64,000 nt of DNA from Fibrobacteria bacterium. GTDB taxonomy: Bacteria > Fibrobacterota > Chitinivibrionia > Chitinivibrionales > FEN-1185. Shown piece by piece: positions 1 through 64,000 of this stretch. The position numbers and the translations under genes were made by a program. Each line of letters starts with the position of its first letter. Position 1 is the stretch's first letter. The notes below the pieces were generated by a model. That model did no database searches. It saw only the letters and a program-made list of their open reading frames with translations, and had not been told where the DNA came from. Where the stretch lies: positions 192,001 through 256,000 of the forward strand of contig JBBIGR010000001.1 of NCBI GenBank assembly GCA_037447435.1, written 5' to 3'.

Positions 1-1194
1 ATCATACAAATTTCCGACAAAATCAAAGTTGTTCAATCCTATGCCGGAAAACGGATGTGAGGCGATCATATTTGCCGCCACTGCCATTAAATCGAGACGC
101 GACCGAGTCGGCCCCCCATCATCGGCAAAAAAACGAAGAAAGATAATATCTCCCATGCCGGATGCAAAAGTTACGATCACCACAATCAGGGCAATGATAC
201 CGGCAATCAAAACGGAAGACGGTTTAAGGCGCCGGGCTAGCAATGCATTTACAAACATTATAAAACAACACACAATGTATGAAAGAAAGCCGTTTCTAGA
301 AAATGCGGTAAATAGCACCAAAGACCCAATAATGAAGATTAGTATGGCCAGGGTTTTATAGGCGGTCTTTATGCAGATGAAAGCGGACCCAAGTGCAAAC
401 GCCAGCGGACATAATAGCCACGCTGCAAATCCGTTACCTTGACCGATAAGTCCGGTTGTGCGCAAAAAAGTTGTCCCCGCAAGGGTTTCTCCTCCTATTT
501 CCATAACGCCGCCCACTCTGACGGGCATCTGAAACCCGAGAAAATACTGCGCCAGACCTACGGCGCTTTGCAGAACAAGCATGACTAAAAAAGCCGGAAT
601 AATCACCTTGAGCAAATCGTAACGGGATAAAAGGATACGTAATGAAAAGTAAAGAATGATATATTTGACATACCTGAAAAGTTCCCAATAAGTTAATGCC
701 GGATTCTTCGCGGAGCCCAGCGACACGATACATGAGACCATAAAAAGAAGAACAAACGTGTCGAACATTTCCCATCGGGGCAAATTCCTTTTTTCGATTG
801 CCGCGTAATATAATGCTCCCAGTGCGATTAAAATTAAAGGGATGTCGATTACATTGACAACCAATTCGGGCATTGCCCCGCCGTAATGAATCATGACATT
901 GTTGAAAAGAGTACCGTGCGTGAAAACGCGGAACTGCGCCCCGATCCCGCAGCCGGTAATGAGAAGAGCGGTGCTAATGGAAACGTAGTGCTTTGGAAAT
1001 ATTGCCAATAAAGCGGCAAACAGCGTAAAGATAATTGTGGAGTAAAGATATTTTGCTTCCATATCGGAAACCCTGGCTATTATTTCCGCCGCATAGATGC
1101 AGAAAGTAACCATTACCGCTATTTTTAAAAACAACGCCGATTTTTCACGAATACCGAATAACCGCGGCAAAGGCGGGGTTACTGTACCATTCAT
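1..1194 (-). CDS. O-antigen ligase / Wzy polymerase family membrane protein (3' end runs off the window; absent from the ORF track)
   Basis: Hand-translated open frame from ATG at 1194 (MNGTVTPPLPR...). Many TM segments, FSRNG motif, and R-LDLMAVAANMIASHPFSGIGLNNF typical of Wzy_C. Lies directly downstream of wzc-like gene. Confidence 0.85.
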   Translation of the reverse strand, partial: MNGTVTPPLPRLFGIREKSALFLKIAVMVTFCIYAAEIIARVSDMEAKYLYSTIIFTLFAALLAIFPKHYVSISTALLITGCGIGAQFRVFTHGTLFNNVMIHYGGAMPELVVNVIDIPLILIALGALYYAAIEKRNLPRWEMFDTFVLLFMVSCIVSLGSAKNPALTYWELFRYVKYIILYFSLRILLSRYDLLKVIIPAFLVMLVLQSAVGLAQYFLGFQMPVRVGGVMEIGGETLAGTTFLRTTGLIGQGNGFAAWLLCPLAFALGSAFICIKTAYKTLAILIFIIGSLVLFTAFSRNGFLSYIVCCFIMFVNALLARRLKPSSVLIAGIIALIVVIVTFASGMGDIIFLRFFADDGGPTRSRLDLMAVAANMIASHPFSGIGLNNFDFVGNLYD

Positions 1195-1198
1195 GGCT

Positions 1199-3175
1199 TT
1201 ACAACCATTGATAAATAAGTTCGGGGATTTCGTTTTTCCTGCGGTTGAAGATGCAACCGTTTACGGAATGGCCATTGTGGAGCAAGTTATTGATCAAACG
1301 CAATAGTGCGAAACGTTTGGTTTTATTATAAGCGACAACCGGAAAAATAAGGGACGCATATTTGGCAAATGAGATATACAGGGGATCGGCCCGATGCATG
1401 GACATATCGAGAAAGATATGGGTATAACCAAAGTCTTTGAGAATGGAAAATATGGAATCTATGTCTTTTTGCTCGGGTAAACCCGTCATAGGCAAGGCGA
1501 TTTCGAGTACATCCGATTTAATTTGATAGGCTGTCGAAATTTTTTCTTTAATCATTTCCGGTGTCAGCTTGGCGTTCATTGAAAGCTTTTTATTGTTGCG
1601 TACCGACGCGCTCGATTCGGAACAAATATCCATTCGAAGCACCTTATTCGAAGCGCGGCTCGCAACCAATGATGCAATGGACGATGATATATAGCTTGTT
1701 CCAGCCTCCATCGATGGCGCTATGAAAAACGCGACGCAAGGGACAGGCTCGGCATCGATCATATTGACAACGGGTATAAGGTTTCTTGCGGAAGCGGAAT
1801 AAATGTTTCCGCCTGTTGCAAGTTCGAAATCGGGCACCGAAGCGACGATCGGTTTTCGCGTCAAGGCTTCGACATCGGCCACGGAAAACAAATGCGTTGA
1901 TATTGTATTGCGGAAAAACCCGTATCCGAGGGCCAAAATTAATCCTATTATAATGGAAAGGGCGATTATGCGGAGTTTTTTAGGAAAAACGGGGACCATG
2001 GAATCGTGCCCGTATTCTATAACCCGCACCGAAGTCACCGAGGCATTGTCCATGACTGAATTGATAAGCACTTCATTCGACTTTTCATTTGATAATTCGT
2101 AGACGCCTTTTAGTCCTGCAATTTCGCGTTCGAGTTGGTTAATGACAAGCTTGTGCTGCTCAAGCTCGGAAAACCGTTCCTGGTATTTTCTGGTAAGCTG
2201 CTCCCAATTTTCTGTACTTACGTATATCCGCTGTCCGACGAACTTCTTGATTTCCTTTATTTCGTTGGCAGATGCAATTACTTTTCCTTCTTCTTTGCCG
2301 TATCGAGAGCTTAATTCTATATAGTTTAGATCGGCATCGGTCAATTTTGTCTGCAACTGTGCAAACGTAGGGTCATCGGTGACGTTTGCCAAATCGGAGG
2401 CTTTAATTTGTTCGGGATTAAGCCGTTTCAGCAATAAAAGCTTGGATTTTGCTTCCATTAGTTTTTTCTGTATATCCTGATACTCTGATTCCGCATCGAT
2501 GATGTTATATTTTGTTTTAAATGCTTTTAGGGAATCTTCCATATGTTTGAGTTTGAAATTGTACTCGTCGCCGATATATTTGATGGCAGCAGCCGCGCCT
2601 GAATTGGAATACACTTTCAGATGATGCGCTATATAGGCGTCGACGATTGCGTTGACTTTGCGAGTTGCTTCCGCAGGGGAAACGTCGCGATAGCTTACGG
2701 ATATTGCATTGGCCCTATTGACAAAATTAACGGAAAGCTTGCCTCTGAGAATATTGATTGTTTTTTCCTCCTGAGGAACCTTCGGCCGAAGCCAAACAAT
2801 TTCAAGAAATCCGTTTATTGCGTCCTTAAAACCGGCAACGACTATACCAAAGCCTTTTTTCTTTTTCGAGTTTATTTCATTGTCGAGATTCAAATGTTCG
2901 GCGACGGATTTTAAAACCGGATAACTGGTAAGAATTTTTATTTCGCTCGCAATATCTTCGGCACTAACCTGAACGTAGGATGGGGAATTGGCGGTATATT
3001 GGTCCGGCAAAAAGGGTTTTTTATCCCTTCCCGGCAATATCAATATGGTAGAACTGGATTCGTATACCGGTTCGGATGTCACGGCGAAAATAACAGAGAA
3101 AAGGACAATCAGCCCAAATACCGTCACCATGTCCCATTTCCAGCGGAATATTACGACAAGCAAGTCTTTTAACAC
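1199..3175 (-). CDS. Polysaccharide co-polymerase / chain-length determinant (Wzc/GumC type) with degenerate C-terminal kinase-like domain
   Basis: N-terminal TM followed by PVYESSSTILI, coiled-coil periplasmic region, PVFPKK plus second TM, then a CapB-like domain with a degenerate Walker A (APSMEAGTS). Confidence 0.85.
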   Translation of the reverse strand: MLKDLLVVIFRWKWDMVTVFGLIVLFSVIFAVTSEPVYESSSTILILPGRDKKPFLPDQYTANSPSYVQVSAEDIASEIKILTSYPVLKSVAEHLNLDNEINSKKKKGFGIVVAGFKDAINGFLEIVWLRPKVPQEEKTINILRGKLSVNFVNRANAISVSYRDVSPAEATRKVNAIVDAYIAHHLKVYSNSGAAAAIKYIGDEYNFKLKHMEDSLKAFKTKYNIIDAESEYQDIQKKLMEAKSKLLLLKRLNPEQIKASDLANVTDDPTFAQLQTKLTDADLNYIELSSRYGKEEGKVIASANEIKEIKKFVGQRIYVSTENWEQLTRKYQERFSELEQHKLVINQLEREIAGLKGVYELSNEKSNEVLINSVMDNASVTSVRVIEYGHDSMVPVFPKKLRIIALSIIIGLILALGYGFFRNTISTHLFSVADVEALTRKPIVASVPDFELATGGNIYSASARNLIPVVNMIDAEPVPCVAFFIAPSMEAGTSYISSSIASLVASRASNKVLRMDICSESSASVRNNKKLSMNAKLTPEMIKEKISTAYQIKSDVLEIALPMTGLPEQKDIDSIFSILKDFGYTHIFLDMSMHRADPLYISFAKYASLIFPVVAYNKTKRFALLRLINNLLHNGHSVNGCIFNRRKNEIPELIYQWL

Positions 3176-3212
3176 GGGATTCTCGTTTTTTGGGTAAAAG
3201 GTTTAGAAAATA

Positions 3213-4187
3213 TTAAAAGGTCAACGGTATTGTTACACCCACTCCAATGGGTAAGTTTTTCCGAATAAAATCATCCACAAAAACATTGACATCGGTAATC
3301 GGTTTGGACGGAACGAAGACAACATCGCCCGCAGAAAGTGGAAGCTGCGACGCAGTAAATAAATCCTTTGGGAAATCTATACTCGAAATGGAAAGTTTGG
3401 CTCCGTTTCGTTGCACGATTATGATCGTCCCCATCGATGCGCTTTTCATCCACCCTCCCGCAAGACCAAGCGCGGTGCTCAACGTCACCCGGCCCGAGAT
3501 TTGAAAGGCGCCCGGTTTCTGGACTTCCCCGAGAACCGTCACGACATTCAAACTCGAATTTTCGAACAACGGTATTACCTGTAAAGATGCATACGATTTC
3601 GAATACAGCATTTCTACGGTGTCTACAAGTTTTGCGAATGTTTTGCCCGCGCAAACAATGCGGCCGAGAACCGGAAGGGTTATCGCAGAATCCATGCCGA
3701 CAACGGTTTGAAAGACCGGGCCTCGTCCGTTTTGCGGCGACAAAGAAGAAATGATCTCCAATGATCGCGAATTGAACTTTTCAAATGAAATAAGGACCGA
3801 AGCGCTCATGGTAATGGGTTTCAATGATGCCCTGATAAAGTTTTCTATGTCTTTAGCCGACGTTCCTGCAGCAGCTATCGGTTGCGCAATCGGCAAATAC
3901 AGCATTCCGTCGGGGGCAATCGTATATAATCGAGAAATATCTTCTCGATCGGAAACAACGAGGCGTATTTGATCGCCGGGTTCAAGGACGTACATTGTCG
4001 TATCCAGCGGTCTTTTAATCGAGTAGAAGAGGGTTAATTGATCGCCGGTTCGCAACCTATATTCCTGTAATGGCACTTCGATTGTCGTTGTTGAGTTTAC
4101 CGTACGCCGAAGACGACTGTCTATTGAACACCCGGATAAAACGGAGATCAGACCTATTGCCAAGGTCATAAAAACGCACATGTTCAT
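3213..4187 (-). CDS. wza: Polysaccharide export lipoprotein (Wza / Poly_export + SLBB)
   Basis: Lipobox LSGC; YRLRTGDQL and YVLEPGDQI motifs; VLGEVQKPGAF; ALGLAGG; LSAGDVVFVP. Confidence 0.85.
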   Translation of the reverse strand: MNMCVFMTLAIGLISVLSGCSIDSRLRRTVNSTTTIEVPLQEYRLRTGDQLTLFYSIKRPLDTTMYVLEPGDQIRLVVSDREDISRLYTIAPDGMLYLPIAQPIAAAGTSAKDIENFIRASLKPITMSASVLISFEKFNSRSLEIISSLSPQNGRGPVFQTVVGMDSAITLPVLGRIVCAGKTFAKLVDTVEMLYSKSYASLQVIPLFENSSLNVVTVLGEVQKPGAFQISGRVTLSTALGLAGGWMKSASMGTIIIVQRNGAKLSISSIDFPKDLFTASQLPLSAGDVVFVPSKPITDVNVFVDDFIRKNLPIGVGVTIPLTF

Positions 4188-4425
4188 ATTTCTGTTTTCC
4201 TTTAGGCTAAAAAATCATTTCGAATTGTTTGAATAGTGTTATGTTTCGATTTGATTATCGTATCGTAATTTTATTGGAAGATTTTTTTCAAATCTTCAAT
4301 TTTCCATCATACATTCTTAACATATAACAAACACAACAAAAATATTTTGGGAATATTTTCATTATGTAAAATGGTAATGCGTTTTATGTGCTCTATATCA
4401 TCATCTTTGCGGACTATAAATATCG

Positions 4426-6030
4426 ATGCCATCTTCTTCGGACCGATCCATGAATTTATCTAGCTACATCAAATATCTACCTCCCATATCGATTTCGGCT
4501 GGCATGTATGACGTTTTCGGAATTTTTAGAAACAACAAGGAAGCGACGTTTTTCCCTGTTATCAATAATCAAGATACCGTTGTCGGCGTGGTCAGAGAAT
4601 ACAATCTGAAGGATTATACCTACGGTATGTTCGGGAGAGAGCTCATTAAACGGGAACCAATAACCCGGTTCATCACCCAGAGCCTTACCGTATCAATTGA
4701 CACTCCCTTGGAAGAAGTGCTCCGGCTTTCTGCATCCAATGAAAACCCCGACGGCATTATCGTAACAAAGCAAGGTATATACGCTGGCATCGTCCTTAAT
4801 GCAAGTCTTTTGTGGCTGTTTGAAGAAAACCGGAAGCAGACCAGGGCCCGACTGCTTCAGGCACAGAAAATGGAATCCATAGGAACAATGGCAGGCGGCA
4901 TAGCCCATGATTTCAATAATATTCTTATGCCCATCATGGGGTACGCGGAACTTTTGCGAAAATTCATGAAAAAAAAAGACGCGGCTCAAATTTCTTTTAT
5001 CAATCAAATAATCGTTGCCGCAGAACGGGCGCGAGACTTGGTTGCGCAAATTTTAAAATTTTCCAGGCACGGCAGTGAGGAAAAAACCCAGGTGAGTTTG
5101 GCCTCAATGATATCCGAAGTGCTCGAACTGGTCAGGCCGTCCATACCGAAAACCATTGAAATCAACGTGTCAATACAAACAAATTGCAATACCATTCATG
5201 CAAATACCACTGAAATCCATCAGGTTCTCATGAACCTGTGTTCCAATGCGTCCCATGCCATGCGCGAACATGGCGGTGTATTGCAAATAATTCTGGAAGA
5301 TCACGCAGGTCCTATTCTTGGATGGTCGGAAGACACTGTTTTGCCACCGACATCTTGCGTCAGGCTCACCGTACGGGATACCGGACACGGCATACGATCG
5401 GAAATCCTTACCCGAATTTTTGACCCGTTTTTCACAACGAAAAGACAGGGAGAAGGTACGGGCATGGGATTATCGGTTGTCCATGGAATAATTAAAGGAT
5501 GCGGCGGAATAATTTCCGTGGAAAGCGAAGTAAATATGGGCACCGCCTTTCATATTTATTTACCGACTGTTCAACCCGCCGCGCCTGGAGAAAACGATAC
5601 AGATGACGAATCCGTCAATCTTTTTATAAAGCATATTAACATCCTATATATAGACGACGAGCAAATGATTGCGGCAATGGCCGAGGAAATCCTGAGTTAT
5701 TTGGGGTTTTCTATTTCCAGTATTACCGACAGCAGGGCCGCCCTTGACATCTTTTCCGCGAACCCCCGGCAATTCGATATCGTGATAACCGACCAAACCA
5801 TGCCGGGCCTTACCGGGTTGGAACTTTCTCAAAAACTGCTTTCGATCAGGCCGGATTTGCCTATTATTCTTTGTACAGGTTACAGCGAAATCGTTTCGGC
5901 CGAAATGGCAAAAACAATGGGCATTGCCGAATATCTGATCAAGCCTGTTGATTTTGAAAAAATAAGGAAAATAATAATACGCCTTGTAAATGCCTCCGAA
6001 TCCAAACCCGGAAATACGGTACCGTCCTAA
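4426..6030 (+). CDS. Cytoplasmic hybrid sensor histidine kinase (CBS-pair sensor, HisKA, HATPase, receiver)
   Basis: GGIAHDFNN H-box; NLCSNA N-box; DTGHG; FDPFFTTK; GTGMGL; C-terminal REC (IDDE, TDQTMP, KP). No TM. N-terminal CBS-like pair containing FGRELI. Confidence 0.9.
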   Translation: MPSSSDRSMNLSSYIKYLPPISISAGMYDVFGIFRNNKEATFFPVINNQDTVVGVVREYNLKDYTYGMFGRELIKREPITRFITQSLTVSIDTPLEEVLRLSASNENPDGIIVTKQGIYAGIVLNASLLWLFEENRKQTRARLLQAQKMESIGTMAGGIAHDFNNILMPIMGYAELLRKFMKKKDAAQISFINQIIVAAERARDLVAQILKFSRHGSEEKTQVSLASMISEVLELVRPSIPKTIEINVSIQTNCNTIHANTTEIHQVLMNLCSNASHAMREHGGVLQIILEDHAGPILGWSEDTVLPPTSCVRLTVRDTGHGIRSEILTRIFDPFFTTKRQGEGTGMGLSVVHGIIKGCGGIISVESEVNMGTAFHIYLPTVQPAAPGENDTDDESVNLFIKHINILYIDDEQMIAAMAEEILSYLGFSISSITDSRAALDIFSANPRQFDIVITDQTMPGLTGLELSQKLLSIRPDLPIILCTGYSEIVSAEMAKTMGIAEYLIKPVDFEKIRKIIIRLVNASESKPGNTVPS

Positions 6031-6088
6031 AATGCGGCCTTCTCTTCCTTCCGCCCCCTCTCTATTTTATCAAAAAACTATCGTCTTT

Positions 6089-6105
6089 CTAATACCGCTT
6101 TAACA
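6089..6105 (+). promoter_or_regulatory. Putative PhoB/PhoP-type direct repeat (CTAATA-N5-TTAACA)
   Basis: Hexamers 11 bp apart, about 40 nt upstream of the phosphoesterase start codon. Confidence 0.35.
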
Positions 6106-6144
6106 ATTGAATGCGATATTTATTTGTATCTTGGAGGCAATCGA

Positions 6145-6936
6145 ATGAACATCCTTGTACTATCCGATTTGCACATGGCCGACAATCAGCACCTCGGGAC
6201 TTTTGGGTGGGACCCGTTGCATTTTATCGGAAAGTTGGAAGCGGTACGGAAAAATCATGCGGTTGACCAGGTTGTGCTGAACGGCGATATCTTCGATTTA
6301 TATAAAAGCAATTACAACGACATCTTCCATCGCAATAAGGAACTCATCGAATACCTCGACGATATCGGTTCGGTTTTCATCAAGGGAAACCACGACCACG
6401 CCCTTGAATTCGGCCAAGAACATTTCGGCATTGTGAACAGTAAAGGTGAAAAAATTCATATCGAACACGGTCACCGGGGCGATTTTATCAACGGAACATC
6501 GTGCGGAAGACTTTTAGGAAACCTCCTGTATGTTTTCTTAAAAACGGTTTCGCATTTTTCGGTAACGCGAAAATTGTATTTTTGGTGTATGGAACATGAC
6601 GAAGGATTCAGAGGCCACGGCAAATACAATTCGTACAAATACCTCAAATATGCCGTAAAGCTTCTTCACAAATACGATATGGTCGTTCTTGGCCACACCC
6701 ATAAGATGGAATTCCACGACACCTACTGGCAAAGCAATAAAAAAAGATATATCAACAGCGGGTCCTGCTCTTTCGGACGGTTCCAGGGGATAATCATAGA
6801 CACCGAAACGCTTTGCCATTACACTATAAAAATCGACCCGTATCGCAGTTTTGTAAATTCGCAGAATACTTCAAAAAGATCTACGCGGCCGCTCAAACCA
6901 TCTTTTGTCAACAACGGTCGGCTTGTTCCCGTCTGA
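6145..6936 (+). CDS. Calcineurin-like metallophosphoesterase (LpxH2/PlcP-like)
   Basis: SDLH, NGDIFD, GNHD, EHGH and GHTH motifs; GGAGG RBS before ATG 6145. Confidence 0.85.
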   Translation: MNILVLSDLHMADNQHLGTFGWDPLHFIGKLEAVRKNHAVDQVVLNGDIFDLYKSNYNDIFHRNKELIEYLDDIGSVFIKGNHDHALEFGQEHFGIVNSKGEKIHIEHGHRGDFINGTSCGRLLGNLLYVFLKTVSHFSVTRKLYFWCMEHDEGFRGHGKYNSYKYLKYAVKLLHKYDMVVLGHTHKMEFHDTYWQSNKKRYINSGSCSFGRFQGIIIDTETLCHYTIKIDPYRSFVNSQNTSKRSTRPLKPSFVNNGRLVPV

Positions 6937-7049
6937 TTATCTCTATGTAAGTTCTCCCATATTTTTCCTGATTTTTAATTTTCATAAAAAACTATTGGTT
7001 TCATCATTTAATCCAAACAATCTTCGGGTATTTTATTTATCAATTACTC

Positions 7050-7111
7050 CGCACCGAAATGGTGCGTTGGGGGTCTTGGGCGCTGGTCGCCGAAAGGCCC
7101 CTTCTTTTTTT
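7050..7111 (+). terminator. Two hairpins, the second followed by a T-tract; likely terminator between convergent genes
   Basis: CGCACC-gaaat-GGTGCG (7050-7066), then GGGGTCTT...AAGGCCCC (7070-7101) followed by TTCTTTTTTT. Confidence 0.6.
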
Positions 7112-7652
7112 ATGCGATAAAAACAGCAGACGCGACAACGGTTGTCCACAGTCCGTTTTTGTTTCCCTCCATTGATTGACATATGTGGCTTGCCCTGAAA
7201 ATCATGCCGCTCGCACGGTAGGTAGCCTTACGTGCGTCCCAGGCGGAATTTGGGTCAAACTGTATTCCCAATGTCGAAGCCAGCATTGTTGCAGCAAGAT
7301 CTTCCGCAAAATCTCCTGCAAAATCCGCAGTCTGGCCGAATGCATGATGTTCCGAAAGATAACCGTATTGTTTGCGGTCTTTGGGCATGGCAACCCCAAT
7401 CGCGGCGGAGATAAGCCTGTTGGGTTCATCGGTTTCGTTTCGTGCCATAACGCAATACACGATCTCACCGGCCTGCAAATAGGAAAGCCCTTCGCTTTTG
7501 GGCACTATTTCGCAACGAGGCGGAAGGATGCTTGACACATAAACTAGATTGAACTTTTCGATTCCAGCATTGCGAAGCGCAAGTTCGAATGAGGACAATC
7601 TATTTTTATCGGTTCCGACGCCCTTGGTCAGAAACATTTTTTGAGGAACCAT
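7110..7652 (-). CDS. pdaD: Pyruvoyl-dependent arginine decarboxylase
   Basis: [35 protein letters not shown] (Ser-Ser self-cleavage site); GYLSEHH. Confidence 0.92.
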
Positions 7653-7670
7653 GATTTCTCCTGGTTTGTT

Positions 7671-8573
7671 TTAGGCATGTTTTTGTATTTTATGAGGATA
7701 TATTTCCCTCATTGCAAGCATCGTATAGCACAGCTGCGCCGCACCGTATTCAGTAACCACATCATGGGGCCGCGGCGCTACTTCGACAATATCTGCGCCG
7801 ATTACATTTTTTTTAAGGAATAATACCTTGAGTAACGATATCGTGTAGTACCATTCGAGTCCCCCCTGCACCGGTGTTCCTGTTGCCGGAAGATGGGCCG
7901 GATCCAGACCGTCGGCATCGATTGTAATGTAGACATCGCGGGTCTTTATGGACTCAACGATATCGGCAGGCGAAGGCACGGACCCTATTCCCCATTCAAA
8001 AACCCTGACCCCATTTTCAAGTGCAAATTCACGCTCTTCCTTTGAAAATGCCCGAGCACCCACATTCACTACCTGAAAGCCCAATTCCCGGGCTCGCCGC
8101 ATGACCGTGGAATGCGCATACTGCCCGTGAGGCGCCTCGCTGTAATCGGTATCGTCATTGCGCAAATCAAGGTGTGCATCTATTTGACATATTGTTATTT
8201 TCGTCGGGTCCGTTTTCGACGCAATAGCCTGAAACGCGCCGGTTGAAACAGAGTGTTCGCCGCCGAGCATAAAAACAAATGGGCCATTGTCGATGCATTG
8301 GGAATATTCCTTTTTGACACGAGACACCATGGCGCTCGGCGAAAGCCGGTTGAGGCCGCTTAATTCTTTTAACGCAACTTTCCGGTTTGGCGACGGGAGT
8401 GAATTTGTGAAGCGGTCCCAATTTTCGATTTGGCTCGTCAAGCTCGACATTATTGCTTTGGGTGCCTTCGAAGTCCCTTTGAGATACGACGCTGTCTTCT
8501 CGTACGGTGCGCAGAGAACAACGATCGTCGCTTTTGCAGGGTCTTTACAATTAATTTTGAGTCCCGTGTGCAT
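7671..8573 (-). CDS. speB: Agmatinase (ureohydrolase family)
   Basis: GGEHS, DAHLD, IDADGLDP..PATGTP, DIVEV motifs; AGGAGG RBS before ATG 8573; adjacent to arginine decarboxylase. Confidence 0.9.
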   Translation of the reverse strand: MHTGLKINCKDPAKATIVVLCAPYEKTASYLKGTSKAPKAIMSSLTSQIENWDRFTNSLPSPNRKVALKELSGLNRLSPSAMVSRVKKEYSQCIDNGPFVFMLGGEHSVSTGAFQAIASKTDPTKITICQIDAHLDLRNDDTDYSEAPHGQYAHSTVMRRARELGFQVVNVGARAFSKEEREFALENGVRVFEWGIGSVPSPADIVESIKTRDVYITIDADGLDPAHLPATGTPVQGGLEWYYTISLLKVLFLKKNVIGADIVEVAPRPHDVVTEYGAAQLCYTMLAMREIYPHKIQKHA

Positions 8574-9031
8574 ACCGCCTCCTTTTTGTACAATATAGTA
8601 TTCCGTCACGCGGGATATGGAACGGGAAATGGGCCGAATTCAAGGAAATCGGTGTATCTAGTTAAAAAGACTATACTAAATAATATTTATGGAGATTATT
8701 TAGACTCAGTTATCAATTTGTTAGGAAATTATATCGGCATTATTTTCTTGGAACACATTGTTTTCATGCATTGTTTTGAGCGGGAAAACCCATTATTTTA
8801 TATCGGGTGTCAAGGTTATTGATTATGGAGCAAAAAGCTGCATACTAAAATCACAGTTAAATAAATTGAATTATGAAATATTTATTTTGGCCGATTGTAT
8901 TTGGCCAATCGGATCCACCCCCCTGTTTTGATCTGCCAATTATGATGTTTTGTTGAGATATTAAAACCAGCAAAGAATGTCGGTATAATTAATTGCACGA
9001 TGAAATTTATAAAATTCATAAATTCCTTTTT

Positions 9032-9922
9032 TTATGGAAAGGAATGCGGTGCGGGAGGCTTGTCGTTTGGCCCGTAGAATTTTGAGGTCGGCGGTGTGTT
9101 GCCAAAAAGATTCGACGATGCTGTTTGCGTTTGGGAAGGAGTCAAATTAAAGCCGTTCGGGGGATTTGGAGCTGCTTGTTCCTGTGTACCATCGGGGTTT
9201 GTGGGAATCATTTTTGTCAGGCCGTTATAAGTCGTTTGGCCAGGCGCTACAGGCTGTATTTGAGGCGGTGGCGGCGGGGCCCAGGCACTCAGAACCGGCT
9301 GTGAAACTGGGCTACTATTCTTTTTTGTCGTATCTTTTGGCGGATTGATCATCATCGGGTTTCCATCGAGCATGAGCATTCCTGAATGGGGATCCGACGA
9401 AATGCCCTTCGATGCAAACGGCAACCCGCCGAAACCTGCTGTTTTAGGGCGTTTTGCATCACTTTTACAAATGCGCACATAAACCGGTTTTTTCGCGTCG
9501 GTAGGTAACTGCGCCTCGATAATGCTTTCACGCTGGAGCATATTCCCGTTATTATCAGTAAACTGCATGATCAGGACGAGTGGCGTCTTCTGCTGATTGG
9601 ACGCCGCCTGTTTTAAGGAACTGCACAGTGAAATCGATTCTATTTTCGGCACATCGGAAAAGCGGTCCGACGCGACCGTATCTTTGAGATATTTCTTGAT
9701 ATATGCATAGTCGTTACGGTACAAGTAACATTGCAGCGTATCGTTATTCATTGAAAACCGCTGGGCCGACCCGACGGATCCGGTGACGGTTTCCACAGCA
9801 GTGTTGACCTGTACCCGAAACCATGCCAGATTCGTGTCGCAATACGTGGAAATGGAAAAAAGAAAAACCAAAGCCATTGACCTAAACGGTATGGAGGAGA
9901 GGTTTACAGTCTTAAAGCGCAT
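9032..9922 (-). CDS. Hypothetical exported protein with Pro/Gln/Thr-rich disordered C-terminus
   Basis: 296-aa ORF with hydrophobic N-terminal segment, AAGGA RBS, and a low-complexity tail (PPPPPQIQP...). Confidence 0.6.
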   Translation of the reverse strand: MRFKTVNLSSIPFRSMALVFLFSISTYCDTNLAWFRVQVNTAVETVTGSVGSAQRFSMNNDTLQCYLYRNDYAYIKKYLKDTVASDRFSDVPKIESISLCSSLKQAASNQQKTPLVLIMQFTDNNGNMLQRESIIEAQLPTDAKKPVYVRICKSDAKRPKTAGFGGLPFASKGISSDPHSGMLMLDGNPMMINPPKDTTKKNSSPVSQPVLSAWAPPPPPQIQPVAPGQTTYNGLTKMIPTNPDGTQEQAAPNPPNGFNLTPSQTQTASSNLFGNTPPTSKFYGPNDKPPAPHSFP

Positions 9923-9940
9923 TGGTTTTTCCTTTTAACG

Positions 9941-9978
9941 AAAAAGGAACCTGCAATCCGGGGAGGATTGCGGGTTCC
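9941..9978 (-). terminator. Intrinsic terminator
   Basis: 14-bp inverted repeat GGAACCTGCAATCC / GGATTGCGGGTTCC with one mismatch, plus a T5 tail on the minus strand. Confidence 0.75.
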
Positions 9979-9996
9979 ACTCGGAAGAAAACCTAC

Positions 9997-11925
9997 TTAG
10001 TTCGTAACCTTGACTCTTGAGACACCGGTAAGAACGCGGCCGTCTGCAAGGGTAAGGGTTGTTTTAAACGTGTGCAAACCAAGGTAGTTCGTACCGGGGA
10101 AAGCTGCGACAACTGCACTCATGGGAATCTGAGGAGCCTTAAGCCACATTCCGCCGCAAGCGATTGCGCCGTTGTTGGCTACGAACATGGGAATAACAGA
10201 GCTGGAAACATCGTAACCGTCGATAAGAACCGATGCGCCAACAGGAACTGCCGTCGGGTCGTTGATCATATAGGTGAGGTCGATGCTGCTGTTGATCGGG
10301 ACAATTGCACTTGCAGGGAATGTGGACAAATTGCCGGTGAGGCAACCTGCTTGTGACAATTTTGTCCAACCGTCGCACCATAAATCGGAGCTGTTGAAAG
10401 CACCGACATAAGGAGCAGGTGTGAAGAAAGGATCGGAAGGAGTAGCAACGTTGTTCGTGAAAACAGGGCTGCCTGCACAAGGACGGGGATCCAAAGCAGG
10501 GAAACCGAATTCACGGGAAACTCCGCGAAGCATAGGATCTACACCGCAAAAGCATTTGTTTGCGGAATTTTTAAGATATGCAATTGAGTTTGCAACAACT
10601 GCAGGAGTTGTCGTGACATCATTATCTCTGGAAACAAGGCTGTCCCAAATCTGAACCTGATTGCAATTGAAAGTCATGAGACCTTTCCATGTGGGTCCAT
10701 TGACATCACCGATTGCAGCTTGGCCGGATCCGTATGCGCCACCTAATGTCGAATCGACAAGGTCATGGCTTCTCATCCAGAAACAATATTTCGTTCCATC
10801 AAGAAGCAAGCAGTTTGTGTATGTACCTTTTAATGAATCGGCAATCTGAACCTGGTATTTGCAGCCATAGTTCTGATCGTTTGCATTGTTCGTGGAATAT
10901 TTTCCGCTGCTGATCATTGTCAAGTTGGCCATCTGAGGATTTGCAGTGAATCTGTCGACAAATGTCTTCTTGCCATCCCATTCGCCTGTGCGATTGCCCA
11001 TCCAGTTGAGTTCTGTTGCAAAGTAGAATTGAACTTTGCCAGAATATCCCTGGTCGATATCGAGCTGATCATCGTCGCAGAAAGAAATACAAATGTATTT
11101 AAGATTGACTGTACCGCCGAAACATTCGATGGCATCGTCGTAGTTGGACATGACTTCAAGATGGTCCATTGTTGTTCCTGCGCCAACTCCGTAAAGGCTG
11201 ATACCATTGATTTCGGAGTTAGTGGCGCGTCCGCAACCGCCATGACGAACGGAAACATATTCATATTCTCCGGAATTGTCATTAGGATCATCACCTTTAC
11301 CAAAGGTAAGGGTAGAATCCGGTTCGTATGTAGCCATACCTTCCATGCTCGGATAGCGAGTAACGGTTTTGCCTGTCAAAGGGTTTGTCGGCAAAGCCAT
11401 TCCATTGGGCCATGCATTTGAAACCGGTGCAAGGCCTTTGATGATGAGTCCGCCCCACATACCCTTAACGCCAGGTCCAAAGTTCGTGATATCACGGAAA
11501 TCATCACCGAAACCGGTCATGACGATTGTGGAATCTTTTTTGCCAACCATATGGGCTTTTCCACCTTCCATGATTATCAAGGAAGTTCCGTAAATAACCG
11601 CAATTGAATCAAGCTGAGCTGACGTTCCGCCAACGATCCAGTTACCAGGCGTTACTGTAAGCTGTCCGTAAACTTTAACATCTCTGTCCAAATAAATGGC
11701 TTTTCCGTCTGCGCCGTCCCAAGTAACCGATGATCCTACCGGAATATCGGCTGAAACGTGATGATAGGCAAGTTCTTTACCAGGCAATGAATTGATACTG
11801 GCAAGAGCTTTGCAGCCAGGCGCCGGAACATGGTCTACCCATGTTGGTGTTGTACCTTGAGCAAAAACGGTCCCTGCAAGGGTTGCCGAGAAAGCAAGGC
11901 CCTTTAATAAATTACTGAAATTCAT
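9997..11925 (-). CDS. Secreted beta-helix-like protein of the G.WGGLII.G.A / DNSG..EYV / DDAIECFGG family
   Basis: Signal peptide ending VFA-Q; family motifs GMWGGLIIKGLAP, DNSGEYEYVSVRHGG, EINGISLYGVGAGT, DDAIECFGGTV, DDDQLDIDQGYSG; AGGAGG RBS before ATG 11925. Confidence 0.75.
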   Translation of the reverse strand: MNFSNLLKGLAFSATLAGTVFAQGTTPTWVDHVPAPGCKALASINSLPGKELAYHHVSADIPVGSSVTWDGADGKAIYLDRDVKVYGQLTVTPGNWIVGGTSAQLDSIAVIYGTSLIIMEGGKAHMVGKKDSTIVMTGFGDDFRDITNFGPGVKGMWGGLIIKGLAPVSNAWPNGMALPTNPLTGKTVTRYPSMEGMATYEPDSTLTFGKGDDPNDNSGEYEYVSVRHGGCGRATNSEINGISLYGVGAGTTMDHLEVMSNYDDAIECFGGTVNLKYICISFCDDDQLDIDQGYSGKVQFYFATELNWMGNRTGEWDGKKTFVDRFTANPQMANLTMISSGKYSTNNANDQNYGCKYQVQIADSLKGTYTNCLLLDGTKYCFWMRSHDLVDSTLGGAYGSGQAAIGDVNGPTWKGLMTFNCNQVQIWDSLVSRDNDVTTTPAVVANSIAYLKNSANKCFCGVDPMLRGVSREFGFPALDPRPCAGSPVFTNNVATPSDPFFTPAPYVGAFNSSDLWCDGWTKLSQAGCLTGNLSTFPASAIVPINSSIDLTYMINDPTAVPVGASVLIDGYDVSSSVIPMFVANNGAIACGGMWLKAPQIPMSAVVAAFPGTNYLGLHTFKTTLTLADGRVLTGVSRVKVTN

Positions 11926-12263
11926 GAAAATCCTCCTGCTTGAGAGTTGTTTGATAAAAACGAGAGAAAACATACAGATGAAAGAATTGTCAAAAAGACC
12001 CGAATTCTTTTAGGCAATTCAAAGAAAATTTTCCTCTGTGCCTCCTTTCCTGAAAAGTCTACAACCAAACATTTTATTTGGCAGAAGATAAACTTCCCCA
12101 TAGGGTAAATAAACTTGCTTACTTAAAAAATGAGTTTCGATTATTAAATTATGATGAAAATTTGCATAGAATTTTGATATGAAACGCCTTTTTTACCAAA
12201 TTCCATTTTACGCAAAAAACCTGGCTTTACGGCGAATTTGCGTGCTCAGTGGATAAAAATTTT

Positions 12264-12668
12264 CTATTCCTGGCAAACATAGTCAAGTATTAATAACGAA
12301 TCGGCCAACCTCTGCGCATTGCCGGATATTTTAAATGTGGAGCTTTTCATGTTCCTGAACGTGTTCCATAATGATTCAGTGCTTTGATGTTTCAGATTAT
12401 ACAGTTTTCCTGTTGATAAATAAATACTGTAACCGGATTTTGCATTATCGATGAGCGTTTGTTTTTTAAGTTTTGGTAAAAATACCGAAAGACTGTCTTT
12501 GTTGTTTTTTAATGAAATATTGTCTATGATTGTGCCGGAAAATTTAATGATAATAGGGGCGTTCTTTTTTTTAGGATCAATTTTATATTCAATGCCGGAA
12601 GCAAACACCGAAACATAACTAATTGAAATAACAAGAAGGGAAAAAAACAGGACATTCATTTTATGCAT
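12264..12668 (-). CDS. Hypothetical small exported protein
   Basis: 134-aa ORF with signal peptide (..VSVFA-S); AAGGTG RBS; AT-rich. Confidence 0.55.
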   Translation of the reverse strand: MHKMNVLFFSLLVISISYVSVFASGIEYKIDPKKKNAPIIIKFSGTIIDNISLKNNKDSLSVFLPKLKKQTLIDNAKSGYSIYLSTGKLYNLKHQSTESLWNTFRNMKSSTFKISGNAQRLADSLLILDYVCQE

Positions 12669-12708
12669 GATAGCACCTTTGTATAAAGTGAAGACTTTTT
12701 AATATTAG

Positions 12709-13917
12709 TTATTTAGCATTTGAAACGATTCGCGATGCGTGACCGATTCCTGACCCTTCAACTTTTATATAAATGCCTGCCGGTAAAACAGGTATCCTAC
12801 CGTTTGCGGCATTGGTTGAGATTTCGGTAATTTTTCTTCCGGAAACCGTATAATATTTCACAGGGACGTTTATTTGGCCGGGAATTGTCCGGGCCGGCCT
12901 CTGTATCACGGAAATCGCCGGCAATGAATTTGCCCATAAATCGGCATGATGTAAATTGCCGGTTGCGACTTTTGCCTCGGATATTACCTTTACCAAAGAC
13001 GTATCGGTCTTGACAATTTCGATGTCGCCGGTCCCGTTATCCGCATCGGCCGCATTTATCACGGTTAAAAACATTGTCGGAATATAACTAGCCATGCGAA
13101 GTTCACTGAATCTGGCCACAGCCGTTACCAACGGAACCGGATCAGTGAAATCGGGGCCCATTACTTCCCATGCATTGTGGTCTGCGGTTGTCTTGACAAG
13201 ACGATAGGAATTGTCGTACGGCATTGTCGGCCAGCACCCTTCGGGATTGCCGGCAAGAAAATGTCCGGTCGCGTCATCCACTTCGAGCGGCGCACCGCCG
13301 CCCCCGAACGGTCCCATGCATCCTGCAAATGCATTGGCGTCGGCAGAAATCCTCAGCCAGTTAACCACGGTCGGCTGCTGATGGAACACCAAAGAGGATT
13401 TTGTGGTATCGTCAAGATCTATTTTGCAAATCGAATTCCCGTCGGATTCATATAAACCATGACCTTTTGCATAAATCGCATATTCTTTTCCGGTCACCGG
13501 ATCTATCCATAAGCAAGCAGTCATGCCGTTTGCAACTTTGCGTGGCGTAGCGTTTTTCGTCCAATCCACTATATACGTAGTTCCGGAATATTGCGAGACT
13601 AAGGTCGTGTATACGACGCGGTTTCCTTCGTGCGTGATAAGAGGATTTTGGTAATTGCCTTTTGCGGTTTGTAATGTTTCTTCAACTCCTACATCGCTAT
13701 TTACACCGACAAGAAGTTCATCGGTCCAGAAATCCGTGGTTGGGAAATCCCTTGCATGAGAACTGTCGCATCTGGCATAAACAATCTTTGCCTTTGAAGC
13801 GCCGGTAATTGTTTTTAATTGTGTTGCAAGGGGCGTATCGGCAGCCTGGAGAAAAACTGCAGATGTTAAAAGACCCAAAATCGCTATCATATACTTTCGG
13901 ATTTCGGTTTTTATCAT
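12709..13917 (-). CDS. Secreted beta-propeller/TolB-like protein with T9SS-like C-terminal tail
   Basis: Signal peptide; NPLITHEGNRVVY propeller-like blade; tail VKYYTVSGRKI...LPAGIYIKV. Confidence 0.6.
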   Translation of the reverse strand: MIKTEIRKYMIAILGLLTSAVFLQAADTPLATQLKTITGASKAKIVYARCDSSHARDFPTTDFWTDELLVGVNSDVGVEETLQTAKGNYQNPLITHEGNRVVYTTLVSQYSGTTYIVDWTKNATPRKVANGMTACLWIDPVTGKEYAIYAKGHGLYESDGNSICKIDLDDTTKSSLVFHQQPTVVNWLRISADANAFAGCMGPFGGGGAPLEVDDATGHFLAGNPEGCWPTMPYDNSYRLVKTTADHNAWEVMGPDFTDPVPLVTAVARFSELRMASYIPTMFLTVINAADADNGTGDIEIVKTDTSLVKVISEAKVATGNLHHADLWANSLPAISVIQRPARTIPGQINVPVKYYTVSGRKITEISTNAANGRIPVLPAGIYIKVEGSGIGHASRIVSNAK

Positions 13918-14250
13918 GATTGTTCCCTGTTCTATGAGATTATTCAAGTGAATTGAATGGAAAAAAACACCATTAAAATAGACCTGATTTGTTTGGATTT
14001 TCTTTGGTCTTTGTTCAAAAACCGTTAGGATTGTAGAATATCACCTCTCCGCGTGCCATTTCCTTAAATGGATAGTATAATCCTCGTTAATTACACATAG
14101 TAAACTAACAGTGTTGTTGTAATTTATTTCCTGATATTTTATGACAATTTTTGCCTTGGCTATACTTTTTAACTTAACGGAATTTTTAATGCGATTTAAA
14201 TGATATTGACGGATGTTGTATTTGTTTCTCACCTTTTTCAGGAGTGTTTC

Positions 14251-17022
14251 ATGAAAACCCCTTCAAAAAAGTTTCGCAATCGGCGAATGTTCGTTTTTTC
14301 ATTTCTTTTTCTTGTTGTAGCAATTTCACTTGCAACTGCGGTCATGGGAAGCAAGCGAAAAATCAAAGTCATGCCGCTTGGCGATTCCATCACCGGGTCA
14401 TTTGAGGGAAGCGCCAGTTACCGTTTTTGGCTATGGGAGCAACTTGTTTCCGCAGGATTTGCCGACAAAGTTGACTTTGTCGGAAAGCGATGCGGGTGCG
14501 GTGACATAAACGGGGAATGCGGCCAACCGCAATTTCCATGCAGCGTATGGCCCTGCAACCATAACGGATATCATGATCGGACAATCGGCATGATTCTCGG
14601 CATGGTGGGTAGTTTATGCGCAGTCGACACTCCGGATGTCGTTCTTCTACATCTTGGGACCAACGACATAATAAGCCCGGATGCAACCGGCGATTTATCG
14701 GTTTCCAAAAGCGAAATGGAAAGTCTGATCGACAAGATACGCGTATATAACCCGAATGTCACTATTCTTCTTTGCAAAATCATACCGTCCATTTACGACA
14801 GGGATTCGTTTCCTGTTTTCAACCGGTACATGGACCAGGTCGCGGTTGAAAAAACACAGGCAGCCTCGCCGATTGTCATTGTAGACCAATATACGGGATA
14901 CGTCCCCTGGCCAGGTCAGGACAATGATGTCGACGGCGTGCATCCCACAGAATCGGGCGAAAAGAAAATAGCCAATAAATATTTCGGTGCCCTTCTTCCC
15001 ATACTCCAGAAAATGACGGCCCTGCACGCGGTTATTGGCAATTACAAAAATGACGTCCTCACGACCGGCGGATCGCTTTATACCGTTAATGCGAAGGTCA
15101 ATGCCTATCCTCAGGTAAAGGACGTCACGATCGTTACCAACGATTCAATTCCGGTCGGTTTATGCAATAAAGTCAATGATAGCCTATATACATTTAATTG
15201 GGTAGCACCTTTATCGGGTCTGATCCCGATCAAGACTGTCGTAAGCGATTTTTGCGGACATACCGATACGTCGGTCGCAGTGCTGTTCGGCACACCAATG
15301 AACAGTTCGGCAATCGAGCTTTCGATTCCGCAAATCCAGGGCCCTATCGGAACGTCTCCGTATGAAAATCAATGGGTCAAAACAACCGGTATCGTGACTG
15401 CAATTGCAAAAGATTCAAGCGGCTTCTGGATGCAGGATTCGCTCGGAGACGGCAGCGACCTGACCTCCGATGCGATATTTGTTTCAAAAAGCAATACTGT
15501 TTCCATACCTGCGGTGAACAACGCTGTTTCGGTACGCGGTATTGTTCAGGAATATGTTGAAAAACCCGGCTGCCTTTCCGGTACCCGTTTACGCTGCGTT
15601 GATTCGATTTCCGTACTTTACAATTTCGGACGCCGTCCTGCAGCGTTGTCTGTTTCATCGGTGGAAAATTTCAATATGAATTCCATGAAATCGTCATATG
15701 CCGGTCATGAGGGAATGCTTGTTTCGTTTGATAATGTGCATATCGTTTCTCCGGGAGTCGGGGCGGCATTTTCGCCCTGGATGAACCGGTCCGGCTCAGG
15801 ATATTCCTGGTCGAACGGGGTTTTTGAAAATGAATCCCGCGGCGCGAATGTTGTGGATTACAATCCGGAAGTATTGCTTTTGGGAAACACCGCCGGCTCA
15901 CTTGGTAATGTTAGAATCAACGATACGATTTCGAACCTGACCGGAATAGTCAACTATCAAGGCGGGAATTTTTACATTCAGCCTTTAGCGGATTCCATGG
16001 TTTTTACCCGTATTATCGGTGCTGGTATGCCTTTTCCGCCGAGCCCGGTCAGTGTCCGTAACTCGGGTGCAGGATCGTTCCGCATCACAACGCTCGACTG
16101 TGACGGATTTTACGATACAATAGATACATGGAATAAAAATGACATTGTTGTCAGCGCGGCAACGTATACGACAAAACTTGCGAAGATCACCAAAGCAATA
16201 TCACAGGAACTTTTAATGCCTGCCCTGCTTTGCGTGCAGAATGTGGAAAATACGAATGTCATGAACGACATTGCCGCAAGTATCAATGCAATCGGCGGCA
16301 AGTATAAAATCGCTACCGGTCGTACGTATCTGGGTTTTTCGATCGACACGCCTTCGACACCCAATCCGAGCGGCTTGATAAACGCATTTTTATATGATTC
16401 GACAGAAATGAAACTTTCCCAGACGATTTTATTACAGGGCGGTTCTTTTGATGCCGCATTCGGCCCTGCGAGTGCTTTCCCTTGTGCGGAACCGATTGTT
16501 GGAGCATTTTCCGTCGGCGGTTCGATTCTTGCTGTTGTCAATGTAACGCTTGCGGACAAAACATCCGACCAGCCCTTTTTCATGAAAGACTGGCCGGCAT
16601 ATGAGCCGTCGAAAGCCGCCCGCATGGCGCAGGCTTCTGCGGTCCGATCCTGGATAAATAGCGTATTGTCAAGCTATCCTTCGGTGTATATGCTTATTGT
16701 CGGGGAATTTAACGATTATGGTTTTGCTGAACCGAATGATATTGCGGGTTATCCTGTTTCGATTGTTGCAGGAAATGCCGGAAAAGGCGAAACCGTTTTT
16801 TACAATGCCTATGATTATTTGCCTCAGGACACGCGCTTTACCTGCATCAGAGATGGACGCGCTCAAATGACATCGCATATCCTGATAAGCCCGAATCTTG
16901 CCGGTGCCGCCAAGGCTGTCGACGTATTGCACTTTAATTCAAAATTCGAAGATGGTTTGGCGGGCAACCCTGCCACGCCCATCAGAGTAAGCAAACATGA
17001 TGCGGTGGAAATAAGGTTTTAG
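14251..17022 (+). CDS. Secreted multidomain protein: SGNH/GDSL esterase + Ig-like + OB-fold + degenerate EEP (ExeM/NucH-like) nuclease domain
   Basis: PLGDSIT, HLGTND, DGVHP (SGNH); SIPQIQG..SPY..V.TTGIVTA..GFWMQD..GDG...TSDAIFV (YhcR-like OB); C-terminal EEP-like fold; CAGGAG RBS. Confidence 0.8.
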   Translation: MKTPSKKFRNRRMFVFSFLFLVVAISLATAVMGSKRKIKVMPLGDSITGSFEGSASYRFWLWEQLVSAGFADKVDFVGKRCGCGDINGECGQPQFPCSVWPCNHNGYHDRTIGMILGMVGSLCAVDTPDVVLLHLGTNDIISPDATGDLSVSKSEMESLIDKIRVYNPNVTILLCKIIPSIYDRDSFPVFNRYMDQVAVEKTQAASPIVIVDQYTGYVPWPGQDNDVDGVHPTESGEKKIANKYFGALLPILQKMTALHAVIGNYKNDVLTTGGSLYTVNAKVNAYPQVKDVTIVTNDSIPVGLCNKVNDSLYTFNWVAPLSGLIPIKTVVSDFCGHTDTSVAVLFGTPMNSSAIELSIPQIQGPIGTSPYENQWVKTTGIVTAIAKDSSGFWMQDSLGDGSDLTSDAIFVSKSNTVSIPAVNNAVSVRGIVQEYVEKPGCLSGTRLRCVDSISVLYNFGRRPAALSVSSVENFNMNSMKSSYAGHEGMLVSFDNVHIVSPGVGAAFSPWMNRSGSGYSWSNGVFENESRGANVVDYNPEVLLLGNTAGSLGNVRINDTISNLTGIVNYQGGNFYIQPLADSMVFTRIIGAGMPFPPSPVSVRNSGAGSFRITTLDCDGFYDTIDTWNKNDIVVSAATYTTKLAKITKAISQELLMPALLCVQNVENTNVMNDIAASINAIGGKYKIATGRTYLGFSIDTPSTPNPSGLINAFLYDSTEMKLSQTILLQGGSFDAAFGPASAFPCAEPIVGAFSVGGSILAVVNVTLADKTSDQPFFMKDWPAYEPSKAARMAQASAVRSWINSVLSSYPSVYMLIVGEFNDYGFAEPNDIAGYPVSIVAGNAGKGETVFYNAYDYLPQDTRFTCIRDGRAQMTSHILISPNLAGAAKAVDVLHFNSKFEDGLAGNPATPIRVSKHDAVEIRF

Positions 17023-17059
17023 TAACTAGATATGATCTCAACTACAACTATCCAATTGC

Positions 17060-17127
17060 GAAGGGGCCCTGCCGACCCGAGTCGACAAAGCCCCACTCTC
17101 AGACAGGAGGTCGGATTTCGGGCCTTC
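17060..17127. other. GC-rich nested stem-loop element between convergent genes
   Basis: Nested complementarity: GAAGG.GGCCC/GGGCCTTC, CCGACC/GGTCGG, GAGT/ACTC. Confidence 0.45.
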
Positions 17128-17199
17128 CTCCCAGCGTAAATATACAATCATTCCAATAAAAAACAAAGTCGGTTTACATAATGCGTTATTTGCAAGGTG

Positions 17200-18447
17200 T
17201 TACAAACAAAACCAGGGTAATGCGAGGATTTTTTCATGAAGTAGTAACGGATGCGGGCATCGGCAAATTACGTAGCCCATCGGTGAATCATTACCTTGTT
17301 CCTCAATAAACGATAAAAGGTGACGAGCGTCGGAAAGGGTAGGGTTTTCGGTCCATTTGACCTCGATCGGAATAAGAGTTGAACCTTGCTCTATAATAAA
17401 ATCGATTTCCGCGCCTGTTTTTGTTTTTTGATAATAAAGGCGTCCGGTTCCGAGATACTGAAGCCGTTTCCATAATTCGATGCCGACCCATTGTTCAAAA
17501 ACAGGGCCCGGGTCTGCACGCACCGTATCTATCGACGGGGAAAGTCCAGCAGCTGCATGGCGAACGCCGCAATCGAACACGAAAAAACGCGGCGTGGATA
17601 AAATATTCTTTCTGGTGCTTTTTGTAAAGGCCGATACGGTGAAGCCGACAAACATATCTTCAAGTAATTGATAATAGGACTTTACCGTTGGCAGTGAAAC
17701 GCCGGCTTGATTGGACACGGACGCGAAATTCATCATTTTCCCCGATTCGGCCGCGGCAAACTGTACAAATCGCAAAAAAGCGGCCCAGTCTTTGACAAAT
17801 GCTTCCCGGCGGATTTCCTCTTCGAGGTAAACCATTGCGTATGTTGTAAGAATGTCGCCGCGGATTTCTGGTTCTGCCGTGACAATACCGGGCAATGCAC
17901 CAAAAGCCAAGCGGCTTTCCAGATCCCAGCTTTCAAATTTCCCCGTAAATGTGACGTTATCTTCGATCTGCAAAGGGAGAATCTGGTTTGTTCGGACATT
18001 CGTTGGCGCAGGAAACGGAGGCTGTTCGATTGTTATAAGCGGGAAAAGACGATGCATGATACTACGGCCAGGCAGCAGATTCGTTCCGGACAATCGAAGT
18101 CGTCGCGCCGAACTTCCGCATAAGACAAATCGCCAGCGCTGTCTATCTTCATCGTACAAATATTGGACTGTATCAAAAACCGAAGGGACCGATTGCGTTT
18201 CATCGATAAAAACATATTGAGGCCCGCTGCCCTGTGGCAATGCCCGACACATTTCAGAAAGTTCCGCGGGACGAGAAATGTGGCGATTTCTTTGAACCGG
18301 ATCGGCAAAATTTATTCGAAGCGATTCTTTGGGAAGAAGAGCATTAATAAGCGTTGACTTGCCTGTTTGCCGAGCGCCAAATAAAATATGAACATAAGGC
18401 TTGGAAATAATCCCTTTTAATTTGCCGAAAAACCAGCGGTTTAACAT
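17200..18447 (-). CDS. AAA_14 ATPase with DUF4143 / PD-(D/E)XK-like C-terminal domain
   Basis: Walker A GARQTGKS, Walker B VFIDETQ, LCGSSA, LPGR, C-terminal EIDFII...IPIEVK. Confidence 0.9.
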   Translation of the reverse strand: MLNRWFFGKLKGIISKPYVHILFGARQTGKSTLINALLPKESLRINFADPVQRNRHISRPAELSEMCRALPQGSGPQYVFIDETQSVPSVFDTVQYLYDEDRQRWRFVLCGSSARRLRLSGTNLLPGRSIMHRLFPLITIEQPPFPAPTNVRTNQILPLQIEDNVTFTGKFESWDLESRLAFGALPGIVTAEPEIRGDILTTYAMVYLEEEIRREAFVKDWAAFLRFVQFAAAESGKMMNFASVSNQAGVSLPTVKSYYQLLEDMFVGFTVSAFTKSTRKNILSTPRFFVFDCGVRHAAAGLSPSIDTVRADPGPVFEQWVGIELWKRLQYLGTGRLYYQKTKTGAEIDFIIEQGSTLIPIEVKWTENPTLSDARHLLSFIEEQGNDSPMGYVICRCPHPLLLHEKILALPWFCL

Positions 18448-18469
18448 TTACAATTCCTTATTTAAACGA

Positions 18470-18523
18470 TATTTAATAGTCTAAATATAAATATGTATTT
18501 AATATTAGTAGTCTAAATATAAA
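18470..18523. repeat. 15-bp direct repeat TAGTCTAAATATAAA x2 upstream of the AAA ATPase
   Basis: Exact copies at 18477-18491 and 18509-18523; TATTTAATA also repeats at 18470 and 18496. Confidence 0.75.
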
Positions 18524-18575
18524 GTGATATTTTAGTTTAAGCAAGATTATTTTGAAAATCCTCATGTCCAGTAAC

Positions 18576-18605
18576 AAAAAAAGGGCCCTTTTTGCAAAAG
18601 GCCCT
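18576..18605 (-). terminator. Intrinsic terminator of the secreted-protein operon
   Basis: AGGGCC(C)TTTT-tgc-AAAAGGCCCT with T-tract on the minus strand; a second hairpin lies at about 18655-18689. Confidence 0.7.
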
Positions 18606-18699
18606 AATCTACGTTGGAGCAAGTTCTGAGGTATCTAAAAATGCAATTCACGCCTTTGTCCCTTCTCTTAAAAGAGAGGGGATGCAAAGCCACCCGACG

Positions 18700-20997
18700 T
18701 TACTTTACATTGATCTGCATTTTCCTCTGCACGATGCCATTCTTGTCTGTAATTGCAACAATGCACATGTTCCGGCTGATCCGGTTGGTCTTAAAGAATG
18801 AGGTTAAATCGTTCCTGTATCCGCCCCTGGTTGATACTATTTTACCGATCAGTTTCCCTGAAAGGGTAAATACCTTTACGTTCAGGACCTCATGGTTAAT
18901 CAAATATGAAGCAGAAGAAAAGTAGGCGGTTTTTGTAGTCGGGTTGATTTTGCAATTGACGGTCACCGTGTCGTTTTGATAATCATTCGGGTTAAACGAC
19001 GCATTGCCCAGTGCAGAATCGGCCGAATACATATTTCTTGATACCTTGATTCTTGCAAAAACCTTATTCACGCCATAATTATTGAATGCTTTGTACACAT
19101 ATGTTCCTGCCGAACTTGTCGTGCAGCTTACTTCAACCTGATAAACACCTTTAGCGGAACCCAAACTGATTTTGACAATTGCAGAATCAAGCGGTCTTTC
19201 GGCATTATTCAGCGAATCCCGAATGATTTTTCCCCGGATAATAAGCGTATCTCCGGATGAGGGAGGCCTATTCAAATTGACTGTCATAAGCATCGTATCT
19301 TTTTTCCCATCCTGAACTGCCAAAAAGGTTGTATCCTGCCGCTTGGTGGTAATTGCATAATCTGGCGCAGATGCTATGACTTGGCAATAGATATGGCTAA
19401 TTTTATCGAAATTTGCCATGGTATATTGCAGTATGCCTGTAATGGAATCGGTGGTATCTATTGTTTTCGTGACTACATGATAATTGGCTGTATTCGTGTC
19501 CACCATGCTCAGAGCGATTTGGGCGAGCGCTTTTTTCATAACGGAAGTGCCGTCGGAATTTTTTATCATGGCCCGGACGACAATAGTATCACCCGGCAAA
19601 TCCGTGTGCATAAGGCTCACTTTAACGGCAGCGGTATCGCTGACTCCATCCCTCGGTTTCGCGATGATCGTGTCTTTTTTGAGCGTTGAACTTATATAAT
19701 CCGTTGCAGTAGCAACGACTTTAACGGCAACCGTTCCCCATTTACCGAGATTTAAAAAACTGATTTTAAAGGCACCATTGGTGTCTGTTGTGGTAGTGGT
19801 TGCGCTGCCAATTGTGAAGTCATCTTGACCAATAGAAACAGCCACATGCGCACCGGCAAGCATTTTCGAGCTTCCGGCCGAATCAACCGTGCCGCGGACA
19901 ATGATGGAGTCGCCAGGAATGAGCGATGTATCTTTAACCATGACAAGGTTCATTGGAATGATGTCGTTTTTTCCATCAGCAGGTGCGGCAATGGTCGTAT
20001 CTTTGCTTCTGGTAATGGACAAATAGGTTGAAAGCGATACTTCGGCTTTATAATACACATGTGCCGTTTTTCCGCTATTGGGTATTTTTGCCTCGTAATT
20101 TCCATTATTGTCGGACAATACAGACTTGGAACTGGGATATGAAACACCATCTTTACCAACAGATATTTTAACTGTGGCGTTTGATAGCGCTGTGCCTCCC
20201 GCCGAATCCTTGACCGTACCTTGGACCAAAAGCGTGTCGATAGTGTCCGGAACAATCGTTCCGGCTTTCATACCCAGTCTTGCTTTGATCGTATCGCAAT
20301 TTCCATCCCATAAAATCCCTTTTGAGGAAATTACCGTATCAACACCGGTATATCCATTTTTAGATACCGATATCAGTGCCTTGTTATAAAGCCCGCTGTT
20401 GCAAAAAGCAGGAGCAATAAAGGATCCATCACTCGAAGTATTAATGATCCCTGGAATGGAAACAGTATCAGCAGGGGAATAATTGCCGATAAAAGTTATT
20501 TTGACATTTGCGCCATCTACACCTGTTGCACCCGATGTTGTGTCCGGGGTCGTGATTTTTCCAAATGTTTTTATTGAATCTATAGAAACATTATCCGTCA
20601 ATATACCCACATACGAAGGGTCTGCGTCCAAACTGTAGGAAACAAGCGTATCAGTACCCAGACTAAAATCAATATACGAAGAATTTTCCATTGAAGTTCC
20701 GATACCAGGAGTTACTTCTATCTGCGAATGCAAATGTTTGCTTTGTACTCCATGAAATGTTATGCTGAACATTCCTGTTGCGTTGGAATAGCCGATTTTC
20801 TTGAACCACAATTGCCCGTCAATCGGATCATGCATCGTGTCGGATTGATTTGCTCCCTGGATTGTTATTTGTACCGGTAGGTTTTTGATAGCCTTGCTTC
20901 CAAATTTTGCGCCGCCAAAAAAAGTAACGGTGGCGGATTGAGCGATTCCGACAACAAAAATAATAATAACACAGAATGCAAATAATTTGCGGTACAT
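18700..20997 (-). CDS. Large secreted protein with tandem prealbumin/carboxypeptidase-regulatory-like beta-sandwich repeats and T9SS-like tail
   Basis: Signal peptide; repeats of about 110 aa starting DT/DS-hhVxG and ending DG..DT; tail VKVFTLSGKLIGKI; GGAGGA RBS before ATG 20997. Confidence 0.7.
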   Translation of the reverse strand: MYRKLFAFCVIIIFVVGIAQSATVTFFGGAKFGSKAIKNLPVQITIQGANQSDTMHDPIDGQLWFKKIGYSNATGMFSITFHGVQSKHLHSQIEVTPGIGTSMENSSYIDFSLGTDTLVSYSLDADPSYVGILTDNVSIDSIKTFGKITTPDTTSGATGVDGANVKITFIGNYSPADTVSIPGIINTSSDGSFIAPAFCNSGLYNKALISVSKNGYTGVDTVISSKGILWDGNCDTIKARLGMKAGTIVPDTIDTLLVQGTVKDSAGGTALSNATVKISVGKDGVSYPSSKSVLSDNNGNYEAKIPNSGKTAHVYYKAEVSLSTYLSITRSKDTTIAAPADGKNDIIPMNLVMVKDTSLIPGDSIIVRGTVDSAGSSKMLAGAHVAVSIGQDDFTIGSATTTTTDTNGAFKISFLNLGKWGTVAVKVVATATDYISSTLKKDTIIAKPRDGVSDTAAVKVSLMHTDLPGDTIVVRAMIKNSDGTSVMKKALAQIALSMVDTNTANYHVVTKTIDTTDSITGILQYTMANFDKISHIYCQVIASAPDYAITTKRQDTTFLAVQDGKKDTMLMTVNLNRPPSSGDTLIIRGKIIRDSLNNAERPLDSAIVKISLGSAKGVYQVEVSCTTSSAGTYVYKAFNNYGVNKVFARIKVSRNMYSADSALGNASFNPNDYQNDTVTVNCKINPTTKTAYFSSASYLINHEVLNVKVFTLSGKLIGKIVSTRGGYRNDLTSFFKTNRISRNMCIVAITDKNGIVQRKMQINVK

Positions 20998-21047
20998 TGC
21001 TCCTCCAAAGAAAAGGATTTTATTTTTCACCAATCAATAAAAAAATA

Positions 21048-21473
21048 TCACTTGACACGTTTCCACGGTTCCGGAAAGAAACGGTTTCTGTCGCACTTTG
21101 GATCGTCAACGAGTTTAAAAGTCAAATTATCATTTGAAATTGAAACCAGATACGCACCAGGCAAGGCTTTACCGCAATAAAAATCCGTGACCTGAATCGT
21201 GGAGCCGTCAAGGTTGTATTTTCCCGGATATTTAAGCTTTCCTTCTTCAAAAGAAAGTACATAAGTCCCATCGGAATTTATTGTTAAGACAGGTTTTTCC
21301 TTTACTCGGACAGTGTTTGCCCAAGTCCCGACCAAACTTGCCGTTTTGTCCTTTTTATTGGGTTCCTTTTCATTGCATGCGAAAATTCCGAGAAGAAATA
21401 CTACAGCTATTGCACAACCTATTCCCGTTTGCAAAATAGCACGTTTTAACTTGCCATCACAAAGGCTATTCAT
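21048..21473 (-). CDS. Small lipoprotein, lipocalin-like beta-barrel
   Basis: Lipobox IFAC; LVGTW...LTINSDGTY; ATGA overlap with upstream gene. Confidence 0.65.
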   Translation of the reverse strand: MNSLCDGKLKRAILQTGIGCAIAVVFLLGIFACNEKEPNKKDKTASLVGTWANTVRVKEKPVLTINSDGTYVLSFEEGKLKYPGKYNLDGSTIQVTDFYCGKALPGAYLVSISNDNLTFKLVDDPKCDRNRFFPEPWKRVK

Positions 21474-22018
21474 GAGAAAAATTTCCTCCATTTTTTAAAT
21501 TTCCTGAAACTACCGGGGAGTAGGAGTGGAACGAGAAAAGCGAGTCCTGCACCTTTTCCGCATCCGGATTTTGAAGCGGTTTGAACCGGAACGGGTTTGG
21601 TCGAAGCTGGTTTGATGCTGAGCATTCCGGTTATCGCATAAGGACTGCCGGCATAATCCTTGACCTTAAACCTAACGCTGTCCGAAATTGACGACACATT
21701 TGTCGTTCCGGTTTTGGGTTTGATGGAATCGGGAATAACCACTGGAACATGACCCCAAGTGGAATCGTGGGGATAAATCGTATTTATATTAAGTTCGGCT
21801 TTCATTGCCGGATGCAAATCTCCAAATGATTTACCGTTATTGACGGAAACGGATATAAGAATGCCGTTGCTTGCGTCGAGATACGTTTGATTCGCAACGT
21901 AGTCGACAAACAACGTGTCGCCGACGTAAAGAACGTCGCCGGCTTTCGGGTTTGTTATGGTAAGCGAATCCCCGAAAGCCATTCCCGCCATCACAAGAGC
22001 GAAAATAAAAAAACGCAT
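21470..22018 (-). CDS. Exported protein with Cys-containing C-terminal sorting-like signal
   Basis: Signal peptide; ITNPKAGDVLYVGDT Ig-like start; tail SGCGKGAGLAFLVPLLLPGSFRKFKKWRK. Confidence 0.65.
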   Translation of the reverse strand: MRFFIFALVMAGMAFGDSLTITNPKAGDVLYVGDTLFVDYVANQTYLDASNGILISVSVNNGKSFGDLHPAMKAELNINTIYPHDSTWGHVPVVIPDSIKPKTGTTNVSSISDSVRFKVKDYAGSPYAITGMLSIKPASTKPVPVQTASKSGCGKGAGLAFLVPLLLPGSFRKFKKWRKFFS

Positions 22019-22211
22019 GTTAGGCCTTTCTTCTTATTGTACAAATGATACGGATGTTTAAAATGGAAGATCGACAAAGCTGCTGTTACGGCTTTTATGA
22101 TATTGCAATGGTAAAAAATAGCCGCGAAATATTTGAAGGCAGTTTTAAGTTTGTAAGAAAACTGTTTTGGACAAAAAAATCAACTCATTGATTCGGATCG
22201 GCTTGAAGGAA

Positions 22212-22278
22212 ATTTAAAACCCCGATCATCTCTCGTTATGACCGGGGCTTTCTCTGAAGCAGAAGGAAATTTCTTATC
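22212..22278 (-). ncRNA. Candidate ~65-nt sRNA or attenuated leader
   Basis: Lies between a near-consensus sigma70 promoter and a 14-bp terminator stem (22216-22251) that pairs fully only on the minus strand, via G-U pairs. Confidence 0.5.
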
Positions 22279-22284
22279 AAATTA

Positions 22285-22313
22285 ATTATACGGAATACGC
22301 TTTGGTATTTCAA
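22285..22313 (-). promoter_or_regulatory. sigma70-type promoter TTGAAA-N17-TATAAT
   Basis: -35 at 22313-22308, -10 at 22290-22285, exact 17-nt spacer. Confidence 0.65.
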
Positions 22314-22335
22314 GTATTGCTTTTATTTCGTAATT

Positions 22336-22458
22336 GAACCCCCCTGCAATGTCGACAACGTTTAGAGGACCCCGGAGTGCCGCGACTACACTAGTATAAA
22401 ATACAACCGGAGGGGTCGCGCAAGCGAATCCCCGAGCTATACACTCGCTCTCGATTCA
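22336..22458. ncRNA. Candidate structured RNA (unassigned family)
   Basis: GC-rich island in an AT-rich spacer with multiple stems: GACCCC/GGGGTC, AGTG/CACT, TCGC-gcaa-GCGA, GAATC/GATTC, CGAG/CTCG. Confidence 0.4.
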
Positions 22459-22608
22459 ACAACAATTTTCTAACCTGATTTGTATTGTAAAAAAATATTA
22501 AGCCTCTATTTTATTGGCGTGTTTTTAAAACACCTATTCTGTTTTTCATTTGTGGATGTTTCATTTTAAAAAATTTTTGTTTAACTTTCACCTAAGGGAA
22601 ATATCGCC

Positions 22609-23655
22609 ATGAAAAAAGCCCTTGTTTGCGGTGCCGGCGGATTCATAGGAAGTCATCTTGTAAAACGTTTGAAATCGGAAGGGTTTTGGGTTCGCGGCGT
22701 CGATATAAAAATGCCGGAATTCGAAACATCGGCAGCCGATCAATTCATCCGGGCCGACCTTCGTGATGCGGGTTTCTGTGCGGAGGTATGCGACACTGAT
22801 TTCGCCGAAGTGTATCAATTGGCCGCGGACATGGGCGGCGCCGGTTATATATTTACAAAAGAGCATGATGCGGACGTGATGCATAATTCGGTCACGATCA
22901 ATTGCAACATCCTCAAGGCCGCCGTTAGCGCAAATGTCAAAAAGTTGTTTTTTTCCTCTTCCGCTTGCATTTATCCCGAACGGAACCAGCTTGACCCTCT
23001 AAACCCCGATTGTTCGGAGGCTTCGGCATATCCCGCGGAACCAGACAGCGAATACGGATGGGAAAAATTATTCTCGGAACGCTTATACCTGTCGTTTCAG
23101 CGCAATTACGGAATTCCGGTGCGTATCGCGAGATTCCACAATGTTTTCGGGCCCCAGGGTTCCTGGAACAATGGAAAGGAAAAAGCGCCTGCAGCTTTAT
23201 GCAGGAAAATCGCACTCGCCCCGGATAACGGCGAAATAGAAATTTGGGGTGACGGGAAACAAACCAGATCCTTCCTTTACATAGACGAATGTTTGGACGG
23301 GGTCCGCAAATTTATGGACAGCACCTTTTCCGGCCCGCTTAATATAGGATCGGAAGAAATGGTTTCCATTGACAATTTGGCATATGCAATTATGAATATC
23401 GCCAAAAAGGACCTTGGCATCCGTCATATTCCGGGTCCGTTGGGCGTTGCCGGACGAAGATCGGACAATAAACTTATTCGTGAAAAACTCGATTGGGCCC
23501 CTTCGCTACCGCTTTCGTATGGTCTTTGCAAAACGTATTCTTGGATTTACGAACAAGTCGGCAACGGTGTAAAAGAAGCGCTAGTTTTCGCTAACGACAG
23601 CAAAACATTTGATTCACTTGAAGCCATTTCGGGGACATTCGCTTCAATAAGGTAA
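22609..23655 (+). CDS. NAD-dependent nucleotide-sugar epimerase, GDP-mannose 3,5-epimerase-like
   Basis: GAGGFIGSH, LAADMGGAGYI, SSACIYP, YGWEK, EKAPAALCRK, WGDGKQTRSF. Confidence 0.88.
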   Translation: MKKALVCGAGGFIGSHLVKRLKSEGFWVRGVDIKMPEFETSAADQFIRADLRDAGFCAEVCDTDFAEVYQLAADMGGAGYIFTKEHDADVMHNSVTINCNILKAAVSANVKKLFFSSSACIYPERNQLDPLNPDCSEASAYPAEPDSEYGWEKLFSERLYLSFQRNYGIPVRIARFHNVFGPQGSWNNGKEKAPAALCRKIALAPDNGEIEIWGDGKQTRSFLYIDECLDGVRKFMDSTFSGPLNIGSEEMVSIDNLAYAIMNIAKKDLGIRHIPGPLGVAGRRSDNKLIREKLDWAPSLPLSYGLCKTYSWIYEQVGNGVKEALVFANDSKTFDSLEAISGTFASIR

Positions 23656-23765
23656 TTGCATTCAATTTCCTTGCAATCACCCATTTTTAGCAAAACCCTT
23701 AACTTTTCCTAACAATTGCCGGCTATTTTTAGAAAAGGAAATAAACCCCTCAAAAAGGAGGAACT

Positions 23766-24152
23766 ATGTTGCATATTGAAAGTGAGTTTTCTGAAATTAA
23801 AATTGTTCCCTCCGGTTTGAATCCCATGCTCGGGCATATCCGGGGAAAAGTAACCGATATAGACGGCAAGGGTTTGAAGCACAGCAGAATATGGATAAGG
23901 GAAACCGGACGAAGTACCTATACGGACAATTACGGCAATTTCGTCCTCATCAATGTTGTTCCGGCAATTTATACTCTTATTGCCGAAAACGAAGGATATA
24001 CGCAGGCGGTTTTAACCGATATTTCCGTTGAAAGCGGGGATAATCCGGGTAACCGTTTTATCATGCATCCTAAATACAGCAAACCGAAAAGCGACCCCTA
24101 CCGAGCATACGCGTTGCGGTTTGCGCAGGTTGTACCCTTTGCGACATTATAA
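23766..24152 (+). CDS. Stand-alone carboxypeptidase-regulatory-like domain protein
   Basis: GHIRGKVTD..GKGL...TDNYGNF...V.P..YTL; AAGGAGG RBS. Confidence 0.7.
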   Translation: MLHIESEFSEIKIVPSGLNPMLGHIRGKVTDIDGKGLKHSRIWIRETGRSTYTDNYGNFVLINVVPAIYTLIAENEGYTQAVLTDISVESGDNPGNRFIMHPKYSKPKSDPYRAYALRFAQVVPFATL

Positions 24153-24770
24153 AAAAGCCTTACTGACAACTACGATAGCCGCAACGATCAGGGCAGTGCC
24201 GGCGATTCTGTTTACTATTACTATTAGAGCGGGTTTAAAATAAACTTTGACCCTGCTGAATATGAAGCATTTTGTCGTATCGAATGTTAACGCGCAGGAA
24301 AAAAGGCCGATAAAAAAAATAAAAAACGGTTGTGTGCGCATACAGAAATTGACTCCGGCTATTCCCACAACGGTCATCCAAAAAACATAAACAAAAGGAT
24401 TGGATGAATTTATAAGAAAGCCCGAGATAAACCCTCTGAACAATTTCGGTTGTTGTTCCATAGTCCCTATTCCGTTCATCGGTACGGTTACCGCCGGTTT
24501 TCGTATCCATTGGGTCAAACCAAAGACAAACAGGATAACCGCACAAACGACAGAGGCCCATCGTTGGTTATTGACTTTTGTAAGAAATTGGGTGCAACCC
24601 AAGACCGTTATTGAAATGATGGCGGTATCGCTTACCCATAATCCTAAAAGTACGGCCATTCCCGCGACAAATCCGCTCCGTACGCATGCCTGAAAGTATA
24701 GCAGTAGCCCCGGTCCGACACTGAGAGTCATGGTAAGTGCGACCAATGAACCGGCAAAAAACGGGTTCAT
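24147..24770 (-). CDS. LysE-family translocator
   Basis: SVGP, G..AG....LG..VSD, GFLINSSNP motifs; ATGA overlap with neuA stop. Confidence 0.8.
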   Translation of the reverse strand: MNPFFAGSLVALTMTLSVGPGLLLYFQACVRSGFVAGMAVLLGLWVSDTAIISITVLGCTQFLTKVNNQRWASVVCAVILFVFGLTQWIRKPAVTVPMNGIGTMEQQPKLFRGFISGFLINSSNPFVYVFWMTVVGIAGVNFCMRTQPFFIFFIGLFSCALTFDTTKCFIFSRVKVYFKPALIVIVNRIAGTALIVAAIVVVSKAFL

Positions 24771-25891
24771 GGGTTCCGTGTTAGCATAATAAGGTCGCAA
24801 ACTTCCCGAACCGCACCATTGCCGCCTTGGGCTTTTGTAATGTAATGGGCGATATTTTTAACCGCAATATTCCCGTCCGGCACGGTCACGGCAACTCCGA
24901 CTTTTTGCATAACGTCAAGATCGTTGATGTCATCGCCGACGTACACCACGTCTTGAAACGAAAGCCCTTCTTTTTCAAGGAATTTTCCGAGCACTTCCAT
25001 TTTATTCCCCGATTTTGCATGAACATGGTCTATCGATAATTTGTATGCGCGTTGATAAACAATATCACTGTTTTCCGATGAAATGAACGCTGTTTTGAGC
25101 CCTGCTTTTTGGACGATCGAAATGCCCATTCCGTCACGAGTGTTAAATTTTTTTAGTTCATCACCGTTTGCGGAATAATACATTCCGCCGTCGGTAAGCA
25201 CGCCGTCGACATCCATGACCATAATTTTTACCTTTGCAAGTTTATTCAAAATGTCGCTTTTCTGGCGGCCTTCCATAAGACGTTGTCGCAAAAGCGCTTC
25301 CGTCATTGTAAACGTTGTCGCATCGTCTATCTCGACATTCAGTTCCGGCTCATTGACTTTTCTGCAAATAGTGTCGCCATACCATTTTCCGGCCTTGATT
25401 ACGTTTTTATTTAAGATATAAACATTGCCGTCATCGTAAAAAAATCCCGGAATGTCTTGCCTGCGCAGATTCCGATGCGTGGCATATTCGATTATCTTGG
25501 TGTAATATCCGGTCGCAAGGGTGTCGTAGTTGCCTTGTAAAAATTCTTTGATGCAATTGTCTATGGTATCATGGTTTCGCAGCGGCGAAGTCGGTTGCAA
25601 GACCACCACTGCATTGCACTCCACTTGTGCGGCAATATGCTGCAAAACGGCAAGAGTTGTCGTATCGTCCTGCGCTAAATCGCATGGCCGTATCATGACG
25701 CGCGCTCCGAAATTCCTGGCACAATCGGCAATGACGGGGTCTTCGGTAGACACCACAAAATCATCGAGAAGTTTCGATTGCTTTGCGGCCTGTATGGTCC
25801 AATAAATCAGCGGAAAACCGGCTATCGGTAAAATATTTTTTCCCGGCAGTCCCTTGCTCCCGCCGCGGGCCAAAATGACGCCAAATATCAT
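24767..25891 (-). CDS. neuA: CMP-nonulosonate synthetase fused to KdsC/YrbI-type HAD phosphatase
   Basis: ARGGSKGLPGKNI, LQPTSPLR, EIDD in the N-terminal domain; DVDGVLTDG, KKFNTRDGMG, GDDIND, GGNGAVRE in the C-terminal domain. Confidence 0.9.
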   Translation of the reverse strand: MIFGVILARGGSKGLPGKNILPIAGFPLIYWTIQAAKQSKLLDDFVVSTEDPVIADCARNFGARVMIRPCDLAQDDTTTLAVLQHIAAQVECNAVVVLQPTSPLRNHDTIDNCIKEFLQGNYDTLATGYYTKIIEYATHRNLRRQDIPGFFYDDGNVYILNKNVIKAGKWYGDTICRKVNEPELNVEIDDATTFTMTEALLRQRLMEGRQKSDILNKLAKVKIMVMDVDGVLTDGGMYYSANGDELKKFNTRDGMGISIVQKAGLKTAFISSENSDIVYQRAYKLSIDHVHAKSGNKMEVLGKFLEKEGLSFQDVVYVGDDINDLDVMQKVGVAVTVPDGNIAVKNIAHYITKAQGGNGAVREVCDLIMLTRNP

Positions 25892-25892
25892 A

Positions 25893-26966
25893 TCACATCC
25901 CCACTATCTTCAAGTAAAGATCCTTTATTTTATCTCTGGTGAGTATTGATTGCCAATTTTTGCCAAGCGCATTTTGCAAGGGTTTCTCCATGATAAGCGT
26001 TATGTCGATCATTTTTTCCAATGTTTTATCGTCAACAATTCCTACAGGATTCCGAGGCAACGTTATTTTATTATTGATCAGCATTTCCCTATAATCGGGA
26101 ATATATTCCGGATAATATTCCTCCAGATGATTAAACACAAGACAATTTGCCAATCCGTGATGGACTCCGAATGCCCAACTCAGCCCATAAGACAATGCGT
26201 GACAAATACCGACTTCGGAATACACAATGGCGTTTCCTCCCATGTACGATGCCATCATGAGATCGGCATCATTACCCTGGAATAAAAAAATGTTGTTACA
26301 AAGTTCCAATGCCTTGGACGCAAATGCTTTTGAAAATTCGTTGAGAAATGTTCCTGCCAGGGATTCGACGCAATGGATGTAACAGTCCATGCCCGTGAAA
26401 AAGCGTTGCTCTCTGGGAACAGTTGCGAGCAGATCGGGGTCGAGTATTACATAGTCGAACAGCGAATAATCGCTGTTGATACCCTGCTTCTTGACCGGCC
26501 CCGTAAGCACTGTTGTCCGCGACACTTCGGATCCGGTGCCGGATACGGTTGGTATTCCTATTTTGTAAATTGGCGGAACCGTGACGAGGTCCCAACCTTG
26601 GTACCTATGTGTTTTTCCCGGATTGGTAAGCATTATAGACAGCGCCTTTGCCGTGTCTAATGTCGAGCCGCCGCCTATTCCGATAATTGCCGAGGGAAGC
26701 GTGTGTTTTTGTTGTAAAACCGTTTCAACATGGATATCGATGGTTTCCGTTTTCGGTTCATTTGTCGTATCTTCAAAAAAGCATATGTCCGTACTTAGGA
26801 TCCGAATTTTATTCAGCAGCGGATTATTTTTGAAAAAATGATCAATGACAAAAACGACATATTTATCATTTAACCTTTTCTCTTCCAAAATATCCGCCAA
26901 GGCAGCTATTGCGCCGGATGAAAAAATCACCTGTGGAACGGGACGAAATATTTTATATTGCACCAT
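25893..26966 (-). CDS. Iron-containing alcohol dehydrogenase family, KdnB (Kdo 8-oxidase)-like
   Basis: GGGSTLD, YQGWDLV, PTVSGTGSEVSRTTVLTGP.KK.GINSD, TGMDCYIHCVESL, VGICHALSYGL; from memory these closely resemble Shewanella KdnB. Confidence 0.75.
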   Translation of the reverse strand: MVQYKIFRPVPQVIFSSGAIAALADILEEKRLNDKYVVFVIDHFFKNNPLLNKIRILSTDICFFEDTTNEPKTETIDIHVETVLQQKHTLPSAIIGIGGGSTLDTAKALSIMLTNPGKTHRYQGWDLVTVPPIYKIGIPTVSGTGSEVSRTTVLTGPVKKQGINSDYSLFDYVILDPDLLATVPREQRFFTGMDCYIHCVESLAGTFLNEFSKAFASKALELCNNIFLFQGNDADLMMASYMGGNAIVYSEVGICHALSYGLSWAFGVHHGLANCLVFNHLEEYYPEYIPDYREMLINNKITLPRNPVGIVDDKTLEKMIDITLIMEKPLQNALGKNWQSILTRDKIKDLYLKIVGM

Positions 26967-26969
26967 ACG

Positions 26970-28172
26970 TCAATTTTCCTGCAACTTGTTTAATGCCTCA
27001 TCCGCCGACGATATGAGATAATCGATGTCGTCGTCGGATAAATCCGTGCCAAAAGGAAAGGAAATCATGGAATCGAAGAACGCATTCGATTCCGGGCATG
27101 TTCCCGTATCGAAATAGCCGTTTTTTTGAAACAACTCGTACCGATAGAGCGGACAGTATTGTACCGCACATTTTATTCCATATTCATTGTAAAGCATGTC
27201 GATGAGATCGTCCCTTGTCTTTCCTGAATTACTCGTGCAAAACCGAGCCGGAAGCAAATGCATGGCTGAAACCGAATTCTGAGACTGCGCTTGGAATCGG
27301 AGTTCGCCATGACTACTAAGCCCTGAAACGATTTTTTCAAACGAAGCCCTTCTTTTTTCATTTATCTTATCGAGCCTTTCCAATAAAATCGTGCCCGCTT
27401 TTGCCTGAATTTCGCCAAGAGCAAAATTATACGGTATCAGTCCCGGAGCAGCTTCCACGATATTGCTCATTGCCGGCTGCCAATATTTTTGTTGATTGAC
27501 AAAAGGCCTTTGGCCTATTTTACGGAGTCCAAGAATCGTCTCGGCGTAATTGTCATTATTGGTAACGATCATTCCGCCTTCGCCGAGAGTGGTTATATTT
27601 TTTTGACCATGAAAACTGAAACAGCCGAAATCGCCGAACGTACCGACCTTTTTTCCCTGCCAATTTGCACCGGGAGCCTGGGCGCAGTCTTCGATAATTA
27701 TCAGACCGTGTTCCAAGGACATTTTCATCAGCTCATCCATTTGCACCGGTAAACCGTACAAGTGGACAACAACAATGGCCTTGGTTCTTGGTGTGATTTT
27801 TTTCCTTATATCGGAAATATCCATGACAAAGGTTTTAGGATCTATGTCTGCAAAAACGATTTTTGCCTTAAGCCGTAAAAACGGAAGCGCACTTGCGGTA
27901 AACGTATGCGCGGGTACAATGACTTCGTCGCCCTGTACAACACCGCTCAGCATTGTCGCAATTTCCAGCGCGCTGGAAGCATTGCTGACGCCGAAAGCGT
28001 GTTTAACCGACAAATATTTAGAAAAATCATTTTCAAATTCCTGCAGATAAGGCCCCATCGACAGTGTCTGCGCCTCCTGCAACGCGACATTCAATCGAGA
28101 AATTTCATCACTGGTCAATTTGGTTTGGATTCTTGGAAAATCGAGTTTTATTTTTACGCTCACGTCAATCAC
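26970..28172 (-). CDS. DegT/DnrJ/EryC1/StrS PLP-dependent sugar aminotransferase
   Basis: GDEVIVPAHTF, VHLYG, EDCAQA, FSFHGQKNITTLGEGG (PLP Lys). Confidence 0.9.
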   Translation of the reverse strand: MIDVSVKIKLDFPRIQTKLTSDEISRLNVALQEAQTLSMGPYLQEFENDFSKYLSVKHAFGVSNASSALEIATMLSGVVQGDEVIVPAHTFTASALPFLRLKAKIVFADIDPKTFVMDISDIRKKITPRTKAIVVVHLYGLPVQMDELMKMSLEHGLIIIEDCAQAPGANWQGKKVGTFGDFGCFSFHGQKNITTLGEGGMIVTNNDNYAETILGLRKIGQRPFVNQQKYWQPAMSNIVEAAPGLIPYNFALGEIQAKAGTILLERLDKINEKRRASFEKIVSGLSSHGELRFQAQSQNSVSAMHLLPARFCTSNSGKTRDDLIDMLYNEYGIKCAVQYCPLYRYELFQKNGYFDTGTCPESNAFFDSMISFPFGTDLSDDDIDYLISSADEALNKLQEN

Positions 28173-29274
28173 ACCCTTTCAATTGTTTCGAAGATGCATA
28201 CCAGGAAATTTCCTCAGCCGTATATTGCGACTTTCTTTCGAAAGCGAAATGTTGCGAATACTTTCTCAATGGCGATTCAACGTTGTTATGCTTATTGTGG
28301 TACAATCGATAGTGCGTTGATTTTTTTTCCAGATGGTTCTTAATTGTTTGTGCAATACGCTCTGCAGAAGTTCCGTTGTTTTGTATCGGTGCCAACTTTC
28401 TAATTTCTTCGATCGGGACATCGGCATGAATTTCTTTTCCTAACGATTCTCCGATGAAAACAACTGAAGAAAACCGGGTAACAAGAACTTCGCAATTTGC
28501 AATCATGTGATTGGTGTTTCCTCTTTCAAACACGAGCGACTTTGGCGCATATCGCATGATTTCCCGCACTGCACGTTTTACGTTTTCACTTGGGTGTAAT
28601 TTGAACACTATTTGACGTCCCTGAGCAATGCGGACGGTTTTCAGGATAAATTTTTTTCGGTTTTCATACTCCATGCATTCCCGTAAATTTGATGTTGCTG
28701 CCAGCACAAAATTTTTATAGGGAAAATCGTTATTCAAAAACTGCTTATTATTGTCGAAATTCGGCACCCCGGTAACGACAATTTTTTCAGGAGGAATGCC
28801 TTTTTTGACAAAAACTTCTTTAAATCCCGCCGACGCAACAAAGAAAAGTTCATAAGCATTAGATAACCCGGTAGCCGACGTACCGGCAATAAAACGCGGA
28901 AAACCGAAATTCTTCACTAAGAAATATCCCAAACGCTGCGGGTCGGTCATACCTTCCTGCACCAGAAAAACCGGTTTATTTCTAATATTTTTTTGTATAA
29001 TGAGATCTTGACATGTTACGACAAAATCATAATCGTTGGCGGCGCCCTTGTAATCGATTGCAGCCTCTTTTGATTTAAGATAATGCAGGGTCTGTTCCTT
29101 GTATTTCCCGCCGAGGATGGAAAAATCGAAAAATCGCTTTGCCACATCATCCCTAAAATCCCCGATATAGTATGGGGTAAAGACACAATCGTATTCCGGA
29201 AAATGCATTGCGATTTGATGCATCATGGTCGTTTGGTTGACAGACCCGCAAATAAACAGGATTTTTTTCTTCAT
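28165..29274 (-). CDS. Conserved hypothetical GT-B protein, candidate nonulosonate (sialyl/Kdn) transferase
   Basis: QEG, TGVPNFD, FKLHP and FSSV motifs resemble CMP-ulosonate transferases; TAATG coupling to neuB. Confidence 0.55.
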   Translation of the reverse strand: MKKKILFICGSVNQTTMMHQIAMHFPEYDCVFTPYYIGDFRDDVAKRFFDFSILGGKYKEQTLHYLKSKEAAIDYKGAANDYDFVVTCQDLIIQKNIRNKPVFLVQEGMTDPQRLGYFLVKNFGFPRFIAGTSATGLSNAYELFFVASAGFKEVFVKKGIPPEKIVVTGVPNFDNNKQFLNNDFPYKNFVLAATSNLRECMEYENRKKFILKTVRIAQGRQIVFKLHPSENVKRAVREIMRYAPKSLVFERGNTNHMIANCEVLVTRFSSVVFIGESLGKEIHADVPIEEIRKLAPIQNNGTSAERIAQTIKNHLEKKSTHYRLYHNKHNNVESPLRKYSQHFAFERKSQYTAEEISWYASSKQLKGCD

Positions 29275-30188
29275 TATACTGCCATTTCCAGCGTTTGATT
29301 TTGCAAAACGCGCCGCATTTTCTTTTGTGCCGCAATTTCGCTGGCATACAATCTTTTTGTCCCATCGCCCATTGCTTTTTCGACGCATCGTATATTACGA
29401 ACCAGAATTTCGAGTCCGTGCAGTTCTACGGAAGCCGCTTGATCGGTTCCCCACATCGCCCGTTCGAGGGTTATATGGCGTTCGACGAAATGTGCGCCCA
29501 AAGCCACTGCTGCAACCGTTGTGGGCAATCCGATTTCATGGCCCGAATATCCGATAATTGCTTTAGGAAAATTCTTTTCAAGGGTAGTTATCATCCGAAG
29601 GTTTAATTCCTCATCTATGCACGGGTATGCCGAAGTGGTATGGGCAAGAAAAAGATTTTCTTCCCCGATAAGTCCGACAGCTTCTTTTATTTCCTGCATT
29701 GTCGACATGCCGGTGGAAATCATTACTGGCGCCCCCGCATGCTTGATACTTGACAATAAACTTTTATCGGTAAGCATTGCCGAGGAAATTTTATACAGAG
29801 GCACATCGAATTGTTTTATGAATTCCACCGAAGGAATGTCCCAGCATGAAGCAAACCATTGGATGTTCATTTCTTTGCAATACCGGTCCAATTCCACATA
29901 CTCATTGAAACCGAATTCAATCTTTTTGCGATATTCAAGATAAGAAATATATCCCCACGGCGTTTCACGCATGACACCTTGTTGTTCGGGAGGAACACAT
30001 AATTCCGGAGTCCGCTTTTGGAACTTGACTGCATTGCATCCTGCCCGAACCGCGCCGTCTATCATTTTTTTTGCTAGTTCTATCGAACCATTGTGATTTA
30101 TCCCTATTTCGGCAATGATAAAAACCGGTGCGCCCTCACCGACTACGGCGTGTCCGACAACGCATTGCTTTCCATTTTGTAATTCCAT
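29274..30188 (-). CDS. neuB: NeuB-family nonulosonate synthase, short form without C-terminal AFP/SAF domain
   Basis: IIAEIGINHNG, AVKFQKR, KISSA, ISTGMS, HTTSAYP, GYSGHE, ERHITL...GTDQAAS. Confidence 0.92.
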   Translation of the reverse strand: MELQNGKQCVVGHAVVGEGAPVFIIAEIGINHNGSIELAKKMIDGAVRAGCNAVKFQKRTPELCVPPEQQGVMRETPWGYISYLEYRKKIEFGFNEYVELDRYCKEMNIQWFASCWDIPSVEFIKQFDVPLYKISSAMLTDKSLLSSIKHAGAPVMISTGMSTMQEIKEAVGLIGEENLFLAHTTSAYPCIDEELNLRMITTLEKNFPKAIIGYSGHEIGLPTTVAAVALGAHFVERHITLERAMWGTDQAASVELHGLEILVRNIRCVEKAMGDGTKRLYASEIAAQKKMRRVLQNQTLEMAV

Positions 30189-30290
30189 TGTATCCCCTTT
30201 TTGAATGCTGCTTCATTTGTTTATAAATGCCGACCTAGTATGTTGCTTTGCAACTGCATCGTTGCAGCTGAGATAAGTCATATTTAGTTG

Positions 30291-30950
30291 CTAATTTTTT
30301 GCAAATTCTATTGTGGCGTAATACGCTTCGGCACTTGACTCGGTATTATCGGAATCCGTCATGATGCTTACCGCTTCGATGTGAGAAAACCCTTTGCCGA
30401 AGCATTGTTCAATATCGTCCCGTACATTTACTTTTTGAAACACCCATTTTCCAAGATTCTCTTTTCCAGATTGAAGCACGATCACTTTGTCGTATGCGTT
30501 TTTTGAATCCATAACCTCGCTTCCGACTCTAAGCGAGGTACTCCACACATATTTGACGGCATGAATGGAAAACCCTTTTTTTACGCCGACGATGATTCCC
30601 GCAGCCGAATCATTTCTTCGTTTTTCGTCCTCCCGGGCGCTATCCGGAAGCGTCACGGCTTTCCATGCCCATTTCAACACCGGGTATTCGCTCAAAGTAA
30701 TCGAAATCTTTTTTGCCAAACAAAGATTATGTGCCGAGTTAAAAACATGCAATACGAATTGTCCTTGAGTTTTAGAAACATCGAACATCTGTTTATTTCC
30801 CAGAATTATTTCCCATTTGCCTTGTTGCACCGTCTTGTCATTTACCGCAATGGAAAACGAATCTATTAAGGAGATTTCCGGAAATACCTGCCTATGATAA
30901 ATAAGGACAACGGCACCGATAAATATTCCCCTAATTAATTTATTTGTCAC
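30291..30950 (-). CDS. DUF3047 family exported protein
   Basis: YPVLKWAWKA, DSAAGI, KYVWS, GKWV...V..D, IMTDSDNT motifs. Confidence 0.75.
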   Translation of the reverse strand: MTNKLIRGIFIGAVVLIYHRQVFPEISLIDSFSIAVNDKTVQQGKWEIILGNKQMFDVSKTQGQFVLHVFNSAHNLCLAKKISITLSEYPVLKWAWKAVTLPDSAREDEKRRNDSAAGIIVGVKKGFSIHAVKYVWSTSLRVGSEVMDSKNAYDKVIVLQSGKENLGKWVFQKVNVRDDIEQCFGKGFSHIEAVSIMTDSDNTESSAEAYYATIEFAKN

Positions 30951-31044
30951 ATTGCATTCGCTTTGAATAGGACTTCTAATCTCTGTTTTCGGATATGCAT
31001 GCTTTTAAAATTGCTATCGCTGAGCAAGGATATTATTTGCTTTA

Positions 31045-31077
31045 TGTTAGATTTGTGTAATGTAAGGGTCGTGTTGG
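31045..31077 (-). promoter_or_regulatory. Putative Pho-box-like 11-bp-period repeats
   Basis: Minus-strand CCAACA-N5-CTTACA and ATTACA-N5-CTAACA upstream of the DUF3047-neuB operon. Confidence 0.35.
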
Positions 31078-31139
31078 CCTAACGAAATTCTATTCTTTTT
31101 CTTATAATTTTAAAATCCTTGTCCGTTATATTTTTTATC

Positions 31140-32009
31140 ATGAAAACAATTTCACTCGTACAATACAAAGGCGGAGTCGGAAAAACAACCGTAGCGGCAC
31201 TTTTATGTAAAGTCCTTGCAGCGGCAAAGTACCGCGTTCTTGCAATTGATCTTGACCGGCATCAATACCATTTATCCAGTCTTTTGGGCGGATCAGCCTC
31301 ACCGAAGATATTCCGAGATAGATCACCGACCACATTCGCTTCGGGTTTGCTTTCCAATCTTTTACTCAAAACCGCATTCGAAAATCTGAATTATATAACG
31401 CTTTGTGAATCGTTTTGCGACTGGAATACGAACGACACTTATCAGCTCAGCAAACGGTTCGCATTTTTTAATTTTAAGGCCGATTATGATTATGTAATCA
31501 TCGACACGCCTCCCGGGTTCGGCAAAATTCACGAACTTGCCATTAGCGTTTCGGACCATATCGTTTTGCCTATCGATTTATCTTCGATTTCGGTTGCATC
31601 CGTCGAGCGGTTTTGCCTCGATCTGCATAAAAGAGAACATTATCAAGTAAAAAGTTACAGTATTTTGCGCAATTTCGTGTCGCGGGCCGTCAACGCAGCT
31701 CAGTTCAATCCGTTGTTTCATGCGAGCCTGAAAAACAGGGTTCTGTCCCATAGTCTTTCGGCAGACGAACGCATCCGTTCAATCACCTCGGGTTATTGCG
31801 ATTTTCTTTCTCAGTATCTGCCGCAACATATTGTTTCGCAACTCTTTTCAATGGTTTTGGATCTTTTCCAAGCAGATCCGGTTAATTTGGCCCAAGCATG
31901 CAATAAACTTTGTTTCAAGGAATCTCTTGATACGCGCTTCAATGAATCTGCGCTTATTTTCGAAAATGCCGAAACAGTTTCAACCGATTTTTCCGTTTCT
32001 TTTTCATAA
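31140..32009 (+). CDS. Orphan ParA/MinD-family ATPase
   Basis: Deviant Walker A KGGVGKTT; AIDLD; YDYVIIDTPP; no parB adjacent. Confidence 0.8.
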   Translation: MKTISLVQYKGGVGKTTVAALLCKVLAAAKYRVLAIDLDRHQYHLSSLLGGSASPKIFRDRSPTTFASGLLSNLLLKTAFENLNYITLCESFCDWNTNDTYQLSKRFAFFNFKADYDYVIIDTPPGFGKIHELAISVSDHIVLPIDLSSISVASVERFCLDLHKREHYQVKSYSILRNFVSRAVNAAQFNPLFHASLKNRVLSHSLSADERIRSITSGYCDFLSQYLPQHIVSQLFSMVLDLFQADPVNLAQACNKLCFKESLDTRFNESALIFENAETVSTDFSVSFS

Positions 32010-33289
32010 TGCCCCGTTCACGCACTGCAGAAATATTTTCTTTTATAAAAAGAACCGCCGCCGGGCGCGCACCGGGTCAACTGATCATACAGATCTCGGA
32101 TCGATGTAATGCGTTTTGCCCGCAATGCGGCATGCGCGTTACCGAGGATTTTCGACGTACATCTCTTCCCGAAGATAAGATAAAGAAAATTATCGATGAT
32201 GCTGTGCAACGCGGAATATCATTGCTCTCCTTTACCGGAGGAGAACCGCTGCTTGATATAGAACTGCTCGTGCGGCTCATTACGCACGCCCAAAATGCCG
32301 GCATACCGTATATTCGGACCGGCACAAACGCTTTTTTCCTTGCAAGGCCTTTGCAAAACGGATTCGAGGTTCGGATACGGCGCATTATCGATGCCTTGGC
32401 GAAAACTTCTTTGAGAAATTTTTGGATAAGTATTGATTCATGCGATCCGGTTATTCATGAAGAAATGCGGGGGTTCAAGGATGTCGCCAAAGGAATAGAA
32501 TTTTCATTGCCGCTTTTTCATGAAGCCGGGCTGTATCCTGCCGCAAACATGGGAATTAACAGGAATATGGCAGGCCGCGGATCCATTCCGGTTTTCAATG
32601 ATCCTGCATCGACTTTTCCCTTTGACTTTTATAAAAACTTGGTTTTTGAAAATGCCGTTACGTTTTATTCTTTTGTTAGGGATTTGGGTTTTACAACAGT
32701 CAACATGTGCTATCCCATGAGTTTTGACCCCAACGATCTGGAGATCTACGAAAAAAAGCATTTGCCGTTGCAACCCGTGTACGAGGCAATGTCGCGCGAC
32801 GCCGTGGTTCGTTTCACAAAACAGGAAAAATCCGCTTTATTTGCCGGAATTTCCAAGGCTATTTCAGTACATCGGAGTAAAATCAGAATCTTTACCCCGC
32901 AAAGTTCTCTGTATGCGCTTTCGAAAGCCATGAGCGACCCTGGGTACGAATCCTATCCGTGCCGGGGTGGGCATGATTTCTTTTTTGCCTCGGTACTTGG
33001 AGAAATTTTTCCTTGCGGATATATGGGGAAAAAACCGCTTGACATTTCTTGGGGAAAAAAAGCGGATGCTCCTCACTGTTTTAACTGCGAATGGGAATGC
33101 TTCAGAGACCCATCGGAACTTTTTGGTCCGGTCCACGATTTTTTACATGCGCCTTTGCGATTGGCAAAGCGTTTCATCCATGACAGCGACTATTTCAAAC
33201 TCTGGATAAATGATATCCGCTATTTTACGGCTTGCGACCTTTTCAACGGCCGAGTCCCGCCGAATTATTCAAAGCTCGCGAAGTTTTAA
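32009..33289 (+). CDS. Radical SAM protein with C-terminal Twitch/SPASM-like Cys cluster
   Basis: CNAFCPQC, FTGGEP, ISID, CRGG..PCG..CFNCEWEC; TAATG overlap with ParA-like gene. Confidence 0.88.
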   Translation: MPRSRTAEIFSFIKRTAAGRAPGQLIIQISDRCNAFCPQCGMRVTEDFRRTSLPEDKIKKIIDDAVQRGISLLSFTGGEPLLDIELLVRLITHAQNAGIPYIRTGTNAFFLARPLQNGFEVRIRRIIDALAKTSLRNFWISIDSCDPVIHEEMRGFKDVAKGIEFSLPLFHEAGLYPAANMGINRNMAGRGSIPVFNDPASTFPFDFYKNLVFENAVTFYSFVRDLGFTTVNMCYPMSFDPNDLEIYEKKHLPLQPVYEAMSRDAVVRFTKQEKSALFAGISKAISVHRSKIRIFTPQSSLYALSKAMSDPGYESYPCRGGHDFFFASVLGEIFPCGYMGKKPLDISWGKKADAPHCFNCEWECFRDPSELFGPVHDFLHAPLRLAKRFIHDSDYFKLWINDIRYFTACDLFNGRVPPNYSKLAKF

Positions 33290-33320
33290 TACTTTTGACG
33301 GCATCGGTTCAAAACTCTAA

Positions 33321-35771
33321 TTATCGCACATCAACAACATCCTCGTTCGGCATAATGTCGGCCACGGGATTGACGACATGCTCGTTACTGTCGGCCTCGT
33401 CGTACGATTCGGAAAACATGGTTTCCAGAGCCTTACCCCATGAATATTCTTTGCGCACATGTGAAATTGCGGATGCCTTCATTTCCGCATACAGCATCGG
33501 GAATTTTTTTTTGAGAACAAGCAACCCCTCTATTTTCATGACCCAATCTTCAATGCTTTTTGACGAAGCGATAAATCCGGTTTTACCATTTATAATGATT
33601 TCTTTCGGCCCTCCGAATTCCGAAACGATGGCGGGCAAACCGCACGCCAGTGCCTCGAGAACCACCATGCCGAACGTATCGGTAATACTTGGAAAAACGA
33701 AACAATCCGCAATGCTGTACAAGTCGGGAAGATCGCATCTGTCTATTCTCCCCGTAAAAATCGCACGCGGATACGGCTTCATCGCCTCACAGAATTCCGC
33801 AAAATCGGGGCCATTGCCCGCAAATACGATGTTTATGGACGGATCTTTTAAAATTAATTGTTTGTAAACCGTTGCGAGGAAATCGAGATTTTTCTCTTTT
33901 GAAATCCTGCCCGCATAAATCAAGATCGCACCGTCTCTAATTCCATAGCGCTTTTGAAGCCATGCCCGGGAATCGGGCCTTGGAAAAAAAACATCCGTAT
34001 CTATTCCTCGGGTAAAGCGCGACATGCGATAGCGCGGCACGCCCCGTTTTGCAAGAACATCGATATATTCCTGCGTCGGCACGACGATTTTGTTGACCAT
34101 GGAAAAAAACCAGTCGATATACGCTTCGGTAAATTGGGCTACCGAGTCATCACCGGTTATCTGATGCGCCTGGCGTGTGAAATCGGTATGATATACGCCG
34201 TTGCATGGAATATGCAACAACTTTGCCGCAAGCAGGCCGATGAGCCCGACCGGGCCGGGAGTCGATATGAAGATTTCGTCCGGCTCGTTATTGTAAATTA
34301 GCGAAAGCGAAGTAAGAAGGGACGGCACGCGCAAAGTGACGGTCGAAAAAAACGATGGCGTATAGGAATGAATGCAAGGCAAATCGATCAACGGCTGCGG
34401 TAGATCCGTATCTTTTTCTTCTTTAAGCAAACAAGTGACGAGCGTGCAATCGATGCCTTTTTCCCGCACTTTGACCGATATTTCGCGAAGAACCTCGGAA
34501 ACCCCGTTCAAATCGGTCAATGTATCGGTAAACCATAAATAGCGTTTTTGCTTTCTATGTGCCTTGTCGATATACGTTTGCGCGATGTCATCGACGATAT
34601 TACGGGACGCATTCAGAACATTTACGGTTGTGAAAAACGGCAAAGACAGGAAAACGGCCGGAATTGTCCCGACCAAACGGTTGATAAGGCCGATTATATT
34701 CCCCTGCGATAGGCTTTGTTCGGCCTCACTGGCGAAAAACCTGACAAATTCGTCGGTTGCTTCGGAAATTTTATTTGAAAGGATGGCGAGCTTTGTTTCC
34801 GTTGGTCCTGCCGCTCCGCTTTGAAACAATTCCATTGCCTCGATAAAAATACGGTACATTGCGCTCAGACCGCTGTTTTTTCCTTTTTTCATTCGTTTCA
34901 GGGCAATGCGGGTTTTTATATCGAGCGGCTTATTGTCGAAAACAAGCCCTGAAAATGCATGAAAAAAAGGCGACGTTTGTTTATTTTTACTGTTTGAAAA
35001 ATCGTATGCTATTTTGTAAATTGCAAAGGCCAAGCTTTGATAATCGTTATGCCTGCCGCAGGCCTCTGTTTTTTTTCCGCACATTTGTTCCAGAAATTCC
35101 TCCGCCGATCCAGCTTCCGCTTTCGTATACGTTTTTCCTGCAAACAACCCGCTATGATCGTCGGACCCCGCTACTACCCCTTTTTTCCAGGGTTCCAGGG
35201 ACAAAGGCTTTATGGAGTATTTGCGTTGCAAACGTTCGATGTGCTGGGGAGTGAGAGATGCAAGAACCTGCATCAGGATTTCATTATTGCGCTTATTTCT
35301 GCTTCCGTTGATACCTTCAAAATTATCAAACAAAAGCATCAATCGCTCCACATGCTCTTTTGTTAATCGGTGATTCACGGAAAACGTGGCATGCGCCACG
35401 GCATGCGGCAATTCATTTGCATATAACAACGCCCGCAAGTCGTATATGCTCCCGCGCACGCGCTCGATTTCCTTGAACTGGACCTCATTCAATCCATATA
35501 TCAATACATGGATCTTTGTCCCGTCTTCAGGGAAATACGTCGTGGATTCCACACCCGTAATCGTATCTTGCGGATGTTTGATTCGCAATTCGAGCGCTCC
35601 ATCGATGCAATTGTGGTCGGTAAGCGTGACAAAATCCATTCCGGCAGCTTTACATATCTGATACACGGTTTCGGGCGGCACATATGATTCGCGTGTACCG
35701 AGTCTTTTTAAAAACCATTCCGACGGATGCTGGGAAAACGATGAATGCACATGCATGTCGATTTTTGCCAT
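33321..35771 (-). CDS. PHP-domain + GT4 glycosyltransferase fusion
   Basis: DMHVHS, TDHN, GSDDH (PHP); DLNGVS, STPGPVG, YHTDF, GRISKEKN, PSITDTFGMVVLEALACG (GT4). Confidence 0.9.
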   Translation of the reverse strand: MAKIDMHVHSSFSQHPSEWFLKRLGTRESYVPPETVYQICKAAGMDFVTLTDHNCIDGALELRIKHPQDTITGVESTTYFPEDGTKIHVLIYGLNEVQFKEIERVRGSIYDLRALLYANELPHAVAHATFSVNHRLTKEHVERLMLLFDNFEGINGSRNKRNNEILMQVLASLTPQHIERLQRKYSIKPLSLEPWKKGVVAGSDDHSGLFAGKTYTKAEAGSAEEFLEQMCGKKTEACGRHNDYQSLAFAIYKIAYDFSNSKNKQTSPFFHAFSGLVFDNKPLDIKTRIALKRMKKGKNSGLSAMYRIFIEAMELFQSGAAGPTETKLAILSNKISEATDEFVRFFASEAEQSLSQGNIIGLINRLVGTIPAVFLSLPFFTTVNVLNASRNIVDDIAQTYIDKAHRKQKRYLWFTDTLTDLNGVSEVLREISVKVREKGIDCTLVTCLLKEEKDTDLPQPLIDLPCIHSYTPSFFSTVTLRVPSLLTSLSLIYNNEPDEIFISTPGPVGLIGLLAAKLLHIPCNGVYHTDFTRQAHQITGDDSVAQFTEAYIDWFFSMVNKIVVPTQEYIDVLAKRGVPRYRMSRFTRGIDTDVFFPRPDSRAWLQKRYGIRDGAILIYAGRISKEKNLDFLATVYKQLILKDPSINIVFAGNGPDFAEFCEAMKPYPRAIFTGRIDRCDLPDLYSIADCFVFPSITDTFGMVVLEALACGLPAIVSEFGGPKEIIINGKTGFIASSKSIEDWVMKIEGLLVLKKKFPMLYAEMKASAISHVRKEYSWGKALETMFSESYDEADSNEHVVNPVADIMPNEDVVDVR

Positions 35772-35817
35772 AATCCTCCCTTAAAGGTGTGTTCCTTCAT
35801 TAATAATACCAGGTTAG

Positions 35818-35845
35818 ATTTAGGCTTGTGTTCTAACTGTGTTAG
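35818..35845 (-). promoter_or_regulatory. Putative Pho-box-like triple repeat CTAACA-N5-AGAACA-N5-CTAAAT
   Basis: Three hexamers at exact 11-bp period, about 47 nt upstream of the PHP-GT4 start. Confidence 0.4.
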
Positions 35846-36076
35846 GAATTGAAAAGCTTGATCGCTTACTAACTCAAATATCTGGCTTTCATGGCAGTGC
35901 TTACAGTGGAAGTGTTCAACCGAAAAAATTCCCGAATCTGCGAATGAGTTTGAGAAAAAACGAGGATTTCTAATAAATTCATAACAAATCCAAAGATTTC
36001 GAAGCAATATTTTTGGAATACTATTTGCAACATATCTTTTGATTACACAATCCAACCTTTTAAAAGCGGGGATTTT

Positions 36077-36721
36077 ATGGTTGCAATTACTGGAGCATGC
36101 GGTAAAACCGGGTCTAAGGTAGCTGAATTGCTTTTAGCAAAAAATATTCCGGTGCGGGCTATCGGCAAATCATACAACCAACTCAAGCAGCTTGGTGAAA
36201 AAGGGGCGGAAATTATGGCCGGAGACCAGTCGGACATGTTTTTTTTAATAAAAGCCTTTACCGATATCGATTCTGTTTTTTTCCTAGTGCCTTCAAAACC
36301 CGAGGCCGATGATCACGTGCAATATTACAATTCTATAGCCGATAGCGCTGTTTCGGCAATTAAAACGACAAAAATAAAAAAAATGATTTTCTTATCCTCT
36401 ATTGATGGAGGATCTTTAAACGGGCCGATTCGCGGTTTATACGATGTGGAACGTAAGCTTTGTTCATTAAAAAAAGTGGACATAATTATCTTGAAAGCGG
36501 GTTTTATTTTGGAAAACCTGCTCAATTATGATGGGATAACCCGTGCACGGAACTTTTTAGGCAATACTTCCAATTTAGGGGAGCCAATAAAAATGATTTC
36601 GGCATTAGAAATTGGTGAAAAGGTCGTTGATTTGCTTCAAAACCCGATTTTTAAAGGCCATTCGGTTCGAAATTTATTCGGGCAAAAATGGTCTTTTATC
36701 CCAAGACAAGCCTCAGTTTAA
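36077..36721 (+). CDS. NmrA-like NAD(P)-binding protein, possibly C-terminally truncated
   Basis: ITGACGKTG Rossmann motif; FLSS; ends at 214 aa, shorter than usual for the family. Confidence 0.7.
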   Translation: MVAITGACGKTGSKVAELLLAKNIPVRAIGKSYNQLKQLGEKGAEIMAGDQSDMFFLIKAFTDIDSVFFLVPSKPEADDHVQYYNSIADSAVSAIKTTKIKKMIFLSSIDGGSLNGPIRGLYDVERKLCSLKKVDIIILKAGFILENLLNYDGITRARNFLGNTSNLGEPIKMISALEIGEKVVDLLQNPIFKGHSVRNLFGQKWSFIPRQASV

Positions 36722-37545
36722 GCTCGATTTCCCGATCTGCAAAAACATTTATTTTGCTGTGCGTCTTTCTGGACCAGAGACAAGACGGATTGCATGTTTC
36801 CGCTTTGATCGAAGAGAACGGAGTTGTACCAAGTACAGTTGATAATGTCGCCCGCTTTTGTTTGATTGCGGCAGGAGGCCACAACGGTTTTCTCTTTTCC
36901 GCGCGCAAGTTTCTCGACGGATTTATTGACAATAGCGTAATCGTCGCAATAAATTATATCGAGCATGTCGATACGTTTTCCGAGAATTTCTTCCTTCCTC
37001 CAACCGAAAATTCGCTCGGCACCGCTATACCATTTCGTCATGACAAGGTCCGCATTCCATTCGAATATTGCAAGGAGAGAATTTTCGAAACGAAAATTCA
37101 AAGGCAAGCCATCCTCATTTACCTGTTTGATAGCCGCGTTTCTAGCGGATTTGGCACACGGTTTTTCGGCAATTTCCTGACCGTAAAAATTAACGTGTCC
37201 TGCGTTGAGTATCGGATCTATGGAAAAATTATAAACGAAATCGCCGCAGGCAATATTTTCGATACGTTCCTCGTGTCTGTTGAATATGTCCGCAACCTTT
37301 TTCCGCCAAAAATCCGGAATTCTGCCGCCGGTTCTGCAACCCCATACATGCAGCAACGGTTCGCTGGCTTTATTTGCATATAAGACAACACCTTGTTTGC
37401 TTATTCGCAAAATAGGACAAATGTGGTCGCTTTGATACCCTGGAACGGTTTTTGAATCGCCTTCCCCACTTTTAATTTCAAGGATATCCGATACTAATTT
37501 GCTGTGACCGATATCCGGCATACAAGTGTGTTTGTGCGTGGTCAT
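36718..37545 (-). CDS. PAS-domain protein without output domain
   Basis: LYANKA...; W..GAERIFGW..EEILGK; NQTKAG..I.C.WYNS.L.D. Confidence 0.75.
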   Translation of the reverse strand: MTTHKHTCMPDIGHSKLVSDILEIKSGEGDSKTVPGYQSDHICPILRISKQGVVLYANKASEPLLHVWGCRTGGRIPDFWRKKVADIFNRHEERIENIACGDFVYNFSIDPILNAGHVNFYGQEIAEKPCAKSARNAAIKQVNEDGLPLNFRFENSLLAIFEWNADLVMTKWYSGAERIFGWRKEEILGKRIDMLDIIYCDDYAIVNKSVEKLARGKEKTVVASCRNQTKAGDIINCTWYNSVLFDQSGNMQSVLSLVQKDAQQNKCFCRSGNRA

Positions 37546-37617
37546 GATAATCGAACCCTCCGAAACATTTTTACCTATCTCAAATAAACATCCGATGTGT
37601 TCCGTCTTTATGGAATC

Positions 37618-37633
37618 AGCAAAAAAAATGCCA
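37618..37633 (-). promoter_or_regulatory. sigma54 (-24/-12) promoter TGGCA-TTTTTT-TTGCT
   Basis: Exact GG-N10-GC spacing with TGGCA and TTGCT half-sites, about 70 nt upstream of the PAS gene. Confidence 0.65.
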
Positions 37634-37887
37634 GTATTGTCGATCCTATCGGCAAGAAAGGAGATATGGCACGTGGGATTACGCGCGGCATGAAAAGCTA
37701 TTTATGAGCTGTTTTGTGCCTTATTGACAACAGGAAAGAACGTCGACTCCTTGTATTTCGGGCATTGGAAAACACCTCTTTTATTCCCAAGAAGAGATCA
37801 TTGCTGGATATTTTCCAAACTATCGCAATACTAATTATTTTCATATGGGCAAAATTATTAAACGATTTACGACTTCCCGGTGATGCA

Positions 37888-38919
37888 ATGACTGCAAAAT
37901 TAGAACAAAATAAAAAATCCGGAGTTTACTACGCTCAAACGATTGCTGGACTCGAGCTTCCGGTAATCGATATTACCCATTCCGCTTTTGCCGTTACAGA
38001 ACCGGACGAAATGGAATTGGCCGCATTGGTAAAAAAATCAACCGAGCAACAGGAAAAATTCAATCGCATGCCCGCTTTGCTTCGCAAAGTTTTTTTGTGG
38101 GTCTTTTCTCGCAAGTCTATTTTGATGCAAGGGCTGCTGGGTGCGTCGGGAACGTATTTGAGCGGGATGAACACCTATTTGTTAAAACTTGGGCCCGACA
38201 ATTTAGGAATTCATTATAGCCGGCCTCTGGATAGGATCATTGCCGCATCTCTCCCCGCGCTTTTAACCCGATTGCGGTTGCAAGATATGGCCCGGATGAC
38301 GGTTGATGCGATTGAACCGGTCTTGCACGATCACATCGGCAAGCCTTTATATTTAGTCAATATCGCCGGGGGGCCTTGTGCGGATACGCTGAATGTATTG
38401 ATTCTTTTACGCGCGGAAAAGCCCGAGCTGTTCGCAAATCGTACGATTAAAATTTGCGTTATGGATTTGGAACAGGCGGCGCCTACCTTTGCAGCCCGCG
38501 CCTTGAATGTTTTACAATCTCCCGGCGCGCCGCTTAAAGGATTAAATATATCGTTTGAATATGTTCCGTACAACTGGCACGAAACGCAGGTGCTGCAGGA
38601 CTATTTGTCCGCTTTGAATGTGATGCAGGGGGTCGTGGTCGTCACCGCTGAAGGCGGGCTTTTCGATTACGGCACAGAACACGATATTGTGACCAATTTG
38701 AAAATTTTGCATGCTTTGACGCCGGAGAAAACCGTTTTAGCCGGCACCATCACTCCTGCGGACGGACCCGGAAAAATCCTTGTGCAAACAGGCGGTGCAA
38801 AAACCGTTCCGCGAACCCTTGATGAATTTAAAGACCTTGCCTTTTCGGCGGGGTGGTCTGTGACCGAGAGCAAAGATCGCCTTATCAATTACGTTATCCG
38901 TTTATGTAAAGCTTCATGA
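37888..38919 (+). CDS. Hypothetical protein with SAM-dependent methyltransferase-like fold
   Basis: LVNIAGGP..D motif-I-like, VMDLE, AEGGLFDY; start at 37888 uncertain (ORF open from 37714). Confidence 0.55.
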   Translation: MTAKLEQNKKSGVYYAQTIAGLELPVIDITHSAFAVTEPDEMELAALVKKSTEQQEKFNRMPALLRKVFLWVFSRKSILMQGLLGASGTYLSGMNTYLLKLGPDNLGIHYSRPLDRIIAASLPALLTRLRLQDMARMTVDAIEPVLHDHIGKPLYLVNIAGGPCADTLNVLILLRAEKPELFANRTIKICVMDLEQAAPTFAARALNVLQSPGAPLKGLNISFEYVPYNWHETQVLQDYLSALNVMQGVVVVTAEGGLFDYGTEHDIVTNLKILHALTPEKTVLAGTITPADGPGKILVQTGGAKTVPRTLDEFKDLAFSAGWSVTESKDRLINYVIRLCKAS

Positions 38920-38972
38920 CACGAATTTTGTCTCCAATATCCAAAGCCGATTTAATAAATTTATAGGGAATA

Positions 38973-39836
38973 ATGAAACCATTTAAACGCATTTACATAG
39001 AGATTACGAATTCTTGCAATTTGTCCTGTTGCTTTTGTCCGGGAACGAATCGGCCAATTAAAAGTATGGATGAAGCAACCTTTGAAACCATATTGTCGCG
39101 AATAGGCGCCTTGGGCAAGTATCTCTATTTTCATGTTCTTGGCGAGCCCCTGTTGCATCCCGACATCGGCAAGTTTTTGGACATTGCGCATGATCACGGC
39201 AAATTCGTCAACCTGGTTACAAACGGGACATTAATTCGGGAAAACAGTGATGCAATTTTAGGTAAACCTGCTTTGCGGCAAATCACTTTTTCCCTGCACA
39301 GTTTTAGTCAGGGCCAAAACAATAAATCTCCGGACGAGTATATCGGGCCGATAGTGTCGTTTGCCGATAAGGCAAAAAACTATTGCTTCGTGAGTTTTAG
39401 GCTATGGCCGTTCGAGGAAAACGCCAATACGGATTCGTATGAAAACATCGTGAATGCAATACAATCTTTTTTTAGTCCGCAATGTAGCATTTTGGAAAAA
39501 CTCAATTCGTCGTCCGCATTTTCCATTGCTGAAAACGTTTTTATCAATCAAAGCCGTCAATTTGACTGGCCCGACTGCAGCGGCCCGGATTTTGGCAATA
39601 TCGGGTTTTGCCTTGGACTGCGGGAACAAATCGCGATAGTGGCTGATGGGACCGTTGTGCCCTGCTGTCTTGATAGAAACGCAGACATTGCCTTGGGAAA
39701 CATTCTCCGTGAACCCTTGGAAAACATTCTGCAAAAGCCGAGGACCATTGACATTGTCAACGGCTTTTCGAAAAGAACCGTTGTTGAGGACTTGTGCAGG
39801 CATTGCTCGTATAGGAACAGATTCGACCGGGTATGA
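38973..39836 (+). CDS. Radical SAM/SPASM protein
   Basis: YIEITNSCNLSCCFC, HVLGEP, DGTVVPCCLD, LCRHC. Confidence 0.88.
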   Translation: MKPFKRIYIEITNSCNLSCCFCPGTNRPIKSMDEATFETILSRIGALGKYLYFHVLGEPLLHPDIGKFLDIAHDHGKFVNLVTNGTLIRENSDAILGKPALRQITFSLHSFSQGQNNKSPDEYIGPIVSFADKAKNYCFVSFRLWPFEENANTDSYENIVNAIQSFFSPQCSILEKLNSSSAFSIAENVFINQSRQFDWPDCSGPDFGNIGFCLGLREQIAIVADGTVVPCCLDRNADIALGNILREPLENILQKPRTIDIVNGFSKRTVVEDLCRHCSYRNRFDRV

Positions 39837-39913
39837 AACATGGTCGACGATTCATACGTCTCTACCGAAAATCACTTATTAAATTCGGATGTCGCCTATT
39901 TCGATCAATTGTA

Positions 39914-41770
39914 TCATCCATCGATCTTTGCAATTCCATAAGGCAATAAGGTGATATCCAATTCACCAGAAGAGGTGCGGTATTTTTTGCCTGAATCATT
40001 TAAAAATTCCAAGGGTGTTGTACAGGCAAATTCGACGGTGGTTTCGTCGAGATATTGCAGCAAAACATTTTTTTGCACATGGGTCAAATGGATTTTTTGC
40101 GGTTTGGCGGTAAGATTTGCAAACAAGAACCTTTTTGCATTGTTTTTTTGGAGCATGCACCCGATAACGCTGTTTTGATCGGAAACTATTCTGCGTATTT
40201 TTCCGCCCGAAAAATCTCCGAAATAGGCAAAGACATGGTACGCGGGAAACACCCGGTCGCCGGATTTCTCCATAAGCCCGCAATCGCCGAGAAGATCGAA
40301 ATACGTCAAACCGGCCGCATTGGCAATTGACAAATTAATAATGCTCGCGCATGTCCATGCCGCGGCAAAAACGGTTTTTTGGCGAGGATCCATACCGTGG
40401 AATTTCTTAGGATTTTCCGGAATGGCCCGCGGACGCAACGTTATCGGCGTCACGAAAAAACGGGAATGCGGATACAGTTCTTTTGCGGTTTGAAGCGTCG
40501 GCGCCTGGCCGAACACATTGTCCATGACGCATTGGTCGTCGAACGTGTGCACCTGCGGATTCATGGAAAAGCAGATGTTCTTTATTAATTTGCTTCGCAA
40601 CGGCTTCCTGTTGATTTCTACGAAATAATTATTCGTTCCGGAAGCGATATTCGCGTCGGGAAAGGTTGTGCCGAGAATGCGGACGCACTGCCGCAATGTC
40701 GATTCCGACGTGACGACTTCGTTTTTATGAAAAACAACGATTCGTTTGACAACGGCCCTTTTGTTCTTTGCCGATTCGCAAAACCGCAATACTTGCTTTT
40801 GAAGACTTTTCCCCGACACAAACAAGGCCACTTCCAACGGTATTGCATTGAAAGCAGGCAATGTCCCGGTCGCGGCATCGACATCGATACGGAAATGCGA
40901 AAAATTCAGCGCCCGAGCCAACAGTGCCGGTTTCCCTCTCGGCACTGTTGGCAAGCAACATCCCAGTTCGGCAATATTCCGATCTTGCGATTTTTTATTG
41001 CAATCGAAAGGTATGAACGACGATGGCTTTTTGGTCGCTTTTGGTATTTTGACGGTTTTTTCCGCTTTTACTGAAACGATTTGGGAAAACTGCGTTCCTT
41101 TTTTAATGATATACGGCCTTGGAACAGCGAGCGGAGGACAGTAGGTTTTGAATGATGCATCGGTCCAATTCCGCTGGTCTTCCGTTTCGAAAATATCGCC
41201 CAGAAAAAACAGTTCGTATTTTATTCCCTTGACGCTTTGCGATAAGGCGCGCATATTGAGAAACGGCTGATGCGGGCTGATGGTTTGGGGAAATTTCGAT
41301 TTTAAGCGAGATCCATTGACGGTTAATACCGTGCATGGTGCTCCCTGGCATGTTGCCAGCGGATGCAGAATGCAAAAACTCACCCGATTGGTTTTGAACG
41401 CGGAGAGTGCCTTTCCATGGAAGGTAAAACGAATTTCGGAATCGTTTGAGCCGTCGATGACTGCATGCCAGGTAAAATCGATGGGGCCGTTTTTATGACG
41501 CGCATCGTATTCTATATGAAACGAGGACCGGGCCTTGTGTATGGACAAATTGGAGACAGTGTAGCCGATTGTGTTCCAGATTTCATTTCGCACGGCGACA
41601 TATATACGCCTGACGATTTCCACGCCGTTGATCGAAATGTTGCGGACAGTACCGTTACAGAAAACGCAATCCAGATCGCCGGCAGAAAAAAGCATTTCAC
41701 TGCCGGCGGATTCTCCGCCGTTGATATCGAATGTTTTTATTTGTGATGGTTTTTGATTTTTTTTAATCAT
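39914..41770 (-). CDS. D-apionate lactonase (ApnL)-like protein
   Basis: AVR..WNT, FKTNR..FC.LHP, I.PHQPF, FETEDQRNWTDASFKTY, F.E.NR, NPQVHTFD, DPRQ...FAAAW. Confidence 0.7.
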   Translation of the reverse strand: MIKKNQKPSQIKTFDINGGESAGSEMLFSAGDLDCVFCNGTVRNISINGVEIVRRIYVAVRNEIWNTIGYTVSNLSIHKARSSFHIEYDARHKNGPIDFTWHAVIDGSNDSEIRFTFHGKALSAFKTNRVSFCILHPLATCQGAPCTVLTVNGSRLKSKFPQTISPHQPFLNMRALSQSVKGIKYELFFLGDIFETEDQRNWTDASFKTYCPPLAVPRPYIIKKGTQFSQIVSVKAEKTVKIPKATKKPSSFIPFDCNKKSQDRNIAELGCCLPTVPRGKPALLARALNFSHFRIDVDAATGTLPAFNAIPLEVALFVSGKSLQKQVLRFCESAKNKRAVVKRIVVFHKNEVVTSESTLRQCVRILGTTFPDANIASGTNNYFVEINRKPLRSKLIKNICFSMNPQVHTFDDQCVMDNVFGQAPTLQTAKELYPHSRFFVTPITLRPRAIPENPKKFHGMDPRQKTVFAAAWTCASIINLSIANAAGLTYFDLLGDCGLMEKSGDRVFPAYHVFAYFGDFSGGKIRRIVSDQNSVIGCMLQKNNAKRFLFANLTAKPQKIHLTHVQKNVLLQYLDETTVEFACTTPLEFLNDSGKKYRTSSGELDITLLPYGIAKIDG

Positions 41771-41824
41771 AGTATGTATAATATACGAGTATGACGTACC
41801 AAATCAAAAGCACTATCCTTTCTG

Positions 41825-42964
41825 ATGCGACGGCGCAGGAAATCTATGAAACAATTATCGTTACCTACCCTATTTGACCGAAACAAAAATCCGCTGCTGG
41901 TTTTTTTGTTGGTCACCGCAATATACCTGCCCTTACAGGAATGGCTGCTTTTATACATCGGCGATAATGCAACGCTGTCATTTTCCGTTTTGCCCATTTT
42001 GTTTTGCGGTTGGTATTTGGGACCTCGTTGGGCATTGGTGAGCGGCGCATCCATTGTTTTATGTTTTGCGATTGTTAATTTCATCACGTTCGGCTTTAAT
42101 GCGTTTATGGAAATGTCGGTAGGGTCCGTATCGATCCTTATTTTCACCCTCATCGGACTGGCCATCGGCAATATCGAACATTTGAACCGGCGGCTGAAAA
42201 CTGAACTTGCCGCGCGAAAAATCGCGGAACAGGCATTGGAACTCCAATCGCAGCAACTTGCCAAAAGCAACAAGGAGCTTGAGCAGTTTGCCTACATCGC
42301 CTCGCATGATTTACAGGAACCGTTGCGGAAAATCACGTCGTTTTCGAGCCGGCTCGTTTTCAAATATAAAGACGTTCTCGGCGAGCAAGGGTTGGATTAT
42401 CTGACTCGTATGGACAATTCGGCCATTCGCATGCAAAGCCTTATCGAGGGGCTGTTGACCTATTCGCGGGTCACGACTAAAGCGCAACCGTTTTCCCCGG
42501 TCGACTTGTCGTTAATTGCTTCGGAAGTGCTTTCTGATCTGGAAACCGCCATCAAAGACTGCAACGCGGCGGTCACCATCGATCCTTTGCCATCGATTTT
42601 CGCGGATCCCCTGCAAATGAGGCAATTGTTCCAGAACCTGATCGGCAATGCACTCAAATATCATGCCCCGGGCGTTTCGCCCATAGTGAAGGTTCGCTGC
42701 ACAATGAACAGTGACAACACCTGCGCCATTTCCATAGCCGACAACGGCATCGGCTTTGAACAGAAATATGCCGAACAGATTTTCGGCGTATTTCAGCGAC
42801 TGCACGGACGCAGCAGCGAATACAAAGGGTCGGGAATCGGTTTATCGGTTTGCCGGAAAATCGTGGACAGGCATAACGGGACGATTTCCGCTTCGTCGGA
42901 ACCCGACAAGGGTGCTGTCTTTACTTTCATTGTACCTTTACAACAAAAAGTCCAAGGAGACTGA
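41825..42964 (+). CDS. Membrane sensor histidine kinase (bacteriophytochrome-type kinase core)
   Basis: N-terminal TM helices; FAYIASHDLQEPLRKI, NLIGNALKY, DNGIG, FQRLH, GSGIGL. Confidence 0.92.
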   Translation: MRRRRKSMKQLSLPTLFDRNKNPLLVFLLVTAIYLPLQEWLLLYIGDNATLSFSVLPILFCGWYLGPRWALVSGASIVLCFAIVNFITFGFNAFMEMSVGSVSILIFTLIGLAIGNIEHLNRRLKTELAARKIAEQALELQSQQLAKSNKELEQFAYIASHDLQEPLRKITSFSSRLVFKYKDVLGEQGLDYLTRMDNSAIRMQSLIEGLLTYSRVTTKAQPFSPVDLSLIASEVLSDLETAIKDCNAAVTIDPLPSIFADPLQMRQLFQNLIGNALKYHAPGVSPIVKVRCTMNSDNTCAISIADNGIGFEQKYAEQIFGVFQRLHGRSSEYKGSGIGLSVCRKIVDRHNGTISASSEPDKGAVFTFIVPLQQKVQGD

Positions 42965-42965
42965 C

Positions 42966-43415
42966 ATGGATGATAAAAAGCAATCCGTCACTATATTGAT
43001 GGCGGATGACGACGAAGACGACAGACTCATGGCAAAAGAGGCGTTTTCGGAGGTAAAACTTTTAAACAATTTTCATACCGTGGAAGACGGGGAAGAACTC
43101 ATGGCTTATTTGCGACGCGAGGGTAAATATGCCGACCCGAAATCGTCGCCGCGGCCCGGTATCATTCTTTTGGATCTCAATATGCCTAAAAAAGACGGGC
43201 GTCAGGCGTTAAAGGAAATAAAAGAAGATCCGTCGCTCAAGCACATCCCCATCGTCGTGCTCACCACCTCGAAAGCAGAGGAAGACATTTTGCGCTCGTA
43301 CGACCTTGGCGTGAATTCTTTTATTGTAAAGCCGGTGACCTTTGACCAATTGATAGACATCATGAAAACGTTGACAAAATATTGGTTCGAAATCGTCGAG
43401 CTCCCTCCGTTATAA
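42966..43415 (+). CDS. Single-domain response regulator (Rcp1-like)
   Basis: ADDDEDD, LLDLNMPKKDG, LTTS, SYDLGVNSFIVKP, YW; AAGGAG RBS before ATG 42966. Confidence 0.92.
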   Translation: MDDKKQSVTILMADDDEDDRLMAKEAFSEVKLLNNFHTVEDGEELMAYLRREGKYADPKSSPRPGIILLDLNMPKKDGRQALKEIKEDPSLKHIPIVVLTTSKAEEDILRSYDLGVNSFIVKPVTFDQLIDIMKTLTKYWFEIVELPPL

Positions 43416-43426
43416 AAGGACACTTC

Positions 43427-44617
43427 GTGGAACAACGGCCGAAAATTCGGGTTTGCATCGTGGACGACGACGAAGACTATTTCGTCATTACCAAGGATTT
43501 GCTTTCGGAAAGCGACAGCTTCTCTTTTGTCACATCGTGGATACCCACGTTCGAACAAGCTCTGGATGAAATCAGGAGCGTCGAATACGATGTTTTTTTA
43601 TTCGATTACCGCTTGGGAAAAGACAACGGCCTCGATTTGCTGAAAGAGGTCATTGCCAAAGGAATTCGAACTCCCGTGATCATGCTGACCGGTCAGGGGG
43701 ACAAGGACATTGATTTTGAAGCAATGCGCCGCGGCGCGGCAGACTACCTTGTCAAAGGCAAAATCGACGGTGCGGTGCTCGAGCGATCGATACGATATGC
43801 GATAGAGCATAATAAAACGCTGGGACAACTTCGGGCTTCGCGAGATTCCTTGTATACAACCACCCAACAGCTTGAAAAGGCGTTGACCAGCATCAATGAA
43901 GAACTCGAAACCGCCCAGCGCGTGCAAAAATCCCTTTTACCGCAAAACCTCGCCGCAGTCGGCGGCGTCGATGTTGCGGTTTCGTATATGCCCACCAGCA
44001 TCATCGGCGGCGACATGTACGATATCGTCGAGATAGACGACGACCGGATCGCGTTTTTGATTCTCGACGTTTGCGGCCACGGCGTTCCCGCAGCTCTTAT
44101 TGCAGCAATGTCGAAGGTCTCGTTCACCCGGACAATTTTGAAATACGATTCGCCCCGTTACATTTTTACGCAAGTAAACGGAGAATTGTGCCGTTTCATG
44201 CCCGACGGACGGTATGTCACCGGTTTCTTGGGCATTCTGGACAAAGCAAAAAAGACCTTCACCTATTCCCGAGCCGGCCATCCGCCGGTAGCGCTCGTTC
44301 GACCGGGAAGCGACGCTGTTTCGTATCTGAAAATACCTGCCCCGCTTATCGGGATCTTTTACGACAGTAAATTCGAAGAAGCGTCGATAGACGTTTCAAG
44401 CGGCGATGTTCTGGTTTTTTATACCGACGGGCTGGTTGAATGCGTTGACGCGGACGGGAAACATTTTAACATGCAGGAATTCGAAAACGCGGTACTTGCC
44501 AATAAGAGCGATACTGCGGCTGCGATTTTGGATTCCATTTCTTTGTCGCTGAATTCTTTCCGTAGCGGAGCTCCGCAAGCGGACGATATTACGACTTTAG
44601 TCGTGAAAATCCAGTAA
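43427..44617 (+). CDS. Receiver + PP2C/SpoIIE phosphatase (RsbU-like)
   Basis: REC (VDDDEDY, DYRLG, LTG); GGDMYD, DVCGHG, AGHPP, YTDGLVE, DDIT; probable GTG start. Confidence 0.9.
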   Translation: MEQRPKIRVCIVDDDEDYFVITKDLLSESDSFSFVTSWIPTFEQALDEIRSVEYDVFLFDYRLGKDNGLDLLKEVIAKGIRTPVIMLTGQGDKDIDFEAMRRGAADYLVKGKIDGAVLERSIRYAIEHNKTLGQLRASRDSLYTTTQQLEKALTSINEELETAQRVQKSLLPQNLAAVGGVDVAVSYMPTSIIGGDMYDIVEIDDDRIAFLILDVCGHGVPAALIAAMSKVSFTRTILKYDSPRYIFTQVNGELCRFMPDGRYVTGFLGILDKAKKTFTYSRAGHPPVALVRPGSDAVSYLKIPAPLIGIFYDSKFEEASIDVSSGDVLVFYTDGLVECVDADGKHFNMQEFENAVLANKSDTAAAILDSISLSLNSFRSGAPQADDITTLVVKIQ

Positions 44618-44619
44618 CG

Positions 44620-44645
44620 GCACCCCGCACCAAAGCGCGGGGCGC
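44620..44645. terminator. GC-rich hairpin between convergent genes
   Basis: CCCCGC...GCGGGG inverted repeat. Confidence 0.5.
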
Positions 44646-44661
44646 TTACATTCCCTAAAAA

Positions 44662-45417
44662 TTACGCTTTCACCGTACCCTGCTTGGCCGTGTTCCTGAT
44701 GCGCATATAACCGAAAGTATTCCAAAGCTGTTCGTAAAACGGACGCAAATCGTTTTTCTCGATGGAATCCGTATTGACAAATTCTATTTTATGCAAAAGC
44801 GCATCGGCTTGTTGCGCGCGCTTACCCGGAAAATGAACCGCTTTGCTTGAAACCGTATGATCTTTGATGCCCAGCAGGCTGATGAGAAGAACATACGGCC
44901 CGCCGACGCCGACGAGTTTGTAAATTTGCAACAGTTCATTGCATGCCGCAACGATCCGGTCGGAAAACAGGTCTATTTGGAAATAGGGAACATTTTTATC
45001 GGTGCCGAAAAACAGTGAGTCCACCGCTTCGACGATGCCGTTGCGATGCAGTTCCAGGGAAGCCAGCGGCTTGCGCGTATCGAAACTGTTTTGCAATAAC
45101 AGGATACCGCTTGAATTGAATTGGGGCTCTACCGTACCGCCGAACAGAAGATGCAAAGACTTGGAAATATAGGTACTGATGCCGACTATGCCATATGTCT
45201 TTTCAGTAAACATTGCATCGCGCGGGAAAAGATGCAAAACCACCTTTGGGCCTTCTATGCCCTGACCGGCCGTGCCGCTTGCGATTTCGGTGAGTCTGTC
45301 TGCGCGAAACTCGTCGATCGCCTTTTCGAAACGGACAATCGGATATCCGCAATAAACGCATTGGTCTGAAAACGAACTCACCTGTTTGTCGCATTCTCCG
45401 CATTGGATGAGGGCCAT
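44662..45417 (-). CDS. Zinc-ribbon protein with C-terminal domain resembling that of AlbA_2/Schlafen-associated proteins
   Basis: MALIQCGEC...CVYCGYP; FR..RL..I, VVLHLFP, RNGIVEAV, LWNTFG; AAGGAG RBS. Confidence 0.6.
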   Translation of the reverse strand: MALIQCGECDKQVSSFSDQCVYCGYPIVRFEKAIDEFRADRLTEIASGTAGQGIEGPKVVLHLFPRDAMFTEKTYGIVGISTYISKSLHLLFGGTVEPQFNSSGILLLQNSFDTRKPLASLELHRNGIVEAVDSLFFGTDKNVPYFQIDLFSDRIVAACNELLQIYKLVGVGGPYVLLISLLGIKDHTVSSKAVHFPGKRAQQADALLHKIEFVNTDSIEKNDLRPFYEQLWNTFGYMRIRNTAKQGTVKA

Positions 45418-45451
45418 ACGTATGTATCTCCTTTGTTTCTATGGTACGTTA

Positions 45452-46477
45452 TTATCGTCCTACCCGTATTTCCTGCCATATTTTATTGTACAGTTCCAAA
45501 GACTCGCCGATATCGTTTTTCAATTCCGAATTAGCAATGTCGGAAAGTTCATAATTCGATTTTTTCGTCGTGAACTTTTTCGCTTCGACATTGATACAGG
45601 GATATCTCAGATAATCGATGATTTTGGCATACACCTTAGGATCATGAATATAATTGATAAATGAATACGCGAGGTCTTTGTGTTTCGCATCTTTGAGCAC
45701 GACCAAGTTGTCGATGTAAGCGGTGCCGCCCTCTTTAGGAATGAAAAATTCGATTTCCGAGGTTTTGGTTGAATCGTATTCCCGCATGACGTTTTCGGCG
45801 TATCCTTGGACGACCCAGAATTCTCCGGCAGCAAAGCCCTTTGCAAAGGCCTCGGCATCGAATTTGCAGAGATTGGCTTTCCATCCCAGTACCACCTGTT
45901 TCGCCTTATCGAGTTCCTGGGGATTCGTGGAATTGACGGAATATCCGAGCGATCGCAATGCTGCGCCTAAAACCTCGCGCATGTCGTCGAGCATGGTCAT
46001 CCTGTTTTTAAGATCGGCCCTATTGAAAATGTTCCAACTTTTTTCATACTTCGCAACGCGCGTCTTATTTACGGCAATGCCGCTTCCGCCCATCATATAG
46101 GGAACGCTGAATTTATTGCCTTTGTCGAACGTGATTCGGGCAAGTACCGCGGTATCGATATTTTTAAAATTGGGGATTTTCGATATATCGAGCGGAGAAA
46201 GCATGTTTTCCTTAATCATTATGGAAACGTAATCCTGCGACGGCACGACGATATCGTATCCGCTTGCCCCGGATTTAAGTTTTGCAAACATGTCCTCGTT
46301 CGACGGATAAACGTCGTACACTATTTCGACATTGAACCGCTTTTCGAAATCGCGCAGAACATCGTCGGGCATGTAATAGGTCCAGTTATATATAAACAGC
46401 TTCTGCTTTCCGCTGTTCGAACAAGAAAGGAAAACCGCGATCATGAAACACAGAATTATCGCAACCTGTTTTTTCAT
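45452..46477 (-). CDS. potD: Spermidine/putrescine ABC transporter substrate-binding lipoprotein
   Basis: Lipobox FLSC; YNWTYY, SNEDM, YDIVVPS, PKEGG...DN. Confidence 0.9.
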   Translation of the reverse strand: MKKQVAIILCFMIAVFLSCSNSGKQKLFIYNWTYYMPDDVLRDFEKRFNVEIVYDVYPSNEDMFAKLKSGASGYDIVVPSQDYVSIMIKENMLSPLDISKIPNFKNIDTAVLARITFDKGNKFSVPYMMGGSGIAVNKTRVAKYEKSWNIFNRADLKNRMTMLDDMREVLGAALRSLGYSVNSTNPQELDKAKQVVLGWKANLCKFDAEAFAKGFAAGEFWVVQGYAENVMREYDSTKTSEIEFFIPKEGGTAYIDNLVVLKDAKHKDLAYSFINYIHDPKVYAKIIDYLRYPCINVEAKKFTTKKSNYELSDIANSELKNDIGESLELYNKIWQEIRVGR

Positions 46478-46489
46478 AGTATTCTCCGT

Positions 46490-47281
46490 TTACTTTTGCA
46501 GAATATATTTATACAGCCCTTTGGTAGAAAAAGCGAGCAAAACCGAACCGACGATAAGAACAAACGAAAGCGCATTAATGACCGGTGAAACGCCGAACCG
46601 TATCATGGAATACACATGCAACGGCAGGGTGGATGAACCCGGGCCGGCAACAAAAAACGTGATGACGAAATCCTCGAGCGACAAGGTAACGGACACCAAA
46701 AACGCCGCGATAATGCCCGGCATGGACACCGGCACGATGACGCGAAGGAGCGTCTGGATTTCGCTTGCTCCCAAATCGTATGCCGCCTCGACAACGGCAT
46801 AGTCGAATTCGTCGAGCCTTGACGAAACAATAAGCAATGCGTAGGGGAGGCAAAAGGTGGTATGCGCGACAAAAACGGTAAACAAGCCGAGCTTAAGCCC
46901 CATGACGCCGAACATGATAAGCAGCGAAACGCCGATGATTATTTCCGGAATGATGAGAGGCAAAAAAGACGCGACCTGCACATATTTTTTAAACTTGAAA
47001 TTATACCAGTACATGCCGATTGCGGCCAGAGTACCGAGCAGCGTCGACACCGAAGCCGAGGTTGCGGCTATGAATGCGCTGTTGCAGAAAGCTTCCCACA
47101 AGTCGCGGGAATGCATGAAAAGATCCGCATACCAGCGCAGGGAAAAACGAGACCAATTCATTGTTTTAGACTCGTTAAAAGAAAACAAAATAAGCACAAG
47201 CAACGGCGCATAAAAAAACGCGATAGTGGTGCAGAAGGCAAAAAGCGAGATCCGATGCCGTTTGAGACTTGAGGATTTCAT
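46490..47281 (-). CDS. potC: Polyamine ABC transporter permease
   Basis: FSFN...FSLRWY, PEII, EAAYDLGA, SLEDFVITFF. Confidence 0.9.
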   Translation of the reverse strand: MKSSSLKRHRISLFAFCTTIAFFYAPLLVLILFSFNESKTMNWSRFSLRWYADLFMHSRDLWEAFCNSAFIAATSASVSTLLGTLAAIGMYWYNFKFKKYVQVASFLPLIIPEIIIGVSLLIMFGVMGLKLGLFTVFVAHTTFCLPYALLIVSSRLDEFDYAVVEAAYDLGASEIQTLLRVIVPVSMPGIIAAFLVSVTLSLEDFVITFFVAGPGSSTLPLHVYSMIRFGVSPVINALSFVLIVGSVLLAFSTKGLYKYILQK

Positions 47282-48111
47282 GCCGTTTCCCGTTTACCGT
47301 TGAGCTTAACAAATACAAGTACTCCGATCATCGTTACCAGCGTAAGAACAACCGAAATCGATGACGACAGCGGCCAATTTCTTGTGACGGTCAGCTCACG
47401 GGCTATGACGTTGCCCAGCATGAAGGAATCGCGACCGCCGACAAGTTGCGGCACCGCATATTGTCCGAAAGCCGGAATAAACGTAAACAATATCGCGGTG
47501 ATGATTCCCGATTTAATCGCGGGAAGCAGGACTTTGACCATGGCCTGGCTTTTGGTTGCACCCAAATCCTGCGCTGCCTCGAGCAAAGAAAAATCGAATT
47601 TTTCTATCGTTGAATAGAGGGGAAGGATCGCAAACGGCAAATACGTATACACCATGACGACAATGACGGCATATTGATTATATAGAAATTGCGTCGGCGA
47701 ATTTATGATGTGCGTTGCGATCAGGAATTCGTTCAAAAACCCATTGTTTCCCAAAATCGCTATCCAGGCATAAATACGGATGAGAAAATTGGTCCAGAAC
47801 GGTATGATGACAAGCAACAAAAAAAGTGTTTTATATTTACTTCTTGCAATATAATAAGCGGCGGGAATAGCCAAAATCAATGTCAATGCGGTTGCCGCCA
47901 TTGCCTGAAATACGGTTGTGGCCGCGACAATGAGCAGCGTCGAGTTGGCAAGTGCGGAATAGGCGGCCAGGGAAAAATGCCCTACGACTCCGCCGTACAA
48001 TCCTTTTTGCAAAAAACTGTAAAGAAAAATAACGGCAATGGGCACTACGAAAAATACGGTGATCCACACTGCCACGGGAAAGGTATAAGCGGGGCCGTAA
48101 TTACGCCTCAC
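47278..48111 (-). CDS. potB: Polyamine ABC transporter permease
   Basis: PFWTNFLIRIYAW, YLPFAILPLY, EAAQDLGA. Confidence 0.9.
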   Translation of the reverse strand: MRRNYGPAYTFPVAVWITVFFVVPIAVIFLYSFLQKGLYGGVVGHFSLAAYSALANSTLLIVAATTVFQAMAATALTLILAIPAAYYIARSKYKTLFLLLVIIPFWTNFLIRIYAWIAILGNNGFLNEFLIATHIINSPTQFLYNQYAVIVVMVYTYLPFAILPLYSTIEKFDFSLLEAAQDLGATKSQAMVKVLLPAIKSGIITAILFTFIPAFGQYAVPQLVGGRDSFMLGNVIARELTVTRNWPLSSSISVVLTLVTMIGVLVFVKLNGKRETA

Positions 48112-49193
48112 GGTCGTCGCGCCTCCACGATATAGCCGTCATGCGCGTTCCAAAAAGCAAAGGCAGTATCGCCGTAGCGCACGGCGTCCGATGCTTCTTT
48201 CGCACCATGTTGCTGTTTGAATACCTTCAGTTGCTGGCCAAAGGCGGTCGTGAGAAAAAACTTTGTCAAAAAGCCGGTATATATGGTTTCGTCGACTTTT
48301 CCTTCGATACAATTTTGCGAATCGTCGGACACCGGTTTCGACTTGCTTATCCTGATTTTTTCCGGACGGATCGCACAGTGAACCGCATCGCCGATTTCCA
48401 CGTTTTGTGATGCGGCAACCAGTATGTTCCCGCAATTCGGCGTCGACAATGTCGCTATTCCATTATTTTTTGCAACAACATTTCCCTGTAGCATATTCGT
48501 TTCCCCGATAAATGTTGCGACAAAGGAATTTGCCGGGGTTTCGTAAATTTCGGCAGGCGTCCCGACCTGTTGAATCACACCTTCATTCATCACCGCAACC
48601 CTGTCGGACACGCTTATCGCCTCCTGCTGGTCGTGAGTCACATAAATAAAGGTGATTCCTATCTGGTCGTGAATTGCATCGAGTTCGATAAGCATATGCT
48701 GCCGGAGTTTGGCGTCGAGCAATAGCACGCTCGGTTCGTTGATCAATGCGCGCGCAATGGCAACGCGTTGTTTTTGCCCGCCCGACATCTGTGAAGGCAT
48801 TTTGAATATATGATCGTCAAGTTTCACGAGTTTCAAATAATGGCGTACTCTTTCGTCCAGTTCGTTTTCTTTTGTTTTTTTCAACCGTAAAGGGAACGCG
48901 ACGTTTTCATATACCGAAAGATGCGGGAACAATGCGTAACTTTGAAATACGGTATTGACATGACGCTTGTTGGACGGCAAAGAAAGAACGCTTGAGTCAT
49001 CGAGAAGGACATCGCCTTCGGATGGATCTTCGAAACCGGCGATTATGCGCAACAGCGTTGTTTTACCGCAGCCCGAAGGTCCGAGCAATGAAAAAAATTC
49101 GCCTTTTTTTATTTCAAAGCTCACATCGGAAACGGCAGAAAAACGGCCGAATTGACGGCTGACATTTCTTATGGTAACGGTACTTCCCTTCAA
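48108..49193 (-). CDS. potA: Polyamine ABC transporter ATPase, with an in-frame deletion at Walker B/D-loop as assembled
   Basis: GPSGCGKTT, VFQSYALFPH, MSGGQKQR, VTHDQ and TOBE tail; reads VLLLD-AKLR where VLLLDEPLSALDAKLR is expected. Confidence 0.88.
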   Translation of the reverse strand: MKGSTVTIRNVSRQFGRFSAVSDVSFEIKKGEFFSLLGPSGCGKTTLLRIIAGFEDPSEGDVLLDDSSVLSLPSNKRHVNTVFQSYALFPHLSVYENVAFPLRLKKTKENELDERVRHYLKLVKLDDHIFKMPSQMSGGQKQRVAIARALINEPSVLLLDAKLRQHMLIELDAIHDQIGITFIYVTHDQQEAISVSDRVAVMNEGVIQQVGTPAEIYETPANSFVATFIGETNMLQGNVVAKNNGIATLSTPNCGNILVAASQNVEIGDAVHCAIRPEKIRISKSKPVSDDSQNCIEGKVDETIYTGFLTKFFLTTAFGQQLKVFKQQHGAKEASDAVRYGDTAFAFWNAHDGYIVEARRP

Positions 49194-49313
49194 AGCCTGC
49201 CTCGCTAAAATGAATGTGCGGTATTGTACGGTGTTTCAAAAATATATTTATTCATTGCAATAACAATAATTACTGCATGTAGTATTTTTAAATTTCTTTA
49301 ACCAGGCATACTA

Positions 49314-49931
49314 ATGATTGCAATTATCGATTACAAAGCCGGAAACCTTACCTCTGTTAAAAGGGCGCTTGATTATTTGGGTATTCCCAATGTGATTACG
49401 CCCGATCCCGAAGTCATTTTGAAAAGCGAGCGGATAATTTTCCCCGGAGTCGGCAATGCCGAAACCGCGATTCCCGTTTTGCGCGAACGAGGCATAGATT
49501 CCGCCCTGAAACAGGCTTTTTTGCAGGGAATACCCATACTCGGAATTTGCCTTGGTACTCAAATAATTTTGTCGCATTCCGAAGAAGGCGATACGCAGTG
49601 TCTCGGCATTATTGAGGGCACGGTTAAAAAATTCGACTTAAAAAATCCGATGTTCAAGATTCCCCACATGGGTTGGAATGAAATCATGGTGCAGACCCCC
49701 CATTTCGTGCTGAAAGACATTACCAAGGGTTCGCAGGTGTATTTCGTCCATTCGTTTTATCCGCAACCGGCTGATAAATCCATGGTTATTGCTTCATGTG
49801 AATACGAGATAACCTTCCCATGCGCAATCGGGACAAAAAACCTTATCGCGACCCAGTTTCACCCGGAGAAAAGCGGCTTTATCGGGCTTTCGGTGCTTAA
49901 AAACTTTGCAGCCTGGACACCATCATGTTGA
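49314..49931 (+). CDS. hisH: Imidazole glycerol phosphate synthase, glutaminase subunit
   Basis: [39 protein letters not shown]. Confidence 0.95.
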
Positions 49932-50701
49932 GCAAACGCATTATTTCATGCCTTGATGTTCGCGACGGAAAACTTGCTAAAAGCGTTAAATTCGTCGATA
50001 CAAAAGACATCGGCGATCCTGTCGTCACTGCCAAGAAATATTTCGAGGACGGCATCGACGAACTTGTTTTTTACGACATCACCGCCTCAAGCGACAAACG
50101 AAACATCATGCTCGACGTTGTCAGCAATGTCGCGAGTCAGATTTTCATTCCGTTTTCGGTAGGCGGCGGTTTGCGATCGGTTGACGACTGTAAAAAAGTG
50201 CTGCTGGCCGGGGCTGAAAAAGTCAATGTCAATACCGCGGCGGTCGCCAACCCGCAGCTTATTTCCGAAGCCTCTGCCGCATTCGGCGCCCAGTGCGTGG
50301 TGCTGTCTATGGACGTGCTTCGCACCGACGTTTCCGACACGATTCCCTCGGGATATGAAATCGTGACTCACGGCGGACGCAATCGCACCGGTCTGGATGC
50401 CATCGCCTGGGCCAAAAAAGGCGAGTTTCTGGGCGCCGGGGAAATCGTGGTAAATTCCATCGATGCCGACGGGACCAAAGAAGGTTATGAAATTACCTTG
50501 ACGCGCATGATTGCCGAAGCGGTCGGTATCCCGGTCATTGCGTCGGGCGGCGGCGGAACGCCCCAGCATTTATTCGACGTTTTGACCCAAGGCAAAGCCG
50601 ATGCCGCGCTTATCGCTTCCATTCTTCATTTTGGAGAATACACCATTTCTGAAGTAAAAAAATTTCTGCATGAAAAAGGCATTAAAATCCGGTTGCCGTA
50701 A
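49925..50701 (+). CDS. hisF: Imidazole glycerol phosphate synthase, cyclase subunit
   Basis: KRII.CLDV, GDPV, DITAS, VGGG, SIDADGT, ASGG.G, ASILH. Confidence 0.95.
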
Positions 50702-50744
50702 ATCGTTTTCCCTCTTTTATAACCCCTGTGGTTGATGGCAACAG

Positions 50745-51245
50745 TTACCTTACTTTAGATAAAGCAGCCTCGTAATTCGGCTCCTGTGATATTTCCGGAA
50801 CCTGTTCGGTATACGTTACGATTCCTTTTTCATCTATGACAACGACCGCGCGCGACATAAGTCCGCGCATCCCGCCGTCGGCGATGGTGACGCCGTACTC
50901 TTTTCCGAAAGCCGCGTTTCGAAACGTCGATAACGTCACGACATTGCTCAAACCTTCGGTCGTACAAAAACGTTTTGCGGCAAACGGAAGATCCGCAGAG
51001 ATACATAACACGACGGTATTGACAAGACCCGACAACTCCTTATTAAAACGACGAGCCGATGCGGCACAAACGCCGGTATCCAGGCTTGGAAAAATATTAA
51101 GAATTATCTTTTTTCCCGCATAGGCCGACACGGCTATTTCCGAAAGATCGGCACCTGTTAAGGAAAACTGCGGCGCAACGGATCCGATTTTCGGTAAAGA
51201 TCCTACGGTATTGATCGGAGATCCTTTTAAGGTAATGGTGGCCAT
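50745..51245 (-). CDS. tpx: Thiol peroxidase (atypical 2-Cys peroxiredoxin)
   Basis: FPSLDTGVC, ISADLPFA..RFC, RAVVV, EPNYE. Confidence 0.95.
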   Translation of the reverse strand: MATITLKGSPINTVGSLPKIGSVAPQFSLTGADLSEIAVSAYAGKKIILNIFPSLDTGVCAASARRFNKELSGLVNTVVLCISADLPFAAKRFCTTEGLSNVVTLSTFRNAAFGKEYGVTIADGGMRGLMSRAVVVIDEKGIVTYTEQVPEISQEPNYEAALSKVR

Positions 51246-51295
51246 AATTACTCCTTTGTCTAATTTTAATTACTTTCGAGCCGATTTCGACGGAG

Positions 51296-51889
51296 CTATT
51301 TATACGTTGCAAGGTTTTGCAGCATGCTGATCATACCTGAAATGATTGCGTTGGTCAAAACTTTTTCCGCAAACGGAGTAGTGTCCAATGCACTTCGTTC
51401 GTTTTCGCTGACAATGACGAATTGGTTGAGCAGCTCATCGTTTATTGCACTTCTGATTTTTACCCTAAATTTGACAATTGCCCTGATTTCCTGGGAAAAA
51501 ACTTTATTCGATTCTACTAAATCGCAAGTCAGGACTTCCGCTTGAATAACATATTTAGCCGTTGCCCGCTCCTCGGAATAGGCGGACAATTCCCGCAATG
51601 TGCCGGCAATTGAATTTTTAAGCAAAGAGGAAGGCAGAAGCTTTGTGACGATCGGCGCCGATACGTTCCTGCCGGTCCTGGTCATTCCCAATGTGTCGGT
51701 TGGGGCATTTTGTCTTTTATCCAAAATGTCGCCAACGAAAAATTTTACCTGGAGTTTTTGAGAAAATAAACCCTCAAAACTTTGTATTGTAGGATCAATG
51801 AAAACAGGGGCAGTTTGATCTTTTGCCAAAACGATAAACAAAAAAAATCCGATTGTCACCATAGCTTTTTTCAATACGTTCATACACAC
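51296..51889 (-). CDS. Exported protein, YajG-like
   Basis: N-terminal hydrophobic segment; D.R....LG pattern and alpha/beta layout. Confidence 0.5.
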   Translation of the reverse strand: MCMNVLKKAMVTIGFFLFIVLAKDQTAPVFIDPTIQSFEGLFSQKLQVKFFVGDILDKRQNAPTDTLGMTRTGRNVSAPIVTKLLPSSLLKNSIAGTLRELSAYSEERATAKYVIQAEVLTCDLVESNKVFSQEIRAIVKFRVKIRSAINDELLNQFVIVSENERSALDTTPFAEKVLTNAIISGMISMLQNLATYK

Positions 51890-51922
51890 AGCCTTTTAAA
51901 AAGATGAATACTTAAAATACTT

Positions 51923-52013
51923 ATAAAAAGAGCGGGAAGAGTAGTGAACTTTTCCCGCTCAATGAGTACGCAGATTCGAATCGGCAAGAAAGGGTTTTGC
52001 TCTCAAAACCCTT
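51923..52013 (-). terminator. Two tandem hairpins downstream of the OmpA gene, the distal one with a T-tract
   Basis: AAGGGTTTTG/CAAAACCCTT (about 51990-52012) and GAGCGGGAAGA/TTTTCCCGCTC (51930-51960) followed by TTTTT on the minus strand. Confidence 0.75.
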
Positions 52014-52040
52014 CCTATCGCATATTCTTAACGGTCAATG

Positions 52041-54578
52041 TCAATATTTCGCACCCTTGATTTGTGCGGCTTTGACGCGTTCCTTAAAATCGGCTTCGAG
52101 CAGCTTCAGCCGTGAATAATCCTCATTTGTTTCAATGACCTTAAATTCCACACGACGATTCAGCGCTCTGCCTTGAGCCGTATTATTGGTTGCAATGGGC
52201 CTTGTTTTGCCATACCCTATTGCAATAATTACGGAATCCGAAACACCCTGGCTCACCAGATAATACCTGACCGAGGCGGCTCTGGCTGCCGACAGAAGCA
52301 AGTTATAGTCATCATTGCCTCTGCTATCCGTATGCCCTTGGATTTCATATTTAAGGAACGGATACTGTTTCAGGAAATTAACAATAGACATAAGAGCCGT
52401 GTAAGAATCGGTTGTCAGTTCCGCGCTTGCGGTTTTAAAATTGATAGCGCGTAATGCTTTATTCAGCGCTTTTTCTTCCTTTGCCGTTGGCTTGGGCAAA
52501 GTATCGGGACAACCGTCTTCGTCTTTATAGCCGTTATAAGTTTCAGGCTGATTCGGACATTTATCCAACGTGTCTGCTATGCCGTCTTTGTCATTATCAT
52601 AGTCGGGGCAACCGTCGCTGTCTTCGAATCCATCGATATCTTCCGGAATATTTATGCATTTATCCAGCGAATCGACTACGCCGTCTCTGTCGTTATCAAA
52701 GTCGGGACAACCGTCATTGTCTTCAAACCCGTCTTTATCTTCAGGAGCATTTGGACATTTGTCCAGTGAATCCGGAATTCCGTCTTTGTCGTTATCAAAA
52801 TCGGGACAACCGTCTTCGTCTTGAAATCCATCGAAGTCTTCCGGTTGCGTCGGGCAATTATCTATGCCGTGGCATACATTCGCATACAGCGAATCCTTAT
52901 GGAATGCGCTCACCCACGGATCGCATAGACCGTCTTTATCCTGATCGGCAATCGGACATCCATTGGAATCCAAAACGCCCGGGAAGCCCTTGGGAGGATC
53001 GAACAGGCATTTGCTCACATGCGGTGTTTGTTTCGGTTTGACTCCCCAGTTAACATTGATGGCGCCGGCCAATTCCATACCGCGGGAAGGGACGAACCAA
53101 GGAGTTCCAATTGCTTTGTACGAACCATGAATAGAAAAATACCTGAAATTAAATCCAAGACCCAATGCGGATCCCATGAGTTCTTCACCGCCGAAAATCA
53201 GACCTAATCTCATCGGGATAAACCCGTTAAGAACGCCGACTTCCGAACCCAGCGACAGGCGGGGAATAAATGATTTACCCGGAGCGCTTGCGAGGCTTTG
53301 TTCGTAGTTTGCCGCGACAATTGCGTATTCCGCAAGATATTTAAGACCTTTCTTTTTTGCCAAGGTCGCAAAATCCCATTTATACGCATAGCCGATATTC
53401 ATGGCAAGGGGAAGGGAGGTAGCGAAACCATTTGCATTTGTCAGTGTATCGCTTTTATCTGAAACATATTCGCCGAGGTCGCGGTCGAATATTTTCTTGC
53501 TCGCATCATTTAGCCCGCTTGGTCCGGATTTTCCTTCCACGCCTTTCATGATTTTATAGAAATCGAGGTTGTCTTTTTTGATTTTGAGATCGACTTCCTG
53601 GGTTCCGTTCATCCAAAACAAAACACCCAAATCGGTGAAATTTATAGATAAAGTAGCATTGTCATCGTATAAAATACCGCCGATATCCAACCCGATACCA
53701 TGACCGGCAATGGGTAATCCGTTTTTAAAAGGATTCTGAAATATCCAATTTCCCGATAACCCGGCTCCGGCTGTCTGCACTTTCATTTCGCCGTCGACAG
53801 CGATGGCATTGGGACCCGAATTATAAACAGCAGACCCTTTCAGCATTTCGGCTCGCATATAGGAATGTCCCATGACGTATTTGATGCCCAAACCGCCCGC
53901 TCCGTAGCGAAGGCCGAAAAACTTATTTAATTCCGGAATTGAAACAGGCAAACCGATGCTTAATTTAAAATCCGTTGTCCAGATTGCTTCCTGCTTAAAG
54001 TTGCTGAAATCAAGCTTATTGTCTCTGACAAGGCCTTTATCGGCCGAAAACAACAGCATGAGAGGACCTTCGGGTATCGTCAGTTCTTCTTCGGCCCTGG
54101 TCGTAATATCAAAGGCGAACCGGCCTTGAGCAATTGAAAACAGAGAGGTTTTAACGCCGCCGTATAAATTGAAGCCGCCTTTTAAGCCGTTTGTCAATTT
54201 ATCGGAAACCTTTCTCCCCGTGGTGTCGGCCATATCGTCGTCGGTTATGTTGAAAGATTCTGCAAAGATTTTAGACGTCGTCTTTGCAAACTCCGCGGAA
54301 TCCCCCATATTCCAATAGGGATGAAACGGCGACACCGCGAGCTTGTTGCTCCAGTATCCGACGCCGAGATCGGTGAATGGAAACAACAATACACCGCCTG
54401 AAGGCGGCCTATCGACGCCTAAAAGAGCCGGATTATAAAAGGAGGCTTCATATGCGGATCCGGTTGCATTGCGCGCAAGCGTGGTCCCGCAGTTTTTGGG
54501 GTCCAGATCGACACCGGCAAAAGCCGTTACTGCAGTGATAAACACTATCGATGAAATTAACGAATGAAAAGGTCGCAT
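52041..54578 (-). CDS. Outer-membrane protein: beta-barrel (DUF5723-like) + thrombospondin type 3 repeats + OmpA C-terminal domain
   Basis: Signal peptide, YNPALL, amphipathic strands, D.DKDG..D..DKCP repeats, GHTDS...N..LS..RA..V, NRRVEF. Confidence 0.88.
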   Translation of the reverse strand: MRPFHSLISSIVFITAVTAFAGVDLDPKNCGTTLARNATGSAYEASFYNPALLGVDRPPSGGVLLFPFTDLGVGYWSNKLAVSPFHPYWNMGDSAEFAKTTSKIFAESFNITDDDMADTTGRKVSDKLTNGLKGGFNLYGGVKTSLFSIAQGRFAFDITTRAEEELTIPEGPLMLLFSADKGLVRDNKLDFSNFKQEAIWTTDFKLSIGLPVSIPELNKFFGLRYGAGGLGIKYVMGHSYMRAEMLKGSAVYNSGPNAIAVDGEMKVQTAGAGLSGNWIFQNPFKNGLPIAGHGIGLDIGGILYDDNATLSINFTDLGVLFWMNGTQEVDLKIKKDNLDFYKIMKGVEGKSGPSGLNDASKKIFDRDLGEYVSDKSDTLTNANGFATSLPLAMNIGYAYKWDFATLAKKKGLKYLAEYAIVAANYEQSLASAPGKSFIPRLSLGSEVGVLNGFIPMRLGLIFGGEELMGSALGLGFNFRYFSIHGSYKAIGTPWFVPSRGMELAGAINVNWGVKPKQTPHVSKCLFDPPKGFPGVLDSNGCPIADQDKDGLCDPWVSAFHKDSLYANVCHGIDNCPTQPEDFDGFQDEDGCPDFDNDKDGIPDSLDKCPNAPEDKDGFEDNDGCPDFDNDRDGVVDSLDKCINIPEDIDGFEDSDGCPDYDNDKDGIADTLDKCPNQPETYNGYKDEDGCPDTLPKPTAKEEKALNKALRAINFKTASAELTTDSYTALMSIVNFLKQYPFLKYEIQGHTDSRGNDDYNLLLSAARAASVRYYLVSQGVSDSVIIAIGYGKTRPIATNNTAQGRALNRRVEFKVIETNEDYSRLKLLEADFKERVKAAQIKGAKY
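52504..52900 (-). repeat. Coding tandem repeat, about 99-bp period (Ca-binding TSP3-like units)
   Basis: TCGGG(A/G)CAACCGTC recurs near 52504, 52603, 52702 and 52801. Confidence 0.85.
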
Positions 54579-54608
54579 TCTGTTTCGCCTTTCTCTATAG
54601 TTCTAAAA

Positions 54609-56822
54609 TTATTGAACGATGTTGTTCATGCTGTTTACGCCTTCGATACGGATCCGGGATTTAATGTATACGTTGTCCGTATCTTTGAGGACATCGCTGC
54701 TCTTTTTATAGAACTTGAGCACCCAGCGCCAATAACACGTATCCGTTTCCAATATCGAGTTCAATTGCCTCTCATTAATTTCAACCGAATTGTCGACAAC
54801 GCTGTCCCGTGCGGGGATCAGGACGCCCTGCGAACCGAACAAATTAACATAGCCGCTGTCCTCAGCCGTACCGGCGGGTGAAAACAGCAAACTGCAAATT
54901 TTGGATGTCGTCAATGAATCGAGTAAATTCCGACGGCCTTTTTTAGGATCGATCAGCGCATACAGCGTTGCATTGACGTTTGAGTGATTGGTGAGCGTCA
55001 TATCGAACGCGGCGACGCGGCTTCTCATCCTTTTGAATACGTCAAGTCCTTCGGGAATCGCGAAAAACCCGGTGCCCAGATCCATGAAGACATCGCTCGT
55101 CACTGCCCATCCAAGCGGCGCTTTCAGCGAATCTTCCAAATCACCCTTCATTCTCATACCGCCCTGAACCTGGCCGAACGTCTGCATGTTGTTGACAATA
55201 AGCATTTTTGTGCCGACCGGAATTTCCGCGTGAATCCGAGTCGAAATGCTGTCGGGAAACAAATTGACGATTTTGGTAATGTCGATGGAATCGACCAAAT
55301 GGCTTTTATTGTGCACATTATGAAAAACTGCAAATGTGGAGCAAACCACAGCCGGTGTTTTCGGATCAAAAGCCAGGAACTTGACACGGAAACTGTCTAT
55401 AAATGCGCTATCGGGCAAGGAAATGTCCATTGCCGATTCCACATACGCGGAATTAAGGAAAAACCGGCCTCTCAGGGAATCCTTGACCGATTCGCGCCAC
55501 GGAAACCGGATAGGATCTGTTCGAGGATCGCCGTTTTTTTGATACGCGGCCTTGACCGTACCGTACATCTGCTGGTATTCGACATGGTCGGGACTTATTG
55601 TAAACACCACCGAATCGCCGGCCGAAAGGGTGTCCCATTTTCCCGTGGGCGGCCTTGTTGACACATAGTAATGCACGGTTGAAACCGACTGTTGTTTTAC
55701 CGTGTCCCATTCCGGAAAAAGTCTTTTCAACGACAGGTCCAAAATTCCTATATTCGAATTCGCGTGGGCGTTGAACGGAAGCACCTGGGAACCGGCAGCG
55801 CGGTTACCCCAGAAATATGAATTGGAATCGGCTTTTGTCAGATTAGCTGCCGCCAAATCGGCGATACTTCTGATCTGATCCGGCCTGTTCGTGCAGAAAT
55901 CCTTACGCCAAACATTCTCATGAACCATGCTCAGATTGACGTCCAATCCGGTGGCATTGTTCATTTTGTAATTGTAATATCCGTTTCCACAATCGACATA
56001 ATCGATGGAAACCGTGTCTGTGATTTTATAATGGTTTGTAAATACTTTGCTGAAAGTAACGACGGAATCCTTAACAATAGCGGAAATGGCGGTCACTGAA
56101 TCGGTAATTACCGTTATCTGCAGGTTCTGACCTGCTGCGACGGTTCCTCCGGCACGCAGCGTCCCGGTCACCTGAAATGCAATCATACTGTCTATTGTTT
56201 TTCCGGCAACGGGATATGAAATCGTTGCGCTTTGGTTTACCTCTATCGATCCGCCCGATACGGCTGCTGCGCCGGCAAGGCTGGTAAGCGTTATGGAAAC
56301 ATTGTCGAGTGCAGCCGCACTACTGTCTGTGATTTTTATTTTTATCGGTCCGCTTTGCGGGTGGAAGGTCACTGCCCTGATTTGTTTATACTGAATTGTG
56401 TCTTTTAACGAAACCGGCGTATTTACATTTACTGCCCCTGCGGCCAGAGGAAGTTTTCGCGTTACCGGTTGCAACCCCGAAAGCGGTAAAGGCCCTATGT
56501 TATCGCTGAATACTTTTTCATTCATGATTTCATGAGTCTGCTCCATAGACATTGAATCTTTTTGTGAAAATGCAAATCCCACCGATTGAATGATCGAATC
56601 GGTTCCATCCGGAAACGTATCGCCGGTGCCGGTGATTATAAGATTGCTGTCTAATTTGATAATCCCGTTCATCTCTTTGCCGACTTTGAATTTCTGATTT
56701 GTAACGGGCAATTCTATTTTCGACCGCCATTTAAGCGTTTGGTCGGTCGGGTTTGAGCAAAACAGCGCCAAGGCCATGAGCACGGGCACAGACCCAAAGG
56801 CAATTTTCTTTAAATTCTTCAC
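54609..56822 (-). CDS. Large hypothetical lipoprotein, partner of the beta-barrel/OmpA gene
   Basis: Lipobox-like ALFC-SNP; beta-rich; many D-S/T motifs; probable GTG start at 56822. Confidence 0.7.
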   Translation of the reverse strand: MKNLKKIAFGSVPVLMALALFCSNPTDQTLKWRSKIELPVTNQKFKVGKEMNGIIKLDSNLIITGTGDTFPDGTDSIIQSVGFAFSQKDSMSMEQTHEIMNEKVFSDNIGPLPLSGLQPVTRKLPLAAGAVNVNTPVSLKDTIQYKQIRAVTFHPQSGPIKIKITDSSAAALDNVSITLTSLAGAAAVSGGSIEVNQSATISYPVAGKTIDSMIAFQVTGTLRAGGTVAAGQNLQITVITDSVTAISAIVKDSVVTFSKVFTNHYKITDTVSIDYVDCGNGYYNYKMNNATGLDVNLSMVHENVWRKDFCTNRPDQIRSIADLAAANLTKADSNSYFWGNRAAGSQVLPFNAHANSNIGILDLSLKRLFPEWDTVKQQSVSTVHYYVSTRPPTGKWDTLSAGDSVVFTISPDHVEYQQMYGTVKAAYQKNGDPRTDPIRFPWRESVKDSLRGRFFLNSAYVESAMDISLPDSAFIDSFRVKFLAFDPKTPAVVCSTFAVFHNVHNKSHLVDSIDITKIVNLFPDSISTRIHAEIPVGTKMLIVNNMQTFGQVQGGMRMKGDLEDSLKAPLGWAVTSDVFMDLGTGFFAIPEGLDVFKRMRSRVAAFDMTLTNHSNVNATLYALIDPKKGRRNLLDSLTTSKICSLLFSPAGTAEDSGYVNLFGSQGVLIPARDSVVDNSVEINERQLNSILETDTCYWRWVLKFYKKSSDVLKDTDNVYIKSRIRIEGVNSMNNIVQ

Positions 56823-57070
56823 CTCGCACGCTCCTTTCAAAGCAAACAGCGGCACAGAATAATCAATATGTTTTCAAGGGCTTTTTAAAAATATAACCAA
56901 ATCAATATTATTAGCCAACTATTAATAACGAAAGCAATTTTATGCAAAACTATCCGTAGACCAAATTTTAATATACTTTGAGCATGGTAGACCCTTGCGT
57001 GCACATGGTATTTTATCCGGATCCATGAACCGTTTGTTTTCATTCACGGCTTAGTTCTCCAGGAGCTCGT

Positions 57071-57730
57071 ATGGACATTTCCCTGCTGCTTGATTATTCG
57101 GATTTTTTCAAAGGCATTTCCGAGCAAAACAAATCGGCCTTGGCTGCGATTTGCGTACCAAAAACGCTTCAGAAGCGGGAAATCCTTTTTTGTGAAGGTG
57201 AAAAAGGCCAATCCATGTATATTTGTGCGAGCGGAAACATACAGGTTTATAAGTCCGGCCCCGGCGGTAAGGAATCGGTAATTAAAATCATCGGGCCTGG
57301 TGAAATTTTTGCCGAGGTCATTTTATTTGAAAAAGACACCTATCCGGCAAATGCGATAGCGCTTAAAAAAAGCAGTGTTTACGTTATATCAAAAAAGCAG
57401 TTTTCGAGCCTTTTAAATGAGGAAAGTTTTCGAAACGATTTTTTCGGCATGCTCATGAAAAAACAACGATACCTTATCGGAAAAATACACGATCTGAGTT
57501 CGCACGATGTTGAAGAACGATTTTTCAGATTTCTTGAAGATCATTACGGCAAAAAACTAGAATACCGAATGACCATTCCTAAAAAGGACATTGCCTTAGC
57601 AATTGGAACCACATCCGAAACATTTTCCAGACTTATCGCCCGACTGAATAAAGATGGAATTTTGAGTATGAAAAAAGATAAAATATCACTTATAGATGGT
57701 TTTTGGAATAATAGAAATATTGACGGATAA
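57071..57730 (+). CDS. Crp/Fnr family transcriptional regulator
   Basis: cNMP-binding fold (LF.EGE, GEIFAE); HTH IA..IGTTSETFSR. Confidence 0.92.
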   Translation: MDISLLLDYSDFFKGISEQNKSALAAICVPKTLQKREILFCEGEKGQSMYICASGNIQVYKSGPGGKESVIKIIGPGEIFAEVILFEKDTYPANAIALKKSSVYVISKKQFSSLLNEESFRNDFFGMLMKKQRYLIGKIHDLSSHDVEERFFRFLEDHYGKKLEYRMTIPKKDIALAIGTTSETFSRLIARLNKDGILSMKKDKISLIDGFWNNRNIDG

Positions 57731-57825
57731 CCGTGGTTTTATGAATAAGCACGCTGCTCACCTTTGCACAAGCCCTTTTGTCAAATATCCCCCTCCTTGA
57801 AATCGAATTCCTTAAGGAGGAGCAT

Positions 57826-58863
57826 ATGATTAGAGCTTTTTTCGTTTCCTTTGTTTTTCTCTCTGCTTTAAGTTGCAGCTCTGCAAAAGAGGCTTCGAAG
57901 ATTTCAACATTCCGCGGTCGACTTTTGCTTTATAACGGTACTCTTTCCGAGGTGGTCAGTATGGATAAAGTCATTAAAACCGATGATCAGTGGAAAAAGG
58001 AATTAACTCCCGACGTGTATCAAATCACCAGGAAAGCGGGAACAGAATGCGCTTTTACCGGCAAATTGTATGAAAACCCTAAAAAGGGAATTTATACTTG
58101 TGTTTGTTGCGGATTACCCCTGTTTACCTCTGATACCAAGTTCAACTCGGGAACAGGATGGCCGAGCTTTTTTCAGCCCGTAGATCCCAATAATGTCGTC
58201 GAGATTTCGGATAAAAGCCTCGGTATGATCAGGACCGAAGTACAATGTGCCAGATGTGGAGCGCATTTGGGTCATGTTTTCGAAGACGGCCCCAAACCGA
58301 CCGGACTCCGGTATTGTATGAATTCTGCGGCCATGTCGTTTATTGAAAAAACATTTCCTCAAACCGGCATTTCTCCCAAACTTGAACCTGCCGCTTTTGC
58401 CGCAGGGTGCTTTTGGGGCGTCGAAGAAGCGTTTCGACGATTAAATGGAGTGGTTGCAACTTCGGTCGGGTACATGGGCGGCACTGTCGTTCATCCCACG
58501 TATGAGCAAGTATGCCAACACCATACGGGCCATGCCGAAAGCCTTTATTTAGTTTACGATCCTTCGCAGGTTTCGTATGAAAAACTTCTGGATCGCTTCT
58601 GGGAAATACACGACCCGACGTCTCTTAATAAGCAAGGTAACGACAGGGGAACGCAATATCGTTCCGAAATATTTTTCTATTCAAAAGAGCAAAAATCCAT
58701 TGCAGAAAAGGCGATTGCCGCTTTGCAAAAATCGTTTTCCAAACCGATTGTTACACCGGTTACTCCTGCGCCGGTTTTCTGGCCTGCCGAGGAATACCAT
58801 CAACGTTATTTGGTTGCCAATCCTCACGGCTATTGCCATATAAATTTAGATGCATTAAAATGA
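57826..58863 (+). CDS. msrAB: Exported MsrB-MsrA fusion methionine sulfoxide reductase (lipoprotein)
   Basis: Lipobox ALSC; Msr[28 protein letters not shown]; MsrA GCFWG, GHAE, QYRS, AEEYHQ; AAGGAGG RBS. Confidence 0.93.
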
Positions 58864-59006
58864 AAAGTTTTAAAAGCATTTTTACGCTTTTTTAAAAACT
58901 TTTCGTGTCCGCCCGACACCCTATCAACGGTCTTTAGCTAAATGGAAAGCTATTATGTATTTTAGCGTTATTCAATTCTTTTATAATACAAAGGATTTTT
59001 AATTTT

Positions 59007-60356
59007 ATGTCGCAGCCGATTTTTCCGATAACTCTGATTTTAGTCTTGCTTAATACCCTTGCTCTTGTTGTTATTACAGTCCGGGTTTTTTCAAAAGCAA
59101 ATCAGAACCAGGATAAAGACCTTACCATTCAAAACGAATTGCGTCTTGGCAGACAGGAATCGTCCGATGCTGCCCGGAATTTGCGCGAAGAGGTCGTCAA
59201 TCAGATCAAATCGAGTCACGACACCATTGGTAAAAGCCTCGGTGACATTACCAACCTGCAAAAGGCTCAACTCGAAAGCGTTGCCAAGCGGCTGGAAAGC
59301 CTGACCGAAACAAATCAGAATTCCCTGCAAAGACTGCGAGATGTCCTCGACGAACGGGTCAGGGAAATGATGGATAAAAACGAAAAAAAGCTTGAGGAAA
59401 TGCGGAAAACCGTCGATGAAAAACTGCAGACAACGCTTGAAAAACGCCTCGGAGATTCGTTCAAGCTTGTCAGCGAACGGCTCGAAGCGGTTCAACGCGG
59501 ACTCGGTGAGATGCAAAACCTCGCCACCGGTGTGGGAGACCTCAAACGCGTTTTGACAAACGTAAAAACCAGGGGAACCTGGGGCGAGTTTCAACTCGGT
59601 TCGATTCTCGAACAGGTTTTGTCGCCGTCGCAATATCAACAGAATGTTTCAACCAAAGAAGATTCGCGCGACGTCGTCGAATATGCCGTCAGACTACCGG
59701 GCAAAGACGACGGCCCTAACTCGCAGGTCTGGCTCCCGATCGACTCGAAATTTCCTCAGGAAGATTATCAGCGCCTTCTTGACGCAGTGGAAACAGCCGA
59801 TGCGGAAGCCGTGGAAAAAGCGACCGCAGTACTTATTCGGACCATTCGGATCGAGGCCCAGCGAATTCACGACAAATACCTGAATCCGCCACAAACGACC
59901 GATTTTGCCATCATGTTCCTTCCCACCGAAGGTTTGTATGCTGAGGTGCTCCGCAAGCCCGAGGCGGTCGAGGAAATGCAAAGGAAATTCCGCATCGTCG
60001 TAGCCGGCCCAACGACACTTTCGGCGTTATTGTCGAGCTTACGAATGGGATTTCATACCCTGGCTATAGAAAAACGCGCCAGCGAGGTATGGAAAATATT
60101 GGCGGCGGTCAAATCGGAATTCGGAAAATTCGGCGACGTGCTCGACAAAGTCAAGCGTCAGCTCTCCGCGGCCAGCAATACCATCGAAGAAACCGGCAAG
60201 CGAACCCGCGTCATGGAACGTCATCTCAAGAACGTCGAAAACATGCCCGGCAGCGATGCTGCAAAGCTTTTAGGGACCGAAGACTTGGCCCTTGATGAAT
60301 CGGAAGAAGCAACACCGCTCGACGATGCGGACATACGGGAAAAATTCTCCATTTAG
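59007..60356 (+). CDS. rmuC: DNA recombination protein RmuC
   Basis: N-terminal TM, coiled coil, KTRGTWGE, LPIDSKFP, TTDFAIMFLPTEGLYAE, GPTTL. Confidence 0.95.
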   Translation: MSQPIFPITLILVLLNTLALVVITVRVFSKANQNQDKDLTIQNELRLGRQESSDAARNLREEVVNQIKSSHDTIGKSLGDITNLQKAQLESVAKRLESLTETNQNSLQRLRDVLDERVREMMDKNEKKLEEMRKTVDEKLQTTLEKRLGDSFKLVSERLEAVQRGLGEMQNLATGVGDLKRVLTNVKTRGTWGEFQLGSILEQVLSPSQYQQNVSTKEDSRDVVEYAVRLPGKDDGPNSQVWLPIDSKFPQEDYQRLLDAVETADAEAVEKATAVLIRTIRIEAQRIHDKYLNPPQTTDFAIMFLPTEGLYAEVLRKPEAVEEMQRKFRIVVAGPTTLSALLSSLRMGFHTLAIEKRASEVWKILAAVKSEFGKFGDVLDKVKRQLSAASNTIEETGKRTRVMERHLKNVENMPGSDAAKLLGTEDLALDESEEATPLDDADIREKFSI

Positions 60357-60600
60357 TATCCGCCTTCGCTCCCACGGTACTTTTTTTGAAAATACCCTCC
60401 GTATCTTTGGGGGAGGTTTGCAATTATTAATATTGGGAAAACCAAAAAACAATTCCCGGAATCAGTAAAGATACTCTCGCAATAATCCTGAATAGTAGAA
60501 GATCCTCGATTTTCCGGGCCTTCCGACTTCTTCCTTTCGGAGATTTCCAATAGCCCCGGAAAAGCTCTCGCTGCCGCTCATTGCCGCCCTCTTTTCAAAT

Positions 60601-60616
60601 TGGTATGTGTTTTGCA
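60601..60616 (+). promoter_or_regulatory. sigma54 (-24/-12) promoter TGGTAT-GTGTT-TTGCA
   Basis: GG at 60602-60603 and GC at 60614-60615 (N10), about 28 nt upstream of the ku start. Confidence 0.65.
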
Positions 60617-60643
60617 TATTTATTTCTTAAGAAGGGAGCAACT

Positions 60644-61411
60644 ATGGCCGCGACAATCTGGATCGGAAATATACGATTCAAGGAAATTGACGTTCCGGTA
60701 AAACTCCATACTGCGATCAGTCAAAATCGCGTCCAGTTTCATCTTTTGCACAAAACCGACCGCGTCAAACTACGCCAGCAGATGATTTGTAAATATGATA
60801 AGGCGCCAGTACCGCCGGAAGAGCAAGTAAAGGGATTTCAAATTGATGAAAGGAAATACGTCATTTTGGACCCTGACGAAATCGAAGTATTGGAGCCGCA
60901 ACCGAGCAGGATAATCGACGTTCATGAATTCGTAACAAGCGGACAAATCGACCCTGTTTTCATTGAACATGTCTATTTCCTGGAACCCGATTCATCTCCA
61001 AGAACTTACAGCGCGCTTGCCGCGGCGCTCCGGGAATCGGATGTCCAAGGCATTTGTACGTGGGTAATGAGAAAACGCGCCCATTTCGGCTCAATTCATG
61101 CGGCAGGGAATGCAATCAGGCTTAATGTGTTACGATACACCGACGAAATAGTACAGGCAAAATCGCTGGGCCTTGAGTCTTTCGAATTGTCTGAAAAAGA
61201 GGTAAGCATCGGCAGCGAGTTGATTAATAAGCTTTCCGTCGAGTTTCAGCCTGAAAAATATGAAAACGAACATCAGAAGAAGCTGCGGGACATGATACAA
61301 AAGAAAGCAGCCGGTCAGAAAATCGCGCTGTTCTCTCCCAAACACCTTAAGCCGACATCGCCGGGCAAATTGCTCGAAGTACTCCAAAAGAGCTTAAAAA
61401 AGGCGGCGTAA
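60644..61411 (+). CDS. ku: Ku protein (divergent copy 1)
   Basis: IW.G.I.F..I.VPVKL, FHLLH, KGF, I.V.EFV...IDP...YFLEP; RBS before ATG 60644. Confidence 0.9.
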   Translation: MAATIWIGNIRFKEIDVPVKLHTAISQNRVQFHLLHKTDRVKLRQQMICKYDKAPVPPEEQVKGFQIDERKYVILDPDEIEVLEPQPSRIIDVHEFVTSGQIDPVFIEHVYFLEPDSSPRTYSALAAALRESDVQGICTWVMRKRAHFGSIHAAGNAIRLNVLRYTDEIVQAKSLGLESFELSEKEVSIGSELINKLSVEFQPEKYENEHQKKLRDMIQKKAAGQKIALFSPKHLKPTSPGKLLEVLQKSLKKAA

Positions 61412-62271
61412 TGAAGCGGTATGAAAAGGAAAAAGTCGTTGAAAAAAGCGAAACCGGTGCCCAGGAAATTCAGTCTCCGGGTATTTGGAGCGGCACCGTC
61501 AGTTTTAGTCTTGTGGCGATTCCGGTTAGAATTGTCAAGTCGGTCGAACCGGGTCGCATTTCGTTTCACCTGCTCCACGCCAAGGATTATTCCCCGCTTC
61601 AGCGAACAATGTTTTGCCCCGAGGAAGAGAAAATCGTACCTCCTGAGGAAATCGTCAGAGGTTTTGAAACAGAACCGGGAAAGCATGTCATAATAACCGA
61701 GGAAGAGCTTGAATCCGTCTCGCCGGAACGAAGCCGCACTATAGAAATCGCGGAATTCATCGACATAAAAGAGGTCGAACCACTTTATTACGACCATCCG
61801 TATTTTCTTGTTCCGCTTAAAGGCGGTGAAAAATCGTATCGGCTTCTTGCCGAATCGCTGCAACGGACAAATAAAGCGGGGCTGGCGAAATTTGTTCTTG
61901 ACGAGAGAGAGTGCCTTGTTTTAATAATGAGCAAAGACGGCGCGCTTGCCATAAGCACGCTTCATTACAGCGACGAATTATTGTCTGCCCAAGGAATGGT
62001 TTTGCCGGTCGACGACATATCGGACAATGAAAAGAACCGAATAAAAAGCAGTATCAAAAGCATGATGGCCGACTTTACGCCGGAAAAATATTCGAACGAA
62101 CGCAGGGAAAAACTTTTGAAAATAATACAAAAGAAAATAACAAAAAAAGCCGAAGTCGAGGCACCTGCTGCAGAGGAGGAAGAAAAAGCCGAAGGAATGG
62201 AAGACTTGATGATGGCCCTGGAGAAGAGCATGCGTAAAGTAAAAAAAGCGAACAAAGAACCGCGGTCATAG
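61411..62271 (+). CDS. ku: Ku protein (copy 2)
   Basis: IWSGTVSFSLVAIPV, FHLLH, YYDHPYFLVP, Y.LL..L, DLM.ALEKS; TAATG overlap with copy 1. Confidence 0.92.
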   Translation: MKRYEKEKVVEKSETGAQEIQSPGIWSGTVSFSLVAIPVRIVKSVEPGRISFHLLHAKDYSPLQRTMFCPEEEKIVPPEEIVRGFETEPGKHVIITEEELESVSPERSRTIEIAEFIDIKEVEPLYYDHPYFLVPLKGGEKSYRLLAESLQRTNKAGLAKFVLDERECLVLIMSKDGALAISTLHYSDELLSAQGMVLPVDDISDNEKNRIKSSIKSMMADFTPEKYSNERREKLLKIIQKKITKKAEVEAPAAEEEEKAEGMEDLMMALEKSMRKVKKANKEPRS

Positions 62272-62354
62272 ACCGTTGCTTTTCCGACCAGGCAAAGGCG
62301 GGGAACCAAAGAAGGGCACGATTTTGCAACCGGATTTGATAAAACGGTATTACC

Positions 62355-63260
62355 ATGAACAAAACAATAAACATTAACGATAGGGAATTGTCGCTCTCGA
62401 ATCTTGAAAAAGAGCTTTACCCTTCTTACGGCTTTACAAAAAGCCGTATACTCGAATACTATAGCCTTATTGCACCGTTCATGCTCCCGTTTCTAAAAAA
62501 CCGCGCATTAACCTTAAAACGTTATCCGCACGGCGTGGATGGTGATTTCTTTTTCGAGAAGCGTTGTCCCAAGCACCCCGATTGGCTTGAAACCGCCGAG
62601 GTCCCCTATGGCGATATGAAAACAATAAATTATTGCGTTGCCAACAATTTGGAAACCCTTATCTGGGTTGAAAATCTGGCATCAATAGAACTCCATGTGC
62701 CCCTTGCAAAAGCCGATTTTCCGGACAATCCCGATTCGATGGTCTTTGATCTTGACCCCGGCGACGGCGCAAATATTCTCGATTGCGCAAAAGTTGCATT
62801 TACAATTAATGATTTGCTGTCCGATCTTAAACTTGAAAGCTTTGCAAAAACTTCCGGCAAAAAGGGCCTTCACATATTTGTCCCGCTTGATCCCAAATCA
62901 ACGACATTCAACGATACTAAAATATTTTCCAAAGCCGTTGCCGCCATTATGCAGAAAACCTATCCGGATCTTGTCACGACAAAAATGAACAAAGAATTCC
63001 GCAAAAACAAAGTGTTTATCAACTGGTCGCAAAACGACTCGTCTAAAACAATGGTCTGCGTTTATTCTTTGCGTGCGATTGATAAACCCGCGGTTTCATT
63101 TCCCATTTCCTGGAAAGATCTTGCGAACCTGGCATTACGGAAAGACCCTGAAAAATTCCAGGTTCTTGCGCCGGACGCGCTTACCGATGTCAATAAAAAA
63201 GCCGCGTTTTACCGGGAAATTCTTGACATAAAGCAAAGGTTGCCGACTACATGGACTTAA
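62355..63260 (+). CDS. Stand-alone LigD polymerase (PrimPol) domain
   Basis: LSNLEK, R.LT.KRYP.G, FFEK, ELH, FDLDP, KTSGKKGLH, FINWSQN. Confidence 0.92.
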   Translation: MNKTININDRELSLSNLEKELYPSYGFTKSRILEYYSLIAPFMLPFLKNRALTLKRYPHGVDGDFFFEKRCPKHPDWLETAEVPYGDMKTINYCVANNLETLIWVENLASIELHVPLAKADFPDNPDSMVFDLDPGDGANILDCAKVAFTINDLLSDLKLESFAKTSGKKGLHIFVPLDPKSTTFNDTKIFSKAVAAIMQKTYPDLVTTKMNKEFRKNKVFINWSQNDSSKTMVCVYSLRAIDKPAVSFPISWKDLANLALRKDPEKFQVLAPDALTDVNKKAAFYREILDIKQRLPTTWT

Positions 63261-64000
63261 AAGAATACCGGCAAAAACGGGACTTGAAAAAAACTCCCGA
63301 ACCCCCACCCTCTTCCGGGCAAAACAACAAAGGAAAATATCTTGTTTTTGTCGTGCATAAACATGCAGCCCGACGGCTCCATTACGATTTGAGGCTCGAA
63401 ATGGACGGCGTGCTTAAAAGTTTTGCCATTCCCAAAGGCCCTTCGCTTGATCCTTCTGTAAAGAGGCTTGCAGTCCATGTTGAAGACCATCCGTTCGATT
63501 ACAAGGATTTTGAAGGCGTTATTCCCAAAGGCAATTACGGTGCAGGCAATGTGATCATTTGGGACAAGGGGTTTTACGGGTCTTCCTTTTCCAACGATAA
63601 AAAAAAGGGCGAAGAATTTCTACGCGAAGGCCTTCAAAAAGGCGATTTGAAATTCGTGCTTGCCGGCAGCAAGCTCAAGGGTGAGTTTGCTCTTGTGAAG
63701 ACGAGGTGGGACGAAAAGTCGTGGCTTTTACTGAAACATAAAGATAAATATACAAGCTCGGGCGACGTTCTTTTACAGGACCGTTCGGTAGTAACCGGAA
63801 AAACCGTCGAAGAACTTTCCAGCGAACCCGCCGCTTTTAAATCCCTGACTTCCGAGGAAAAAAAACTCGTTGCAAATGAACCGCTTGTAAGTCCTGGAGC
63901 CGACGCTCCGACGATTCCGATGCCGCACAAAATAATACCCATGCTTGCCGAAACGGCAAAAAAACCTTTCGACCATCCGGAATGGTTATTTGAAGTCAAG
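63251..64000 (+). CDS. ligD: LigD phosphoesterase + ATP-dependent ligase (runs off the window; absent from the ORF track)
   Basis: Hand-translated from ATG 63251: MDLKEYRQKRD..KTPEP, FVVHKHAARRLHYDLRLE, KRLAVHVEDHP, YGAG..IIWDKG, then PMLA...WLFEVK (start of ligase motif I). Confidence 0.92.
   Translation, partial: MDLKEYRQKRDLKKTPEPPPSSGQNNKGKYLVFVVHKHAARRLHYDLRLEMDGVLKSFAIPKGPSLDPSVKRLAVHVEDHPFDYKDFEGVIPKGNYGAGNVIIWDKGFYGSSFSNDKKKGEEFLREGLQKGDLKFVLAGSKLKGEFALVKTRWDEKSWLLLKHKDKYTSSGDVLLQDRSVVTGKTVEELSSEPAAFKSLTSEEKKLVANEPLVSPGADAPTIPMPHKIIPMLAETAKKPFDHPEWLFEVK

Follow-up and report, generated by a model that had tools for sequence, protein, structure and literature searches.

To our knowledge, the nitrogen of natural nonulosonic acids sits at C5, with or without a second one at C7. 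A seven-gene operon in a 64,000-nucleotide stretch of DNA from a Fibrobacteria bacterium (the window) raises the question of whether bacteria also build such a sugar with its amine on the terminal carbon, C9. The literature that we searched, with subscription papers mostly outside its reach, yielded neither such a pathway nor a natural 9-amino nonulosonate; 9-N-acetyl Neu5Ac is described, in the part of PMC10795189 that was available, as a man-made, stable analogue of 9-O-acetyl-Neu5Ac. Our best reading of the operon, with a probability of roughly 55%, is that it would make CMP-9-amino-KDN, which would then be transferred to a lipid. It is very probable that the product is an amino-ulosonate of some kind. 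A KDN backbone bearing the amine at C9 is somewhat favored, and C9 is the most likely position for the amine. If so, a natural 9-amino sialic acid-like sugar would constitute a new class, and the operon would supply enzymes for C9 amination.

Results

The seven open reading frames are all encoded on the minus strand, with the order and tight spacing originally described. The first (30291..30950) encodes a putative accessory DUF3047 protein with a hydrophobic N-terminus (Pfam PF11249, E 7e-34), and is followed after 102 nt by neuB (29274..30188), whose short product matches PF03102 only and has no SAF domain. The subsequent gaps are -1, -8, +3 and +1 nt, leading through orfX (28165..29274), a DegT-family aminotransferase gene (26970..28172), an iron-dependent alcohol dehydrogenase (Fe-ADH) gene (25893..26966) and a fusion of CTP_transf_3 and HAD domains (24767..25891). 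We corrected the orfX start to the ATG at 29274, which shares bases with the stop codon of neuB; the corresponding database protein (P0127) has 369 amino acids. The last gene, lysE (24147..24770; PF01810), overlaps the fusion gene by 34 nt as first called, but its start is likely the ATG at 24770, which would give a 4-nt overlap and a 207-amino acid product, the same length as its homologue at locus L084. A scan for promoters and terminators gave no more than chance would (17 against 16.9, and 6 against 9.6).

The arrangement is not due to chance, since the six-gene core from DUF3047 to the neuA-HAD fusion recurs in identical order at three other loci (L084-L086), with DUF3047 in the same position relative to the operon. 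The lysE gene adjoins this core in L084 and lies about 5 kb downstream in L085, and a four-gene run of neuB, degT, Fe-ADH and neuA/HAD occurs in a Bdellovibrionales genome (locus L001). Synteny is conserved. Across the phylum, three of 296 genomes were found to carry the KdnB-like gene, two the window's aminotransferase type and two orfX, with none of the three among five congeners. The aminotransferase type was present in 3 of 401 genomes of the phylum to which the Bdellovibrionales carrier belongs. A DUF3047 paralogue elsewhere in the genome (contig C13) likewise adjoins a LysE gene, together with a GT9-like gene.

The proposal that the operon holds a gene pair for oxidation followed by amination is supported. 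The model for this logic is the Shewanella oneidensis Kdo8N pathway, which acts on an ulosonic acid in the same way; there the partner is KdsB, whereas the window's pair is accompanied by NeuB, NeuA-HAD and OrfX, and its likely acceptor is not lipid A. The window Fe-ADH, which would oxidize a KDN hydroxyl, scores 372 bits against KdnB (5k8c), the next family reaching 96 bits, and it retains the GGGS, D..IH, CH...YG and HHG motifs in common with a Shewanella KdnB; we take these to be NAD-loop and metal-site motifs. In a quick tree of 102 rows, whose root is uncertain, 79 of the best 80 Fe-ADH matches (all except that of L001) formed one clade that excludes the window protein (SH-aLRT 100), and a tree of a 31-row subset recovered the same clade (99.8/100). 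Its members are the KdnA/KdsB-linked enzymes, including those of Shewanella. The window protein lies in a sister group, whose rows mostly adjoin neuB and the window's type of aminotransferase, and it differs from the Kdo-linked clade at 13 diagnostic columns; neuB is present at only one of the best 80 Fe-ADH loci. Close kinship with KdnB was therefore borne out and membership of its clade was not, but with synteny conserved the core of the original prediction survives. According to the accessible part of a review (PMC4402001), KdnB turns Kdo directly into Kdo8N before lipid IVA.

The aminotransferase is a PLP enzyme that was expected to be KdnA-style. KdnA itself (5k8b), another DegT-family PLP enzyme, ranks only 20th among its matches, at 130 bits, and the two fall in separate clades with support of 100 each, so that identity with KdnA is rejected and the regiochemistry of KdnA cannot be carried over directly. 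We call the window's clade DegT2, and suggest that its member here aminates oxo-KDN. Among 80 metagenome loci of DegT2, neuB occurs in 33, neuA in 28 and a KdnB-like Fe-ADH in 19, with linkage to neuB or neuA in 39. The setting is biosynthetic in 38, catabolic in 17, both in one and neither in 24. In the catabolic set the partners are an aldo-keto reductase, a NanA/DapA-family class I pyruvate aldolase and transporters for sugars, a combination consistent with a substrate that is a free sugar acid. In one database protein (P0100), DegT2 is joined to an Fe-ADH that has no N-terminus; P0100 and P0095 were given little weight, since both could stem from faulty assembly in a single lineage.

Green sulfur bacteria carry orfX, neuA, an Fe-ADH, a DegT, HAD and NeuB genes, and spt-like and GNAT genes. 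They share orfX with the window, and NeuBs of genomes with this type of cassette are 60-63% identical to the window's and adjoin a HAD gene in 5/5 genomes, three of them shown to be FMO-positive. Their oxidase and aminotransferase, in contrast, fall in clades other than those of the window's enzymes; the DegT of FMO-positive members is sister to KdnA (support 100). The orfX cassette adjoins genes for a membrane protein of the LPG-synthase type and for an acyl-CoA synthetase, and groups orfX with the late genes (neuA, oxidase and aminotransferase), apart from the HAD-neuB operon. The head group of a Chlorobium limicola lipid is said to have been assigned by Jensen et al. in 1991 as neuraminic acid, a 5-amino sugar, and not as 9-amino-KDN. 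The lipid, an aminoglycosphingolipid, is cited as reported in the part of PMC11762602 that we could consult, and the literature searched gave no gene assignment for it. The strings 384.14, 425.16, C9H17NO8 and Chlorob are all absent from the supplements of PMC8157484, and the accessible portions of PMC13111663, PMC10626005 and PMC9146996 held nothing further on the sugar.

This lipid is a reason to consider amination at C5 by the same pathway. KDN or CMP-KDN would then be converted, with no need of ManNAc, to true neuraminic acid lacking an acetyl group. Amino-KDN isomers share a mass of 267.095, and the operon has neither NeuC nor an acetyltransferase, as such a route would allow. Free neuraminic acid cyclizes via its C5 amine, so amination at C5 would be needed on the CMP-sugar or later. 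Moreover, the closest characterized relatives of the enzymes act on a terminal CH2OH, and even the green sulfur DegT is sister to KdnA. We consider C5 amination unlikely and prefer C9.

The KDN-type backbone envisaged at the outset agrees with both the phosphatase signature and the NeuA-type domain. NeuB, a HAD phosphatase and a NeuA-type CMP synthetase are all present, the set used without NeuC in the KDN pathway of Bacteroides thetaiotaomicron, where we take BT1714 to be the synthase and BT1713 the phosphatase, alongside a CMP-KDN synthetase. The window differs in its SAF-less NeuB, in the fusion of phosphatase to NeuA, and in the addition of oxidase, aminotransferase, orfX and lysE. Its NeuB, the only one found in the genome and a putative KDN-9-phosphate synthase, scores below the NeuB and PseI cut-offs. 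In alignments, the HAD domain has Glu and Lys, like BT1713 (3e81), at the two positions altered in the mutant structures 4hgq and 4hgr, residues that presumably set phosphatase specificity; KdsC has Arg at that Glu position, and the window's scores fall from wild-type BT1713 through its mutants (97.6, 94.8 and 92.1). The whole-domain score counts against the KDN reading, as it lies nearer KdsC (130-132 bits) than BT1713 (98 bits). The predicted NeuA signature, ARGGSKG..GKN, is in place, and among solved structures the cytidylyltransferase domain best matches CMP-Neu5Ac synthetases, at 72-78 bits, with KdsB reaching no more than 29 bits; judged by sequence, the domain is NeuA-type rather than KdsB-type.

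The operon includes no gene for NeuC, an acetyltransferase, a sugar kinase or a transketolase. A genome-wide search for a ManNAc source found one Epimerase_2 gene, inside another sugar cluster (contig C8), no NanE match over the cut-off, and one AGE-family protein, below its cut-off and closest to cellobiose 2-epimerase; OrfX itself has a fold resembling that of NeuC. The Kdo pathway is separate: kdsA, kdsB, waaA and lpxC are located elsewhere in the genome, and we therefore reject the operon as a substitute for it. The Bdellovibrionales carrier also has kdsA.

An amino-ulosonate of seven or eight carbons, made from a shorter aldose phosphate, or one aminated at C7 or C8, is likewise improbable. 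The SAF-less NeuB clade is uncharacterized, and transketolase-like halves at 18 of 34 orfX loci could change the backbone, the chain length of the NeuB product being itself deduced. The sugar of a Flectobacillus glycosphingolipid is reportedly a terminal-amino heptulosonic acid, a precedent for such a product. The accessible text of PMC5155239 describes that glycosphingolipid as unique. Against shorter chains, the NeuA-type domain and the KDN-9-phosphate-type phosphatase residues indicate nine carbons, and no transketolase is encoded in this operon.

OrfX marks a widespread family that is new in this analysis. The window protein has no Pfam or NCBIfam match, and an ESM Atlas search returned unnamed clusters plus one in which 11% of members carry Glyphos_transf. 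Its predicted structure (pLDDT 85) agrees with the GT-B label first given to it. Invariant residues are Q106-E107-G108, F224-K-L-H227 and S269, with a nearly invariant P accompanying FKLH; bacterial CMP-ulosonate transferases presumably combine acidic-Gly, His-Pro and Ser-Ser motifs on a GT-B fold. A cytidylyltransferase gene lies beside orfX in 31 of 34 loci and an oxidoreductase and aminotransferase pair in 29 (22 SDR with class III and seven Fe-ADH with DegT); three different pairs, the window's own included, accompany it. Structure and gene context suggest that OrfX transfers CMP-ulosonate, likely onto lipid. Counting against a transferase, its best fold matches are epimerases, namely NeuC (Z 18.1) and UDP-GlcNAc 2-epimerases (Z 16.9-17.7), followed by PglA (15.5), TagF (15.4) and a polysialyltransferase (13.2), the last two ranking below the epimerases.

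These matches, and the weak PF02350 labels on many homologues, would suit a divergent NeuC-type epimerase supplying ManNAc, so that the product would be 9-amino-Neu5Ac for a surface glycan. We regard this as quite improbable: nothing in the operon encodes a sugar kinase that could connect ManNAc with the phosphatase step, green sulfur orfX keeps company with the late genes and not with the HAD-neuB operon, and hhalign against one NeuC returned a probability of 9% across 45 columns, though a template of one sequence makes this a weak test. A mosaic in which the Fe-ADH and DegT convert the cell's own Kdo into Kdo8N for LPS, with ordinary KDN as the product of NeuB, HAD and NeuA, is very unlikely. 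In its favor are the presence of kdsA, kdsB and waaA, the close relation of the Fe-ADH to KdnB, and the fact that the only KdsC-like domain found in the genome lies in this operon. Against it, the DegT is distinct from KdnA, the Fe-ADH stands outside the Kdo-linked clade with its 13 differing columns, and DegT2 is linked to neuB or neuA in 39/80 loci, while neuB occurs at just 1/80 of the best Fe-ADH loci.

Transfer of the activated sugar to a surface glycan, as first proposed, gives way to a membrane lipid, which is the more likely acceptor than surface polysaccharide in this genome. Genes of ceramide type are present: an spt-like gene (607 bits; cut-off 640) shares an operon on contig C79 with a GNAT and an SDR gene, and a LysE gene heads this operon as well as that of the congener G065. 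Spt-like genes near 600 bits were confined to G000 and G065 among 31 relatives, G000 included, with one partial match besides. At 440 bits or more, 58 of 66 orfX carriers and 55 of 80 non-carriers have one, a modest enrichment among genomes that are related. Five orfX genomes have neither spt-like nor GNAT genes, and the one-contig genome G274 has an SDR/class III orfX cassette with no spt-like gene above 226 bits. A general rule that orfX implies ceramide is thus unsupported; in this genome, ceramide as the acceptor is a tentative proposal at slightly less than even odds.

Discussion

We suggest a route in which NeuB, by its family and context, would condense mannose-6-phosphate with PEP to give KDN-9-phosphate, and the HAD domain, with its signature residues, would remove the phosphate and free the C9 hydroxyl. 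By analogy with KdnB, the Fe-ADH would then oxidize this hydroxyl to an aldehyde, DegT2 would transaminate the aldehyde and the NeuA domain, consistent with its family, would form the CMP-sugar; the order of these three steps could vary. OrfX, as its fold and context suggest, would probably transfer the sugar onto a lipid of the membrane, which may be the ceramide predicted for this genome, and LysE may translocate the lipid or product.

A wider picture, which we consider possible but rather doubtful, would make OrfX an unrecognized family of bacterial lipid 'sialyltransferases', fed by three interchangeable oxidase/aminotransferase pairs and producing a ganglioside-like ceramide with amino-KDN; it would also take in the Chlorobium lipid genes, a matching catabolism and an isobaric N-acetyl-amino-KDN in Leptospira. 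If true, the genes still missing for the Chlorobium aminoglycosphingolipid would be those of the OrfX module, and the 'neuraminic acid' of that lipid would be a 9-amino isomer or would be made without ManNAc. The question can be tested in cultured organisms, both in green sulfur bacteria, where a reported but genetically unassigned lipid coexists with the orfX cassette, and in Leptospira serovars with the DegT2 module.

Two Leptospira proteins fall in the DegT2 clade. In the L. interrogans rfb locus (LA_1613-LA_1615 and the next genes), neuB2, an unassigned aminotransferase gene, neuA2 and an alcohol dehydrogenase gene stand in a row, but unlike the window's, the NeuB is a long fusion and radical SAM, methyltransferase and carbamoyltransferase genes follow. 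The run from neuB through DegT, neuA, alcohol dehydrogenase and radical SAM to methyltransferase is consecutive in 12 of 37 serovar columns of Table S6 of PMC9736851, and orfX is absent from the rows of that table that were examined. Both this locus and L001 are DegT2 loci that lack orfX and look polysaccharide-like. The L. interrogans run, a second nonulosonate module of that locus, has been interpreted in published work as a pathway to Neu5Ac. By computation, N-acetyl-amino-KDN is isobaric with Neu5Ac, which is a lead only; if true, part of the reported leptospiral 'Neu5Ac' would be this isobaric sugar. The consulted part of PMC3438082 gives a Leptospira DMB profile in which the peaks at m/z 407 and 440 have no assignment, and the mass computed for dehydrated DMB amino-Neu5Ac, again a lead only, is 407.16.

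Organisation and distribution of the operon

The co-directional run of seven genes described in the original prediction is confirmed. All seven are on the minus strand, in the order it stated: DUF3047 (30291-30950), neuB (29274-30188, encoding the catalytic barrel only), orfX (28165-29274, encoding a 369-aa protein of predicted GT-B fold), a DegT aminotransferase gene (26970-28172), a KdnB-like Fe-ADH gene (25893-26966), a NeuA-HAD fusion (24767-25891) and lysE (24147-24770). The intergenic gaps from neuB onward are -1, -8, +3, +1 and -4 nt, the last if lysE begins at its ATG. Three metagenome contigs (L084-L086) carry the six-gene core with its order unchanged. Within its own phylum the operon is patchy, with the Fe-ADH in 3/296 genomes and the aminotransferase clade (hereafter DegT2) and orfX in 2/296 each; all three were absent from the five congeners examined. 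On another contig of this genome (C13:50708-53459) a second DUF3047 gene has LysE, GT9-like and methyltransferase genes as neighbours, which makes two places in the genome where DUF3047 and LysE are paired.

The proposed pathway

What was observed directly for the operon proteins is their family, fold, signature residues, clade and gene neighbourhood; all substrates of the following route are our inference. Man-6-P and PEP would give KDN-9-P and then KDN; KDN would pass through 9-oxo-KDN to 9-amino-KDN; and this would become a CMP-sugar and finally a lipid conjugate. We put the probability that the product is KDN aminated at C9 at roughly 0.55.

KDN is the most likely backbone because several features of the operon and genome converge on it. 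The cytidylyltransferase domain is of NeuA rather than KdsB type, as had been claimed, scoring 72-78 bits against CMP-Neu5Ac synthetases and at most 29 bits against KdsB. The overall score of the HAD domain favours KdsC (about 130 bits, against 98 bits for the Bacteroides KDN-9-P phosphatase), and in this respect the claimed KDN route is weakened; in alignment, however, the domain has Glu and Lys at both positions mutated to Ala in structures 4hgq and 4hgr, and KdsC has Arg at the first of these, where the window protein has Glu. We take these two positions to be determinants of KDN-9-P specificity. Separate Kdo genes are found on other contigs (kdsA on C2, kdsB on C15, waaA on C36, lpxC on C39), the single Epimerase_2 gene of the genome lies in a different sugar cluster, and no NanE scored above cut-off in the genome. 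The window NeuB, the only one detected in this genome, scores under the curated cut-offs for both Neu5Ac and Pse synthases.

Position C9 is favoured on three grounds: the HAD phosphatase would free exactly the C9 hydroxyl; KdnB, the characterised relative of the oxidase, gives Kdo8N its terminal amine (PMC4402001); and in green sulfur bacteria the same module works with a sister of KdnA. Set against these, an amine at C5 seems unlikely to us, and we would say the same of another chain length or amine position. That the backbone is Neu5Ac, with OrfX acting as an epimerase, is improbable, although the nearest folds to OrfX are NeuC and UDP-GlcNAc epimerases (Z 17-18). A mosaic locus for Kdo8N is the least probable reading.

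The proposed 9-amino-KDN route would join KDN synthesis to Kdo8N-type amination, both known chemistry. It resembles the Shewanella Kdo8N route in the type of amination and differs from it in adding KDN-type backbone synthesis. A literature search found no published description of such a pathway, in agreement with the original prediction, although supplements and subscription papers may bear on this.

The putative oxidase and the aminotransferase

A phylogeny of the Fe-ADH against KdnB gave a divided answer. KdnB is the nearest family (372 bits against Shewanella KdnB, 5k8c; at most 96 against every other family), and it is listed as the sole characterised member of its Fe-ADH subfamily (PMC5125639). 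The best 80 genome loci have a KdnA-type neighbour in 52 cases, kdsB in 25 and neuB in one, the top match (L001, Bdellovibrionales), arranged neuB-degT-FeADH-neuA/HAD. In a quick tree of 102 rows the other 79 form one clade with support of 100, with the window protein outside it, and a 31-row tree gave the same split (99.8/100; 13 diagnostic columns). By these trees the window protein does not belong to the Kdo-linked clade; by analogy, it probably functions like KdnB. Among these 79 loci (L002-L080), kdnA-kdnB pairs are frequent in Desulfobacterota-type genomes, in some cases accompanied by kdsB, and kdnB with kdsB occurs in Chitinophagaceae and Flavobacteriaceae; according to a review, Kdo8N is confined to Shewanella (PMC4402001).

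The aminotransferase had been read as half of a Kdo8N-style pair. It is not KdnA: KdnA (5k8b) is only its 20th-ranked match, and it falls in DegT2, a clade of 88 rows with support of 100 whose named members come from KSB1, Oligoflexia, Victivallales, Gracilibacteria and Leptospira. Among 80 metagenome loci of this clade (38 of at least 8 kb, some near-duplicates), neighbours include neuB (33), neuA (28), a KdnB-like Fe-ADH (19) and a divergent Fe-ADH (5), and contexts divide into 38 biosynthetic, 17 catabolic, one both and 24 neither. The neighbours of one sub-clade are instead an aldo-keto reductase, a NanA/DapA-family class I pyruvate aldolase and sugar transporters of ABC or MFS type; together these may form a pathway that breaks down an amino-ulosonate. 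Biosynthetic and catabolic contexts hardly overlap and mirror each other, which suggests that the substrate of DegT2 may be an amino sugar acid in free form, degraded by other bacteria. The reductase and aldolase accompany DegT2 in L131, L141, L143, L146, L151, L160, L119 and L109, several of which add the transporters and an uncharacterised protein family.

In L091 and L093, contigs with no Fe-ADH, a SPASM-domain protein is encoded between DegT2 and neuA; on the short contig L090 its place is between neuB and DegT2. Speculatively, it might stand in for the oxidase. DegT2 and neuA/neuB also have SPASM or radical SAM neighbours in L133, L094, L112 and L140; Fe-ADH is missing from some contigs of the combined set, and an oxygen-independent replacement for the oxidase is possible. 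DegT2 is fused to a HAD phosphatase in P0048 and to Fe-ADH in P0100 and P0095, the latter two possibly artefacts.

In Leptospira, Ricaldi et al. assign no role to the aminotransferase YP_002103, which adjoins the second NeuB and NeuA; they also leave DMB peaks at m/z 407 and 440 without explanation, and call 'Neu5Ac' from mass and retention time (PMC3438082). Table S6 of another study numbers neuB, DegT, neuA, alcohol dehydrogenase, radical SAM and methyltransferase genes consecutively in 12/37 serovar columns, Copenhageni and Lai among them (PMC9736851), and an L. interrogans gene table lists kdnB by name (PMC8510873). DegT2 includes two DegT proteins of Leptospira. They group near L112 and L140, loci whose partners are likewise a long NeuB and a radical SAM protein, and they may correspond to YP_002103. 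Two mass coincidences, of the m/z 407 peak with dehydrated DMB amino-Neu5Ac (407.16) and of N-acetyl-amino-KDN with Neu5Ac, are leads, and the reported Neu5Ac retention-time match argues against an isomer.

The orfX module and its probable acceptor

The claimed GT-B protein is borne out by the predicted OrfX model (pLDDT 85), which also matches PglA and TagF at Z of about 15. Across its family, QEG, FKLH and Ser positions are invariant, and we take them to resemble motifs of bacterial CMP-sugar transferases. In a sample of 401 genomes from the phylum to which a Muriicola genome belongs, 136 carry the gene. Among 34 of these 136 loci, hand-picked across the score range, a cytidylyltransferase is adjacent in 31 and an oxidoreductase-aminotransferase pair is present in 29 (22 SDR with class III, seven Fe-ADH with DegT). 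In the SDR and class III loci, transketolase-like halves often occur, as do HAD and a short NeuB that shares 53-66% identity with the window's. With the window's own included, orfX is found with three different pairs, which is strong evidence from context that the module serves amination.

The FMO protein was found in 3/3 genomes tested of the seven with Fe-ADH and DegT, and also in G714, which has the class III version. The DegT of this green sulfur cassette (orfX-neuA-FeADH-DegT; L187-L189, L204-L207) is sister to KdnA with support of 100. A HAD-neuB operon (L192-L196) occurs in 5/5 Fe-ADH and DegT genomes, its NeuB 60-63% identical to the window NeuB and grouping beside it. The cassette adjoins genes for an LPG-synthase-type membrane protein and an acyl-CoA synthetase. 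An aminoglycosphingolipid has been reported from Chlorobium limicola (PMC11762602). The cassette is a candidate for the genes that make it. The sugar of this lipid is reportedly unacetylated neuraminic acid, the computed mass of which (267.095) equals that of amino-KDN; as DMB derivative, amino-KDN has a computed [M+H]+ of 384.14, and KDN one of 385.12.

On contig C79, the window's genome carries a predicted sphingolipid operon (L218:2431-8127) of lysE, CDP-alcohol transferase, spt-like (607 bits against a cut-off of 640), GNAT, SDR and DUF4833 genes, the GNAT protein presumably resembling bacterial ceramide synthase. Spt, bCerS and CerR genes are often clustered (PMC11334938). Only this genome and G065 (L220:3316-10774) have spt-like scores near 600 bits among 31 neighbourhood genomes. 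The same type of operon is predicted in G065, where a nucleotidyltransferase-aminotransferase fusion precedes it, which suggests a different head group there.

A strict rule equating orfX with ceramide fits poorly with spt-like genes in 55/80 non-carriers (against 58/66 carriers), with 5/37 carriers missing both spt-like and GNAT genes, and with G274, whose SDR/class III orfX cassette occurs in a genome with no spt-like gene above 226 bits. Transfer to an acceptor, as first proposed, is retained, with a surface glycan not favoured and a lipid likely from gene context; for ceramide in the window's organism we put the odds at about even.

Near the operon, and convergent with it, is a GDP-sugar-type NAD-dependent epimerase gene (22609-23655, plus strand), close homologues of which adjoin neuB or DegT2 in L091 (68%) and L130 (58%). 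A radical SAM gene (32009-33289, plus strand) converges with a GT4 glycosyltransferase gene (33321-35771, minus strand), the long N-terminal part of whose product appears PHP-domain-like by eye. At 60581-63260 on the plus strand, two Ku genes stand in tandem, and after them comes a LigD primase-polymerase domain.
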